A stretch of 60,505 nucleotides of DNA, counting the filler, from Bilabrum cf. latius (taxonomy: Eukaryota): assembly GCA_965178125.1 (NCBI GenBank). It is 4 parts of 4 records of this genome, joined end to end, with 100 filler letters (N's around TTAATTAATTAA, not from the genome) between each part and the next. Parts side by side here need not be neighbours in the genome. Positions count along the whole stretch, not along the records: positions 1 to 15,356 come from CBCXTV010000055.1; 3 more parts are not named here. One strand, written 5' to 3'. The notes under the pieces were generated by a model. That model did not search any database. It was not told the origin of the DNA and saw only the letters and a program-made list of their open reading frames with translations. Made by a program: the position numbers and the translations under genes. Position 1 is the first letter of the stretch. The number at the start of each line of letters is the position of its first letter. Below are positions 1 to 60,505 of this stretch, piece by piece.

Positions 1-1380
1 TCGGAAGAACTCATCCGGCACGTCGACAATGGCCTGCATGTTGCCGGCCAGGTAGGATGAGATGCCCTCGGCCAAGCCTCGGGCATCCTCCGCATTGATC
101 CATGGCTTGCGGTGCAGTGTCGTCTGGTCGTCGTCGTCGTCACTGCCGGAACTCTCGTCGTCGTCACGAAGGGTGATATGCGCTGGTCGGATGGCTGGCC
201 ACGTTGGCGCTCGCGGCACAATGGAGCCCGAACGCAACTGCCGTTCTGGGGCCCTCTGGCGAACTGACGGTCGGAGCACCACCTGACGGCCACCCGTCCT
301 CTGGAAAGTCTCCTGCTCCTGGTACTTGTGCCGGAGCTCGCCGATCTCAGGGCCTGCCTCGTATTGCTCGGCATGCTGAGAGAGCATGGCGAAGTAGGAG
401 GTCGATCCTTTTCGGACTGGCCCCATTGCGCACCTGCTCTCCTTGGCCCAAGTGTCGAGGCTCTCCACCTGCGGTGGCTTCTGTGGGACGAAGTCGACAA
501 ACGCATTGGCCAAGCGCCGCTTCTTCCTGTGGCCGTCGAGCCAGAACTGGAACATGTTCTTGGCGAGCGGCTCGATCATGGCGCTGGCTTCGAAGTGTCG
601 ACCGACCGCCTTCGTCTGGCTCTTCGTCAACAGGCCCAAGGAGGCAACAAAGCCTCCGTTGGCCGGCCGTGCATTGATCGCGGAGACGGTGTCGGCGGCG
701 CTCTGGAACCCATACATTCCGGTGAGTATCCTCAAGCCCTTGTTGTCCTTGTCGATCTCGCGGCCGTGCGTCAAGGCGGGAAGCGGACCGATGACCCCGA
801 CCGGTCCTGCTGAGCCGGCGGGAATGCTCCACTCGCCGCTCTTGTAGGCCTCGTCCATGAAGTCGGAGCCTGGCTGCGTGTCCTTGTTGCGGCTCTCATT
901 GACCAAGCTGCGGTACGCCTCTGCGCCATCGGAGTCGACAAGGGAGGCCATGTTCTCGGCCATCTTCTGGGCCGTTTGGAAGTAGTGGTGGCTCGTCTGC
1001 CGGTTGGTCCCCTTGCTGTACGCATTGACCCATGTCGTGCTCAGCGCGGTGCCGACCATCGAAATTGTCGACGAGCCCGTCACCTGGTCCTGCCCATTGA
1101 TCTGGGAAAGCTTTCCCACGATCTCTGATGTGTGGACCTAGTAGAACTGGGCGTAGGCACCCCTGCCGAACAGGGCGAAGTCATCCATGACGTGCGCGGC
1201 ACCGGGCTCTGCGTCATAACGCTTGGGGGCCTGCTCCTGGCAATCCTTGTACTCCCTAAGCTTTCGCGTCTGCTCCTCGGCAGTGATGGCCATCTCGGTC
1301 TTCTGCATGGCGGCACGCACCTCCTGGCCGAATCTCCTCTCGGGATCCTGAGGATCACAGATCACATCGGCAGCGAAGCC
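1..1380 (-). CDS. Frameshifted continuation of the 3' coding region, unknown function
   Basis: Coding-like minus-strand sequence (VRAAMQKTEMAITAEEQ..., KNMFQFWLDGHRKKRR) broken into short frames. Confidence 0.4.
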
Positions 1381-2771
1381 TAGCGCTCCGTCCGTCTGCG
1401 GAAGGCTGTGCCCGTAGTCGCTGAGCCTGCGCCGCTTGGCGCGGTAGTGCGACCGGCCTCGCTTGCCTCGTGCGGGTTGAAGATGTTCTGCTCGACGCCG
1501 CCCTTGACGTGCTTGCAGCGCTGGTTGTAGAGCGCGGGGTCCAAATCTAGCGTCGGTGCGCACTCACACATGATGCGGAACGGAAAGTCATACTGATCAT
1601 CGTCGGGTGTCCCACGCTTGACCTGCTTGAGCATCTTGTCCTGGTCATTGCCCTCGTCGATCTTCCGGAGGAAGTTGACGTAGAGGCAGTGGCCCACCAC
1701 ACGCCGGGAGTTGGTGACCATGCCGTCAAGGATCTTCTGCTTGAGGTCGCGGCCCTCCGGCGTGAGGAGAAACTTCAAGATGCATGGCTCCTCCCACCAC
1801 CTCCTGTTCTCGTTCCACCAGAAGGGCCGGCTCGGGCAGACCCAATCCGCTTGCCAATAGTCCCAACTGGTCTGCTCTGAGGGGTCCCCGTTGCCATACA
1901 GGAACCACTCTCGCGGCGCACGGAAACACAAGTCGGCGTCTGTACCCGGCGGCGCATGGGTGTTGTCACAATCGGTGTCCCACTGCGAACTGTCACCGGT
2001 CTTGTTGCCGGCGATATGCGGCACCGTCCAGTACATCATCTCTGAGACATGGCCAAACCGCCAGAAAAGCCTGTCGTAGCGCTTGATGAGCCGATCCGAG
2101 TCGGCGCGCTTCAAGGCCTCCAGATGGCACTGGACTGTCATGATCTCCGTCTGCCTGGTGGCGGAATCGATGTCGGCTGAGGAACCGGCGGGCATCAGCC
2201 GATTGGCATCCGCGCCGCCGGTCGTCTTCTCCAACGCGCTCATGGCCTTCGTCCAGACCTCGTCGCTAATCTTCACATACTGCACCTCGGTGGCCTTCGG
2301 GAAGCCACCGGTGATCTCGGCCTCTGAGATGCTACGGTCGCGCGCTTGGGCAATCTCGGCGCTCGTGCGCCACTGCTCAACCTTTGCCTTCAACGAATGC
2401 GCGCTGCCGAACTGATCGAGGTGCAGTCGCTGCTCGTCCTCCTGGATCCTGGCACGCTTGTACGGAGGCGTCTCATACGAGGACACGGTGACTGCGGCCA
2501 GGAGCTCGCCCTGGTTGATCGCCAACGGCGGACACAGCTGGGCCTTACGCCCGAGCGTCCAACCGTATCCCCTGTGATCGGCGGTGGACCATATGCTGAC
2601 CTGCTTCTCCGTCGGGTCATCGCGGTTGCGGACGAGACCGCGGCGCGCAGGTTTGGCGCGCTCCCAGTCGACACAATCGCGACTCGCGTACAAGTGCGTC
2701 CCTTGCACCCGGCGGAACGGTGGTCTGCGAAGTGGCCTCCAACAAGATGAAGTGCTTCGGAGGCTGATCAT
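1380..2771 (-). CDS. Extra 3' ORF segment, unknown Trp-rich protein
   Basis: 463-aa ORF, same strand as pol, contains hairpin copy 2183-2223. Confidence 0.55.
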   Translation of the reverse strand: MISLRSTSSCWRPLRRPPFRRVQGTHLYASRDCVDWERAKPARRGLVRNRDDPTEKQVSIWSTADHRGYGWTLGRKAQLCPPLAINQGELLAAVTVSSYETPPYKRARIQEDEQRLHLDQFGSAHSLKAKVEQWRTSAEIAQARDRSISEAEITGGFPKATEVQYVKISDEVWTKAMSALEKTTGGADANRLMPAGSSADIDSATRQTEIMTVQCHLEALKRADSDRLIKRYDRLFWRFGHVSEMMYWTVPHIAGNKTGDSSQWDTDCDNTHAPPGTDADLCFRAPREWFLYGNGDPSEQTSWDYWQADWVCPSRPFWWNENRRWWEEPCILKFLLTPEGRDLKQKILDGMVTNSRRVVGHCLYVNFLRKIDEGNDQDKMLKQVKRGTPDDDQYDFPFRIMCECAPTLDLDPALYNQRCKHVKGGVEQNIFNPHEASEAGRTTAPSGAGSATTGTAFRRRTER

Positions 2772-4365
2772 TGATCGGAGTTTCTGATGAGGAGCCGGCG
2801 GGCATCAGCCGATTGGCATCCGCGCCGCCGATCTCCTCCTCCATGGCGACAATGTCGTCATCGTCGGGCGCCTGACCCGAGCTACTCGAGCCCTGAGGGG
2901 CCAAGCGCGTCTCAAGGGCAGACGGTCGCTTTCGTGGTCTGCGGAAGGGCTCGGCCTGACCGATGGCCAAGCGCGCAACCCTCTTCGCAATCTGTCCGAC
3001 GCCCGGAATCTCCGCCTCGCTGGGCTCGGACTCGTCGGTGTCGCCGCCGGACTGGAGGCAGGCGATACGTTGCCGTGCCTCGTCAGGGCTGGTCTCCGGC
3101 TCACGGTCTATGTCACCGGGCTGGTCCTGACCACCGAGCGGGGCAGTCGGTCGTGGCGCGAAGTTGATCGTCGTGCCATCGTCGAACCTGCCGTAGTAGC
3201 CGTCGACCGTGCTAGTGAGCGCGTCGCGGCCCAGCTCGGTGAGACACGTGAGCCACATCTTGTCCGTGACAAAGTCCGGATGCGGCAACTCGACATTGAG
3301 CAAGGATTGCGGCATTGAGCCCGATGGCTCGTAGCCCTGCATCAGGATGTGCCACAAGTTGGAGATGTCATTCTGCTCCGGAGTGTACTGGAGCTTCCAC
3401 TCGGTGGCATTCCGGAGGTACTGCTGCACACTTTCCTTGAGCGACATCAGCGCCAGCGGGTCATTGCCCCAGTCGATCGCAGCGTCCCTCTTCGGACCCC
3501 AATCGATGCCCACTTGGTCCATCATGGTACCGATGCAGCAGGTGTAGACGAACCTGCACATGTTCTCGTAGTCCTCACGGACCCAGAGGAAGGCGGCGGC
3601 GATCTCGTAGGCGTCTCCGATCTGCTCTTTGTTCTTGAACCAGCCGTCGAAACTCTGGACGACACCCCGGATGCTGTCGAAGCCTTGATGGCCGATGATC
3701 TCATTGACGCGCTCGGACAAGAACTCGTGCTCGTAGGCATAGGTATGGTTCTTGATCACGATGTAGCTGGCGCGCTCCTTGAGGATGCCTGCACGTAGGA
3801 ACACCTCGGTGGCCGCCCAGTCGGCGATGAGCGAGCCCAAATGGCTGATGCTCTTGAGCTCCTTCTTGAGGCCCAAGTGGCCGAATCGGATCTTGAGGTG
3901 ACAGCCCACGCTGATGGCAACGATCATCTTCTCATTGAACAAACCCTTGGGGCTGTACTCCCCCATGAAGTCGGGGAGATAGATGAGCGTTCTGCCCACC
4001 TCGAAGTCCACGTCGACAAGGCGCCGGTTGTCCTTGAAGTGCGTGTGCGCGTGCAAGAAGCCGCGCAGAGCACACTCGCATCCCCTATCCCGGAGCGGCT
4101 CCCCGTAGATGAGCGGGTCGGACTTGAACCAGTGGAGGACAACCAACAATGTCTTCTCGATGGGAATGGAGTCCTCGGCGACTGACTCGGTGACCCAACC
4201 TCCTACATTCGTGCCGAGCTGGTCGATGCGGTCGGCGAAAAGGTAGGTCCGCGTGTTTTTTTCAACGGGTTGAAGTCTCCCGCGTAAAAGTTCGTCCTGG
4301 GCGAAGTGTGCCTGGCACGAATCGGTGTGAGCATTGAAGCTGAGACGGCTGACTCCTTGGTCCAT
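2617..4365 (-). CDS. Extra 3' ORF segment with RNase III-like domain (~3540-3870)
   Basis: KELKSISHLGSLIADWAATEVF resembles ERLEFLGDAVL; KEQIGDAYEIAAAFLW resembles KxLADxFEAxxGAIY. Confidence 0.55.
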   Translation of the reverse strand: MDQGVSRLSFNAHTDSCQAHFAQDELLRGRLQPVEKNTRTYLFADRIDQLGTNVGGWVTESVAEDSIPIEKTLLVVLHWFKSDPLIYGEPLRDRGCECALRGFLHAHTHFKDNRRLVDVDFEVGRTLIYLPDFMGEYSPKGLFNEKMIVAISVGCHLKIRFGHLGLKKELKSISHLGSLIADWAATEVFLRAGILKERASYIVIKNHTYAYEHEFLSERVNEIIGHQGFDSIRGVVQSFDGWFKNKEQIGDAYEIAAAFLWVREDYENMCRFVYTCCIGTMMDQVGIDWGPKRDAAIDWGNDPLALMSLKESVQQYLRNATEWKLQYTPEQNDISNLWHILMQGYEPSGSMPQSLLNVELPHPDFVTDKMWLTCLTELGRDALTSTVDGYYGRFDDGTTINFAPRPTAPLGGQDQPGDIDREPETSPDEARQRIACLQSGGDTDESEPSEAEIPGVGQIAKRVARLAIGQAEPFRRPRKRPSALETRLAPQGSSSSGQAPDDDDIVAMEEEIGGADANRLMPAGSSSETPINDQPPKHFILLEATSQTTVPPGARDALVRESRLCRLGARQTCAPRSRPQPR

Positions 4366-4563
4366 AAGTCAAACGGTGGGGCGCCGGGCATCAGCCGATT
4401 GGCATCCGCGTCGGCGCTCCCTTCTCGCTGATCGTCGGCGTGCTCACGGCGCTCGTCGCGATTGCCCGTGGTGTAGGCATCGTTGTTCACTTCGTCGGCG
4501 GTTCGCAACCTGAGGGCAAACTGTCTGCGTCGCTCCTCGAGCACTTCTTCTTTCGTCTTGAAG

Positions 4564-6399
4564 TCAAACAAGCCCTTGCCTTCGTTGTTCGATGGTCGGG
4601 AGCGCACACATGCCCCTGTTGAGGTGCTCTGCTCCCGGGATCGCCCGGAAGTGCAGCCTGCTGTTGTTGACCATTTCCAGCAGGAGCCGGGCTCGCGCTC
4701 GCCACTTGATGCGTTTGTCGCCCGAGGAGAACTCCTCCTTCGTCTTGCGAAGCCTCTTGTTGCGCTGGTGCTCGGCCCTGCGTCGCTGGACGTCGTCGCG
4801 GTCGCTGGCCCCGGAAACGATCTGGGTGGCCCTCTGCTGAGAGGACGGAACCACCTCGGATGACATCGGTCGCATGTTGGCCGGAACTGTGGATGAGGAA
4901 GAGATGCTGTTCCCATTGGCGTCATTCAGCTCCGAGTCGCCAACCTCCAGGCTGGTCAAGGGACCGGCCCGATCATTGACCCATCCGCTCTCGAACATGT
5001 CCCGCGCGCCTCCGGTGCTCTGAGGGGTGTGCTTGTTCATCTCGATGGTGTACGGCACGAGGAAGCTGTAGTCCATGTAGCGGCCGCCTGCATGGTCCGG
5101 AATGTGGCGCTTGACAAACTGTGTGCCTTCCGGAAGCAACCCGCCGGCGGACGCAACCCACCGGTAGTTGCGGACAAGGGCGCTGTCCTCGTCGTGGTTT
5201 CCGAACCGAGCCCGGGCGATCTGCTTGAGGTCCTGACGCTTCTCGTCGCCGCGAAGGTACTCGTTCTCCAATGTGCGTTTGCGGCTGTAGTCAACGCGCG
5301 GAGGGACGTCGCCGTCATAGTCGCCGCGATCCATCACGTAGCCCGGCCTGCATCGCACTGTCACCTTGGCATTCTGGGCGCGCAAGTCATTGAAGATGCG
5401 CGCGTGGTCGTTTCCGTCCCGGAGGATGCGCGAATGCTTGTGTCGGTCGTCCTTGCTCGCAATCTTCTCGACGTCCTCGTGCAACTGAATCGGATCCATC
5501 TCAAACTCGGCGTGGGCGTCCCGGAGAGCGAGCCTGTCGGTGTACTCGGGCGGCACGGACAAGAAGTAAACGTGCGTGATGCGCAGGTCCTCGGGCATGT
5601 ACCCGTACATTGGGCGCTCGCCGAGGCTTTGCCACAAGTAGCGATTCAGCCGAGCGACCACACGGAGGACTGCGGTCATGGGGAGCGTGCCGTCGGTGGC
5701 CAACAAAGTGGCCGGAGGAAAGTCCTGCGTCTCCCTGATCCTCGGGTGGCTGCAAGCCTCCTGGCAGTCCTTGGTCAGCCGCACCAACGGCACCGAAGCT
5801 GCGGGCCGCATGATGAAGTCTTCATTGATCAAGTCGAGGATCGGGCCCGGGCCCTTCGTCTCGTTGTTGACATCGCCGAGATGCCAGGCGCCGAGGGTGA
5901 ACGAACCTTGGCCGTAGCTAGGCTTGAGGCCCTGTCGGATGATGAACGGCACATTCGACGCCCAAGTGCCATGGAAGAGACAGTCCGGCTCGCTGCCGAA
6001 CGCATCCGGAATGGGCTTGCCGTTGGGAATGCTCACCATGTAGCCTGGCGGAATGACCTGTGCCGCGGTCGAAAGCGTCTTCTGGTACATGAGCTTGTTG
6101 CTCGGCCACATTAAGCACGAGTCCGAGTAGGAGCCGGCGTGCCGGCACTCCAAGAAGAAGTGGCTGATGGACGATCGCGGCGCGAACATCTGCGGATGGC
6201 CGACATCGGCCAGCCATTGGATGCACTCGAACTTCTTGGCGTACGTATGGATCGCATTGGAGTGGATGTCCGTATTGACGCTTCTGGGAGCGCGCAATTG
6301 ATCGTTCCGCACCAATTGGTTGCGGAAGTCGATGTGGAACTGGGCCTGCTGCCTCGACGGGAGGCCAGCAGCCGGTATCCATCGCGCGAACTCCGGCAA
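4564..6399 (-). CDS. Extra 3' ORF segment with ADP-ribosyltransferase (PARP/Tpt1-like) fold motif
   Basis: CLFHGTWASNVPFIIRQGLKPS matches the [LY]HGT-x5-7-I-x3-GL ART strand; later triad residues look degenerate. Confidence 0.55.
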   Translation of the reverse strand: MPEFARWIPAAGLPSRQQAQFHIDFRNQLVRNDQLRAPRSVNTDIHSNAIHTYAKKFECIQWLADVGHPQMFAPRSSISHFFLECRHAGSYSDSCLMWPSNKLMYQKTLSTAAQVIPPGYMVSIPNGKPIPDAFGSEPDCLFHGTWASNVPFIIRQGLKPSYGQGSFTLGAWHLGDVNNETKGPGPILDLINEDFIMRPAASVPLVRLTKDCQEACSHPRIRETQDFPPATLLATDGTLPMTAVLRVVARLNRYLWQSLGERPMYGYMPEDLRITHVYFLSVPPEYTDRLALRDAHAEFEMDPIQLHEDVEKIASKDDRHKHSRILRDGNDHARIFNDLRAQNAKVTVRCRPGYVMDRGDYDGDVPPRVDYSRKRTLENEYLRGDEKRQDLKQIARARFGNHDEDSALVRNYRWVASAGGLLPEGTQFVKRHIPDHAGGRYMDYSFLVPYTIEMNKHTPQSTGGARDMFESGWVNDRAGPLTSLEVGDSELNDANGNSISSSSTVPANMRPMSSEVVPSSQQRATQIVSGASDRDDVQRRRAEHQRNKRLRKTKEEFSSGDKRIKWRARARLLLEMVNNSRLHFRAIPGAEHLNRGMCALPTIEQRRQGLV

Positions 6400-6585
6400 C
6401 TAACCACGGATGGCCTGGGCAATTGTTCTTCTCATGGAACAGCGGCAGGTTGTCGTAGAGGTCGGCTTGCGGATTTCGAGGAATCGACTGTTGCTGTGGG
6501 CGAGATGCGTACCAACTGGTCTTGCCGGCGCTTTGTCGGGACTCACCCGACACCCAAGGTTGCTGTGTCTGCGAAGACGCGGGCA

Positions 6586-8445
6586 TCAGCCGATTGGCAT
6601 CCGCGCCGCTCTCCGCCGTCTGTTGGTCCGTGTGGGACGACCAGTCCTCGGTGCTACGCCACGAGCGCTGGTCCTTGAACTGTCCCACCATGAACCGTCG
6701 GACTGTTGTTGGGACCAGCCCCACTGCTGGCCCGCACTGCTGGCGTAGGTCTGATGCTGCGCCTCGCTGCCCGACGTCCAGTGGCTGCTGGATGACGACC
6801 ACTGCTGTGACGAGGAGGAGGCGTCGGGAATCGAATTCGGTTGACCGGCAGGGTTCAGCCGATTGGCATCCCCGCCGCCGGTCCAAGCGCTGCCTTCTTG
6901 CCGTCCGCGTGTCCCGCCTTTCCGTCTGGCATGCCAGCCGCCACCGGCCGACATCGCAAAGAAGTGTGGTGAAGCGGTAGGTCTAGTGACGCGGGCGGCG
7001 CGCGGCAGAGTTCGGGCGCAGTCTTCAAGGACCGGAGTCCTGGAAACGGCTAGTGGCGGAATGACACATATGAAGTGGATGCCATCTAGAGCTGGACAGA
7101 AGCGAGTGCATGGCACTGAGCTGGAAGAAGTGAAGTTCTCGCGTAGACCCGCCGGCATCAGCCGATTGGCATCCGCGCGGCAGGCCATCAACATGCTGTC
7201 CTGCTGAGCAATGCCTTCGGTCGGACTGACGATCGGTCGCTTCGCGGACCACGCGTCCGACTCGTGCTGAATGAGCATCTTGCCAGACATCAGATCGTGC
7301 AACAATTCGCGAGACACGGCCCCGTTTGTGAGGCCATATGCTGTCATGTCACGAGTGTCAAACCAGTCAATGGAGGACAAGACGCGACAGTCGAGAAGTT
7401 CGCGCAAGTGTTGGACATGCACAAACAACGACTTATCTGCCGGGGTCTTCACGGTGCTTGCGGTGACTGCCGCGTACACCGACTTGGCGTCAACATACAA
7501 AGCCATTGGCACAAACCCTCCGCTCTCACGGCATGCGCGCGCGACTTCAGCTGTCATCGGTCCGGTCTCGACTTCGCGCAGCATTTGTGCAACTAGGATG
7601 CCCTGGTCAACTGCATCGCCCGCCGAGAGAAGCTCAGCGGCGAAAGTGCTGCGAGTGACATGTCTTTTCGAGCGGCACGCCCACTCAATCACATGTGCAT
7701 GTGCTGTTTTGGTGAAGGAAACAGATTGGCTGGTGGGGTTCAGCCAATTGGCATCCCCGCCACCAGCCTGTCCGGCACTGGCCGATCGTGCGTCGCTGCT
7801 TGATTCGCACCTGAGGAACAATGCACCCCGGAGGCTGTAGCCGTCCTCCGGCTCCTTCTTGAATGCTGCGTCTGAGACCACTCGCAGGTGCGGAACGGTG
7901 GTCCTGTCGAAGGGAGCAAAGTGGAGCTTCTTCGGATTGCGCTGGACCCAGCGCAAGACTCGGTTGAGCTTCCGAGCATGCTCCACTCGGGGCTTTGCAA
8001 CATTGCGCTGAAGGGCGCAGATGAACACGAAAATGTCCACACGAGTGTGCGCGAGGTAGGCGAGCGCACCGAGCAGAGATCGGTAAAGGGCGTGAAGTTC
8101 CGTACCGACCTCGTCGTCGTCATTGCCGGAAGAGACCTGCGGGTGCGCGATCGGCTTCAACGCGTTTGCAAAGTGAATCTGGTCCAGAGAGACCGCGAGG
8201 GTCTTCGGACATTGAACATGACGCACGCCGCAGTTGGTGAACTCGTGTTTGTTCACCTTGAGTTCGCCAAAGACTTTCTGGATCTCGGCCATGGCTGTGT
8301 GGACAACGGCAGGGTCCCCGGCAAACTTCAGATCGTCGACGTGTTTCGTCATTATCAGCTTCAATGCCCCGTGCTTGTCATGGTAGTAGCATAGCTCCTG
8401 GTCGATAGTGCTCGGCTGAAGTCCGCACTTGTCACGGGTGACCAT
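6586..8445 (-). CDS. Copia RT C-terminal part plus RNase H (RNase H ends near 7250)
   Basis: KHVDDL, YRSLLGALAYL..TRVDI, VVSDAAF, RSTFAAEL, YVDAKSV, DMTAYGLT. Confidence 0.9.
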   Translation of the reverse strand: MVTRDKCGLQPSTIDQELCYYHDKHGALKLIMTKHVDDLKFAGDPAVVHTAMAEIQKVFGELKVNKHEFTNCGVRHVQCPKTLAVSLDQIHFANALKPIAHPQVSSGNDDDEVGTELHALYRSLLGALAYLAHTRVDIFVFICALQRNVAKPRVEHARKLNRVLRWVQRNPKKLHFAPFDRTTVPHLRVVSDAAFKKEPEDGYSLRGALFLRCESSSDARSASAGQAGGGDANWLNPTSQSVSFTKTAHAHVIEWACRSKRHVTRSTFAAELLSAGDAVDQGILVAQMLREVETGPMTAEVARACRESGGFVPMALYVDAKSVYAAVTASTVKTPADKSLFVHVQHLRELLDCRVLSSIDWFDTRDMTAYGLTNGAVSRELLHDLMSGKMLIQHESDAWSAKRPIVSPTEGIAQQDSMLMACRADANRLMPAGLRENFTSSSSVPCTRFCPALDGIHFICVIPPLAVSRTPVLEDCARTLPRAARVTRPTASPHFFAMSAGGGWHARRKGGTRGRQEGSAWTGGGDANRLNPAGQPNSIPDASSSSQQWSSSSSHWTSGSEAQHQTYASSAGQQWGWSQQQSDGSWWDSSRTSARGVAPRTGRPTRTNRRRRAARMPIG

Positions 8446-9361
8446 CTGGAGTTTGAGCGAGAAGGCGCGGGGCGCATCGACTAGCCCGTGCCTGGCTTGT
8501 CACAATGAAGGACTTCCGCGCGGGGGTAAAGCCTGGGATCTGTCGAAGTTGGGACATGTTGTAGGCCGGAAGGTAGAAGTTAACCTCGCGGGCGGGCTCG
8601 CCCGTGAGCTTGGCAAGCTCCTCGTAAGTGACACCTTGGAGAAATGCCTTGGAGATGTCTGCGGCGCAAAGAACCCAACCGCGGAGGACTGCCTCAGACA
8701 CAATGAGCTTCTGCGAGCCTCTGGTCGAAGTGCCGGCATACCTGTCAATATCCCACTTGTCGGCGTCCTTGAATCCCCTCATGGTGAGCCGAGCCCGTAT
8801 CGTCTTCTTGGCAGTAGCCGAGGAGTTCTGGAACCCTGTCTTCGTCGCGTCAACGGTCTGCTCTTCATACTTGAACTTGTACACCCATCGTGTGTCAATG
8901 GCGTTTCTGGCTTCTGTCTTTGGCTTCCGACTGAAACACTGGAGCTTTGCCCATGTCTGGAGCTCCTTGAGCATGGCATCCTCGATCTCCTTCCAATGGT
9001 CATTGACCTGTTGTGGAGAGAGCACATCGTCATCGCGCTGCACCACGGCGCGTCGAGCGTTGTTCGTCTCGACCTTCAAGACGAGCTGCTCGTTCGGATT
9101 GAGTGCTCGGCCATTGCTCCACATGAGGTTCGCCGTGGGGTACGGGACGATGAGCTCAACGCTGTCGTCAAGTGTTTCGGGCGCGTGCAAGACCGCGTCC
9201 TTGTGGCCAATGACATTGAACTCAAGGAAAAGCTCCATGGGAAGCCGGTCCAACTGTTGAAAAGCACAGTGTGGGTCTGCCGGCATCAGCCGATTGGCCT
9301 CCGCACGGCAGACCACGTCTTCTGCCGCTTGGGCGGCATCCGAGGAATCGGCGATGAGCAC
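8432..9361 (-). CDS. Copia-type reverse transcriptase, N-terminal part
   Basis: KELQTW..NAIDTRWVYKFK..IRARLTMRGFKD..ADISKAFLQG. Confidence 0.9.
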   Translation of the reverse strand: MLIADSSDAAQAAEDVVCRAEANRLMPADPHCAFQQLDRLPMELFLEFNVIGHKDAVLHAPETLDDSVELIVPYPTANLMWSNGRALNPNEQLVLKVETNNARRAVVQRDDDVLSPQQVNDHWKEIEDAMLKELQTWAKLQCFSRKPKTEARNAIDTRWVYKFKYEEQTVDATKTGFQNSSATAKKTIRARLTMRGFKDADKWDIDRYAGTSTRGSQKLIVSEAVLRGWVLCAADISKAFLQGVTYEELAKLTGEPAREVNFYLPAYNMSQLRQIPGFTPARKSFIVTSQARASRCAPRLLAQTPDGHP

Positions 9362-9947
9362 CGTCGACAGAATCTGCTACATCTCTGGGTCCTCGTGGAC
9401 AAGAAAGTCCGACAGGAGCGACTGCTTCGTCCCGTCGCTGTCGTCAACTTCGCTGATGCGTTCCCCGGGGATCGTCGAAAGTCGCTGTGCGCTGTCGGTT
9501 GCTGCAGACGGTGTCTCAGGTGAAATATCCTTGGTGCCTTGGGACTGCTGCTCGACAAGGTCGACCGACTCCGCGTGGCAATAGAACTGAACCACGCAGT
9601 AGTCGGCCCAACGATGGCCCACGGTGGACTGCACGGAGAATCGCGGAATGTGGCCGGTATGAGCGGCGGTCTGCTGGGGAAGATGTACGGCCCGCCTCCT
9701 CGGGGCCACAACATGCTGACACACAACTCATGCCCTTGAGAGCCGCCGATGTGGCGCGCAACCATGCCGGCCTTAACCGTGACCACATTGTCGAGCTGGA
9801 GATGGTTCTCGCCGAAGAAACGGGCTGCGCACAGGAACTCGGATCGAAAAGTAGGCGCATACGCATTGGTGGTCCTGCGCCAGCCAGTCGGCGTCTTCTC
9901 GGGTCCCACACTGACGGTGGAACCCTCATTGCGCTGATTCACCATTC

Positions 9948-10385
9948 TCACCACTGTCGACCAAGCGTTGCGGTGCACGGGGCTGTGGAAAGTCGCGTAG
10001 GAGACGTCCATGGTGAAGTATAGGAGAGGTGACGTCTTACGTGGCGGATGGCCACCTCGTACAACCCACGCAACCACCGGACGGTGACCATGCCCTGAGG
10101 CAGATTGGTGAGGTCGACAACGGTTGCCGGTCCGTACCATCCCGAAACGTCCTTGGTCGAAGGCTCACGGTAGAAGTCAACCTCGTCGCCCAGCCGGAGG
10201 TGCAACTGCTCACCTGCCATAGTCGTCCTTGTGCTGAGCGCTCTGTTGATCCTGGCCTGGGCTGAGCCCTCGACAATGGACTGCACGGCAAGCTCTCGGA
10301 GCCTGTGAGCGGCCAACAAGTCTGTGTTTCGCTTGGAGTTGGCCGGGTAGTCGATCTGGTCGGCGCTCGGAAGGATATGCGGCAC
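9948..10385 (-). CDS. Integrase C-terminal SH3-like region
   Basis: GDEVDFYR...GWYGPATVV motif typical of retro-integrase C-termini. Confidence 0.65.
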   Translation of the reverse strand: MPHILPSADQIDYPANSKRNTDLLAAHRLRELAVQSIVEGSAQARINRALSTRTTMAGEQLHLRLGDEVDFYREPSTKDVSGWYGPATVVDLTNLPQGMVTVRWLRGLYEVAIRHVRRHLSYTSPWTSPTRLSTAPCTATLGRQW

Positions 10386-12098
10386 CCGGCCATAGACGGC
10401 GTTGTACGGGCGTAGGGCCGTTCATGGTGAGGAGAGCGTTTCCTGCGAAGACTGCTTCAGAGAGCACGCGCTCAAATGGAACATTGAGACCGTCGGCTCG
10501 GCATTGCGTCATGAGGCGGTGTAGGCAATCGCGCAAGATAGCACCCCGACGTTCAATGTACCGCGCGTGAGTCTCCGGGGAGCGCACCGTCAAGCGCACT
10601 CCGTGGTGGCTCAAGAAGAGCTTCGCGTCGTGACTGCCTGAGATGCCCCCCCCCCCTCGCCGTCCATAACGAGCTCCTTCGGAGGGCCGTGCAATTGAAA
10701 CCAGATGCGAGAGATGCCATTGATCAAAGTGGTAGACTCCTTATTCGGGATCACCTCGGCCGCGTGCCACCTGGTGCAGCGGTCGAGCATGTGAAGAATG
10801 GTGTGGTTATAAATGAAGACAAGGTCACACTCGACCTGTTCATTGAGCTTGTCAGGGATGGCCGAGTTGGTGGCGCTCGGTCCCGGTCTGCTCCACTCAC
10901 GGCAAACTGAGCAAGAGTGGACAACGCTGGGAATGAGGTCCAACGCCTTCTGAGGGACTCCCGCGCGGTGAAGCATGCGGGTGAGCGTCTGGGCCGGTGC
11001 ATGCCACCACCTGACATGAAGCTTGCGCAGCACACGTCTGATGACCGCTTCGTTGTCTGTGCGGAGAGCCCGAACCGAGTTGCCGATGTCGAAGTGTGTC
11101 CAGTCAAGCTGCGGTGCCTCGCCGACGGCGGCGTCGGCATACCGTGGACGGGGAGCACGACGCACCCCACCTGGTCCCGGTGCTTCGTCTGCGTCGTCTG
11201 GTACTTCAACAACGTCCGGAGGTGGAGGCGGCGCAGGCCTGTACTCTTCTGGTCCTGGGCTGCGTATGCTGCAATCGGGCGAAGCGGCTTCAGCCGATTG
11301 GCATCCGCGCGCTCCGCCCTGTTGTGCCCTGTCCGCTGCCACGATGCGTTCTTCGTCCGCCGTCCCCATAGAACGGCCGTCGGGATCGATGGGAGCGAGT
11401 CCAGCTGTGGGCTCGGTCGTGTCCGGCGGAACAGGGTCGTGAGGGAGACTGCCTCTGGAGGCACGTGTCACCGGGACGTACCCGGTGGCAAAGCGGCAGT
11501 CCCCGAAGCGTAGAGTGTGCGTTGGGTCACTTCGTGTAAGCCGGTCCTTGCACGCCTGGCACCCGGGGTAGAACGGCAACACATGGGGCCAGGCGCATTG
11601 ACCTATGACGTGGGTGTGAGAGGGATCGTCCATGGAGAGGTTGCGCTGGCATGCCCGGCACAGGCATGCTTCATTGCCGGGAGGCGCGCAAGAATCGCGC
11701 ACGGGCTGTTGTCTCTGCCCTGGCGGCCGTGGCGTCATGTGTGGCGCTGGCGGCGGCGGCACGCCAGAGCCGGAACTGGAAGATGACGATTCGGCCGGGT
11801 AGGCAAGCGTGCCTGTCCCGGACTGTTCCTCGTAACCAACCTCAACCGGGTAGCGGCCAACAAGCAATGCCGGGTCGCTCCCGAGAGAGGCAAGACCCTC
11901 ACCGCAGTCGTCGAAGTGATCCTCAATGACCTTAGCACGCTTCTTGGCAAAATGGGGGTTGCCAGAGTCTTTCTGAGCCTTGCGTCGTTCTTTCTCACGC
12001 TGCTTGGCGTCCGTCGGAAAGGCGGATGCGTCCGTCGGTGGCTCGGGTCGTCGGTGCTTGTGCTTGTCATGGACCTGTGTGAGGTCAGAACGTATCAT
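10210..12098 (-). CDS. Integrase (Zn finger and DDE core, frameshifted near 10620-10660), preceded by two CxxC...H...C repeats
   Basis: LRKLHVRWWH...CSVC; VECDLVF; MDGEGG; SPETHARYIERRGAILR in the adjacent frame; CRAC..HTHVIGQC and CQAC..HTLRFGDC upstream. Confidence 0.82.
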
Positions 12099-13020
12099 TG
12101 AACTGTGATCGGTCGTCTGTGCTGTGTCGAGTGCTGAGTCTCCAGCAAGTGCTAAGTCGTGTACTGAGTCTGGTGTGTCCTGGACGCCCTATTGGATTCC
12201 TCACGATGGAGGTGCTGGCGGGGGTCCCCGGAGCAAGCTCCGAGGCCGACGGCAACCAGGGAGTCTTCGGAACACCCCGTGTGGGTACGGTCCTCGAGCA
12301 CTGTGCACCCACCGAGACCGTTGCCCCCAACAGAAGCAAGAACGCAAGCATGAGGAGAACCAAAGTCCTCCTGAAGAGACCGCACGTGGTCCCCTTCGTC
12401 GGAATGACGTCGGTGTCCGTGTCCGGAGGGATGTTGCCGGTGCTGGCGACGTATACCTGGCGCTTGTCGATGGAATCGGGAACGAAAGTGCGAACGCATC
12501 GGCGCACAAAGCGGAAGACATCGGAACCGTGCGTCCTGTTCCAGATGTCGAGCCACGTACATCGCTGGCTGAGTCGCCTGCCATCCGGAACGGAGAACAC
12601 CGTCACACGCGTGCCGGCGTTGATGGCTGGCGCGACCATGCTCTTCAACGTGTGCTCGAATCCCGGATTCATCTGTGGAGGCACTTCGATGAGCAATTGC
12701 TTCCCCAACCATGGGAGATGGTCCTGGTTGCGGATGCGCATCGCGTCTGACAAGCGATGCATCGTACGCCCGGTCAACCCGTGGTCCTTGCACATGCTCA
12801 ACTTCTGGCGACTGCCTGTGATGTGGGCGGTGCCTGCAACAAAGAAAGCATTGAACCCGGTGGCATTGAGCACACTGCACGGATATGACATGCGGAAGTT
12901 GTCAGAAGGGACCCCGCCAGCATCAGCCGATGCGCATCCGCCTGGCGCCAGGAGGTCCAGACGGAACGGGAAGGACCGGAGGCGCCGTGGGTGCTGGCGT
13001 CTTCGGCGCTGTCGGAACAA
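12085..13020 (-). CDS. Uncharacterised pol segment between protease and integrase
   Basis: 311-aa ORF in the polyprotein direction; no motif recognised with confidence. Confidence 0.4.
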   Translation of the reverse strand: MFRQRRRRQHPRRLRSFPFRLDLLAPGGCASADAGGVPSDNFRMSYPCSVLNATGFNAFFVAGTAHITGSRQKLSMCKDHGLTGRTMHRLSDAMRIRNQDHLPWLGKQLLIEVPPQMNPGFEHTLKSMVAPAINAGTRVTVFSVPDGRRLSQRCTWLDIWNRTHGSDVFRFVRRCVRTFVPDSIDKRQVYVASTGNIPPDTDTDVIPTKGTTCGLFRRTLVLLMLAFLLLLGATVSVGAQCSRTVPTRGVPKTPWLPSASELAPGTPASTSIVRNPIGRPGHTRLSTRLSTCWRLSTRHSTDDRSQFNDTF

Positions 13021-13089
13021 TCGTGCGAAGTGTCGAGTCGCATTGAACCGTCGGCTCCGAGGAGAAGTCCGGTGGGCTGCTTTCCTGTG

Positions 13090-14250
13090 TCAGCAAGCTG
13101 ACCTTCTTAGCCGCAAGGCCTTTTCACCAAAATTGCTGCAGGGAAGCAAGAGATGCCCACTCGGCGAAGTCTCGAGCTTGAAGCTCTCGGTGCCCGACGG
13201 AAGCGCCTTCGTCAAGTCGGAGTCTCCTTCGCCGCACACGTACATTCGCATGTCCTGGAGGTCGAGAATCGCTCGGGCGTTGCGCGTGGTGGCCAGGCCA
13301 AGCAGGCCCGGCAACTCAGAGTTTGGCACGATCGGCGTCAAGAACTCTCCCAAGATAGCATCTGCGCGCGTGTCGGACTTGAGCACGATGGGCAGGCGTG
13401 CGTCTTTGCTGCGCCACTGCGATCCATGGCCAACGCCGGAGACGCGTAGTGGTTTCGGCCTGACGTGCTCGGACGGACGGTAGCCGTGATCAATGGCCTG
13501 GAGCCCGAGCTTCCGGGCCCACTGGTCGCCGCGCAAGTTGCCCACAGACCCTGGGTCGATCAAGAGGGCACTGCTGCCGTCCAAGACCCGTGTATTCATG
13601 TGGTAGTAGTCTCCGGCACTATTGACCCGCAACGGCGCGTCGTCGTACGATGTGTAATGGGAGGCTCCTGCCGTCGTCGTGACCGGATCGGAGGCGTCGT
13701 CCGTGCTGGAGGGCCGCGGCAAGACGGCGTCGTCGTCGTTACTCAGGTCGAGCTCCGGATCTACCTGCAGCCATTCGAGATCGGGTCGTGCTTTGGCAAT
13801 GCGTCGAAGGGCATGCCTGACCTTCGGGTGCCACGTGTTGGAGGGCGTGCTGAGGACGCCGTCAACACGATGGTTGCCTGGCACCTTGGCGTCCGGCGGA
13901 TGGACTGCCCACAGTGTGGGGGCCGTCGCAAGGGAGTTGCGGGGCGTGCCGTCAATGTCGGTGTAGGTCTTGGCGTACACGGCCTTGGAGCACGACGGAC
14001 AGACCAAATTGTGGAAAATCGGCTCGCAAGTCTCGGACTGGTATATGTGGTGATCGTAGTCCGCTTGGATGGGCTCGACCTTGGCCTTGAACACCTCGTA
14101 CTGCTCGTTCTCGTACGTGCTGTAGCAAGTGGCGTGCATGCGGCAGCCGCACGAGAGGACAACCTGGTTCGAATCTGCGGACTCGATGCGGCCGTCGTCG
14201 TGTCGAACCTCGCACCACGGCTTCGTGCACACGGCGCACGTGTCATGACC
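13090..14250 (-). CDS. RING-like zinc finger plus retropepsin-like aspartic protease (pol fragment)
   Basis: CAVC...LSCGCRMHATC...CPSC spacing; ALLIDPGSVGNL catalytic-type motif followed by PGLLGL. Confidence 0.65.
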   Translation of the reverse strand, partial: GHDTCAVCTKPWCEVRHDDGRIESADSNQVVLSCGCRMHATCYSTYENEQYEVFKAKVEPIQADYDHHIYQSETCEPIFHNLVCPSCSKAVYAKTYTDIDGTPRNSLATAPTLWAVHPPDAKVPGNHRVDGVLSTPSNTWHPKVRHALRRIAKARPDLEWLQVDPELDLSNDDDAVLPRPSSTDDASDPVTTTAGASHYTSYDDAPLRVNSAGDYYHMNTRVLDGSSALLIDPGSVGNLRGDQWARKLGLQAIDHGYRPSEHVRPKPLRVSGVGHGSQWRSKDARLPIVLKSDTRADAILGEFLTPIVPNSELPGLLGLATTRNARAILDLQDMRMYVCGEGDSDLTKALPSGTESFKLETSPSGHLLLPCSNFGEKALRLRRSAC

Positions 14251-15302
14251 GCGACTTGAGGCTGATCCTTATTGCTGGGGACGACGCTCTCCTTCCTCAC
14301 GACGGCGGTGTCATCGCCCGTGATCGCCACGGGCTTCGTCGTGTCATTCGTGTCATCCAAACGGGGCGTTGCCTGTCTGGCCTTGCAAGTGTCCTCGACA
14401 GGTGTATCGGGCGAAGTCCGCTGCTCAACGGAGGACCCGCGTGCCCGGGAGGTGGAGTTCTCCGCCGAACTGTGGCTGCGAGAAGAGCTGCCACGTCGGT
14501 GGGCGCGTCCCTTCAACTGCTGCTGCTGGACATGTGTGCCTTTGGTCGAGCATCGCGGGGTCTGTGTGCGAGGAACTGGTAGATCGCCTGGTGGTGAAGA
14601 TGTCGGAACGGGAGGCGACATCTGGCTCGTCTCGGCCGCCGCACGGAAGGTGGCGGCCACGTCGAAGTCCCGGTCCTGCATCGTGACGTCCAACGTCTCC
14701 GGAGCTGGCGGCAGGCCAGGATACGTGACGTCCGTCTCATGCACCAAGGTCGCACTGCCAATGCCTGAGACCGGCGCTGATGGAGGCGCCGGAACGGGCA
14801 CGTGGAGCTGGGGTCTCCACGGGCTGTGGCCCGAGGTGTAGGATGTGCTGGCCATAGGTGTTGGTGGCGCCAAAGAACGGCTCTGTGTGGTGTTGCTACC
14901 GAGGGCACTCTGCGCCATGTTCATCACATTGACTGCCACACTGGAAAGAGCATCCCACGCCTGGCCACCGACCGTCTGGGAAGCAGATTGGCCGGTGGGG
15001 TTCAGCCCATTGGCATCCCCGCCACCAGCCTGTCCAACACCCTTATCGTTCGTCGGCAGAGGCGGACCCCCGAATGTGCCATACATGGACTGGACCGGCA
15101 CCTGTTGTGTTCGTTGTGTGCTGGCGCTGCTGGCCGAGTGCCGGTCGGGCGTGAAAGACATCGGGACACCGGGGGCGCCCGGAAAACTTGCGTAGTTGGT
15201 CGTCGGTGGCTGGATGTTCGTCGGCGGGCTCGGTGGTTGGATGTTCGTCGGTGGGCTCGGGGCCGGCGCAGTCGGCGGCGGCCTGAGCCTGGCATTGATC
15301 AA
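13761..15302 (-). CDS. Pro/Ser/Thr-rich linker of the gag-pol polyprotein (only ~14250-15302 likely in the true frame)
   Basis: Long low-complexity ORF directly upstream of the RING/protease ORF; contains hairpin copy 14990-15030. Confidence 0.5.
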   Translation of the reverse strand: MINARLRPPPTAPAPSPPTNIQPPSPPTNIQPPTTNYASFPGAPGVPMSFTPDRHSASSASTQRTQQVPVQSMYGTFGGPPLPTNDKGVGQAGGGDANGLNPTGQSASQTVGGQAWDALSSVAVNVMNMAQSALGSNTTQSRSLAPPTPMASTSYTSGHSPWRPQLHVPVPAPPSAPVSGIGSATLVHETDVTYPGLPPAPETLDVTMQDRDFDVAATFRAAAETSQMSPPVPTSSPPGDLPVPRTQTPRCSTKGTHVQQQQLKGRAHRRGSSSRSHSSAENSTSRARGSSVEQRTSPDTPVEDTCKARQATPRLDDTNDTTKPVAITGDDTAVVRKESVVPSNKDQPQVAVMTRAPCARSRGARFDTTTAASSPQIRTRLSSRAAAACTPLATARTRTSSTRCSRPRSSPSKRTTITTYTSPRLASRFSTIWSVRRAPRPCTPRPTPTLTARPATPLRRPPHCGQSIRRTPRCQATIVLTASSARPPTRGTRRSGMPFDALPKHDPISNGCR

Positions 15303-15356
15303 ATCCTGGTACGGGTGGTCCGACTGACTGCACGGAACTTGCGCCGAGGCCTGGAT

Positions 15357-15456
15357 NNNNNNNNNNNNNNNNNNNNNNNNNNNNNNNNNNNNNNNNNNNN
15401 TTAATTAATTAANNNNNNNNNNNNNNNNNNNNNNNNNNNNNNNNNNNNNNNNNNNN
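15357..15456. other. Artificial contig linker N44-TTAATTAATTAA-N44
   Basis: Six-frame-stop spacer flanked by 44 Ns on each side. Confidence 0.98.
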
Positions 15457-15490
15457 ACACACGCACACACACACACGCACACACACGCAT
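15457..15490. repeat. (CA)n-like microsatellite
   Basis: acacacgcacacacacacacgcac at the contig start. Confidence 0.85.
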
Positions 15491-17359
15491 ACCCCACGAC
15501 ACCTCATGGTAGAGTGAAAGAAGCGAAACCGAGCGCGTAGCATGGGTGTGCGCTCGCGACGCCCCAAGCGCGAGCCAACCAACTGCAAGACCTCAACACC
15601 ACCTCACATTACACAATGCAACGAATGAAATGTGTGGAGGCTGGACCCCTCACGCTAACGGAAGTCTGTGCTTCCCAGAGCGGCGGACGTCGCAACCGAA
15701 GTTGATCGTCAATATTACTGTCGGTGACGCCCCTGCGCGCCTGAAAACTCGCTTGCACCTCTCTGCTTCAATTGCGACGTCACCTGACATGCCGCGACCG
15801 CGAAACGTCCTGCCTACCGGCCGGGCAGAGCGTACAACTCAACTGGGCCCTGCAGACGACCCCGTCGGAACATGGCTTACCTGGTGAACTCCTGCCGGGC
15901 TCGATGGGGTCCCCGGACACCGACAGCCTCCAACGCCGCTCGCTTAGCCTTGCGGCGCTGGCGAGGGAACATCTTCCCAGGACGGGGCGGCGGCTTCCTC
16001 GGGGGGATGCGAGCGGCCAAGGACGGCATGCAACACGGGCGTCAGTCCGTGTGGCGGTGTAGATAACGACCAAAACATCGCTGGGCAAGCTGTAAGGACT
16101 GTGGAAAGGGACGGCAATGAGGGACATGAAGAGATAAGAGCTGATCGTGTTTGGACCTGTACCGAATCTCGAAAGACAGGCAGCGCACTGCCTGCCAGAA
16201 TTTTGGGCGCATCAAGCTTGAGTAGGCGAGTGCGGCCCAATGCATGATCGTCTAAGAAGCAAGTGCACGACTTTCGCCATGGAGTTGCACGCCCATGGTC
16301 GTCGTAAACAAGTGCGCCAACCCGCCCTGCATCAAGTCATGAAGAGCTGCTGACTGATACCGGAAATGTGCTGCCTGAGGCGGCTTCCCAGACCCTGTCG
16401 GATAATGCAAAGTGTGGCCTTGTGTCGGCGCATCACGCGCGACAAGTGATTCCAATAGTTGTCCCAAGCCGTCTTCGCGGTGCTGCCACTGACACTGACC
16501 ACTTTACCAACAGATCGCATGTCTCCTGGCGGAGTTCTGCGAAAGCTGGATGCCATCCGGCCAACTCAAGAAAAGCACAGGACAACCCTCACGAATATCG
16601 GGCGGAGCGATCAAAGTAGCGTGCGGAGTTTCTCGAAGCCCCGATCTGGTCAAAAAGTGGGCGGACGCAATGTGCTTGGCAATCTTCTAAGGGTTTCCGA
16701 GCGAGCCAGTACTTACCGACTATTGTCCGACCAAGCTTGAGCATGCTGCAACGAGATGATCAACACCTCGCCCTCATGCTCTTGTCCCATACTCCAGGTC
16801 GGCCCAAGTCTTCACCAAAAGACGCAAGTGCAACTCGCGCGCGCACCGCGACCCTCTTTGCGCCAAGCACCGAGTTGGGTGGCCTATGTAACCCAACAAG
16901 CGACCTGGTGAGCGCGGCACGCCCGCTGCTTCAGCCAGGCGCGGCGGCGCCCTTGGCGGATACCACGACTAGGCGGACCCACAGATGGAGGGGGGGGCAC
17001 CAAGCGCTCGAGGTGGGGTCGGCCGGCTCACAAGCTCACGTCCCTCCGCCCAAGAGTCCCGGGGTAATGCCAAAAGGCCGACCCAAGCGCTCTCGTCTGC
17101 CCACCCCCGGCATTTCCGGCGCCGGCTGGGCCAAGGGGATCGGACAGCAATGGGCATCGCCCAGATCGTCGCAGCGAGCCGGGCCCCGATGTTCTTCAGG
17201 TCTTGGGGCCTCCAATGTAGGAAGTCACAAGGCAAGCAATAGCGCCGGGGCCGCCAATGGTCGTCCCTCCGCCGGCCGCAACGTGCGCTTGTGTCAACGG
17301 AGACTCGCCCGACACCGAACAAACTTGACGCCCGGAACAAACACAAAGCACGCTTGAGG

Positions 17360-17518
17360 ATGCGCTCATGATTGCGATTCGACTTGAGCCTGGGAATCCT
17401 CTGCAGCCTGCCGGCGAATCCGGCGCCGCACCAACAGAATGCGCTCATGATTGCGATTCGACTTGAGCCTGGAAATCCTCTGCAGCCTGCCTGCGAATCC
17501 GGCGCCGCACCAACAGAA
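17360..17518. repeat. 79-bp tandem duplication (2 copies)
   Basis: atgcgctcatgattgcgattcgacttgagcc...caccaacagaa at 17360 and 17439. Confidence 0.9.
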
Positions 17519-19499
17519 AATGCGAGGCGAGCTGGAGGGGGAGAGGGAAGGATCGAAAAAACAGATTCCGGCGACAACATGCCGAAGCTGCGTGGAAGTC
17601 GCCCACTGTGCGGATAGGCTCTGGCACATGCCTGGGCGCCCTTGGTCAGTGGGCCCTCAGACCGTGAGGCTGTGGGAGCTGATGGCCCGGGCGTTGCGGC
17701 CGTGGGGCCCTGGAGACCTGACCACGCCCTCTGGCCAGATGAAAAAAGCCCGGTCGAACTCGGCGTTGGGGTCCGGGCTCATCCGCACATCGGGCTGATC
17801 TGGCCCACGTCAATCGAACACACATCGGCCACTTCCTTGCCGCCGAGCCAAGCTCCGGATCAAGTCGGCCCACGTGTCGCCCATCGGTCACTCCCCCCGA
17901 GCCCGGTCAAACACAATGGACTTAGCCGGACCGATGCCAGAAAGCGTCCTACTCTGCGCGGCGGGGAAAGAGTCGGAAACGATACTTACTGCCTGTCCCT
18001 ATGCGCGATCTTTCCGACACACATGCTGCGTGTGACGACACGCGCCGGCCCGCCGGCCCGCCGGCCCGCCCGCCCGCCCTGAGGCTGCATGCGGTCTTCA
18101 TCGGGGCGACTGGCGACTGGACGACGTCGATCTCGCTTAGGATTGGGCCCGCCACGGACCCGGGCGGACTGGAGGTGGCCGCGGCGCCATACATGGGAGC
18201 GCTCCCCGCGCTACCCTGCGGCGCCGTCGTCATCGGCTGGGCCGGAGAGGTCGGCACCGGAGAAAGCGCCATCGGCGACTCGGGCATCGACATCGGAGAG
18301 ACCGCCACCGCCGAAGAGGGCGACTTCGGCGTCGCAGCCAGCGCCACCGGAGACGTAGGCCCCATCAGGGCCGGAGGAGGCGTCGCCGGCGACATGGGCG
18401 ATACCGGTGTCGGAGCGAACGCAATCGGCGAAGCGGGCACCCTTGGGGCATCCGCCGGACGGCGGGTGCGGGCACAAGCCACTCACACGGACAAGCGCGC
18501 CGGCGGGTGCATGGCGATTAGGGGGGGAGGTGGGGGCGGTCAAGCGAGTGCGCGGGCGCGGGCGAGCAAGCGGGCGAGGTGAAGGAGTGTGGAGGAAAGA
18601 GGCAGTCTACTCACGGGCGCAAGCAAGGCATCTCTGGTGCGAGCCCAGTCGGACGACACCACTTCACCCCGTGCCATCATCCGGAAACGCCAAGAAGTGA
18701 AGCCGATCCCAAGATGCAAGCAACGGACATGACTGCACCCGTGCGTCCAATTTTTCATGCAAGCATCGAAATGGCGCGTTGTTGACGGTACACTTCGCAA
18801 GCAGACTCCTGCCTACACTCCACCCACTGACTGTCCGGATACAAGCAACACGCAAGAGCCCCCGTGCTGCACCCTTGTGCTGCCAAGTCCTGGGAACATG
18901 GCTTGGCGCTTCTGCAATTTGCTTCGCAAGCAAACTTCGTCTCCACTGAAGGTCCCACTGACCGTCCTGTTGGAGGATGTCCACATCGCGAAGACCAAGG
19001 CTTGAAGATTCTAGGAGAACGGCATACCTCGCACCAAGCAACATCATCGATACAATTTGAAGGCACCGCCTGCTGACCTAACGAAGTCCTGCGGACCTCG
19101 ACGCAAAGCTTTGAAGTCGATATGCCTGATGCGGCACTGGACGCGCCCCCCACACCCCGGCATCCCCCATGCCGCGACTCGGCTTTCTTGCAAGCCCAAG
19201 CGACAACGGCCTGAATCCTAAGATGCTGCTGTATGGGACGTGTGGCTGATGGTTTATGCTCGTCGTCTTGAGGTATGTCTTCCCAAGGTCTTCCCCGCTC
19301 TAGACATACATGTATGTACGTATGTTTCTTTCGGTTTTCTTGCTGAACCCGATCATGTTGTGGTGGACCGGCGCCCAAAACTGCATGCCCTGCATCGCCA
19401 TGTCGGAGTGGACGAGCGGCCCGCAAGGGGGTCCGCAATGCCACGCCGGCGCTGATGGCGACGGCATCGCCATTGGACTCGAGTTGTGATGTCTGGGCG

Positions 19500-22300
19500 G
19501 CCTAGTCCCATGGGAGCCCCTGGTGGCCGAAGACTCAGGGGGGGGGGGGGTTAGGCGATCGCAAACAATTACGGCGAGGAACCGTGATGTCTGGCCCCCC
19601 AAAACTGATCAGAAACTTGGTCATCGACAAGAAGAGGTCGAGGTGGCTTACATGAAGTTCAGAAAGCAGAGACTCCGACACCAAATCTGTTCGTCTTGGT
19701 GCCAAGCTCCTCTGGAATCGCAACCTCGAAGTTTGCTCGCGGTTCGTGAGCGCTGGCCGAGCCTCCGGCCGAGCGGCGGCGAGGCGCCAACCCATCATAT
19801 GATGCCGGCCAGATGCCGACGGCCAGTTCGCCTCAATTCAACTCTGGCCCATATGCCATGTCTTCATTCACGCGGTGACTGGCGGACTTGGAATCCCAAG
19901 CTTCCTGTGCCGCCCCATCATCAGAGAATCTCGTCTGCTTGGAGAAGCCGACATCATCGTGCAAGTCGTGCTGGACACCTCCATCTGCCATCACTAGTCA
20001 CTCCGCCCTTTGCTTTCGACCGCCGCCCTGGCGACCCTCTCCCTCCGGCCAAAAGCCGCCCAGAAGGTGCCCTCGGACCCCGGCACAAGGATGAGCCTTG
20101 ATGTTTGCAGAGGCGCTCCATCGACGACGGGCTCCTGCATCATCAACTTCCACGCCGGCGGCAGCTCGCGGACCTTCACTGACGGCCGTACTTTCTTGGC
20201 TTGCAATGCGACCCCCAATCCCCATATCGTCTGCTGCTGCGATCTTCGATTCCCAAGCGGGCATCGACAAGCGGAAGGTGAGATCATGACCAAGGTCACG
20301 AGGCGCGGTGACCCGTGTAACACCAAGGCCCTCCTCGCTGCGGCGGGCCACAAGCGCGATGGGCGAGCTGAGTCATACAAGGTATTCAAGAACTTGCTGG
20401 TAGGGCTGGCCACATCGGGCCACGACCGGCGAGACGGCCAAGTGCTCGCTGCGTAAGCTATTGCATCTGCCCCGCAACCCCTACCGGACAACGAGCGCTG
20501 GCACAAGCGCTCCTGTGCACAAGCGGTCGCACGTGACATTGATTGCGCGCAGAGTCATTTGCACGGAGGCGTCGCGTCTGCCTCCGGGCTTCGCAGACAA
20601 CATGCCGCGGGCGCTCGGGCACGAGGCGGCTCCCGGCGAGTGCTGTGCGCCGGCCGAGACTGAGCATGAGGGCGGAGGGAGTCCCCCGCCCTGCTGAAAC
20701 TCTGGGTCGCGCGATCGACAACCCCAAACCCCGCCCTAACGGCCCCGCAAAGAAGGCCCCGCGGACACAGAACCGCGAAGACGACACCGCCGAGACGGCA
20801 CCAATGACTGGCCTGCCCTGAGATTTGGGTACGTAACAAGCCGGGTACTGGTTCATCGCAGATTGCGAATCGCAATCATCTGAATAGCGACCCCCGGGTC
20901 CGCAATCGTCCGTAGCTGACAGCATGATCGTGCGCAAAATCGCAGCATGCCAAAGGAAGCACTCTCCCATCATCGAATTTGACAGGGAAGTGAAATCCCT
21001 TGTCCGCTTGCTGGCCTGCGGGCTGGAGAATCGCTCATGGTTCAATTGTCTGGCCAGCGTCGGTGCAAATCGATCCCCCCTGGTATCTCGGTCTGCACTT
21101 GGGCACGGTCGCGAGTCGGATCGCATAGTCGAGAGCTCATAACAACGAGCGTTCGCGCGCGACGAGAACTCTACTGTGCCGGCTACGCGACGAGTGGTGA
21201 TCTCAGACACTTTCCGTCCGCATGTGCGCTGCCAGCCTGCAAGAGGTCGCGGGGGCTGAAGTTCCCACTCCGCATTCGCCAGCTTGCGTTGCGAGAATGT
21301 CCTAAGCACCACAAGGCGTCGCTTGTCTTTTCCCCGACCAATTCACTCAATCGTCTTGCTGCAAGTTTACACTGGGAGTGCGGGGTGGGAAGGCAAGGGA
21401 GAGGGTGGCGGACTGGCCCTCAACGCCGTCGCTCGAAACACCGTCGTCTGACCCTCCCCAACGGCCCCCGTCGGACCTGGCGCACTCCGCGCATCTCTTC
21501 GCAGTGCATGAGGACGGGAGAAGGTGTGCGAATGCGGGCGAGTTCAGGAAGCGCGGAGCGACGAGGAAGCATGGTGGCGGCGCCGGTCTTTAAGAACGAG
21601 TCGGGAATCGCGGGGTGAAGCCAACCTGTGAGCCCGCGCCCGGGGGCCAAGCGAGACCTTTGCTTGCGCCCAAAACCCTGCGAAACATGCGCGCATGCTG
21701 CAAGCGCTGCCTGGAGGCGTTGGCACACCACACATACCCGACACCGCACATTGGCCCCGTCTGCCATGGCCCACATTTTGAGCACAACATCGTCCAGTTC
21801 CGGCCTTCCCTGGGTCTTCCAGCGGGGCGCTTCAACAGAACTTCGTGTAGATCCGAAAAAGACATGACATGATCAATGAAGCGCGTCTCAAGATCGAAGG
21901 CAAAGGCCTTGAGGGGCATGTCTCCAAGATGTGACAAGGCTGCTGGCCGGTGATCGTCTACCCGGGTACCAACGCGAAACAAGATCAAGCACTTCACAAC
22001 TGTGTTACCGAGTTGCAAAGGAACGCTGGATGGACAGATCGAAGTCCATGTCGGCGTGACGAGGCCCGGTCTGACCTTCGCGACCACTGGGGCGGGCCTA
22101 TGGACGACCGACATCTGCCTGCGCGCATGGCTTTGGAACCACAACCTGTCTGGGAGATGCATCGAGCTACTGCGTGAACCTGCAAGGCCGGGTTGGGCAA
22201 AAGTTGGGCGGGGTGGGGGGGGGTGGACACAATGCTTGACAAGTCGGGACGGCGCGAATCTTTTCAAACGAGCACAGCTCGCCAGATTCCAGGGTGGCGA
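19500..22300 (-). pseudogene. Possible decayed non-LTR retrotransposon remnant (endonuclease/RT fragments)
   Basis: Scattered fragments: DDHRP (APE-like SDHxP) near 21950 and AADDMGIGG (YADD-like) near 20230; no intact ORF. Confidence 0.3.
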
Positions 22301-25300
22301 CGCAACATAGCCGGCGTAACCTGGAATGGGAGTCGTTCCGCCTGTGGGCGCCGCGCCAATCTGGGGCGGAATCGCAACGTCACCCGTTGAGACCGCCGCC
22401 TGTAGACGCCACCGCCTCAAATCCTGCGTAAGCAAGAGCGGGCGCTCCTTGGCCCTTCGGGCCAAGGCGATTCAGGCACCCGCAGAGGGCCAGCTGTACA
22501 ACGACGCAGCGGCGGCTGCCTCACGCCAAGCACAGCATGCCCCCGCACGACACCGGCACATGGAGAGAGCAACCACAACTGGACACTCCGGAGCACCACA
22601 CACCCCCCGAGGGCCCGAGAAAGCAACGGTGAGACCGACGAAGGTGAGACAATGACAACGAGCAAGCAACTCAGCGACGGGCGGGCGGGCGCGACGAACG
22701 GCCGACACAGAACAGAGGCGAACGAAGAAAAAGCGACGGGCAAGGGGCGCGCCGATAAGCGGGCGGGCGTGACAGACGGCCAACGCAGGCGCACATCAGG
22801 CCCACCCGGACGGGCGAGACCGAAAACCCACAAGACAAGCGAGAGCCGCCAGGCCGCCGACCACCACGTTGCTTTCCACGGTGGCCAGGGCCGCCAGCTC
22901 ATCGCGCCGCCCGGAGGACCGCCCTGGCCCGGGCCGACCTGACGGTCTCGCTGAGCACCTGGAGAGCAGAATCGGAGCCAAGTGGTCCGGGGTGGCCGGG
23001 AGGGCCATTTCCATCCGGAGGCCAGTGACGTCGCGCTGGCCGACGGCAACCGCCTGGTCTGCCTCGCGCGCCTCGGCCTCCGCCTTGGCGCGCTCCTAGC
23101 GGAGCTGCTCGACCTGTGTGCGAGCCGATCGCCCCGGGTCTTCTGAACCACGTCGACGCACTTCTGCGCCATGGCCAGCCGTTGCTGCAACGGGAACATA
23201 GCTGCCAGCCGATTGGCATAGGCCGCAATCCGGCCTTCGATCTCCTGGGCTAACTGGGCCCGGTTGCCAAAGAGGCGTCAGCTTGGCCCGCCAGAGCCCC
23301 TTTCCCCTTGGATAGCCGTTGGATCGCAGACTGCAGGGCCTTCTTCGCTTTGCGGGCCATCGCCCGGCACCGACGGAGTCGGCAAGCTGGCGAGAATCGG
23401 GTCTGGGCCAAGAGCAGCCGCGACCGCGGCCGGTGGTGGGCCGTGCCCCTCGGCCGCCGCACGGGGGGAGCGCGGACCCTTTGGGCAGCTAGCAACGCCG
23501 GCAGAGGTCGCGCTGGCGCCATTGGCCGCGAACCCAGAGCCGGCACAAGCCCAATGGGGTGGTGGGACAGGGCCGCCGCCGTGGGCTTGCCACCACCAAC
23601 TTCGGGCTGGCCATCGCCAGAACCCCCAACCTGCTTGAGCCGCTGCTGCTTCTTCCCTTCCTTCCCCTCGCCCGGGCCACCGCCCGAGGCCTGAGGAGTC
23701 TGGAAGGCCGCCAACTGCTGCTGGACCGCCGGCAGTTGGAGCAAAGCCAGCCGCTTCTGCAGCGCGGCGACCGCCCGGGGCGGAGGTGGGAGCTCCCCCA
23801 ACCACAGCATCAGGCGAGGAGGCAAAGGGTCGCTTGGGGCCACGTCCCACGGGGGCACTCAGCCCCGAGGCGAGACGCAAGGCGATGGACAGCGCTATCC
23901 AGCCAAGACCGGTCGCGGTCAGTGCACAGACCGGCGGAGCACCGGAGCAAGCGCCTATTGGCAGAGCGTGCCGCTCGCACTCGCCGGTGCCTCGCCGGCT
24001 CGGTCGATCGCCCGCGCGGGCTCCCGCGCAACCAGGACCGCCGAAGCCGCCATCGGCACCGAGGCACCGAAGCGAAAGCCGGGCCGATCGCCCAAGAGAG
24101 GCCGCCGAAGCAGCAACGGCGCCGGAACGCCGAGGGGATCGTCGCACGCGCCGCGCGCGCGGCGAGGCGAGAGGGGGGACGAGCGCAGCGCGCTCGCGCA
24201 CAGAGTGCTAGGGTCAACCCGAACTACCCAGGGGTCTCGGGCCCAAACGCCTATGCCCACGCGCACGAACACGCATGCAATCTGGCCCGCTCAATCCTTG
24301 GGGACGATCCACTGGCACCCAACCACACCTGTGCAATACTCTGCAGTGCACAATGCTCTCTGCCACCGACTCGCGCGCGCACGGAGGCTCAGACAGAGCT
24401 TGTGCCTCGAGAGCAGCGGCATTGTCGCCACCGAAGGGAACAGCTGCTGCGCGGCCCGACACTTCAACAACGAAGGCGTTCGTGGCGCCTGTGGGTCCTC
24501 TGGTCTGGGGTAGCAGAACCCCTCGCCCGGAATAAGGCGAAACCGAAGTCCCAAACACTCTGCCACCTTCTGCGGCCAAGCATCTTCCAAGAGGTCCGGA
24601 AAGAGCGGCAGAATTGGATCGTCTGAGGCCCCACCTGGGCATGAGCATGATTGCCGCGTGCCGGGAGAGGTCGAGCCTCTCCCGAGACCCCCGGGCAAGT
24701 CATTCGCTGGTGCGATGTCCGAGCCCGCGTCCAGACGAGATGGCGTTTGGCATCACGGCGATCGCAGAAACAGAGTCCTCGCGCCGCGGCATCCACAAAG
24801 CGGGACCCTCACCAGATTACGAGTCAACACCGGCAAGTGCTCGACGCGACAGCGTCTCGCAATTGTCTCAACTTTGGCGACCCTGCAGCGCCCGGAATTC
24901 GATTTTACGACTCCTGGCCGCATTCTACGACTCCTGGCCGCATCCGACAGCAAGTACCAACTCGCCACGAAGGATTGACATGCACGACAATTCTGTCTCA
25001 AAGGCGAGGGTGCAGAAGAGCTTGCTCCATTGCGCCACCATTCGCCGCCCCGGGATGATCAAGATGGTCGTTCAAAGGAAGACCTTTCTTTTTCGGCCGG
25101 AACCCTATCGGTGCAACTCCAACGCGCACGAAACGGCAAGCCTCCTCTGATGTTGAGATCTCTGGCCCCTGGCCTCTGAGGCCAAGTCGAGGTGCTTCGT
25201 GGTCTCGCCGCAGGGTCGGGCCGCGCTGCTGCATGCCTTGGTAGGGTTCCCGGCGGGCTCACTGTGGAACAACGAGCCCTACGTTTACAAGCGCCGCATC

Positions 25301-25814
25301 GAGAACGATGCCGGCGCCGCCACAACAAAAAACGCTTCGGGACGAACTCGTGCCTGGCGGCTGTGTCAATCCCCAACTCGTGACGGCCCTTGACTGTGCA
25401 CCGCATGTCTTCAGACATTACATGAGGCAAACTGAGCGCTTCCTCCCGAGGCCCCATGAGATCACCACTCCTCCTTTTGGCGAAGTCAAAAAGGTCTGCA
25501 GACGGCTGCGCACATGCCGACACCGCAGGAAGCTGTCATCCAAAATAAAAGCGGTCTTGCAAGAGTGTGCAGACCTTTGCCTTCGCTGGTTGCCCAAATT
25601 ATGCGCCTGCGAAGAGCTCGCCTTGTCGACGCTCGAATTCCCAGATGACTCTCAGCACGGTAAGGCCCCTACACAAGGCCCTCAAACTTAGCGCGGGGCA
25701 GTCTGCGGCAGCCGGACACGGATGCCCCATTCCCGCTCACGACAAAGCGCACACACGACCTTCGACTCGACTGGATCATGCAAACAGAGGCCGCGCAAGG
25801 CTAAGCAGAGACAA

Positions 25815-26633
25815 CAGAGGGGCGGGGGCGGCCCAGGCGCCCGGCTGCCCGCCAACCAGCACCGGGTCCCCGAAGACCGGAGGGGGGGGGCAACGTAGGG
25901 CACACCCACGGGGCGGGCGGGCGGGCGGGCGGGCGGGCGGCCGGGCGGCCGGGCGGGCGGGCGGGCGGGCGGGCGGGCGGGCGGGCGGGCGTGAAGATGA
26001 GAGGCGGGTCAAGGAAGGGGAAAGGGCTGGGGCCTGGGGCCTCACCTGCCTGGTTCCGAAAACATGGGAGGCCGAGCGGACGGGCCTCCGGGCCGCATGG
26101 CCTTGAAGCCTGGCCGCCCAGGGCCGAGCGGACGGGCCTCTGGGCCCTGGGGCTGCTGTGGAGTGCCGAGACTGCTCGTGCGAGAGGTGCCGCCAGCACG
26201 TACGGTCCCGCCAGCACGTACGGTCCCGAAGGACGGAGGTGCCGCCAGCACGTACGGTCCCGAAGGACGGGCTTCCCGGCCGCGCCCAACCCGTTCCGCG
26301 CCTGGCAAGGTTGGTTGGCGGCGGGTGCCCGACGAGTCGAATTGAGTGGGCGCATGGCTGGCGCTCTTGGCAGAGCCAACGCTCCATAGCCTGCTGCACA
26401 TATGCTCGCACATAAATAGTAGGACCGCACCTGCGAGTGGAGGCTCTGCTCGACGAAGTGAATGGGTGCCTCAAGTCTGAGTCTGCGCTTTGGAAGACGC
26501 TACGCCCCTCCGCAGGATGAGGACTTCATCGGGCACTTTCCCGAGCCTTGTCAGGGTCCTGGCACCGGCCGAGCCTTGATCCGCAGCGCGAACTCGAAAC
26601 ACAGACCTCATCCAAAAGTGCCCATCCCAAGCC
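25815..26633. repeat. ~0.8-kb diverged direct repeat, copy A (includes a (GGGC)n tract and 3x gccagcacgtacggtcccg)
   Basis: Aligns by eye with 29880-30646 (e.g. ggcaaggttggttggcggcgggtgcccgacgagtcgaattgag). Confidence 0.85.
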
Positions 26634-29600
26634 CGACAACGAAAAGGAGGCGAACAAAAACCGGAGCAACTGGGAAGAAGCACAAAAACATAATGATACA
26701 CACATGGCAACAGTCAAGGACACATGCCGGAATTGCAACTTCGGCAAAGGATTGGAGAAAAAAAACACGACACTCCGCTCAGAAAGATCTGCGAAGAAGC
26801 GAGGAGTCCGACAAAACAACATCTCAAATGGACATACAATACACCCAAGCCCCGCCTCAAACAAGGCTAGAAGATTGGCTTCAGTGTGAGCCCCAAAAAC
26901 AAGCGGTCACTGACAAGCCCGGGTTTCCAAATGCGGCGGGGGAGTATTCAAACAAGGCATGCTCAATCCGTGGATTCGATGCGGCCTCCGTTCGGCGTGT
27001 GTTACAACGGGGAATCGGCGTCTCCCCCTCCAGTCGCAGAGCGTACAGACCTATCGAACCCACCCGCATTGAGCAACCCGAAGGGCATGAGGACCCTCCG
27101 TCGATAGCCGAAAGGATACCAACACCACCGCGTGTAGTGCCCAAAGGATCACTCCGGCCTCGATCCCCCCGCCCGTTCCTGGGCCTTGGGCGCATTCGGG
27201 CAAAACGCCCAGGGCCCATATGCCCCTTGGGCCGCAAGGCCCGATGCGACCGGAGCCTTTTTGGCTCCAAATTCTAGTCGCGAAAACTCGGAGGTTGCCT
27301 CGAAACGCAACAATGCCAACCGTTGCGCAGGCCACACGCGGAAGGCATGAGGAAAAAGAGCATGAGCTGACTCAAGGGCACGCGAGTACATGGGAACGCT
27401 TCACCATAGCACGCAAGCAAGCGACGCAAAGGGCAACCGCAAGCAAGACACAAGGGTCAAGCGGACGAAGGCTTTTGCATGGAGCCGCTAGCTTACCAAC
27501 TCCTCCTCGAGATCCGACTTCACCGGAGTTCCCCATGCTTAGCTGCAAGGTCAGAGATACTGAGCAGCGCGCCTTCCCCTGGTCGCTGAGGTCCTCTACC
27601 GGACCCTTCAGGTCCATCGACGAGCCCCAAGGGCTGAGCCAAAAGCCCGAGACGACGGCCCATTGTGCAATGCGCGCAAGATCGCTGATCATGTGCGGTT
27701 GTGTACCTGCTGGGCGAGCTGTGCAGAGCTTGTAGGGTACAACATGCATCGAGGGCCGCGGACTCCTGCGGCTCGTCTCGTCAAGACATCTAGCCATCCT
27801 GCGGTGTCTGCTCCGCGTCACCCAGGACTTTCAAAGGAAAGGTCCCGCCGGTCGGAAACTCCAATTTGCCCTCAAGGGCGGGACACCTCTCACATGGACC
27901 GGCTTTAGCGCGGAAAGCCGAGGCGCACCATCGATGACGTGCTGATGCGAAGTGCGCGTCGCAACCGGGGACTTGAAGGGTTTGAGTCGCCAACAGAAGG
28001 CCGCCCATACCGAGTGTTGCCAATGTAGGTTGCCGATCTGGAGCCACTTCGGGGCCTTCCGCAAACCTCACAGAGCCCGACAACATCCGACGCGGGTGCA
28101 AGCTTCCTCGGGTCGGACACGGCTACAACAGTCGCAAGGACGTTCGTGAAAAGCGATCACTTACCCGTGGGGAAACCCGTTTGGAAGGGGCGGCGTCATG
28201 TGGGAAATCGGGGCAGACCCAGAAACTTCCAGGGATCAAACGTCACCAGAATGGCTGAGAGTCTTGTGTGATCGGGTCCCCGGCGCGCGAGGCCAAACGC
28301 CATCCTGTGCGGCCCTCCCGGGGGCGCAACATCTTCTTCAACACGCGACAACTGCGCCAGAAGCCACGTACGCCCAACTCAAAGCCGACCCCCCCCCCCC
28401 CCAATGGAGCCCCTGCTGAACGCTTCCGTCCTTTCGGCGACGACGAACGTGTCACCTGAGCGGAGGCATCTGCTCCACGCGGGTCTTGAATCCTTCCGCA
28501 AGTATTGTCCTTCCCGGTCGGTCTTGGCCCCGGGCCCCCGGCCCAAGCCCGGCCCAGGCAAGGACCCGGGCCCGGGCCCGGGGCCCCGCCTGCGGTACCT
28601 GGACTTCTGGAGGGATAGAAGACCAATCTCGCATGGCCGGCGCAACAAAGGGGGGCAGACGCGAAGGTCCCGGCGCTTCTGGGCGCTTCACGGGCCGGGC
28701 CTTGGGAGAGAGAGGACTCAAGCACGCTCCTGCGTGAGGCTTCAGATGCCCGGGGTGGGCGTCGAAATTCTTCGGTTGAGGCCGTGTCTCGCCCAAGCAG
28801 CCAGCCCGATCCCGGCCTCCACAAGGACATGACTTTTTTCTGTGCGAGGGGATGCCGTGCGGATGCATGCGTGCAGCTGTGTCCGACAGAGCGCCATCTA
28901 AGCTTTTCAGTGCCCCAGCCTAGTGGAGTGTCATTTGCGGATCCTGGGGCTCCGCTTGCCGGCGGCGGCCTTGCGCGAAGCTCGCGCGTATGCTGTGCCA
29001 TCGTTCCCGAGCACATCAAGCCGAGGGATGCCTCTGGGAAAGTGGCGGACTTTCGAGCGGTGCGTCGCCGCTGCCCCCCCCGCCTCCAAGCGGTCGGGAA
29101 GGGTCTTGAAACCCGGCGCACGCTCGGCCATACACGCATAACCCCCGCAAACAGCCTCGGCTCGCCAACCGAACCCCGACGGCTTGCAGAGGCGACAGTG
29201 TATGAACGCGCGCAGACTGCATGCGGCGCCTCGATCTGCAAAGTTGCGTCCACCGTGACTCTTCTCCCGAACATTCCAACCTCTCCCGCGACCGCTCTGC
29301 ACTGGCACCAAGCCACCGGACCTCCCGAATAAGCTGGAAATGTCTGCTGCTCAAGAAGCTAGCGCAAGCAAGAAGGCACTGATTGTCACTCGCCATAGGG
29401 CTCGAGAAATGCCTTGTTGAGGCGGTCGCGAAGATGACCTGCCGCGGAAAAGTCAAGACCAAAAATCCTTCGAACATCATCATGCTAAAGCAAGCCAGCA
29501 TTGTCTCGACGAATTAAAAGGTGTACGAGTCAAAGGGGCGATGACGATCATCGATCGAGGAAGAGGTCCTGCAAGCAAGGTGGGTTTTGATCACGAAAAG

Positions 29601-29879
29601 TTTGCCCACGCTGCGGGGGGAACTAGGCCGAAGTCGTCCATAGTCCGCCCCGGCACACACCACAAATTTCACCGCGCAATCTGCGTGGTTCCTCTTCTCT
29701 TCACCCCTTATCGCTGATCATCGCGGCAACACGACTTGTCGCAGCCCGCATGCGTCGTCTTGACCCGCCGGCACAGATCGCAATTGATGTCCGCCGCTCG
29801 AGGCCCGCCCGCAAGGCGGGAGCTGCCTCCCGAAGCGGTCCTCCACTGACTTAGACCGGCCCGAAATGTTCCCAAGCAG

Positions 29880-30646
29880 CAGAGGGGCGGGGGCGGCCCC
29901 GAGCACCCGGCTGCCCGCCAACCGGCACCGGATCCCCGAAGACCGCCGGGGGGGGGGGGCCAACGTAGGGCACCCACGGGGCGGGCTGGGCGGGCGGGTG
30001 GGCGGACGGGCGGGCATGAAGAAGAGAGGCGGGTCAAGGAAGGGGGAAAGGGCTGGGGCCTCGGGCCGCCTCACCTGCCTGGGTTCCGAAAACATGGGAG
30101 GCCGAGCGGGCGGGCCTCCGGGCCGCGGGGCCTTGAAGCCTGGCCGCCCGGGGCCCAACGCCCCGAACCTTGTGCGCCCCGGCCTCCGGGCCCAAGGGCT
30201 GCTGTGGAGTGCCGCGACTGCTCGTGCGAGAGACGTGGTGGGGCGGACGGAGGTGCCGCCAGCACGTACGGTCCCGAAGGGCAGGCTTCCCGGCCGCGCC
30301 CAACCCGTTCCACGCCTGGCAAGGTTGGTTGGCGGCGGGTGCCCGACGAGTCGAATTGAGTGGGCGCATGGCTGGCGCTCTTGGCAGAGCCAACGCTCCA
30401 TAGCCTGCTGCACACATGCTCGCACACAGACAGTAGGACCGCACCTGCGAGTGGAGGCTCTGCTCGACGAGTGAATGTGTGCCTCAAGTCTGAGTCTGCG
30501 CTTTGGAAGATGCTACGTCCCTCCGCAGGATGACGACTTCAGCAGGCATTTTCCCGAGCCTCTTCAAGGTCCTGGCACCGGCCCAGCCCTGATCCGCAGC
30601 GCGAACTTGAGCCACCGACCTCATCCAAGAGTGCCCAGCCCGGGCC
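29880..30646. repeat. ~0.8-kb diverged direct repeat, copy B (runs into contig end)
   Basis: Homologous to 25815-26633. Confidence 0.85.
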
Positions 30647-30746
30647 NNNNNNNNNNNNNNNNNNNNNNNNNNNNNNNNNNNNNNNNNNNNTTAATTAATT
30701 AANNNNNNNNNNNNNNNNNNNNNNNNNNNNNNNNNNNNNNNNNNNN
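30647..30746. other. Artificial contig linker
   Basis: N44-TTAATTAATTAA-N44. Confidence 0.98.
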
Positions 30747-30881
30747 GAAGACTGACATTTTGTATTTTTTGCCTCTACGTTGGTTCTTTTTCCTGCGTCA
30801 GTTCGTGTGCGGTGTGCTTCGACTGATGGGAATGTGCGTGCTTCCTGTTGACAACACGGGTGCTCTCCGAGCGGCGCCCGT

Positions 30882-31247
30882 TCAACCCTTCTGGGCTTTG
30901 GCTTTCGCTGTACGAGTCTTGACAGCCGTTGCGGAGACTGCGTCTCCGGAGGAGCCGGGTCGCGCCTGCGGAGGATTCTGTCGCATCCGCAGCACTCCGA
31001 CGAGATCCTCCTCGTTCAACTGACGCGCCTTACGCTTCAGTCTCGCCTTCCTCCTCTCTACGTTTTTGAGGTTCTTCGCGACCTGCTTTTTCAGGTCGCG
31101 CGCTTTGTTTTTCTCCGCTCTCATGCGGTCGATGTACTCGAGCAAAGTCTCAGAGTTCCCTACCGCTGCCGGAGGCTTTGGTCGGTCCGACGCCTCCGAC
31201 CTTGCCGGCGCCGCTTCTACCTCTTGCGCTTCTGCCGTGACCATCAC
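30882..31247 (-). CDS. Basic coiled-coil protein (copy 1; 5' part frameshifted relative to 53520-54011)
   Basis: LLEYIDRMRAEKNKARDLKKQVAKNLKNVERRKARLKRKARQL; conserved with the contig-4 copy. Confidence 0.65.
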   Translation of the reverse strand: MMVTAEAQEVEAAPARSEASDRPKPPAAVGNSETLLEYIDRMRAEKNKARDLKKQVAKNLKNVERRKARLKRKARQLNEEDLVGVLRMRQNPPQARPGSSGDAVSATAVKTRTAKAKAQKG

Positions 31248-33155
31248 AGCTTCTTCGCCTTTGTCGATGACGGCATCGACGGACGTGGCCCCAGGCGCAC
31301 TCCCGGGGATCGCGGCGGCGAGACGGTTCCGCGATCGCTGTCGGCGTCGCTGGCGGCGTCCTGGGTCGCCATGGCGCCGGTGTGCTGGGTTCTGGGACTA
31401 ACTCGGCTGACGCTGTCGCGGCCGCCGCGCGTCGGGTGGCAATAGGAGAACGCTCAGCCCGACGTCGGTATGTCATGCGATGCGCGCGTGGAATGTTATG
31501 CATTCGCGGGCCATGCAGCAGAGTTGCGAAAACAGCATCGATGTCGACAATGCTACGATCCGGGAAGAGACTTTGTAAATCATGGAACGATGGCCACTCA
31601 TGCACATCCTCGGGCACTGTTTGCCACTGCAGTAAGCTGAGAACGCGTTTTGACACACCTACTTGCGAGCCGTCAAGGCCATTGCTGTGGAATGCTTGAT
31701 CCCACGTGCGTCGTCGTATGACACGATCGAATGCCGCCAGCACGGCGTGGAAAAGCGCATGTGGCCATCGCTCGCGCGGCAACGCGCGCGCGATGCGGAG
31801 CTGACATTCATGTTCAATGGCGCGCTTGTAAATCGCGAAGACGTGCGTGTCGCAAGGCTGGAGCGCCCACGTCATTTTCGTGGGGATTAGATGGTAGTGG
31901 AAATTGAGTCGACTTGCCGTATGCCACACGGCGCGACCCAGGTGAGCTCGATACGTGTCCGCGCTAACAGTAAAATGATGCGTGTCTCGGAACGCATGGA
32001 GGGCATCCGCGAGCACGCGCAGCGCGCGACACATTAATTTGGTGGTCATCCACCCTTTGCGCCTCGCAAGAGAAGCACATTCGGAGGGAGCGCGAGGCGG
32101 AGGGCGTCAAATTGCTCGCGACTTACAATGCGGTCTGAGAAGAGGAATATGGTCGGCAAGTGCGGTTGGATGTCGCTGTTGTTGGCGATGAAGACGATCT
32201 GTGTGATCATGCTCCGCATCTCACGCTTCGGAGTCGGTTGACGCAAGCCTCCCGCTGCGCGAACTCGGCGTCGGGCCTCTTCCACAAGAAAACCTGCCTG
32301 TGAAACTGCCGTGAGCCGGATGCTCGTTTCGTCCATGTTCACGTGGACCGGGCACTTGTCCGGCGGCGCGAAGGCCCGCAAGAAGTTGCACCATTTCCAC
32401 ACCGCGCGTGCCTCGAAATTCGTTTTGGGCCGGTTTTTTACTCAAATTTGGGGGGCGTTTTCCGGGCCCAGAGTGTATTTGTTCTATATGTGAGGACTCC
32501 GAAACCAGGGCCGCTATATGGCCCCGTTTTGGGTTTTCTTCGTGAAACGTCGGATGTGTTTTTGCCACTGTCCGGTGGCCTTTAGGCGTCGTCGATCCAC
32601 ACATTCTGCATCGAGTCGAGGCACGGTTCCGAGCGACACCTGCCAGCGTCGCCGCCAGCGCCGGCACCACTGTCGGATGCTTTGTCTTCTTCTAGATGCC
32701 TCGGGTCCGGCTCCCGCGGATCGGTACCCGTGAGCCTGCGTAATCTCGAGGAAAACGTTCGTCGTCGGCGCGAGTGTATTGGCGAAGTTCTGCTCGTGAA
32801 CCCACCTGTGCAGATCATGTTCTCGCAAGAACCGCGATGTCATCGTGGCAGCTTGTAGACGCTCTGGCGTCCATGGACGTTGTTGCTCTCGGAGCACACC
32901 GTCTTCCGTAAGAGTAGCGTGCCATGCACGAAGATTTGCGATCGCGTCGTCAAGAGTCGGAGCCGGTGCATTCCACCACTTCTGGCGCAGATAAGCCTCT
33001 GCGGTGACGACGTCGACCAAGACCGCCAAAAATCGGGCGTGCCCCTCCAGTTGTGCTATGCGAGCTGTTTGCCGCCGGTGTTGCTCTCTGGCACGACGAA
33101 CTGCTTGCTGAAGCGCCCGCGTCGCGTTCGCGAGCGACGCGATTGTCGCTTCCAT
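31150..33155 (-). pseudogene. pogo/Fot1-type DD35D transposase, copy 1 (intron 32412-32579; 1-nt frameshift near 32053)
   Basis: NMDETS, SADTYRAH, LQPCD; GCAAAGGGTGG here versus GCAAAGGGGTGG in the intact copy. Confidence 0.82.
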
Positions 33156-33585
33156 GGCCCGAGTGTGGTGGTACGATTCGATCGTACACAGGCATATTAA
33201 GATGTGTCTCGAGCCGAGAGCAATGCGGGGGCGAGCCACTGATGGGAAGCTTCATGTCAAGGCCCATTTCCGACAGTGCGCTCGATCCTGAGCCCCCCTC
33301 CCGAACATGCGCCCGTGCGTTGGTGCATGGTATCGGTGTGTCGCGCGCACTTTTGTGCTGTCGTTACTCGGTCGGTGGTTCGTGTGCAGATGTCCGCACG
33401 CCCCTGCCGTGCGCGGTAGACTTGCGGGTGATTTCACTTTCCCGTAATTGCGTGCCGGAGCGATTATGTCTGATCGATTCTGCGATCATGCTGGGATCGA
33501 AATGAAGACGGCGACGGGCTCATTTCATCATTTCGATATGGTGGAGATGGGCACAGCCAAACTGTCGTTTCGCCAACGTCACCAG

Positions 33586-33940
33586 TGGGCGGGCGGGCGG
33601 GCAGGCGGGTGGGCGGGCGGGCGGGCGGGCGTGCGGGCGGGCGGGCGTGCGGGGGGGCGGGCGGGCGGGCGGGCGGGCGGGCGGGCGGGCGCGCGGGCGC
33701 GCGGGCCGGCGGGCGGGCGGGCGGGCGCTCGGGCGGGCGGGCGGGCGCCCGGACGGGCGGGCGGTCGCCTGCGCGGGCGGGCAGGCGGGCGGGCGGGCGG
33801 ACGGGCGGGCGGGCGGGCGGGCGCGGGCGGGCGGGCGGGCGGGCGCTTGCGGGTGGGCAGTCGGACGCGGTCGGGCGCGCGGGCCGGCGCGGGCGGGCGC
33901 GCGGGCGCGGGCGGGCAGGCGGGCGGGTGCGGGCGGGCGA
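33586..33940 (+). repeat. (GGGC)n low-complexity tract, G-quadruplex-prone (also 39533-39887, 45480-45743)
   Basis: Direct inspection. Confidence 0.9.
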
Positions 33941-34939
33941 GCACGCTTACCGCCAAACATAAGGAACGCTCGATTGCGCAACGGAGATACTGACGACATG
34001 AGACCACTTCATGCGCGGGACGGCTGAAGGCTCGTTTCCCGGCTGAAGATGGAGCCGCGATGGTTCCTTCCTCGGCTGACAATCTCGAAAGCATGTGCAT
34101 TGACAAACAAGCCTTGGCATCCCAGATCGTGTCACACCTTACATACGACCCATACGGTTCCGGATGCGCCCTGGGGTGGTCGGGGCTGCGGGACGGGAGG
34201 CCGGTGGGAGGGGAGGGAGGAGTATGTGGATGGGGGGGGCGGGTTGGTCGTGCGCGTGGGTGTGTCGGGGCGGGTGGGTGGGGATGAAGGTGGTGGGTCG
34301 ACGAGAGGGTTAGGACGGATGGTCGGGCGGGTGGTTGCCTGTGGATGATGTCGGAGCGCGTCACATGCGCTCGATCCAAGTCGGTTTCGCGCGCCGGAGT
34401 CGCGTAGCCGTGCTGGCGACGCACCGTCCGGTGAGGCGCGTGTTCCGTCCTCGCGCCTCGCTGCCGTCGACGGCTGCCCCGGCGGCAAAGGTGCCGGCCG
34501 GCGACTCCAGCGCGCGTGCAGCCCGTTCGCGTTCCGCAGTCGTGGTCCAATGCCGTCATTCGCAGCGTATCGGAACGCGACCTCAGTATGCTAGCGTGCT
34601 TGTCGCGAGCTCGCACACACATTCGCTGGCCGTCGCATGGTTTGCGCAGCATGGTCGGCTGTTACGCAAATCGGTTCTTTGTGCGGTCGCCGTCGCACTG
34701 ACATGAGAACGAATGCATCCTGACTGCTTGCGGCTCCTGACATAACCCGACAGTATTCATGCTGCGACCGGAACATGCGTGACCCAAAAATGCCCGACAA
34801 GCCGGATGATTGTGGAGCGCCGAGTTCGGCTCTCGTGCGGTAGCGGATCCAATAGTGGTATGGAAGATCTGAGCGTTTTGCATCATCGGGCCTTTCCCGT
34901 GCCTCGTGCGAATCGGCTACTCGAAACGACTCTGGGCTG

Positions 34940-35257
34940 CTCTCTCAGAGCGCTCTCTCAGAGCGCTCTCTCAGAGCGCTCTCTCAGAGCGCTCTCTCAG
35001 AGCGCTCTCTCAGAGCGCTCTCTCAGAGCGTTCTCTCAGAGCGCTCTCTCAAATCGCTCTACCAGATCGCTCTCTCAGAGCGCTCTCTCAGAGCGCTCTC
35101 TCAGAGCGCTCTCTCAGAGCGCTCTCCCAGATCGCTCTCTCAGAGCGCTCTCTCAGAGCGCTCTCTCAGAGCGCTCTCCCAGATCGCTCTCTCAGAGCGC
35201 TCTCTCAGAGCGCTCTCAGAGCGATCTCTCAGAGCGCTCTCTCAGAGCGCTCTCTCA
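34940..35257. repeat. 13-bp minisatellite (CTCTCTCAGAGCG)n, about 24 copies
   Basis: Direct inspection; translates as SLRALSQSALSER repeats. Confidence 0.95.
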
Positions 35258-35424
35258 CAGCCCAAATTCGTCCTCTACTGCGCGCGGATTCTCTGACCCC
35301 CCCCCCGCCCCGGGGATAGGAAAGGGGGACCAGACTTGGGGCCGCAGGAAGGTGACGAATCCGCGGCGCCTATTTCAGGACCGCGAGCCTGGTTTTGAGA
35401 CCGTTTCCGGCCCAGGAAAATGGA

Positions 35425-35467
35425 CACGAAAAAGTGAAGCCCGACAGTCGGGCTTCACTTTTTCGTG
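35425..35467. repeat. 43-bp palindrome (21-bp arms, 1-nt centre)
   Basis: cacgaaaaagtgaagcccgac-a-gtcgggcttcactttttcgtg; also at 41372-41414 and 59760-59802. Confidence 0.95.
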
Positions 35468-36828
35468 CTCGCTTTTCGGGGGCGAAAACAGCACCGAAAT
35501 CGAGGCCGTTTTTTGGCGCACGTGGCTGAAATCGAGCAAGCAATGTACACATGATTCCACCTTTGGAAGTACTTACCACCCTCAGTGGCTTCCGTCATAG
35601 TTTTTCAAGCCATAATCAACGAGATCGCGGACTCGACGCCACAACGCGTGTGGCCACAACCGACAGTTGGCCCCAAACGAACTGTGCTCGAACACCCTCA
35701 AGACCAAACGGCATCCAACTGACCGGAGCACGAAATACACGGACCGCCACCATTCTACTTCTGCCGGAACCGTCGCGGTCCGGCACACGACCCTGCTCGG
35801 ATGCCCCTGACAGCCGCCGCACACGCCTCTTCGGGAACTTGGATACCCGCCACAAGACCCGGGCACGCGTGCCCGAGGGGACCCTTCGGTCCCGCAACAG
35901 AGCCTTGGTCCCACCATGTCCTGACGTTTCACGAACGCCGCAAAATCCGGGCCCGGGTCTCCTGTCCCCACATTACACCTTTCGCCATCATTGACGTCCC
36001 ACCTATCTCCTCCCTCCCACCACGACATCCCAATCCGCCACCAATTACCCGCGCTAACCCGCCACCCACACCACCTGGGGTTGCATCCTTATCCCCGCAC
36101 GTACCCAACCTTCTCACTAGAACTGCTTCTTCTCCCGAATGCCTTTGTCTCTCATCTTCCAAATCCGTGTGCAGCATACGACACATATGACCCACCGGCA
36201 GAAGTCCTGGGACACCACATTCCTTAAGACAACTCTTCCACCACCACATGCATAACACTACCGCCCACTTTGCGCGGGAACCCTTGCAATGAGGTGAAGT
36301 CGACGCAGGTTCTTCCGGAAAGGCCTCTTGGCGACCCCTCTTTTCGCGTCTTTTTGGCCCCCAAAGGTGGTGCCGCCGCCCTCTTTTTTTACTCGGCAAA
36401 AATCGGTGTCACCATTCTCGGCCCTTAAAAATATTAATATGGCGGCGGCACCGCTTTGGGGACACCATGGTTTTTTTCGAGCAAAATGGCCTGTTTTCCT
36501 TGTAAACCCCCAAAAAACACAGGATGGCGGTGACACCGCTTTTTTTCGAGTGAAATGGTCTTCCCTTCGAGAACTGATTTTCGAAGAAAACTCGCCTCTT
36601 CGAAGGTTTTTGTGCTTTTATTCTTGGTCAATCGTGGTGTTTAAACTGTATGTTGAGAACTTTTTGCCGTATTTCGAGTTCATTTTGGGCATGGAAGACT
36701 GACATTTTGTATTTTTTGCCTCTACGTTGGTTCTTTTTCCTGCGTCAGTTCGTGTGCGGTGTGCTTCGACTGATGGGAATGTGCGTGCTTCCTGTTGACA
36801 ACACGGGTGCTCTCCGAGCGGCGCCCGT

Positions 36829-37194
36829 TCAACCCTTCTGGGCTTTGGCTTTCGCTGTACGAGTCTTGACAGCCGTTGCGGAGACTGCGTCTCCGGAGGA
36901 GCCGGGTCGCGCCTGCGGAGGATTCTGTCGCATCCGCAGCACTCCGACGAGATCCTCCTCGTTCAACTGACGCGCCTTACGCTTCAGTCTCGCCTTCCTC
37001 CTCTCTACGTTTTTGAGGTTCTTCGCGACCTGCTTTTTCAGGTCGCGCGCTTTGTTTTTCTCCGCTCTCATGCGGTCGATGTACTCGAGCAAAGTCTCAG
37101 AGTTCCCTACCGCTGCCGGAGGCTTTGGTCGGTCCGACGCCTCCGACCTTGCCGGCGCCGCTTCTACCTCTTGCGCTTCTGCCGTGACCATCAC
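36829..37194 (-). CDS. Basic coiled-coil protein (copy 2)
   Basis: Identical translation to 30882-31247. Confidence 0.65.
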   Translation of the reverse strand: MMVTAEAQEVEAAPARSEASDRPKPPAAVGNSETLLEYIDRMRAEKNKARDLKKQVAKNLKNVERRKARLKRKARQLNEEDLVGVLRMRQNPPQARPGSSGDAVSATAVKTRTAKAKAQKG

Positions 37195-39102
37195 AGCTTC
37201 TTCGCCTTTGTCGATGACGGCATCGACGGACGTGGCCCCAGGCGCACTCCCGGGGATCGCGGCGGCGAGACGGTTCCGCGATCGCTGTCGGCGTCGCTGG
37301 CGGCGTCCTGGGTCGCCATGGCGCCGGTGTGCTGGGTTCTGGGACTAACTCGGCTGACGCTGTCGCGGCCGCCGCGCGTCGGGTGGCAATAGGAGAACGC
37401 TCAGCCCGACGTCGGTATGTCATGCGATGCGCGCGTGGAATGTTATGCATTCGCGGGCCATGCAGCAGAGTTGCGAAAACAGCATCGATGTCGACAATGC
37501 TACGATCCGGGAAGAGACTTTGTAAATCATGGAACGATGGCCACTCATGCACATCCTCGGGCACTGTTTGCCACTGCAGTAAGCTGAGAACGCGTTTTGA
37601 CACACCTACTTGCGAGCCGTCAAGGCCATTGCTGTGGAATGCTTGATCCCACGTGCGTCGTCGTATGACACGATCGAATGCCGCCAGCACGGCGTGGAAA
37701 AGCGCATGTGGCCATCGCTCGCGCGGCAACGCGCGCGCGATGCGGAGCTGACATTCATGTTCAATGGCGCGCTTGTAAATCGCGAAGACGTGCGTGTCGC
37801 AAGGCTGGAGCGCCCACGTCATTTTCGTGGGGATTAGATGGTAGTGGAAATTGAGTCGACTTGCCGTATGCCACACGGCGCGACCCAGGTGAGCTCGATA
37901 CGTGTCCGCGCTAACAGTAAAATGATGCGTGTCTCGGAACGCATGGAGGGCATCCGCGAGCACGCGCAGCGCGCGACACATTAATTTGGTGGTCATCCAC
38001 CCTTTGCGCCTCGCAAGAGAAGCACATTCGGAGGGAGCGCGAGGCGGAGGGCGTCAAATTGCTCGCGACTTACAATGCGGTCTGAGAAGAGGAATATGGT
38101 CGGCAAGTGCGGTTGGATGTCGCTGTTGTTGGCGATGAAGACGATCTGTGTGATCATGCTCCGCATCTCACGCTTCGGAGTCGGTTGACGCAAGCCTCCC
38201 GCTGCGCGAACTCGGCGTCGGGCCTCTTCCACAAGAAAACCTGCCTGTGAAACTGCCGTGAGCCGGATGCTCGTTTCGTCCATGTTCACGTGGACCGGGC
38301 ACTTGTCCGGCGGCGCGAAGGCCCGCAAGAAGTTGCACCATTTCCACACCGCGCGTGCCTCGAAATTCGTTTTGGGCCGGTTTTTTACTCAAATTTGGGG
38401 GGCGTTTTCCGGGCCCAGAGTGTATTTGTTCTATATGTGAGGACTCCGAAACCAGGGCCGCTATATGGCCCCGTTTTGGGTTTTCTTCGTGAAACGTCGG
38501 ATGTGTTTTTGCCACTGTCCGGTGGCCTTTAGGCGTCGTCGATCCACACATTCTGCATCGAGTCGAGGCACGGTTCCGAGCGACACCTGCCAGCGTCGCC
38601 GCCAGCGCCGGCACCACTGTCGGATGCTTTGTCTTCTTCTAGATGCCTCGGGTCCGGCTCCCGCGGATCGGTACCCGTGAGCCTGCGTAATCTCGAGGAA
38701 AACGTTCGTCGTCGGCGCGAGTGTATTGGCGAAGTTCTGCTCGTGAACCCACCTGTGCAGATCATGTTCTCGCAAGAACCGCGATGTCATCGTGGCAGCT
38801 TGTAGACGCTCTGGCGTCCATGGACGTTGTTGCTCTCGGAGCACACCGTCTTCCGTAAGAGTAGCGTGCCATGCACGAAGATTTGCGATCGCGTCGTCAA
38901 GAGTCGGAGCCGGTGCATTCCACCACTTCTGGCGCAGATAAGCCTCTGCGGTGACGACGTCGACCAAGACCGCCAAAAATCGGGCGTGCCCCTCCAGTTG
39001 TGCTATGCGAGCTGTTTGCCGCCGGTGTTGCTCTCTGGCACGACGAACTGCTTGCTGAAGCGCCCGCGTCGCGTTCGCGAGCGACGCGATTGTCGCTTCC
39101 AT
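37097..39102 (-). pseudogene. pogo/Fot1-type DD35D transposase, copy 2 (same frameshift)
   Basis: Copy 1 shifted by +5947. Confidence 0.82.
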
Positions 39103-40886
39103 GGCCCGAGTGTGGTGGTACGATTCGATCGTACACAGGCATATTAAGATGTGTCTCGAGCCGAGAGCAATGCGGGGGCGAGCCACTGATGGGAAGCTTC
39201 ATGTCAAGGCCCATTTCCGACAGTGCGCTCGATCCTGAGCCCCCCTCCCGAACATGCGCCCGTGCGTTGGTGCATGGTATCGGTGTGTCGCGCGCACTTT
39301 TGTGCTGTCGTTACTCGGTCGGTGGTTCGTGTGCAGATGTCCGCACGCCCCTGCCGTGCGCGGTAGACTTGCGGGTGATTTCACTTTCCCGTAATTGCGT
39401 GCCGGAGCGATTATGTCTGATCGATTCTGCGATCATGCTGGGATCGAAATGAAGACGGCGACGGGCTCATTTCATCATTTCGATATGGTGGAGATGGGCA
39501 CAGCCAAACTGTCGTTTCGCCAACGTCACCAGTGGGCGGGCGGGCGGGCAGGCGGGTGGGCGGGCGGGCGGGCGGGCGTGCGGGCGGGCGGGCGTGCGGG
39601 GGGGCGGGCGGGCGGGCGGGCGGGCGGGCGGGCGGGCGCGCGGGCGCGCGGGCCGGCGGGCGGGCGGGCGGGCGCTCGGGCGGGCGGGCGGGCGCCCGGA
39701 CGGGCGGGCGGTCGCCTGCGCGGGCGGGCAGGCGGGCGGGCGGGCGGACGGGCGGGCGGGCGGGCGGGCGCGGGCGGGCGGGCGGGCGGGCGCTTGCGGG
39801 TGGGCAGTCGGACGCGGTCGGGCGCGCGGGCCGGCGCGGGCGGGCGCGCGGGCGCGGGCGGGCAGGCGGGCGGGTGCGGGCGGGCGAGCACGCTTACCGC
39901 CAAACATAAGGAACGCTCGATTGCGCAACGGAGATACTGACGACATGAGACCACTTCATGCGCGGGACGGCTGAAGGCTCGTTTCCCGGCTGAAGATGGA
40001 GCCGCGATGGTTCCTTCCTCGGCTGACAATCTCGAAAGCATGTGCATTGACAAACAAGCCTTGGCATCCCAGATCGTGTCACACCTTACATACGACCCAT
40101 ACGGTTCCGGATGCGCCCTGGGGTGGTCGGGGCTGCGGGACGGGAGGCCGGTGGGAGGGGAGGGAGGAGTATGTGGATGGGGGGGGCGGGTTGGTCGTGC
40201 GCGTGGGTGTGTCGGGGCGGGTGGGTGGGGATGAAGGTGGTGGGTCGACGAGAGGGTTAGGACGGATGGTCGGGCGGGTGGTTGCCTGTGGATGATGTCG
40301 GAGCGCGTCACATGCGCTCGATCCAAGTCGGTTTCGCGCGCCGGAGTCGCGTAGCCGTGCTGGCGACGCACCGTCCGGTGAGGCGCGTGTTCCGTCCTCG
40401 CGCCTCGCTGCCGTCGACGGCTGCCCCGGCGGCAAAGGTGCCGGCCGGCGACTCCAGCGCGCGTGCAGCCCGTTCGCGTTCCGCAGTCGTGGTCCAATGC
40501 CGTCATTCGCAGCGTATCGGAACGCGACCTCAGTATGCTAGCGTGCTTGTCGCGAGCTCGCACACACATTCGCTGGCCGTCGCATGGTTTGCGCAGCATG
40601 GTCGGCTGTTACGCAAATCGGTTCTTTGTGCGGTCGCCGTCGCACTGACATGAGAACGAATGCATCCTGACTGCTTGCGGCTCCTGACATAACCCGACAG
40701 TATTCATGCTGCGACCGGAACATGCGTGACCCAAAAATGCCCGACAAGCCGGATGATTGTGGAGCGCCGAGTTCGGCTCTCGTGCGGTAGCGGATCCAAT
40801 AGTGGTATGGAAGATCTGAGCGTTTTGCATCATCGGGCCTTTCCCGTGCCTCGTGCGAATCGGCTACTCGAAACGACTCTGGGCTG

Positions 40887-41204
40887 CTCTCTCAGAGCGC
40901 TCTCTCAGAGCGCTCTCTCAGAGCGCTCTCTCAGAGCGCTCTCTCAGAGCGCTCTCTCAGAGCGCTCTCTCAGAGCGTTCTCTCAGAGCGCTCTCTCAAA
41001 TCGCTCTACCAGATCGCTCTCTCAGAGCGCTCTCTCAGAGCGCTCTCTCAGAGCGCTCTCTCAGAGCGCTCTCCCAGATCGCTCTCTCAGAGCGCTCTCT
41101 CAGAGCGCTCTCTCAGAGCGCTCTCCCAGATCGCTCTCTCAGAGCGCTCTCTCAGAGCGCTCTCAGAGCGATCTCTCAGAGCGCTCTCTCAGAGCGCTCT
41201 CTCA
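40887..41204. repeat. 13-bp minisatellite, second array
   Basis: Same as 34940-35257. Confidence 0.95.
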
Positions 41205-42775
41205 CAGCCCAAATTCGTCCTCTACTGCGCGCGGATTCTCTGACCCCCCCCCCGCCCCGGGGATAGGAAAGGGGGACCAGACTTGGGGCCGCAGGAAGGT
41301 GACGAATCCGCGGCGCCTATTTCAGGACCGCGAGCCTGGTTTTGAGACCGTTTCCGGCCCAGGAAAATGGACACGAAAAAGTGAAGCCCGACAGTCGGGC
41401 TTCACTTTTTCGTGCTCGCTTTTCGGGGGCGAAAACAGCACCGAAATCGAGGCCGTTTTTTGGCGCACGTGGCTGAAATCGAGCAAGCAATGTACACATG
41501 ATTCCACCTTTGGAAGTACTTACCACCCTCAGTGGCTTCCGTCATAGTTTTTCAAGCCATAATCAACGAGATCGCGGACTCGACGCCACAACGCGTGTGG
41601 CCACAACCGACAGTTGGCCCCAAACGAACTGTGCTCGAACACCCTCAAGACCAAACGGCATCCAACTGACCGGAGCACGAAATACACGGACCGCCACCAT
41701 TCTACTTCTGCCGGAACCGTCGCGGTCCGGCACACGACCCTGCTCGGATGCCCCTGACAGCCGCCGCACACGCCTCTTCGGGAACTTGGATACCCGCCAC
41801 AAGACCCGGGCACGCGTGCCCGAGGGGACCCTTCGGTCCCGCAACAGAGCCTTGGTCCCACCATGTCCTGACGTTTCACGAACGCCGCAAAATCCGGGCC
41901 CGGGTCTCCTGTCCCCACATTACACCTTTCGCCATCATTGACGTCCCACCTATCTCCTCCCTCCCACCACGACATCCCAATCCGCCACCAATTACCCGCG
42001 CTAACCCGCCACCCACACCACCTGGGGTTGCATCCTTATCCCCGCACGTACCCAACCTTCTCACTAGAACTGCTTCTTCTCCCGAATGCCTTTGTCTCTC
42101 ATCTTCCAAATCCGTGTGCAGCATACGACACATATGACCCACCGGCAGAAGTCCTGGGACACCACATTCCTTAAGACAACTCTTCCACCACCACATGCAT
42201 AACACTACCGCCCACTTTGCGCGGGAACCCTTGCAATGAGGTGAAGTCGACGCAGGTTCTTCCGGAAAGGCCTCTTGGCGACCCCTCTTTTCGCGTCTTT
42301 TTGGCCCCCAAAGGTGGTGCCGCCGCCCTCTTTTTTTACTCGGCAAAAATCGGTGTCACCATTCTCGGCCCTTAAAAATATTAATATGGCGGCGGCACCG
42401 CTTTGGGGACACCATGGTTTTTTTCGAGCAAAATGGCCTGTTTTCCTTGTAAACCCCCAAAAAACACAGGATGGCGGTGACACCGCTTTTTTTCGAGTGA
42501 AATGGTCTTCCCTTCGAGAACTGATTTTCGAAGAAAACTCGCCTCTTCGAAGGTTTTTGTGCTTTTATTCTTGGTCAATCGTGGTGTTTAAACTGTATGT
42601 TGAGAACTTTTTGCCGTATTTCGAGTTCATTTTGGGCATGGAAGACTGACATTTTGTATTTTTTGCCTCTACGTTGGTTCTTTTTCCTGCGTCAGTTCGT
42701 GTGCGGTGTGCTTCGACTGATGGGAATGTGCGTGCTTCCTGTTGACAACACGGGTGCTCTCCGAGCGGCGCCCGT

Positions 42776-43141
42776 TCAACCCTTCTGGGCTTTGGCTTTC
42801 GCTGTACGAGTCTTGACAGCCGTTGCGGAGACTGCGTCTCCGGAGGAGCCGGGTCGCGCCTGCGGAGGATTCTGTCGCATCCGCAGCACTCCGACGAGAT
42901 CCTCCTCGTTCAACTGACGCGCCTTACGCTTCAGTCTCGCCTTCCTCCTCTCTACGTTTTTGAGGTTCTTCGCGACCTGCTTTTTCAGGTCGCGCGCTTT
43001 GTTTTTCTCCGCTCTCATGCGGTCGATGTACTCGAGCAAAGTCTCAGAGTTCCCTACCGCTGCCGGAGGCTTTGGTCGGTCCGACGCCTCCGACCTTGCC
43101 GGCGCCGCTTCTACCTCTTGCGCTTCTGCCGTGACCATCAC
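42776..43141 (-). CDS. Basic coiled-coil protein (copy 3)
   Basis: Identical translation to 30882-31247. Confidence 0.65.
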   Translation of the reverse strand: MMVTAEAQEVEAAPARSEASDRPKPPAAVGNSETLLEYIDRMRAEKNKARDLKKQVAKNLKNVERRKARLKRKARQLNEEDLVGVLRMRQNPPQARPGSSGDAVSATAVKTRTAKAKAQKG

Positions 43142-45049
43142 AGCTTCTTCGCCTTTGTCGATGACGGCATCGACGGACGTGGCCCCAGGCGCACTCCCGG
43201 GGATCGCGGCGGCGAGACGGTTCCGCGATCGCTGTCGGCGTCGCTGGCGGCGTCCTGGGTCGCCATGGCGCCGGTGTGCTGGGTTCTGGGACTAACTCGG
43301 CTGACGCTGTCGCGGCCGCCGCGCGTCGGGTGGCAATAGGAGAACGCTCAGCCCGACGTCGGTATGTCATGCGATGCGCGCGTGGAATGTTATGCATTCG
43401 CGGGCCATGCAGCAGAGTTGCGAAAACAGCATCGATGTCGACAATGCTACGATCCGGGAAGAGACTTTGTAAATCATGGAACGATGGCCACTCATGCACA
43501 TCCTCGGGCACTGTTTGCCACTGCAGTAAGCTGAGAACGCGTTTTGACACACCTACTTGCGAGCCGTCAAGGCCATTGCTGTGGAATGCTTGATCCCACG
43601 TGCGTCGTCGTATGACACGATCGAATGCCGCCAGCACGGCGTGGAAAAGCGCATGTGGCCATCGCTCGCGCGGCAACGCGCGCGCGATGCGGAGCTGACA
43701 TTCATGTTCAATGGCGCGCTTGTAAATCGCGAAGACGTGCGTGTCGCAAGGCTGGAGCGCCCACGTCATTTTCGTGGGGATTAGATGGTAGTGGAAATTG
43801 AGTCGACTTGCCGTATGCCACACGGCGCGACCCAGGTGAGCTCGATACGTGTCCGCGCTAACAGTAAAATGATGCGTGTCTCGGAACGCATGGAGGGCAT
43901 CCGCGAGCACGCGCAGCGCGCGACACATTAATTTGGTGGTCATCCACCCTTTGCGCCTCGCAAGAGAAGCACATTCGGAGGGAGCGCGAGGCGGAGGGCG
44001 TCAAATTGCTCGCGACTTACAATGCGGTCTGAGAAGAGGAATATGGTCGGCAAGTGCGGTTGGATGTCGCTGTTGTTGGCGATGAAGACGATCTGTGTGA
44101 TCATGCTCCGCATCTCACGCTTCGGAGTCGGTTGACGCAAGCCTCCCGCTGCGCGAACTCGGCGTCGGGCCTCTTCCACAAGAAAACCTGCCTGTGAAAC
44201 TGCCGTGAGCCGGATGCTCGTTTCGTCCATGTTCACGTGGACCGGGCACTTGTCCGGCGGCGCGAAGGCCCGCAAGAAGTTGCACCATTTCCACACCGCG
44301 CGTGCCTCGAAATTCGTTTTGGGCCGGTTTTTTACTCAAATTTGGGGGGCGTTTTCCGGGCCCAGAGTGTATTTGTTCTATATGTGAGGACTCCGAAACC
44401 AGGGCCGCTATATGGCCCCGTTTTGGGTTTTCTTCGTGAAACGTCGGATGTGTTTTTGCCACTGTCCGGTGGCCTTTAGGCGTCGTCGATCCACACATTC
44501 TGCATCGAGTCGAGGCACGGTTCCGAGCGACACCTGCCAGCGTCGCCGCCAGCGCCGGCACCACTGTCGGATGCTTTGTCTTCTTCTAGATGCCTCGGGT
44601 CCGGCTCCCGCGGATCGGTACCCGTGAGCCTGCGTAATCTCGAGGAAAACGTTCGTCGTCGGCGCGAGTGTATTGGCGAAGTTCTGCTCGTGAACCCACC
44701 TGTGCAGATCATGTTCTCGCAAGAACCGCGATGTCATCGTGGCAGCTTGTAGACGCTCTGGCGTCCATGGACGTTGTTGCTCTCGGAGCACACCGTCTTC
44801 CGTAAGAGTAGCGTGCCATGCACGAAGATTTGCGATCGCGTCGTCAAGAGTCGGAGCCGGTGCATTCCACCACTTCTGGCGCAGATAAGCCTCTGCGGTG
44901 ACGACGTCGACCAAGACCGCCAAAAATCGGGCGTGCCCCTCCAGTTGTGCTATGCGAGCTGTTTGCCGCCGGTGTTGCTCTCTGGCACGACGAACTGCTT
45001 GCTGAAGCGCCCGCGTCGCGTTCGCGAGCGACGCGATTGTCGCTTCCAT
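43044..45049 (-). pseudogene. pogo/Fot1-type DD35D transposase, copy 3 (same frameshift)
   Basis: Copy 1 shifted by +11894. Confidence 0.82.
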
Positions 45050-45743
45050 GGCCCGAGTGTGGTGGTACGATTCGATCGTACACAGGCATATTAAGATGTG
45101 TCTCGAGCCGAGAGCAATGCGGGGGCGAGCCACTGATGGGAAGCTTCATGTCAAGGCCCATTTCCGACAGTGCGCTCGATCCTGAGCCCCCCTCCCGAAC
45201 ATGCGCCCGTGCGTTGGTGCATGGTATCGGTGTGTCGCGCGCACTTTTGTGCTGTCGTTACTCGGTCGGTGGTTCGTGTGCAGATGTCCGCACGCCCCTG
45301 CCGTGCGCGGTAGACTTGCGGGTGATTTCACTTTCCCGTAATTGCGTGCCGGAGCGATTATGTCTGATCGATTCTGCGATCATGCTGGGATCGAAATGAA
45401 GACGGCGACGGGCTCATTTCATCATTTCGATATGGTGGAGATGGGCACAGCCAAACTGTCGTTTCGCCAACGTCACCAGTGGGCGGGCGGGCGGGCAGGC
45501 GGGTGGGCGGGCGGGCGGGCGGGCGTGCGGGCGGGCGGGCGTGCGGGGGGGCGGGCGGGCGGGCGGGCGGGCGGGCGGGCGGGCGCGCGGGCGCGCGGGC
45601 CGGCGGGCGGGCGGGCGGGCGCTCGGGCGGGCGGGCGGGCGCCCGGACGGGCGGGCGGTCGCCTGCGCGGGCGGGCAGGCGGGCGGGCGGGCGGACGGGC
45701 GGGCGGGCGGGCGGGCGCGGGCGGGCGGGCGGGCGGGCGCTTG

Positions 45744-45843
45744 NNNNNNNNNNNNNNNNNNNNNNNNNNNNNNNNNNNNNNNNNNNNTTAATTAATTAAN
45801 NNNNNNNNNNNNNNNNNNNNNNNNNNNNNNNNNNNNNNNNNNN
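45744..45843. other. Artificial contig linker
   Basis: N44-TTAATTAATTAA-N44. Confidence 0.98.
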
Positions 45844-46221
45844 ACGGATATTTCTTTCGTTCGTTCCCCCTTCCCTTCGTTTGTGTTTCCCGTATTTTTT
45901 GCCGTTTTGAGCCTTCTCCCTCTGTTTTCTGACCCCCTTGTTTCTTTGCTGTGTAAGTTTGGTCTCCGATTCATGCGCATGGATGGCAGGTTCTGAAACC
46001 GCGGGGCGAAGCATTGAGTAGGGGACATGCTGATATGGTGCTGTCGCGTTTCATTTTGCGAGCAACGTAAAGCACGGTTCGAAGTTCGTATGTGGAAATT
46101 TTGGGATGTTGATGCAAGCGAGCGTGTAGGAATTCGGTTCCGCGCATTCACTCGTTTTTACGTGCGCATTCATACATGGCTTTCAGGAAAGTCCCGCCTG
46201 TGCGCATACGTTGTCGCCAAC

Positions 46222-46611
46222 ATGGCGAGCGATACCCACGCGCGTTGGGTCACAGCGCTCTTGGAGCGACAAGTCGGCGCCCAGAGTGGTGCCCTTACTG
46301 TCGATTCCGTGACTTGTCTCGGTGAACGGCAGGACGACGGAAGCACCAGACTGGTGGTGCGGGCAACGTGGCGCGTTAACGTCGAGCGCCCGCCGGGTTT
46401 GCTCACGTTGCATGCGCGCATCACCGGCGCGGAGTTTTTCCCCTTCGTCACTGGACGTGCCGGAGATGGCAGCGTCCCCCCGAGCGGCGAGTTGTGGAAC
46501 GACGACCGCCGCGCTGGCGAGGCGCGACGCGCGGCGCGCCGCAACGCGGACTCGACCAGCGGTCGATCGCGCTCACCCCCAGCGCCTGCCAGGCAGCGCC
46601 GCGGCGGCTGA
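46222..46611 (+). CDS. Hypothetical protein with basic RSRSP tail
   Basis: ATG-initiated part (MASDTHARW...) of ORF 46027-46611; same strand as neighbouring genes. Confidence 0.4.
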   Translation: MASDTHARWVTALLERQVGAQSGALTVDSVTCLGERQDDGSTRLVVRATWRVNVERPPGLLTLHARITGAEFFPFVTGRAGDGSVPPSGELWNDDRRAGEARRAARRNADSTSGRSRSPPAPARQRRGG

Positions 46612-46987
46612 TGCGGTGAGTGATCGCGTTGAACTAAACGAGCCTTTCGCCGTGGTTCGACGTCATGTCCAGAGGGGTCGGGCGCGCGAGCGCGTGCGAT
46701 GGCGTGGATGCCGTCGTGGCCTTCACGACTCCTGCAGCGGGCCGCTGTTCGACTCGAGGATGATGCACATTGTCATTTCATGCATATGAACGTTGAAATT
46801 TCCGATTTTCAGTTGTTGCGGGTGTTTGGCGATTGGTTTTGTTTCACTGGATGAAACATGTGGGAAATGCTGTGTATGCGGAAGATGCAGATTGCACATA
46901 TTCAGGTCGTGACATAACATGTGCTGACGTATGTGAGCGATACGGAATCCAAATCCGTCCGCGCTCATCGCGTCATTTTTTGCTGGG

Positions 46988-49406
46988 ATGGATTCCGGCC
47001 GGACCCGCGTGCGTGTTCGTACACCGATGCCGAAGAGGAAGAAGCGAAAGCCCGATGAGGGCATCGGCGGCACATGGCTGCCGGTCCACGCGACGCACGC
47101 GGCGGAGCTCCAGCGCAGCGGGGAGGCCGCGCTACACGCGCGTCGCGGAGCGCCGACACCAGCCGGGAGTCGCGCCCAAGGGAGCGGCGCCAGCAGGAGC
47201 GATAGTCTCGTCATCGATTACGATGACGCTCTTGTCGATGCCGGATTGTCAGCGCGTGAGGAGATCGGTCATCTCACGCGCAACAGAAGTACCTATGCGG
47301 ACTTCGAGCCGCAAAGGTTCGTCCACATGGTGAACGGTCGGCCAGTCGTGGTGCTCCCATGAAGCAATCGTAACATGACACGCATTCTTTTGTGTCGAGC
47401 ATTGGGTCTTACGCCATTTCGAGGAATTGTGATGTGTGGCATGATTTCACAGGACAGGACATGTTGGTCAATGCACGAGCTCTCGCAATTGTGAACCGGG
47501 GAACGAGCCCTTCGCCGCCCCGTCCCATGCCGGGAAACGAGCCTGCCGCCGTCCCGTGCATAAGCTCGTCACATGTCCTCATTGGCTTTTTGGGCAATCG
47601 GACCAATTTTTATTCCAGGCGCTAATTGTGACCCACTTCGGTGCCGACCCAAACGACGCCGGGACATACCTGGCGGAGAAGTTGTTGCCGCTGCAACCAC
47701 TGGTTTGCATCGCGCGGACGACCGCGCTGCCACCAGGATGCGATCGGTCGACGACCGTGCGCAGCTGGTGGGAGGATGGTAGCACGCATTAGGAAAGCAT
47801 AGAGTCATCACAGTGCGGATCGTGTTTGGTATCAGCATTCGATGTCATGTGCCATTGACGCCGACAACAGTCGTGCTAGCGGTGGCGTATACGCGTAATA
47901 GTACATGCCAGTGACCTCATGTCGTATGCGCAGGACTACTTCATCCCGCTGGCGCTCGACGAGCGCTGGCCCGATGACGTCCTCTTTTTGTGCTTTGAAG
48001 AGGACTTTCGCTTCGAGCCGGACGCGGCGCCGGCGCCGAGACCACGCGGAAGCGTGGCGCTGGAGCTGCAAGCGATGCGCGACGCAGGCAGGAGCCTCCA
48101 GCCCCCTGCAGGCGCTCAGCAGCCGCAGCCGGACCGGCGGCTGAAACAGGCGGATGAGCACGTATTTTTTGACGGGGAGGGGTCAGTAGGCATGATAGCA
48201 TGAAGGAATCGCAGGCGTGAGCCTTTCGCCACCTGTGATGGTCGCACAGTCGCCGCCGAGTTCATGCAACGTGCCCGTGCATGAGTACGCATCTTCTTTC
48301 CATTTCTCGAAGCTGTCGCACCCATATCGCAGGCGGGCCACTTCGTCGCGATCCAGTTGCGGCCGACGGAACGCCACATCGCGTGCCCACAAGTTCTAGA
48401 AGATTTGTGTGCCATAGCAACGCAAGCGCATCGTGCGAGCTGCGGTAACATCGTCTGGGGCGGATGGGCACCCGGCAATCCGGGACAGAGCGTGCGCGAT
48501 GAGGCACAATTTGGCTTCGGATCGCAGTTCATCATGATGACGAAGAGCGGCGCGACGACGATGCTAGAGTCCATGAAGAAAACCGATGAACTCGGGGGAA
48601 CCCGAGGGCACTGGGACCTGGACTTGAAATGGTTCCTTGGAATCAAGGGTCCAGCGGCCCGAGCGTGCTACGTCGTACCCGGAATCGGCGCGTGCGTGGA
48701 GCATGTGTCCCACTGCGACACTGCACATGGGCCAGGTTGGGTGCGCCCGTCTGCGTGGACAGAGCGTTGGGTGTGCCCAGGAACGCGCCGCAGTCAAGAC
48801 CCCCGCGGACGGGAGAAGTTCCTCGCGAGCTTCGAGAAGAAGGGCAAGTGCCGACGTCTCGCGACGCTGGCCGACGAGCCTGCGCCGGCCGCGCACCGAT
48901 GGCTCAGCCATTGGGCGTCCCCGGAGCCCATGCCAACATGGGCCGTAAGCCCAGCGGACGCCGACGCTTGGTTCGCCGATCCACGGGCGGTGCGGCCGCC
49001 GACGCGCGACGAAGGTGGCCGATTTTCCTTTTTCTTTTGGGGTTAGGAGTTGAAACGTCCGTGCTATAGCGCTGAAAAAAACGGGCGGGGCGGGCGTGCA
49101 TCAACCACAGGCGAGGCGCAGTCGTTCACGACGAAGGGCCGCGGCCGCAAGGGAAAAGGCGGCGGACGGTCGGGTCGGAACGAGCCTTCAGCCGCCGATC
49201 CCACCGTCGAAACCGCCGGTGCCGACTCCTCAGGGCCGCCGCGCACCCAACGAGAGCAGCGCCGTTTGAGACAGATCGGCCACAGCTTCGGGTACCGCTA
49301 TTGGGTGCGCGACTCAACGGAGGCGGAACAGGGGACTCCACAATTCAGGAACCTATCAAAAGAATTTCGGAGCATGAGTGTTGCGATGATAGCATTCGGA
49401 CCGTGA
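46988..49406 (+). CDS. Probable multi-exon glycosyltransferase family 25-like gene
   Basis: VLFLCFEEDF (LILEDD-like), NIVWGGW, FGSQFIMMTKSGATTML, GHWDLDL, ACYVVP spread over ORFs 47919-48203 and 48357-49046; AG|G acceptor-like sites (ttccag|gcg, cgcag|gac, ttag|gag). Confidence 0.5.
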
Positions 49407-50959
49407 CGTCACGCCAGTCCGCGCCACATTCCACAATGGAATCGTTGTCATGTCGAAGCAACAGTGGCTCGACGAGGGCCGAACTATCTTGCGGCCAACC
49501 GTGTCCGCACGATGCGAACGCGTGCACACGCGTCAGGGTTCCCGGGTAGCACGCTAGCATACAAAGGCTGACTTCGTGTACGCCGCGCGGAACAGCATCC
49601 AGCGGATGTCGCAGGACACGAACGTGGCGTACGCGCGCTGGAGCCGGCAGCCGGTGCCGCTGCCGCAGTGACAGCCGTCGACGACGGCGAGGCCTTCTGA
49701 AAGGATTTTTGTCCCGCATGATGCTGCGCAATCAGCAGACCTAGACAACATGGGAATGCGAACGCGTAATGGACCAGTCACATCTTATGCGTTCCGACAT
49801 TTTGTGCAGGCGACCATCCGCGCGATCTGTCCGCTTCACCATCTTCCCGCCCCTTACCATCACCAGCCCCGCCTCCCACCCCGACTGACCCCACGCACAC
49901 TCCACCGACACCCCCTCCCCCACCAACATCATCCCGCTCCTATCCCGGCCTCCCCACCGCCAGCCCAGAGTCGTTTCGAGCAGCCGATTCGCACCAGGCA
50001 CGGAAAAGGCCCGGTGATGCAAAACGCTCAAATCTTCCATACCACTATTGGATCCGCGACCGCACGAGAGCCGAACCCGGCGCTCCACAATCATCCGGCT
50101 TATCGGGCATTTTTGGGTCACGCATGTTCTGGTCGCAGCACGAATACCGTCGAGTTCTGTCAGGAACCGCAAGCAGTCAGGGTACATTCGTTCTCATATC
50201 AGTGCGACGGCGACCACGCAAAGAACCGATTTGCGTAACAGCCGACCATGCAGCGCAAACTATGCGACGGCAAGCGAATGTGTCAGCGAGCTCGCGACAA
50301 GTACGCTAGCATACTGAGGTCACGCTCCGATACGCTGCGAATGACGGCATTGGACCACGACTGCGGAACGCAAACAGGTTGCACGCGCGCTGGAGTTGCC
50401 GGCCGGCACCTTTGCCGCCGGGGCAGCCGTCGACGGCGGCGAGGCGCGAGGACGGAACACGCGCCTCACCGGACGGTGCGTCGCCAGCACGGCTACGCGA
50501 CTCGGGTGCGCGAAACCGACTTTGATCGAGCGCATGTGACGCGCTCCGACATCATCGACAGGCAACCACCCGCTCGACCATCCGTCCTAACCCTCTCCTC
50601 GACCTACCACTTTCATCCCCACCTACCCGTCCCGACACACCCACGCGCACGAACAACCCGCCCCCCATCCACATACTCCTCCCTCCCTCCCATTGGCCTC
50701 CCGACCCGCAGCCCCGACCACCCCAGAGCGCATCCGGCACCGTGTTGGTCGTGTGTAAGATGTGACACGATCTGGGATGCCAAGGCTTGTGTATCAATGC
50801 ACATGCTGTCGAGATTGTCAGCCGAGGAAGGAACCATCGCGGCTCCATCTTCAGCCGGGAAACGAGCCTTCAGCCGTCCCGCGCATGAAGTGGTCTCATG
50901 TCGTCAGTATCTCCGTTGCGCAATCGAACGTTCCTTATGTTTGGCAGTAAGCGTGCTCA

Positions 50960-51307
50960 CCCGCCCGCGCCCGCCCGCCCGCCCGCCCGCGCCCGCGCGC
51001 CCGCCCGCGCCGGCCCGCGCGCCCACGCGCGTCCGACCGCCCATCCGCAAGCGCCCGCCCGCCCGCCCGTTCGCGCCCGCCCGTCCGCCCGCCCGTCCGC
51101 CCGCCCGCCCGCCCGCCCGCCCGCGCAGGCGACCGCCCGCACGTCCGAGCGCCCGCCCGCCCGCCTGAGCGCCCGTCCGCCCGTCCGCCGGCTCGCGCGC
51201 CCGCGCGCCCGCCTGCCTGCCCGCCCGGCCGCCCGCCCGCGCACACGCTCGCCCGCCCGCACACCCGCTCGCCCGCCCGTCCACCCGCCTGCCCACCCGC
51301 CCGCCCA
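50960..51307 (-). repeat. (GCCC)n tract upstream of the transposase (similar tracts at 57250-57590 and 59140-59400)
   Basis: Direct inspection. Confidence 0.9.
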
Positions 51308-51735
51308 CTGGTGACGTTGGCGAAACGACAGTCTCGCTGTGCCCATCTCCACCATATCGAAATGATGAAACGAGCCCGTCGCCGTCTTCATTTCGATCTC
51401 AGCATGATCGCAGAATCGATCAGACATAATCGCTCCGGCACGCAATTACGGGAAAGTGCAGTCACCCGCAAGTCTACGCGGATGGCAGGGCGCGCGGACA
51501 TCTGCACACGTACCACCGGCCGAGTGACAACAACACAAAGGTGCGCGCGACACACCGATGCCATGCACCAACGCAGGGGCGCATGTTCGGAAAGGTGGCT
51601 CAGGATCGAGGGCACTGTCAAAAACGGGCCTTGACATGAGGCTTTCCATCAGTGGCTCGCCCACGCATTGCCCTCGGCTCGAGACACATCCTAATATGCT
51701 TGAGTACGATCGAATCGTTCCACCACACTCGAGCC

Positions 51736-53649
51736 ATGGAAGCGACAATCGCGTCGCTCGCGAACGCGACGCGGACGCTTCAGCAAGCAGTTCGTCGTGC
51801 CAGAGAGCAATACCGGCGACAAACAGCTCGCATAGCACAACTGGAGCGGCACGGCCGATTTTTGGCGGTCATCGTCGACGTCGTCACCGCAGAAGCTTAT
51901 CTGCGCCAGAAGTGGCGGAATGCACCGGCTCCGACTCTTAACGACGCGATCGCAAATCTTCGCGCATGGCACGCTACTCTTACGGAAGACGATGTGCTCC
52001 GAGAGCAACAACGACCATGGACGCCCGAGCGTCTACAAGCTGCCACAATCACATCGCGGTTTTTGCGAGAACATGATCTGCACCGATGGGTTCACGAGCA
52101 GAACTTCGTGAATACACTCGCGCCGACGACGAACGTTTTCCTCGAGATTACGCAGGCTCACGGGTACCGATCCGCCGGAAACGCACCCAAGACATCTAGA
52201 AGAACACAAAGCATCCGACAGTGGTGCCGGCGCTGGCGGCGACGCTGGCAGGTGTCGCTCGGAACCGTGCCTCGACTCGATGCAGAATGTGTGGATCGAC
52301 GACGCCTAAAGGCCACCGAACAGTGGCAAAATCACATCCGACGTTTCACGAAGGAAACCAAAAACGGGGCCATATAGCGGCCCTGGTTTCGGGGTCTTCA
52401 CATATAGAACAAATACACTCTAGGCCCGGAAAACGCCCCCCAAATTTGAGTAAAAAGCCGGCCCAAAACGAATTTCGAGGCACGGGCGGTGTGGAAATGG
52501 TGCAACTTCTTGCAGACCTTCGCGCCGCCGGACAAGTGCCCGGTCCACGTGAACATGGACGAAACGAGCATCCGGCTCACGGCAGTTTCACAGGCAGGTT
52601 TTCTTGTGGAAGAGGCCCGACGCCGAGTTCGCGCAGCGGGAGGATTGCGTCAACCAACTCCGAAGCGTGAGATGCGGAGCATGATCACACAGATCGTCTT
52701 CATCGCCAACAACAGCGACATCCAACCGCACTTGCCAACCATATTCCTCTTCTCAGACCGCATTGTGAGTCGCGAGCAATTTGACGCGCTCCGCCTCGCG
52801 CTCCCTCCGAATGTGCTTCTCTTGCGAGGCGCAAAGGGGTGGATGACCACCAAATTAATGTGTCGCGCGCTGCGCGTGCTCGCGGATGCCCTCCATGCGT
52901 TCCGGGACACGCATCATTTTACTCTTAGCGCGGACACGTATCGCGCTCACCTGGGTCGCGCCGTATGGCATACGGCAAGTCGACTCAATTTCCACTACCA
53001 TTTAATCCCCGCGAAAATGACGTGGGCGCTCCAGCCTTGCGACACGCACGTCTTCGCGATTTACAAGCGCGCCATTGAACATGAATATCAGCTCCGCATC
53101 GCGCACGCGTTACCGCGCGAGCGATGGCCACATGCGCTTTTTCATGCCGTGCTGGCGGCATTCGATCGTGTCATACGGCGACGCACGTGGGATCAAGCAT
53201 TCCACAGCAATGGGCTTGACGGCTCGCAAATAGGTGTGTCAAAACGCGTTCTTAGTTTACTGCAGTGGCAAACAGTGCCCGAGGATGTGCATGAGTGGCC
53301 ATCGTTCCATGATTTACAAAGTCTCTTCCCGGATCGTAGCAATGTCGACCTCGATGCTGTTTTCGCCACTCTGCTGCATAGCCCGCGAATGCATCACATT
53401 CCACGCGCGCATCGCATGACATACCGGCGTCGGGCTGAGCGTTCTCCCATTGTCACCCGACGCGCGGCAGCCTTGACAGCGTCAGCCGAGTTAGTCCCAG
53501 AACCAGACACACCGGCGCCATGGCGACCCAGGACGCCGCCAGCGACGCCGACAGCGATCGCAGAACCGTCTCGCCGCCGCGATCCCCGGGGAGTGCGCCT
53601 GGGGCCACGGCCGTCGATGCCGTCATCGACAAAGGCGAGGAAGCTGTGA
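51736..53649 (+). CDS. Intact pogo/Fot1-type (Tc1/mariner superfamily) transposase; exons 51736-52311 and 52480-53649, about 581 aa
   Basis: CENP-B-like HTH segment (LHRWVHEQN...QWCRRWRRRW); NMDET, KGWMT, ADTYRAH, LQPCD with 35 residues between D2 and D3; a phase-0 GC-AG intron joins the two ORFs in frame. Confidence 0.85.
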
Positions 53650-54011
53650 TGGTCACAGCAGAAGCGCAAGAGGTAGAAGCGGCGCCGGCAAAGTCGGAAG
53701 CGTCGGACCAACCAAAGCCTCCGGCAGCGGTGGAGAACTCTGAGACTTTGCTCGAGTACATCGACCGCATGAGAGCGGAAAAAAACAAAGCGCGCGACCT
53801 GAAAAAGGAGGTCGCGAAGAACCTCAAAAACGCAGAGAGGAGGAAGGCGAGACTAAAGCGTAAGGCGCGTCAGTTGAACGACGAGGATCTCGTCGCAGTG
53901 CTGCAGATGCGACAGAATCCTCCGCAGGCGCGACCCGGCTCGTCAGGAGACGCAGTCTCTGTGACGGCTGTCAAGGCTGGTACAGCGAAAGCCAAAGCCA
54001 AGACGGGTTGA
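53520..54011 (+). CDS. Basic coiled-coil protein, 163 aa, overlapping the transposase 3' end
   Basis: ATG start; conservative substitutions relative to the contig-3 copies. Confidence 0.7.
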   Translation: MATQDAASDADSDRRTVSPPRSPGSAPGATAVDAVIDKGEEAVMVTAEAQEVEAAPAKSEASDQPKPPAAVENSETLLEYIDRMRAEKNKARDLKKEVAKNLKNAERRKARLKRKARQLNDEDLVAVLQMRQNPPQARPGSSGDAVSVTAVKAGTAKAKAKTG

Positions 54012-54289
54012 ACGGACGCCGCTCAGAGAGCACCCGTATTGTCAGCAGGAAGCACGCACATTCCCATCAGTCGAGGCACACCGCACACGAACTGACGCAG
54101 GAAAAAGAACCAACATAGAGGCAAAGAAAATACAAAATGTCAGTCTTCAAAGCCCAAAATGAACTCGAAATACGGGAAAAAGTTCTCCACATACAGTTTA
54201 AACACCACGATTGACCAAGAATAACAGCACAAAAACCTTCGAACAGGCGAGTTTTTTTCGAAAATCAGTTCTCGAAGGGAAAGCCCAAA

Positions 54290-54480
54290 CACTCGAAAAA
54301 AAGCGGTGTCACCGCCGACCTGTGTTTTTTTGAGGTATACAAAGAAAAACGGCCATTTTACTCGAAAAAAACCATGGTGCCACCAAAGCGGTGCCACCGC
54401 CCTATTAATATTTTTAAAGGGCCGAGAGTGGTGACACCGCTTTTTCTCGAGTAAAAAAAGAGGGCGGTGACACCACCTTT
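54290..54480. promoter_or_regulatory. Candidate replication origin: five GGTGNCACC palindromes around an AT-rich stem-loop containing TAATATT
   Basis: Motifs at 54305, 54376, 54390, 54430, 54466; GCCCT...AGGGC stem 54399-54422; diverged equivalent at ~36360-36550 and ~42307-42497. Confidence 0.4.
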
Positions 54481-55210
54481 GGGGCCCAAAAGAGGCGAAA
54501 AGAGGGGTCGCCGAAAGGCCTTTCCTCCAAGACTTGCGTCGACTTCACCTCATTGCAAGGGTTCCCGCGCAAACTAGGCGGCAGTGTGGTGCATGTGCTG
54601 GTGGAAGAGTTGTGTTAAGAAACGTGGTGTCGCACGAGTTCCCCCGGTGAGTCCTATGTGTCGTATGCTGCACACGGATTTTGAAGATGAGAGACAAAGG
54701 CATTCGAGAAAAGAAGCACTTCTAGAGAGAAGGGTGGGTATGTGTTGGGATAAGGATGCAACTCTAGGTGGTGTACTTGGCAGGTTAACGCGGGTAATCG
54801 GTGGATCATTGGGATGTCATGGTGGGAGCGGGCGGATAGGTGGGACGTCAATGAAGGTGGAAGGTGTAATGTGGGACAGGACACCCGGGCCAGGGTCTTG
54901 CGGCGTTCGTGAAACGTCAGGACATGGTGGGACCTCGTCTCTCTTGCGGAACCGAAGGGTCTCCTCGGGCACTTGTGCTCGGGTCTTGTGGCCTGTATCC
55001 TAGTTCCCGAAAAGGCGTTTGCGGCGGCTGTCAGGGGCATCCGAGCCGGGTCGTGTGACGGACTGCGACGGGCCCGGTAGAAGTAGAATGGTGTGGCATG
55101 GTCAGATGCGTTGTTGCTCGTGTTCTTGTGCACGGTGTCGGAATCCGATGCTGTTTGGCCTAGTGTCGTATGTCCTTCGCATTCATTGTGTTTCCCTTGT
55201 CCTTGTGACG

Positions 55211-56872
55211 ATGAATGTATCGTCATCCGCGCCGTCGTTGGATGACGTGGCTGTCATGTCGTCGCCCAAGTTGAAGCGCCGGCGTATGTCTGCGAAGGGC
55301 GTTCTGGCGTCGTCATATATCGACGTCGCGCAAACTCCGCCCACGTCGTCTTCTTCTTCTGGAGCTGCCGTCTCAACTGATAGTTCCGCTCAGGAGCCTT
55401 TTGCCCAGTGGAAGCTTTTAGCGGCGTCCTTGGGCGACATTCCGACGGTGCAGAGCATGCAGAACCGGACCATCAGGCAGCGTCGGGACTTTTTGAGCGG
55501 TCGGACACGTCTGTTTCTATGGCGAGCCGTCCAGAAAGGTTTGGAGATGCCTCCGGCGGTGCAGGTGCCGTCCCTGACGAGTGCGAAGTCCTTCCGTGAA
55601 TTTCGTGGCAAGTTCGCTGCATTGTCTTTGGAAGCGAAGAAAGCCGTGTCGCAGTTGTATCTGACGGCGGCCAACATAGACCGCGATCCAGTTGCCGATC
55701 TCCTGATTCCTCACAAGGAGACATGTGGCGCGCGTCGTAGGACTTTTATGACCTTCATTTCCGCAGAATGGCTTTTTGCGGATGCGGAGATTCGTGCGTG
55801 CGCGTCCGTAGACGACGCTGTGCTTTTGCTTATGCGTCGTGCCGACGTTATGCGTCTCTGGCACGAGTTTGTGTCCTATGCGCACGCGCTTGGGGAGTTC
55901 ATCGGAGCAACGCACCGGGCCATTTGTGCGGAGATATGTCCGCAGACCTTTCACCGAGAGCGGAGCGCTCAAGTGCATTTTCACGTGTGCTTTCTCCGAG
56001 GTGCGGTGCCCGGTTTCCTTCGCGTGGTCAATCACGGGGAAACGTCGTTTCGTGGCGTTTCCCCGCACGTGCGACCTCCCGAACGTTTCGAGGGCCGGTC
56101 GCGCAACGGTCTCGGCGAGTGGCTTCCATACTTTTACTGCTGTGTCGAGAAAGTCGGTCATCTGTGGACCGATTCCGACCGGCAGCCGTTCCGCGATTAC
56201 CCCGTGCACGCGCTGTGGGTCATGCAGCTGGCCCAGAGCGAAAAGCTGTCGACGGAGTCGGCGCGTTTGCTTCTTGAGCGCGTGGGCATAGGTGCGACTC
56301 GGTATCTATCCGACCTTGGTCTCATGGACCGGGCGCGCGCGCGCGAGCGCGTGGAAACGTACCGCCGCACGGTTGAAGCGCACTTCGCGTTGCGACGTCG
56401 CACGTGGAGAAGCCTGCCGGACGTCGAAGGTTGGCTCCGTCAGTACGGCGTTTTGATGGAGCGTTACCGCTTCCTAGTGTTGGACGGTCCAACATGCACC
56501 GGAAAAACGTCGTTCGCGCGGACGTTACGGCCCGAAGGCATGCGTGTGTTCGAAGTGAATTGTTCGGGCCAGACGTTGCCGTCACTAAAAGATTTTGACT
56601 GGGAACGGGACGGATTGATCTTGTTCGACGAGATCAGTCCCGCGATCGTTGTGGCGGAGCGGAAGCTTTTTCAGGCGTCGACGGCCCGCGTACAACTTGC
56701 AAGTTCGTCCACGAACTGCTACCAGTATGAAATTTTCACTCATCGAACACGCATGGTGTGCACATCGAATCATTGGGACACGGCTCTCCAAGCGTTGTCC
56801 GCCGAGGACCGCGCGTGGATTCTTGGCAACCAGACATACGTGTGGGAAAAAGACCCGTTGTGGATGGAGTGA
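55211..56872 (+). CDS. rep: CRESS-DNA-virus-like replication initiator: HUH endonuclease plus superfamily 3 helicase
   Basis: Motif I RTFMTF, motif II VHFHVCF preceded by ICAE, motif III YFYCCVEK, Walker A GPTCTGKT, Walker B ILFDE, motif C VCTSN; NLS-like PKLKRRR. First ATG inside the module is 55211. Confidence 0.88.
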   Translation: MNVSSSAPSLDDVAVMSSPKLKRRRMSAKGVLASSYIDVAQTPPTSSSSSGAAVSTDSSAQEPFAQWKLLAASLGDIPTVQSMQNRTIRQRRDFLSGRTRLFLWRAVQKGLEMPPAVQVPSLTSAKSFREFRGKFAALSLEAKKAVSQLYLTAANIDRDPVADLLIPHKETCGARRRTFMTFISAEWLFADAEIRACASVDDAVLLLMRRADVMRLWHEFVSYAHALGEFIGATHRAICAEICPQTFHRERSAQVHFHVCFLRGAVPGFLRVVNHGETSFRGVSPHVRPPERFEGRSRNGLGEWLPYFYCCVEKVGHLWTDSDRQPFRDYPVHALWVMQLAQSEKLSTESARLLLERVGIGATRYLSDLGLMDRARARERVETYRRTVEAHFALRRRTWRSLPDVEGWLRQYGVLMERYRFLVLDGPTCTGKTSFARTLRPEGMRVFEVNCSGQTLPSLKDFDWERDGLILFDEISPAIVVAERKLFQASTARVQLASSSTNCYQYEIFTHRTRMVCTSNHWDTALQALSAEDRAWILGNQTYVWEKDPLWME

Positions 56873-58157
56873 CGACAATATGCCTTTCGCATGCAATGAA
56901 CAACATTGCAGTCATGTCTTCAGCAATATGTTGTCGCTCCATCCACATGCAGGGCTGAATGGGAACCGGAGTCGTTACTCATCCCACTGCCCTACGGGTC
57001 GGGCAGAACGGGATCAGGAGTCTGCCACCCATCCCGCTGTCCTGTGCGTGTGGCACGTTCCGTCTTGATAGTGTGTTCGTCTCTGCGGATGTACAGGGAA
57101 TGCAGGGATGGATCTCGGTTGCGGTTGTTTTACTGTGTGTATAGGTCCGTCTTCGCGGTGACAGTCGTAACAGCTTGCTTGCGAGGCGTGCGGTCGACGT
57201 TTGAAATTGCGTGCTGTGGGTTCGTCATGGGGTTCTCGCCCCACTCGCTCGCGCCCGCCCGTCCGCGCCCGCTCGGCCGCCCGCGCTTGTTTGCGCGTTC
57301 GCCGCGCCCGCGCGGCCGCCGGCGCGCGTCCGCCCGTCCCCGCCCGCGCGCCCGTCCGTTCGCCCGTCCGCCTTCGCCCGTGGGCCCGTCCGCCCGCCCG
57401 TCCGTTCGCCCGCCCGCGCACCCGTCCGCTCGCCCGTGTGCGCGCCAGCGTGCCCGCCCGCGCATCTGCCCGCTCGGCCGTCCGTCCGCACGCCCGCCCG
57501 TTCGTCCGCCCGCTGTCCGTACGCCCGCCCATTTGCCCCTCTGCACATCCAGCCGCCTGCCTGTCCACGTGCCAGTCCGCCCGCCCGTGGTCCCATTCGA
57601 TATCTTTGCGCCATGAGATTTCTGCCATTGTTATCCGCACAATGCTGAAATGACGAAATGAGCCTGTCGCCGTCGTCATTTCGAGATGCGGAAAATTGCC
57701 AGGTTCAGCGTTCATAGTTGCTATGACATTTAATTGCAGTTCTCAAAGAATCAGCGCAGGGATCTCTGTGCATCATAAATGTACAAATGCATCCGCTTGC
57801 CGATCGTGCGCCGGGCGAAGACAGCGGACGAGAGTGCGCGATTCATCGTTTCCATGGAGGATCGTACTGGCGCGTGTTCGATCCAGTATGTATGACGGAT
57901 CACATTGTAGAAAGCTTGTGTTTTACATGAGGCTTCGCATGGGTAGTTTCGCCCTCACATCGCTGTCGGCTGAAGATGAATCTGCAAGCGATTGATCCAT
58001 CGCTTTGTGGCACGCAGCGTTTGCGAGTCGGGCATCATCGGACCGTAACCAGTACGAAAATTGTAGGCGTGATGCGTTGATGCAGGGTGATGTCAAGGGT
58101 ATTGAGTGATACGCGATTACGCGTTACATTCGAACGGACCATGACGGCACAGTCGTT

Positions 58158-58949
58158 TTGGCTGGCAGATTGCCTGTTTCGGAGGCCCAACGTCGCATCC
58201 TGTCGTGTCGCGTTTCCTTCTTCGCCAGTCCGGCCCGTGCCATGGCTTGCAGTTCGGATGCAGCGGCGACAGCGACGCAAAAACGCTCGCGGAACTCGAT
58301 GTGCCAGGCGGATTCGCGTCTGATGGAAGTGAAGCTTGACGTCCGGGATGGTGTCGTGCTTGTGGCAACTGAGAAGCGGGACTGGTGTGCCAAGCTAGTT
58401 TTCGCAAAGCCTGGCGAAGTCGTGCTGGCGCCCGCTGGTATGCACGTTCCTGACATTGCGGATTGTTTTTTACGTTTGGATAGCTTGATGTGCGGCATGT
58501 GCGATGAGATGGTTGCGTATGACCAGCTTACAGTGTCTGGTCAGCAGCGGGCGCACAGACGATTGTATAGATTGTTGACGGACTTGAAGCATCGCACCTT
58601 GTGTGGTCGAGGCCGCATCGTTTGCCGACGGTGCGGCTGTTCCGACTTCACGTCTGCGAAGACATACTTGTCGAACATGTGCCAGAAGGGCGTTGTCGAC
58701 GTTCATGTGTGTTTTAACGTTCGAATCGTGGATGCTGGGCATTGTGTCGCAGACTCCACTCGCTCTTTTGTTCTGGGGCAAGGCAATCAGAAGATGGTGG
58801 AGGGCCTTGTCTTTGCTGAGTCAGCGGAGCATTTGCGTGGTTATTTTGAGGAGTGCACGCATCCGATGGAACTACAGGATCCCATCACGACCGTGATGGA
58901 CACAGACTCGTCAGGGTGTGACGACGGGGCGCACGACTCTTGCCCGTAA
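58158..58949 (+). CDS. Cys-rich hypothetical protein (true start probably near 58300)
   Basis: CGMC and CRRCGC pairs, possible Zn ribbon; lies inside the Rep module. Confidence 0.55.
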   Translation: MAGRLPVSEAQRRILSCRVSFFASPARAMACSSDAAATATQKRSRNSMCQADSRLMEVKLDVRDGVVLVATEKRDWCAKLVFAKPGEVVLAPAGMHVPDIADCFLRLDSLMCGMCDEMVAYDQLTVSGQQRAHRRLYRLLTDLKHRTLCGRGRIVCRRCGCSDFTSAKTYLSNMCQKGVVDVHVCFNVRIVDAGHCVADSTRSFVLGQGNQKMVEGLVFAESAEHLRGYFEECTHPMELQDPITTVMDTDSSGCDDGAHDSCP

Positions 58950-59759
58950 ACGAGCTTGTCGCCGTTCGGGGAGCCGCGCCGCGGCCGCCTCAGCGCCCGC
59001 CGTCGTGGCGCGTTTCAAGTGGGCGGCGTGAATGGCGCCAGGGACTCCCCGCGCGGACGATCACAGTCGAGGCTCGGGCTGTGGCCGTGTTTTGAAAAGC
59101 CCGTGCGCGTTCGTGTTTTTCCCGTTTTCGTATTTCGTCCCGCCCGCCTGCCTGCCCGCCCGCCCGCCCGACCGCCCGCGTCCCGCCTTCCCGCCTGCGC
59201 CTGTCCGCCCGTCGTGTCCGCCCGCCCGCGCCCGTCCGCTCGCCCGCCCGCTCGCTCGCCCGCGCTCGATCGCCCGCCCGTCTGTCCTCGTACATCCGGC
59301 CGCTCGCCCGCCCACTCACTGCCGCTCACCCGCCAGCTCGCCCGGCTGCCCATTCGGTCAGTCGTCTGTCCGCCCGTTCGCTTGTCCGCCCGCTCGTCCG
59401 CCAGGTAAACGCATCGAGATATGTTTCATGTCCGTCATGTAAGTTTGTTTGTTTCGTTATGCAGGACGATCTTTAAATAGCGGTCCGTGTATTTCGTGTT
59501 CCGGTCAGTTGGATGCCGTTTGGTCTTGAGGGTGTTCAGGCACAGTTTGTTTGGTTTCAACTGTCGGTTGTGGCTACACGCGTTGTGGCGTCGAGTTTTC
59601 GATCTCGTTGATTATGACTTGAAACATTATGACGGAAGCCAGTGAAGGTGGTAAGTACTTCCAAAGGTGAAATCATGTGTATATTGCCTGCTCGATTTCT
59701 GCCACGTGCGCCAAAACACGGCCTCGATTTCGGTGCTGTTTTTGCCCCCGAAAAGCGAG

Positions 59760-59802
59760 CACGAAAAAGTGAAGCCCGACTGTCGGGCTTCACTTTTTCG
59801 TG
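59760..59802. repeat. 43-bp palindrome near the right limit of the shared region
   Basis: Identical to the contig-3 palindromes although flanks have substitutions. Confidence 0.95.
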
Positions 59803-60505
59803 TCCAGTTTCCTGGGCCGGAAACGGTCTCAAAACCAGGCCCCCGGTCCTGAAATCGGGGCCGCGGATTCGTCACCTTCCTGCGGCCCCAATTCTGGTCC
59901 CCCTTTCCTATCCCCCGCCTCGCTTCTCCCCTGTCCGTCCCTGAAGGAGATCCCCTTTTTCCGCGCCTATCTCCCTTCCCACCTCCTTGCTCTTGTCCCA
60001 AATCTCGTTCCTTTTGCTCGTCGCACGGGTCGTCGTCGTCTCATTCTTAAGGCATGGGGTGTCTTTGGCACGCATGATGCGCCTGATTATGCGACAACTT
60101 GATGAAACGTCCCAGGACGTGTTGCACGCGTATGGCGCTGGGTCATTGCAACCGTAATCATGTCGTTCGGGCTAACGTGAGTCTAGTTTGGGAATCTTCG
60201 TACGCACACAGCCCAAGCAAGCGCCGACGTGATCGCAAGCATGTCTCATATTTTGTTGTTGCGAGTCGGCCATCGGTGACGCGTGCGTTCTACCGAGAGT
60301 CGCTGACAACGAGGCAGTTTTCGGAATATTCGGCGGTGTGATCGTGAATGCTGCATCGAAGGCATAAACGATGTTGCCTCCAACTCGTAGATGTCGTCAT
60401 ATAATGGTTGACAAAATCATGCTGTTGCACAGTGTGTCAACATGTATGAGCCTATGTAGACCCCTTGGGAATGTGAGTGATTTTTTTTCCATATGACGTG
60501 TTCCT

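Follow-up and report, generated by a model that had tools for sequence, protein, structure and literature searches.

A family of covarying, translated hairpins dispersed along the coding strand of a very long copia-like retrotransposon

Results

Host element and hairpin copies

The analysed stretch of DNA (the window) has 60,505 bases and consists of four pieces joined by N/TTAATTAATTAA linkers. The piece that bears the hairpins, positions 1-15356, is wholly internal to a very long (>15 kb) copia-like retrotransposon of a GC-rich marine protist, and no LTR was seen in it. Frameshifts and an in-frame stop show the window copy of this element to be degenerate. Its integrase-containing ORF and its reverse transcriptase/RNase H region matched Pfam below cut-off (Table 1); one homologue of the former carries PF00665, while the latter, split by a frameshift into two ORFs, has 85 homologues, many with PF07727, and is covered by alignment A1. 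RNase H is followed by further sense-strand coding sequence with high GC3 (1..7100), in which no recognised domains were found. An RNase III-like domain proposed in the sequence-only reading was not recovered, as there was no Pfam match and a signature-motif search of the element came back empty.

Table 1 Coding regions and hairpin copies in the hairpin-bearing piece of the window
Feature	Position	Strand	Score	Remarks
Integrase-containing ORF	10611..12098	(-)	Pfam rve E = 0.0036	Below curated cut-off; homologues found
Reverse transcriptase/RNase H coding region	6586..9361	(-)	Pfam RVT_2 E = 0.00019	Below cut-off
Coding sequence downstream of RNase H, ~7 kb	1..7100	(-)		Carries hairpins 7-11; runs off piece end
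Copy 1	14990..15030	(-)	62.6 bits	GGG/ACC type, loop AAUG; reads GGGDANGLNPT; 5' gag-like Pro-rich coding region
Copy 2	12911..12951	(-)	50 bits	Decayed, 2 core mismatches; GCQSAE-type frame of local ORF
Copy 3	11278..11318	(-)	61.8 bits	Reads RGCQSAE in 495-aa integrase ORF; variable linker, Cys/His-rich region to integrase N-terminus
Copy 4	9274..9314	(-)	63.4 bits	Core GAGGCC variant, bulged U; reads CRAEANRLMPAD; linker upstream of reverse transcriptase
Copy 5	7728..7768	(-)	64.7 bits	GGG/ACC type, loop AAUU; reads GGGDANWLNPT
Copy 6	7146..7186	(-)	63.8 bits	Reads CRADANRLMPAG; ~27 aa past end of RNase H conservation; most relatives' proteins finish here
Copy 7	6843..6883	(-)	65.3 bits	GGG/ACC type; reads GGGDANRLNPAG; linker after RNase H
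Copy 8	6574..6614	(-)	60.3 bits	Palindrome extends to 6571-6616
Copy 9	4379..4419	(-)	64 bits	Reads ADADANRLMPGA; separates two unannotated downstream coding blocks
Copy 10	2793..2833	(-)	67.5 bits	Stem extends to ~15 bp; reads GGADANRLMPAGS; kept in P0088
Copy 11	2183..2223	(-)	70.9 bits	Reads GGADANRLMPAGS; kept in P0087

Eleven dispersed sense-strand hairpins had been claimed, and eleven were found, about 41 nt each, on the minus strand within 2183-15030; only the one at 12911-12951 is decayed, the other ten being intact. Searching for the core 16-mer with up to three mismatches gave 13 matches in the window against a shuffle mean of 0.81 and maximum of 3, and 13 matches were reached in 0 of 100 shuffles. 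Eleven of them lie at 2195-15017, every one on the minus strand; the matches at 23205 and 49980 (2-3 mismatches) do not take up the fold of this hairpin. A covariance model trained on the eleven copies, and applied unfiltered to both strands of the 60,505 bases, picked out those copies at 50-71 bits, and the next-best match had 13 bits. The Rfam half of this suggested check gave no match at gathering scores, and in E-value mode only chance-level matches. Equal abundance outside the element family in both orientations had been named beforehand as evidence against the claim, but by the covariance model the other three pieces (45 kb, including other transposon-like repeats) held zero hairpins on either strand.

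Structure, covariation and strand preference

The anatomy was as first described, an outer stem of 9-10 bp followed by a bulged base, 3 bp and GA-U-GCC-[AAUC]-GGC-U-GA. The bulged base is C in nine of the eleven copies, U in one and G in one, and the 3-bp stem is GCG/UGC in seven, GGG/ACC in three and GCG/AGC in one. The 22-nt core GCGGATGCCAATCGGCTGATGC is nearly invariant across copies and folds into 3 bp, a symmetric GAU/UGA internal loop (pairs G.A, A.G and U.U), 3 bp and an AAUC tetraloop; the internal loop is kept in 10/11 copies, copy 4 having GAG. All 15 invariant columns of the 54 in the alignment fall within the core, and the pair of columns 19-36 is never Watson-Crick, being G.U in seven copies and G.A in four.

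It had also been noted that the outer stems differ yet stay paired, and this was the case. In alignment A5, whose rows are eleven paralogues in subfamilies so that the shuffle control overstates their independence, 92.1% of 165 cells were paired, compared with 74.7% in shuffles and 26-51% when the partners were slid; nine of 12 outer-helix pairs had changed on both sides, and the observed covariation score was reached by 0 of 500 shuffles. This DNA-level evidence comes from the eleven paralogues of one degenerate element copy only. In the outer helix, pairing alone is conserved and not sequence. The subfamilies share flanks: copies 10 and 11 (2805 with 2195) have about 64 nt at 86% identity, and copies 1 and 5 (15002 with 7740) about 66 nt at 92%.

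The sense RNA was more stable than the antisense in 11/11 copies (sums -293 vs -239 kcal/mol), although in the decayed copy 2 the hairpin was not the minimum-energy fold (z = +0.41). G.U/U.G cells numbered 19 against 4 A.C cells, an excess that is modest without the conserved G.U (12 vs 4, among related copies). Stability and these counts favour the sense strand. If all copies came from one founder by direct duplication, their uniform sense orientation would be trivial, so it is not independent evidence for RNA function, and sequence alone cannot tell DNA-level from RNA-level action.

Translation through the hairpins

The hairpins sit in coding sequence, where the polyprotein ORF encodes linkers or loops, and nine of the eleven are read in the DANRL frame, in agreement with the earlier description. 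A second frame had been ascribed to a single copy; the frame was confirmed but the number was not, since two copies (11278-11318 and 12911-12951) read GCQSAE. None of the eleven is in the frame that reads the core TGA. The relative P0113 has an uninterrupted ORF of 2396 aa that passes through six hairpins and uses both frames, with two of the six read as GC(Q/R)SAE, and at the site equivalent to copy 2 it has an intact GCRSAE.

All nine DANRL copies share the codon string GAT-GCC-AAT-CGG-CTG, whose codons make up 20%, 48%, 37%, 18% and 14%, respectively, of the codons for their amino acids outside the hairpins. Identical disfavoured codons and two reading frames support the suggested conservation at the nucleic-acid level, and they contradict peptide-only conservation, the outcome set beforehand as counting against it. 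Since both frames run through one and the same core, selection is on the nucleotides and not on the peptide. Indels relative to hairpin-lacking copies are multiples of three (20 aa and 51 nt), and the hairpins are translated through, not removed.

The 20-aa insertion is copy 5, which lies in a variable loop of RNase H as had been stated and which 10 of the 12 relatives in the alignment lack. Comparison of the window with P0001 shows identity at 15 of 17 residues of the hairpin against 4 of 10 just upstream, so in this loop the hairpin is more conserved than its surroundings. The 51 nt belong to copy 8, which is present or absent among close family copies and is missing in P0089 and P0113. Logan contigs without it lack 6565-6615 / 6569-6619, and the 51 nt are flanked by a 5-nt direct repeat, CAGAC.

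Distribution and concerted evolution

By motif, the hairpin was absent in 83 of the 85 homologues, including P0003 (67% identity). On this distribution the hairpins are recent, lineage-specific gains, and because they are absent from distant relatives and one is polymorphic, they cannot be essential to the wider family. A hairpin-peptide profile (A3) retrieved six proteins, all of this family, among 8000 scored candidates of a 5.8-billion-protein index, and four among 1.84 billion representatives, a set covered in full; these peptide searches reach gene-called coding sequence only and are blind to non-coding DNA and to hosts without gene calls. A metagenome DNA scan for the hairpin gave only chance matches among the matches listed.

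The sister lineage B (seven proteins from contigs of 9337, 9208, 16177 and 22226 bases) has G at loop position 1 in 16 of 16 hairpin readings at six sites, and this A-to-G change reads D for N, or R for Q in the other frame. The same G was found in 0 of 11 window copies and in 0 of 9 readings in two other lineage-A contigs. At three sites column 36 is U in the window and A or purine in lineage B. Copies within one element lineage change together, in concerted evolution. Six hairpins are kept across ~20-25% amino-acid divergence between lineages A and B. Other family members have extra hairpins 13-17 nt apart, and new copies resemble existing ones over 60-90 nt, flanks included.

Discussion

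These hairpins look like a repeated nucleic-acid signal, which probably binds protein. Our best reading, which we put forward tentatively, is that they would be multi-copy protein-binding hairpins on the genomic RNA, used in packaging or assembly and spread by module copying. They would form one structured-module family of one sublineage of copia-like retrotransposon >15 kb, and in the sense-strand genomic RNA they could offer multiple equivalent sites to one trans-acting protein. The candidate binder may be encoded by the element itself (Gag or the Cys/His-rich domain) or may be a host tandem-G.A-binding protein, and many nucleation points on a long RNA could lead to selective packaging or assembly. 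A template switch of the reverse transcriptase might copy an existing hairpin module into a new place, in which case every copy would be sense-oriented. A near-invariant core on a sequence-free stem, with its imperfections (bulge and internal loop) kept, is consistent with binding, and so is a feature that is non-random, sense-favoured, conserved at nucleotide level, translated, concerted and family-specific. But selection would not be needed if quasi-palindrome correction via template switching restored the complementarity of the arms, gene conversion could bring about concerted change neutrally, and the hairpins are recent gains, one of them polymorphic, that most homologues lack.

Stem-loops scattered through coding sequence are described for ssRNA viruses and HBV pregenomic RNA (PMC6281560, PMC4751978). 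As far as the excerpts of these papers go, the likeness lies in a short recognition motif common to variable stems and in the proposed binding of capsid protein at many points. The packaging signals in those excerpts are degenerate with few loop bases conserved, whereas the 22-nt core here is almost invariant, and the present hairpins, unlike them, are paralogous insertions with common flanks that evolve in concert.

The main rival, which we consider unlikely but of real weight, is a "retro-palindrome", selfish or neutral, which moves or duplicates as a small palindromic unit and is of no benefit to the element. It would spread within the family by template switching or transposition and survive only on landing in frame in tolerant linkers, and a mechanical process, either quasi-palindrome correction or arm-to-arm conversion, would maintain the complementarity of its arms. 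The lineage-specific gains (10 of 12 aligned relatives have none at the RNase H site, and 83 of 85 homologues lack the motif) fit this, as do the present/absent 51-nt unit of copy 8 with its CAGAC repeat, like a target-site duplication, the subfamilies with common flanks and the closely spaced extra hairpins. The four hairpins for which comparative data exist are all in linkers or loops of low conservation, and gene conversion would give concerted change. However, the bulge, the 3x3 internal loop and the G.U/G.A position should not survive such correction, and these are conserved best; a neutral core should decay as fast as the arms, but although the arms vary at most positions, 10 of the 11 cores have stayed intact. 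The six hairpins outlast the divergence between lineages A and B, and no copy outside the family turned up in the profile searches or the 45-kb remainder. In retroviruses direct repeats are prone to deletion during reverse transcription, so 22-nt direct repeats would be expected to be deletion-prone here as well.

Proteins tolerate Rickettsia palindromic elements and other coding palindromes at their surfaces or in linkers (PMC1779305, PMC10969869, PMC6649704). In the parts of this literature that we draw on, these palindromes occur in bacterial or organellar genomes and in many unrelated genes, whereas the hairpins belong to one nuclear retrotransposon family and, unlike the Rickettsia elements, are all sense, have a conserved imperfect core and use two reading frames.

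It is improbable, in our estimation, that the hairpins serve RNA-RNA dimerisation or compaction by loop-loop or extended-duplex pairing, or are sites for a double-strand-specific nuclease yielding sub-genomic or small RNAs. The apical 10 nt are one substitution short of a perfect palindrome, and both observed single-step palindromic variants occur, GCCAATTGGC in copy 5, P0002 and P0086 and, putatively, GCCGATCGGC in 16/16 lineage-B readings; hairpins also lie between coding blocks, as processing sites would. Yet AAUC, the loop of most copies, lacks self-complementarity, the searches for an RNase III domain in the element found none, the stems (~18 bp equivalents, interrupted) are short for Dicer-type enzymes, and the intact ORF of P0113 spans six hairpins, so expression needs no cleavage.

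Integron attC sites are imperfect hairpins with conserved extra-helical bases and variable stems that flank cassettes in one orientation; in bacteria they work in single-stranded DNA form together with a tyrosine recombinase, and they are not translated. The present hairpins resemble them as structure-defined imperfect hairpins with extra-helical bases, variable stems and a single orientation, placed between coding modules. We give little credence to the idea that they serve, as single-stranded DNA, as recombination sites or junctions which a recombinase or integrase recognises, or as a template-switch hotspot, and so join coding modules. They do lie at or near module boundaries (IN-RT, just after the RNase H end and between downstream blocks), and post-RNase H extensions differ between lineages of the wider family (P0009 and P0013 against the window lineage). 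But two copies are not at junctions (RNase H loop and Pro-rich 5' coding region), no cassette-like gain or loss of whole modules was observed, and the hairpins, unlike attC, are translated in an element whose integrase is the only recombinase identified.

The proposed likeness to a box C/D kink-turn held for the order of non-canonical pairs, as GAUG and the opposing CUGA, which matches a D box exactly, can pair as G.A, A.G, U.U and G-C in 10/11 copies. It failed for the defining 3-nt bulge, which is absent beside the G.A pairs, where the preceding bases pair (G-C, C-G, G.U); the sole bulge is one base and lies 3 bp away. The C box RUGAUGA is matched at 4 of 7 positions only, there is no guide region, and a 3-bp stem with a tetraloop caps the motif. 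No Rfam C/D family matched at gathering score, and the only C/D match, snoZ119, reached 23.7 bits where its gathering score is 70 (E = 1.8, chance level). We think it very improbable that this is a true kink-turn or a box C/D-type RNP site for an L7Ae/Snu13-family protein. A repeated peptide motif DANRLMP, acting as protease cleavage site or short linear motif with the hairpin as by-product, would suit the one frame of nine linker-borne copies, but we regard it as scarcely credible, being contradicted by the second-frame copies (two in the window and two of six in P0113), by invariant synonymous positions with disfavoured codons, and by complementary, covarying arms of 9-10 bp for which it cannot account.

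Among the closest described systems are the Ty1/copia-like elements of dinoflagellates (PMC5776459); like the present element, they are high-copy, recently expanded, ~10 kb or more in length and found in a marine alveolate. The words "hairpin", "stem-loop" and "palindrom" do not occur in that paper. Integrase lies upstream of RT-RNase H in both, whereas the present element is longer at >15 kb and continues past RNase H with ~7 kb of additional coding sequence.

Fold and covariation of the eleven hairpins

The 16-nt core of the hairpin was searched in the window at up to 3 mismatches, and this search gave 13 matches, where shuffled sequence gave 0.81 on average and never more than 3. Eleven of the 13, at 2195-15017 and without exception on the minus strand, take the hairpin fold; the other two do not. 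In an unfiltered scan of the whole window, a covariance model of the 11 copies gave them 50-71 bits and everything else 13 bits or less, and with so clean a gap the count is exactly eleven on the sense strand, as the sequence-only reading had stated. In the alignment of the copies, 15 columns are invariant over 54 aligned nt, and all 15 are within the core. It had also been claimed that the outer stems differ yet stay paired, and this held: with the structure proposed in that reading, 92.1% of 165 cells were paired, compared with 74.7% after shuffling and 26-51% with slid partners. The covariation that it described was found as well, with 9 of 12 outer-helix pairs changed on both sides and the observed score reached by 0 of 500 shuffles, but the 11 rows are paralogues in subfamilies, so the shuffle statistic overstates independence, while the slid-partner control is unaffected. 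This covariation at the DNA level is that among paralogues of one degenerate copy, and relatives were compared at the protein level. Ten of the eleven copies are intact, and the one at 12911-12951 has decayed, with 2 mismatches in the core and a z of +0.41.

Predicted folds were more stable for the sense RNA than for the antisense RNA in all 11 copies (sums of -293 vs -239 kcal/mol), and 19 cells were G.U or U.G vs 4 that were A.C (12 vs 4 without the conserved G.U). Fold energies and the excess of G.U over A.C give modest support to a structure on the sense strand. The uniform orientation also follows from descent by direct duplication, and thus it is not independent evidence.

The likeness of the core to a box C/D kink-turn, which had been proposed from sequence, stood in part. 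In the hairpin, GAUG (5') lies opposite CUGA (3') and gives the order G.A, A.G, U.U, G-C, which is the order in the non-canonical stem of the box C/D kink-turn. The box C/D consensus is RUGAUGA for the C box and CUGA for the D box; the D box is exact in 11/11 hairpins, and the C box is matched only as GAUG (4/7 positions). GA at columns 20-21 of the 5' strand faces GA at columns 34-35 of the 3' strand in every copy, where tandem sheared pairs would be possible. Columns 17-19 pair with 36-38 (G-C in 11/11, C-G or G-C in 11/11, and G.U in 7 or G.A in 4), and the sole bulged base is column 16, 3 bp from the G.A pairs. So the tandem GA and the U.U order were borne out, but the defining 3-nt bulge 5' of the G.A pairs is missing. 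The Rfam search that had been suggested gave no match at the gathering threshold (Rfam 15, whole window), and in E-value mode on 1-15356 it gave three matches with E = 0.45-1.8, all far under gathering scores and at chance level.

The element that carries the hairpins

The window consists of four pieces of about 15 kb, and arguments from neighbourhood are invalid across the linkers that join them. All hairpins are in piece 1, whose minus strand is coding almost end to end (Table). Integrase lies upstream of an RVT_2-type reverse transcriptase with RNase H on one strand, and integrase upstream of the reverse transcriptase is the domain order of Ty1/copia (Pseudoviridae-type) elements. Homologues bear PF07727 and PF00665, and in the relative P0113 all domains are joined in a single ORF. 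The most distant named relatives (26-28% identity) are from the dinoflagellate Amphidinium carterae. No long direct repeat or LTR was found within 1-15356, and the piece ends inside coding sequence at both sides, so the element termini are outside the window.

The copy in the window is degenerate, with several frame changes (e.g. about 14250-14400, 12180-12220, 8484, 6675 and 6396). At several of these sites, copies in public sequencing runs (Logan contigs of four runs were compared) bear indels relative to the window (e.g. +GTGA at 6675 and -2 at 10019), and the in-frame stop just upstream of the hairpin at 9274-9314 is Gln in the relative P0002. In some public runs the family reaches a very high abundance: in run X1 the summed word depth over the whole 15 kb is about 17,000-133,000 (contigs, from a library of unstated type).

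Table: Features of the window
Feature	Position	Strand	Remark
Pro-rich 5' region, protease-like block, Cys/His-rich region, integrase	piece 1	-	coding order, first half
RVT_2 reverse transcriptase and RNase H, ~7 kb high-GC3 coding	piece 1	-	coding order, second half
rve (integrase)	10611-12098	-	Pfam, weak, below cut-off in degenerate copy
RVT_2 (reverse transcriptase)	8432-9361	-	Pfam, weak, below cut-off in degenerate copy
~7 kb high-GC3 coding after RNase H	1-7100	-	unusual for copia-type elements
Duplicated Cys-x2-Cys ... His ... Cys motif	~11498-11680	-	between protease-like block and integrase
Linkers, N44-TTAATTAATTAA-N44	15357-15456, 30647-30746, 45744-45843
5,947-bp unit, three tandem repeats	30747-45743
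Inverted copy of 5,947-bp unit	49961-54135		fourth piece
ORF in inverted copy	52489-53649	+	DDE_1 transposase match, E = 1.5e-05
87-nt repeat	35403-35489, 41350-41436, 59738-59824		long perfect hairpin
Repeat arrays	25863-26050, 33491-34018, 39438-39965, 50929-51352; 34809-35394, 40756-41340
79-nt tandem duplication	17357-17514		96% identity

The ORFs downstream of RNase H had nothing credible in Pfam at E up to 5 and no match in a PDB sequence search. For 4564-6399 the ESM Atlas gave only weak ADP-ribosyltransferase/PARP-like leads (scores 0.76-0.79), and the AlphaFold model of 5440-6399 (minus strand), built without an alignment, had a pLDDT of 30. A different extension follows RNase H in P0009 and P0013, which belong to other lineages of the wider family. 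The RNase III-like domain that the sequence-only reading had assumed was not found in the element. The duplicated Cys/His motif is kept across distant relatives, as the consensus of their alignment shows. It may form a domain that binds zinc and nucleic acid, which would make it a candidate partner of the hairpins.

The hairpins are translated in two frames

Nine copies are translated as D-A-N-R-L. A single copy in another frame had been noted before; a second frame is indeed used, by two copies and not by one (11278-11318 and 12911-12951), whose long ORFs give G-C-Q/A-S-A. The third frame, in which the core reads M-P-I-G-stop, is used by none of the 11. The codon string GAT-GCC-AAT-CGG-CTG is common to all nine D-A-N-R-L copies, and outside the hairpins the five codons account for only 20%, 48%, 37%, 18% and 14%, respectively, of the codons of their amino acids. 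P0113, which is in the cluster of the relative P0001, was decisive: this uninterrupted ORF of 2396 aa begins with protease, continues through integrase, reverse transcriptase and RNase H and reaches into the extension, and it translates two hairpins as GCRSAE and four as DADRL. Hairpins are thus a translated part of the polyprotein, with two frames in use. Identical disfavoured codons and the use of two frames, also in the intact P0113 ORF, thus upheld the earlier claim that the constraint is on nucleotides and not on the peptide. Judged from these comparisons, what is conserved is the nucleotide sequence and the fold of the hairpin. A peptide motif, one of the lesser explanations, is contradicted by the two-frame reading.

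Copies with and without a hairpin differ in length by a multiple of three nucleotides (20 aa at the RNase H site, 51 nt at copy 8), and together with avoidance of the TGA frame this fits translation through the hairpins and not their removal, so removal as introns or as bulge-helix-bulge elements was ruled out. Programmed frameshifting at the hairpins was considered because the ORFs 6586-8445 and 9286-10140 and the relative P0090 end at the hairpin TGA. It was ruled out by frame-restoring indels in most family copies (e.g. +GTGA at 6675), by the in-frame stop of the window where P0002 has Q, and by P0113, which reads straight through; ORFs end at this TGA because wrong-frame ORFs in GC-rich DNA run on until they meet it.

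Concerted change between two lineages

Seven relatives on four contigs (P0001, P0090, P0109, P0110, P0112, P0113 and P0114) form a sister lineage, lineage B, with about 75-80% identity to the window in integrase and reverse transcriptase. The first loop base is G instead of A in 16/16 lineage-B hairpin readings at six orthologous sites, which turns Asn into Asp in one frame and Gln into Arg in the second. This G is found in 0/11 copies of the window and in 0/9 readings of two further contigs of lineage A, the window's own. Three sites with U at column 36 in the window have A or a purine in lineage B. In the RNase H-loop hairpin 15/17 residues are kept, vs 4/10 just upstream. Since the loops changed together and the hairpin outlasted its surroundings, the copies are "seen" as a class, and this would come about either through selection by a shared partner or through conversion among the copies. 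A CCAAT-box reading of GCCAATCGG was ruled out by GCCGATCGG at all lineage-B sites, and a likeness to the dinoflagellate spliced leader was judged too weak to count.

Gain and spread of copies

The sequence-only reading had placed one copy in a loop within RNase H. This is correct: the copy is a 20-aa insertion that is present in the window, P0001 and P0002; P0003 (67% identity) does not have it, nor do nine relatives that are more distant, which makes 10/12 relatives without it. By motif search, only 2 of 85 homologues had any hairpin. Copy 8 (6574-6614) is missing both in P0089, which is closely related and of lineage A, and in P0113 of lineage B. Three Logan contigs, two from X1 and one from X2, another public run, skip exactly 51 nt there. 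The 51-nt unit is bounded by a 5-nt direct repeat, CAGAC, as an insertion with a target-site duplication would be; reading of the flanks showed no such repeat around the other ten copies. A gain in the sublineage of the window and P0086 is the most parsimonious account from these comparisons. Deletion by slippage is a possible alternative, which would leave the same CAGAC pattern. The idea that one arm of copy 8 is an old target and the other its templated copy was ruled out, as both arms are missing in hairpin-free alleles.

The copies at 2195 and 2805 have about 64 nt in common at 86% identity, and for those at 7740 and 15002 the stretch is about 66 nt at 92% identity and a weaker likeness continues upstream of it. 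These common flanks indicate that new copies are duplicates of existing 60-90-nt modules. Other family members apparently have two hairpins 13-17 nt apart with a similar-looking short spacer, on three contigs that come from X1 (two) and the run X6 (one), and several Logan contigs connect one hairpin position to another, which suggests further gains or rearrangements at hairpins. All four hairpins that have comparative data sit in poorly conserved linkers or loops. Copy 6 is about 27 aa beyond the end point of the proteins of 7/12 relatives.

Distribution beyond the element

Searched with a 40-column profile of the hairpin peptide, an index of 5.8 billion proteins gave only six, all of this family, in the 8000 candidates that were scored, and 1.84 billion representatives gave four, again all of the family, with all matches examined; at these thresholds, matches with the hairpin but without similar flanks might score too low. 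The exact hairpin 23-mer had 0 matches in viral contigs and 0 in prokaryotic genome contigs, and the RT/RNase H protein had no relative in viral contigs. The exact 17-mer was found at at least 120 loci in metagenome contigs; among the matches listed, 0/119 fold as the hairpin and one more is at a contig edge. On 100 of the 120 listed loci the covariance model reached at most 29 bits, from the core alone, vs 50-71 for true copies. The listed matches are chance matches.

Equal abundance in both orientations outside the family, which the sequence-only reading had named as evidence against its view, was not seen: 11/11 copies are in sense orientation, and the other three pieces of the window (45 kb, including other repeats and the DDE_1 transposase-like ORF) have no copy. 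Presence at many unrelated loci and in both orientations, as a mobile palindrome would have, was seen neither within the window nor in the searches of proteins and of viral and prokaryotic genome contigs.

Discussion

A sequence-specific core with conserved imperfections, a stem conserved in pairing only, persistence across lineages and concerted change together characterise, as far as sequence can tell, a site in RNA or single-stranded DNA that is selected for protein binding. We put forward, tentatively and as the explanation that we favour, putative multi-copy protein-binding hairpins for packaging or assembly that would have been spread by template switching. The closest likeness for the multiplicity along an RNA of more than 15 kb is in the dispersed packaging signals along the genomic RNA of ssRNA viruses (PMC6281560, PMC4751978), where multiple stem-loops have one recognition motif; here there are eleven on the sense strand.

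The main rival, somewhat less probable, is a selfish palindrome that maintains itself, like the Rickettsia palindromic elements or coding palindromes (PMC1779305, PMC6649704). It explains the gains and the presence/absence polymorphism, but it explains the intact bulge, internal loop and core poorly. An extension of the packaging explanation, which we consider unlikely, is that the hairpins are a multi-site recognition code tying the genomic RNA of the retrotransposon to its own packaging or assembly protein, with the loop as a lineage "barcode". The all-or-none split between the AAUC-type loop of lineage A and the GAUC loop of lineage B (16/16 readings) would fit it. Packaging in each sublineage would be limited to its own RNA, so that rival sublineages could not parasitise each other, and the code would lie inside translated sequence and be copied to new places by template switching of the reverse transcriptase. 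RNA-RNA pairing or processing, attC-like junction sites and a true kink-turn are lesser rivals.

In LTR retrotransposons, a cis-acting RNA signal usually occurs once, close to the 5' end, and shows little conservation. In contrast, the structured module here has a precise definition, occurs eleven times within the polyprotein ORF, is translated in two frames and has copies that evolve in concert. In a non-exhaustive literature search, such hairpins were not described in retroelements, and no precedent in a nuclear retroelement was found. If the hairpins bind a protein, they would be a natural system for how very long retroelement RNAs are selected for packaging, how RNA structure and protein coding share nucleotides, and how sublineages of an element diverge in specificity. 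If they are selfish, they would be, within a non-exhaustive literature search, the first known palindromic element that colonises the coding sequence of a retrotransposon and propagates with it. With either explanation, dinoflagellate-like genomes can be scanned directly with the core motif and the covariance model.

Other repeats in the window

The three tandem repeats of the 5,947-bp unit were 100% identical in sampled stretches, and the inverted copy has 94-96% identity. The repeat arrays, which are long and lie in pieces other than piece 1, consist of GGGC-type 4/8/12-nt repeats and a 13-nt tandem repeat. The 87-nt repeat is unrelated to the eleven hairpins, and its third copy is apparently opposite in orientation to the first two.
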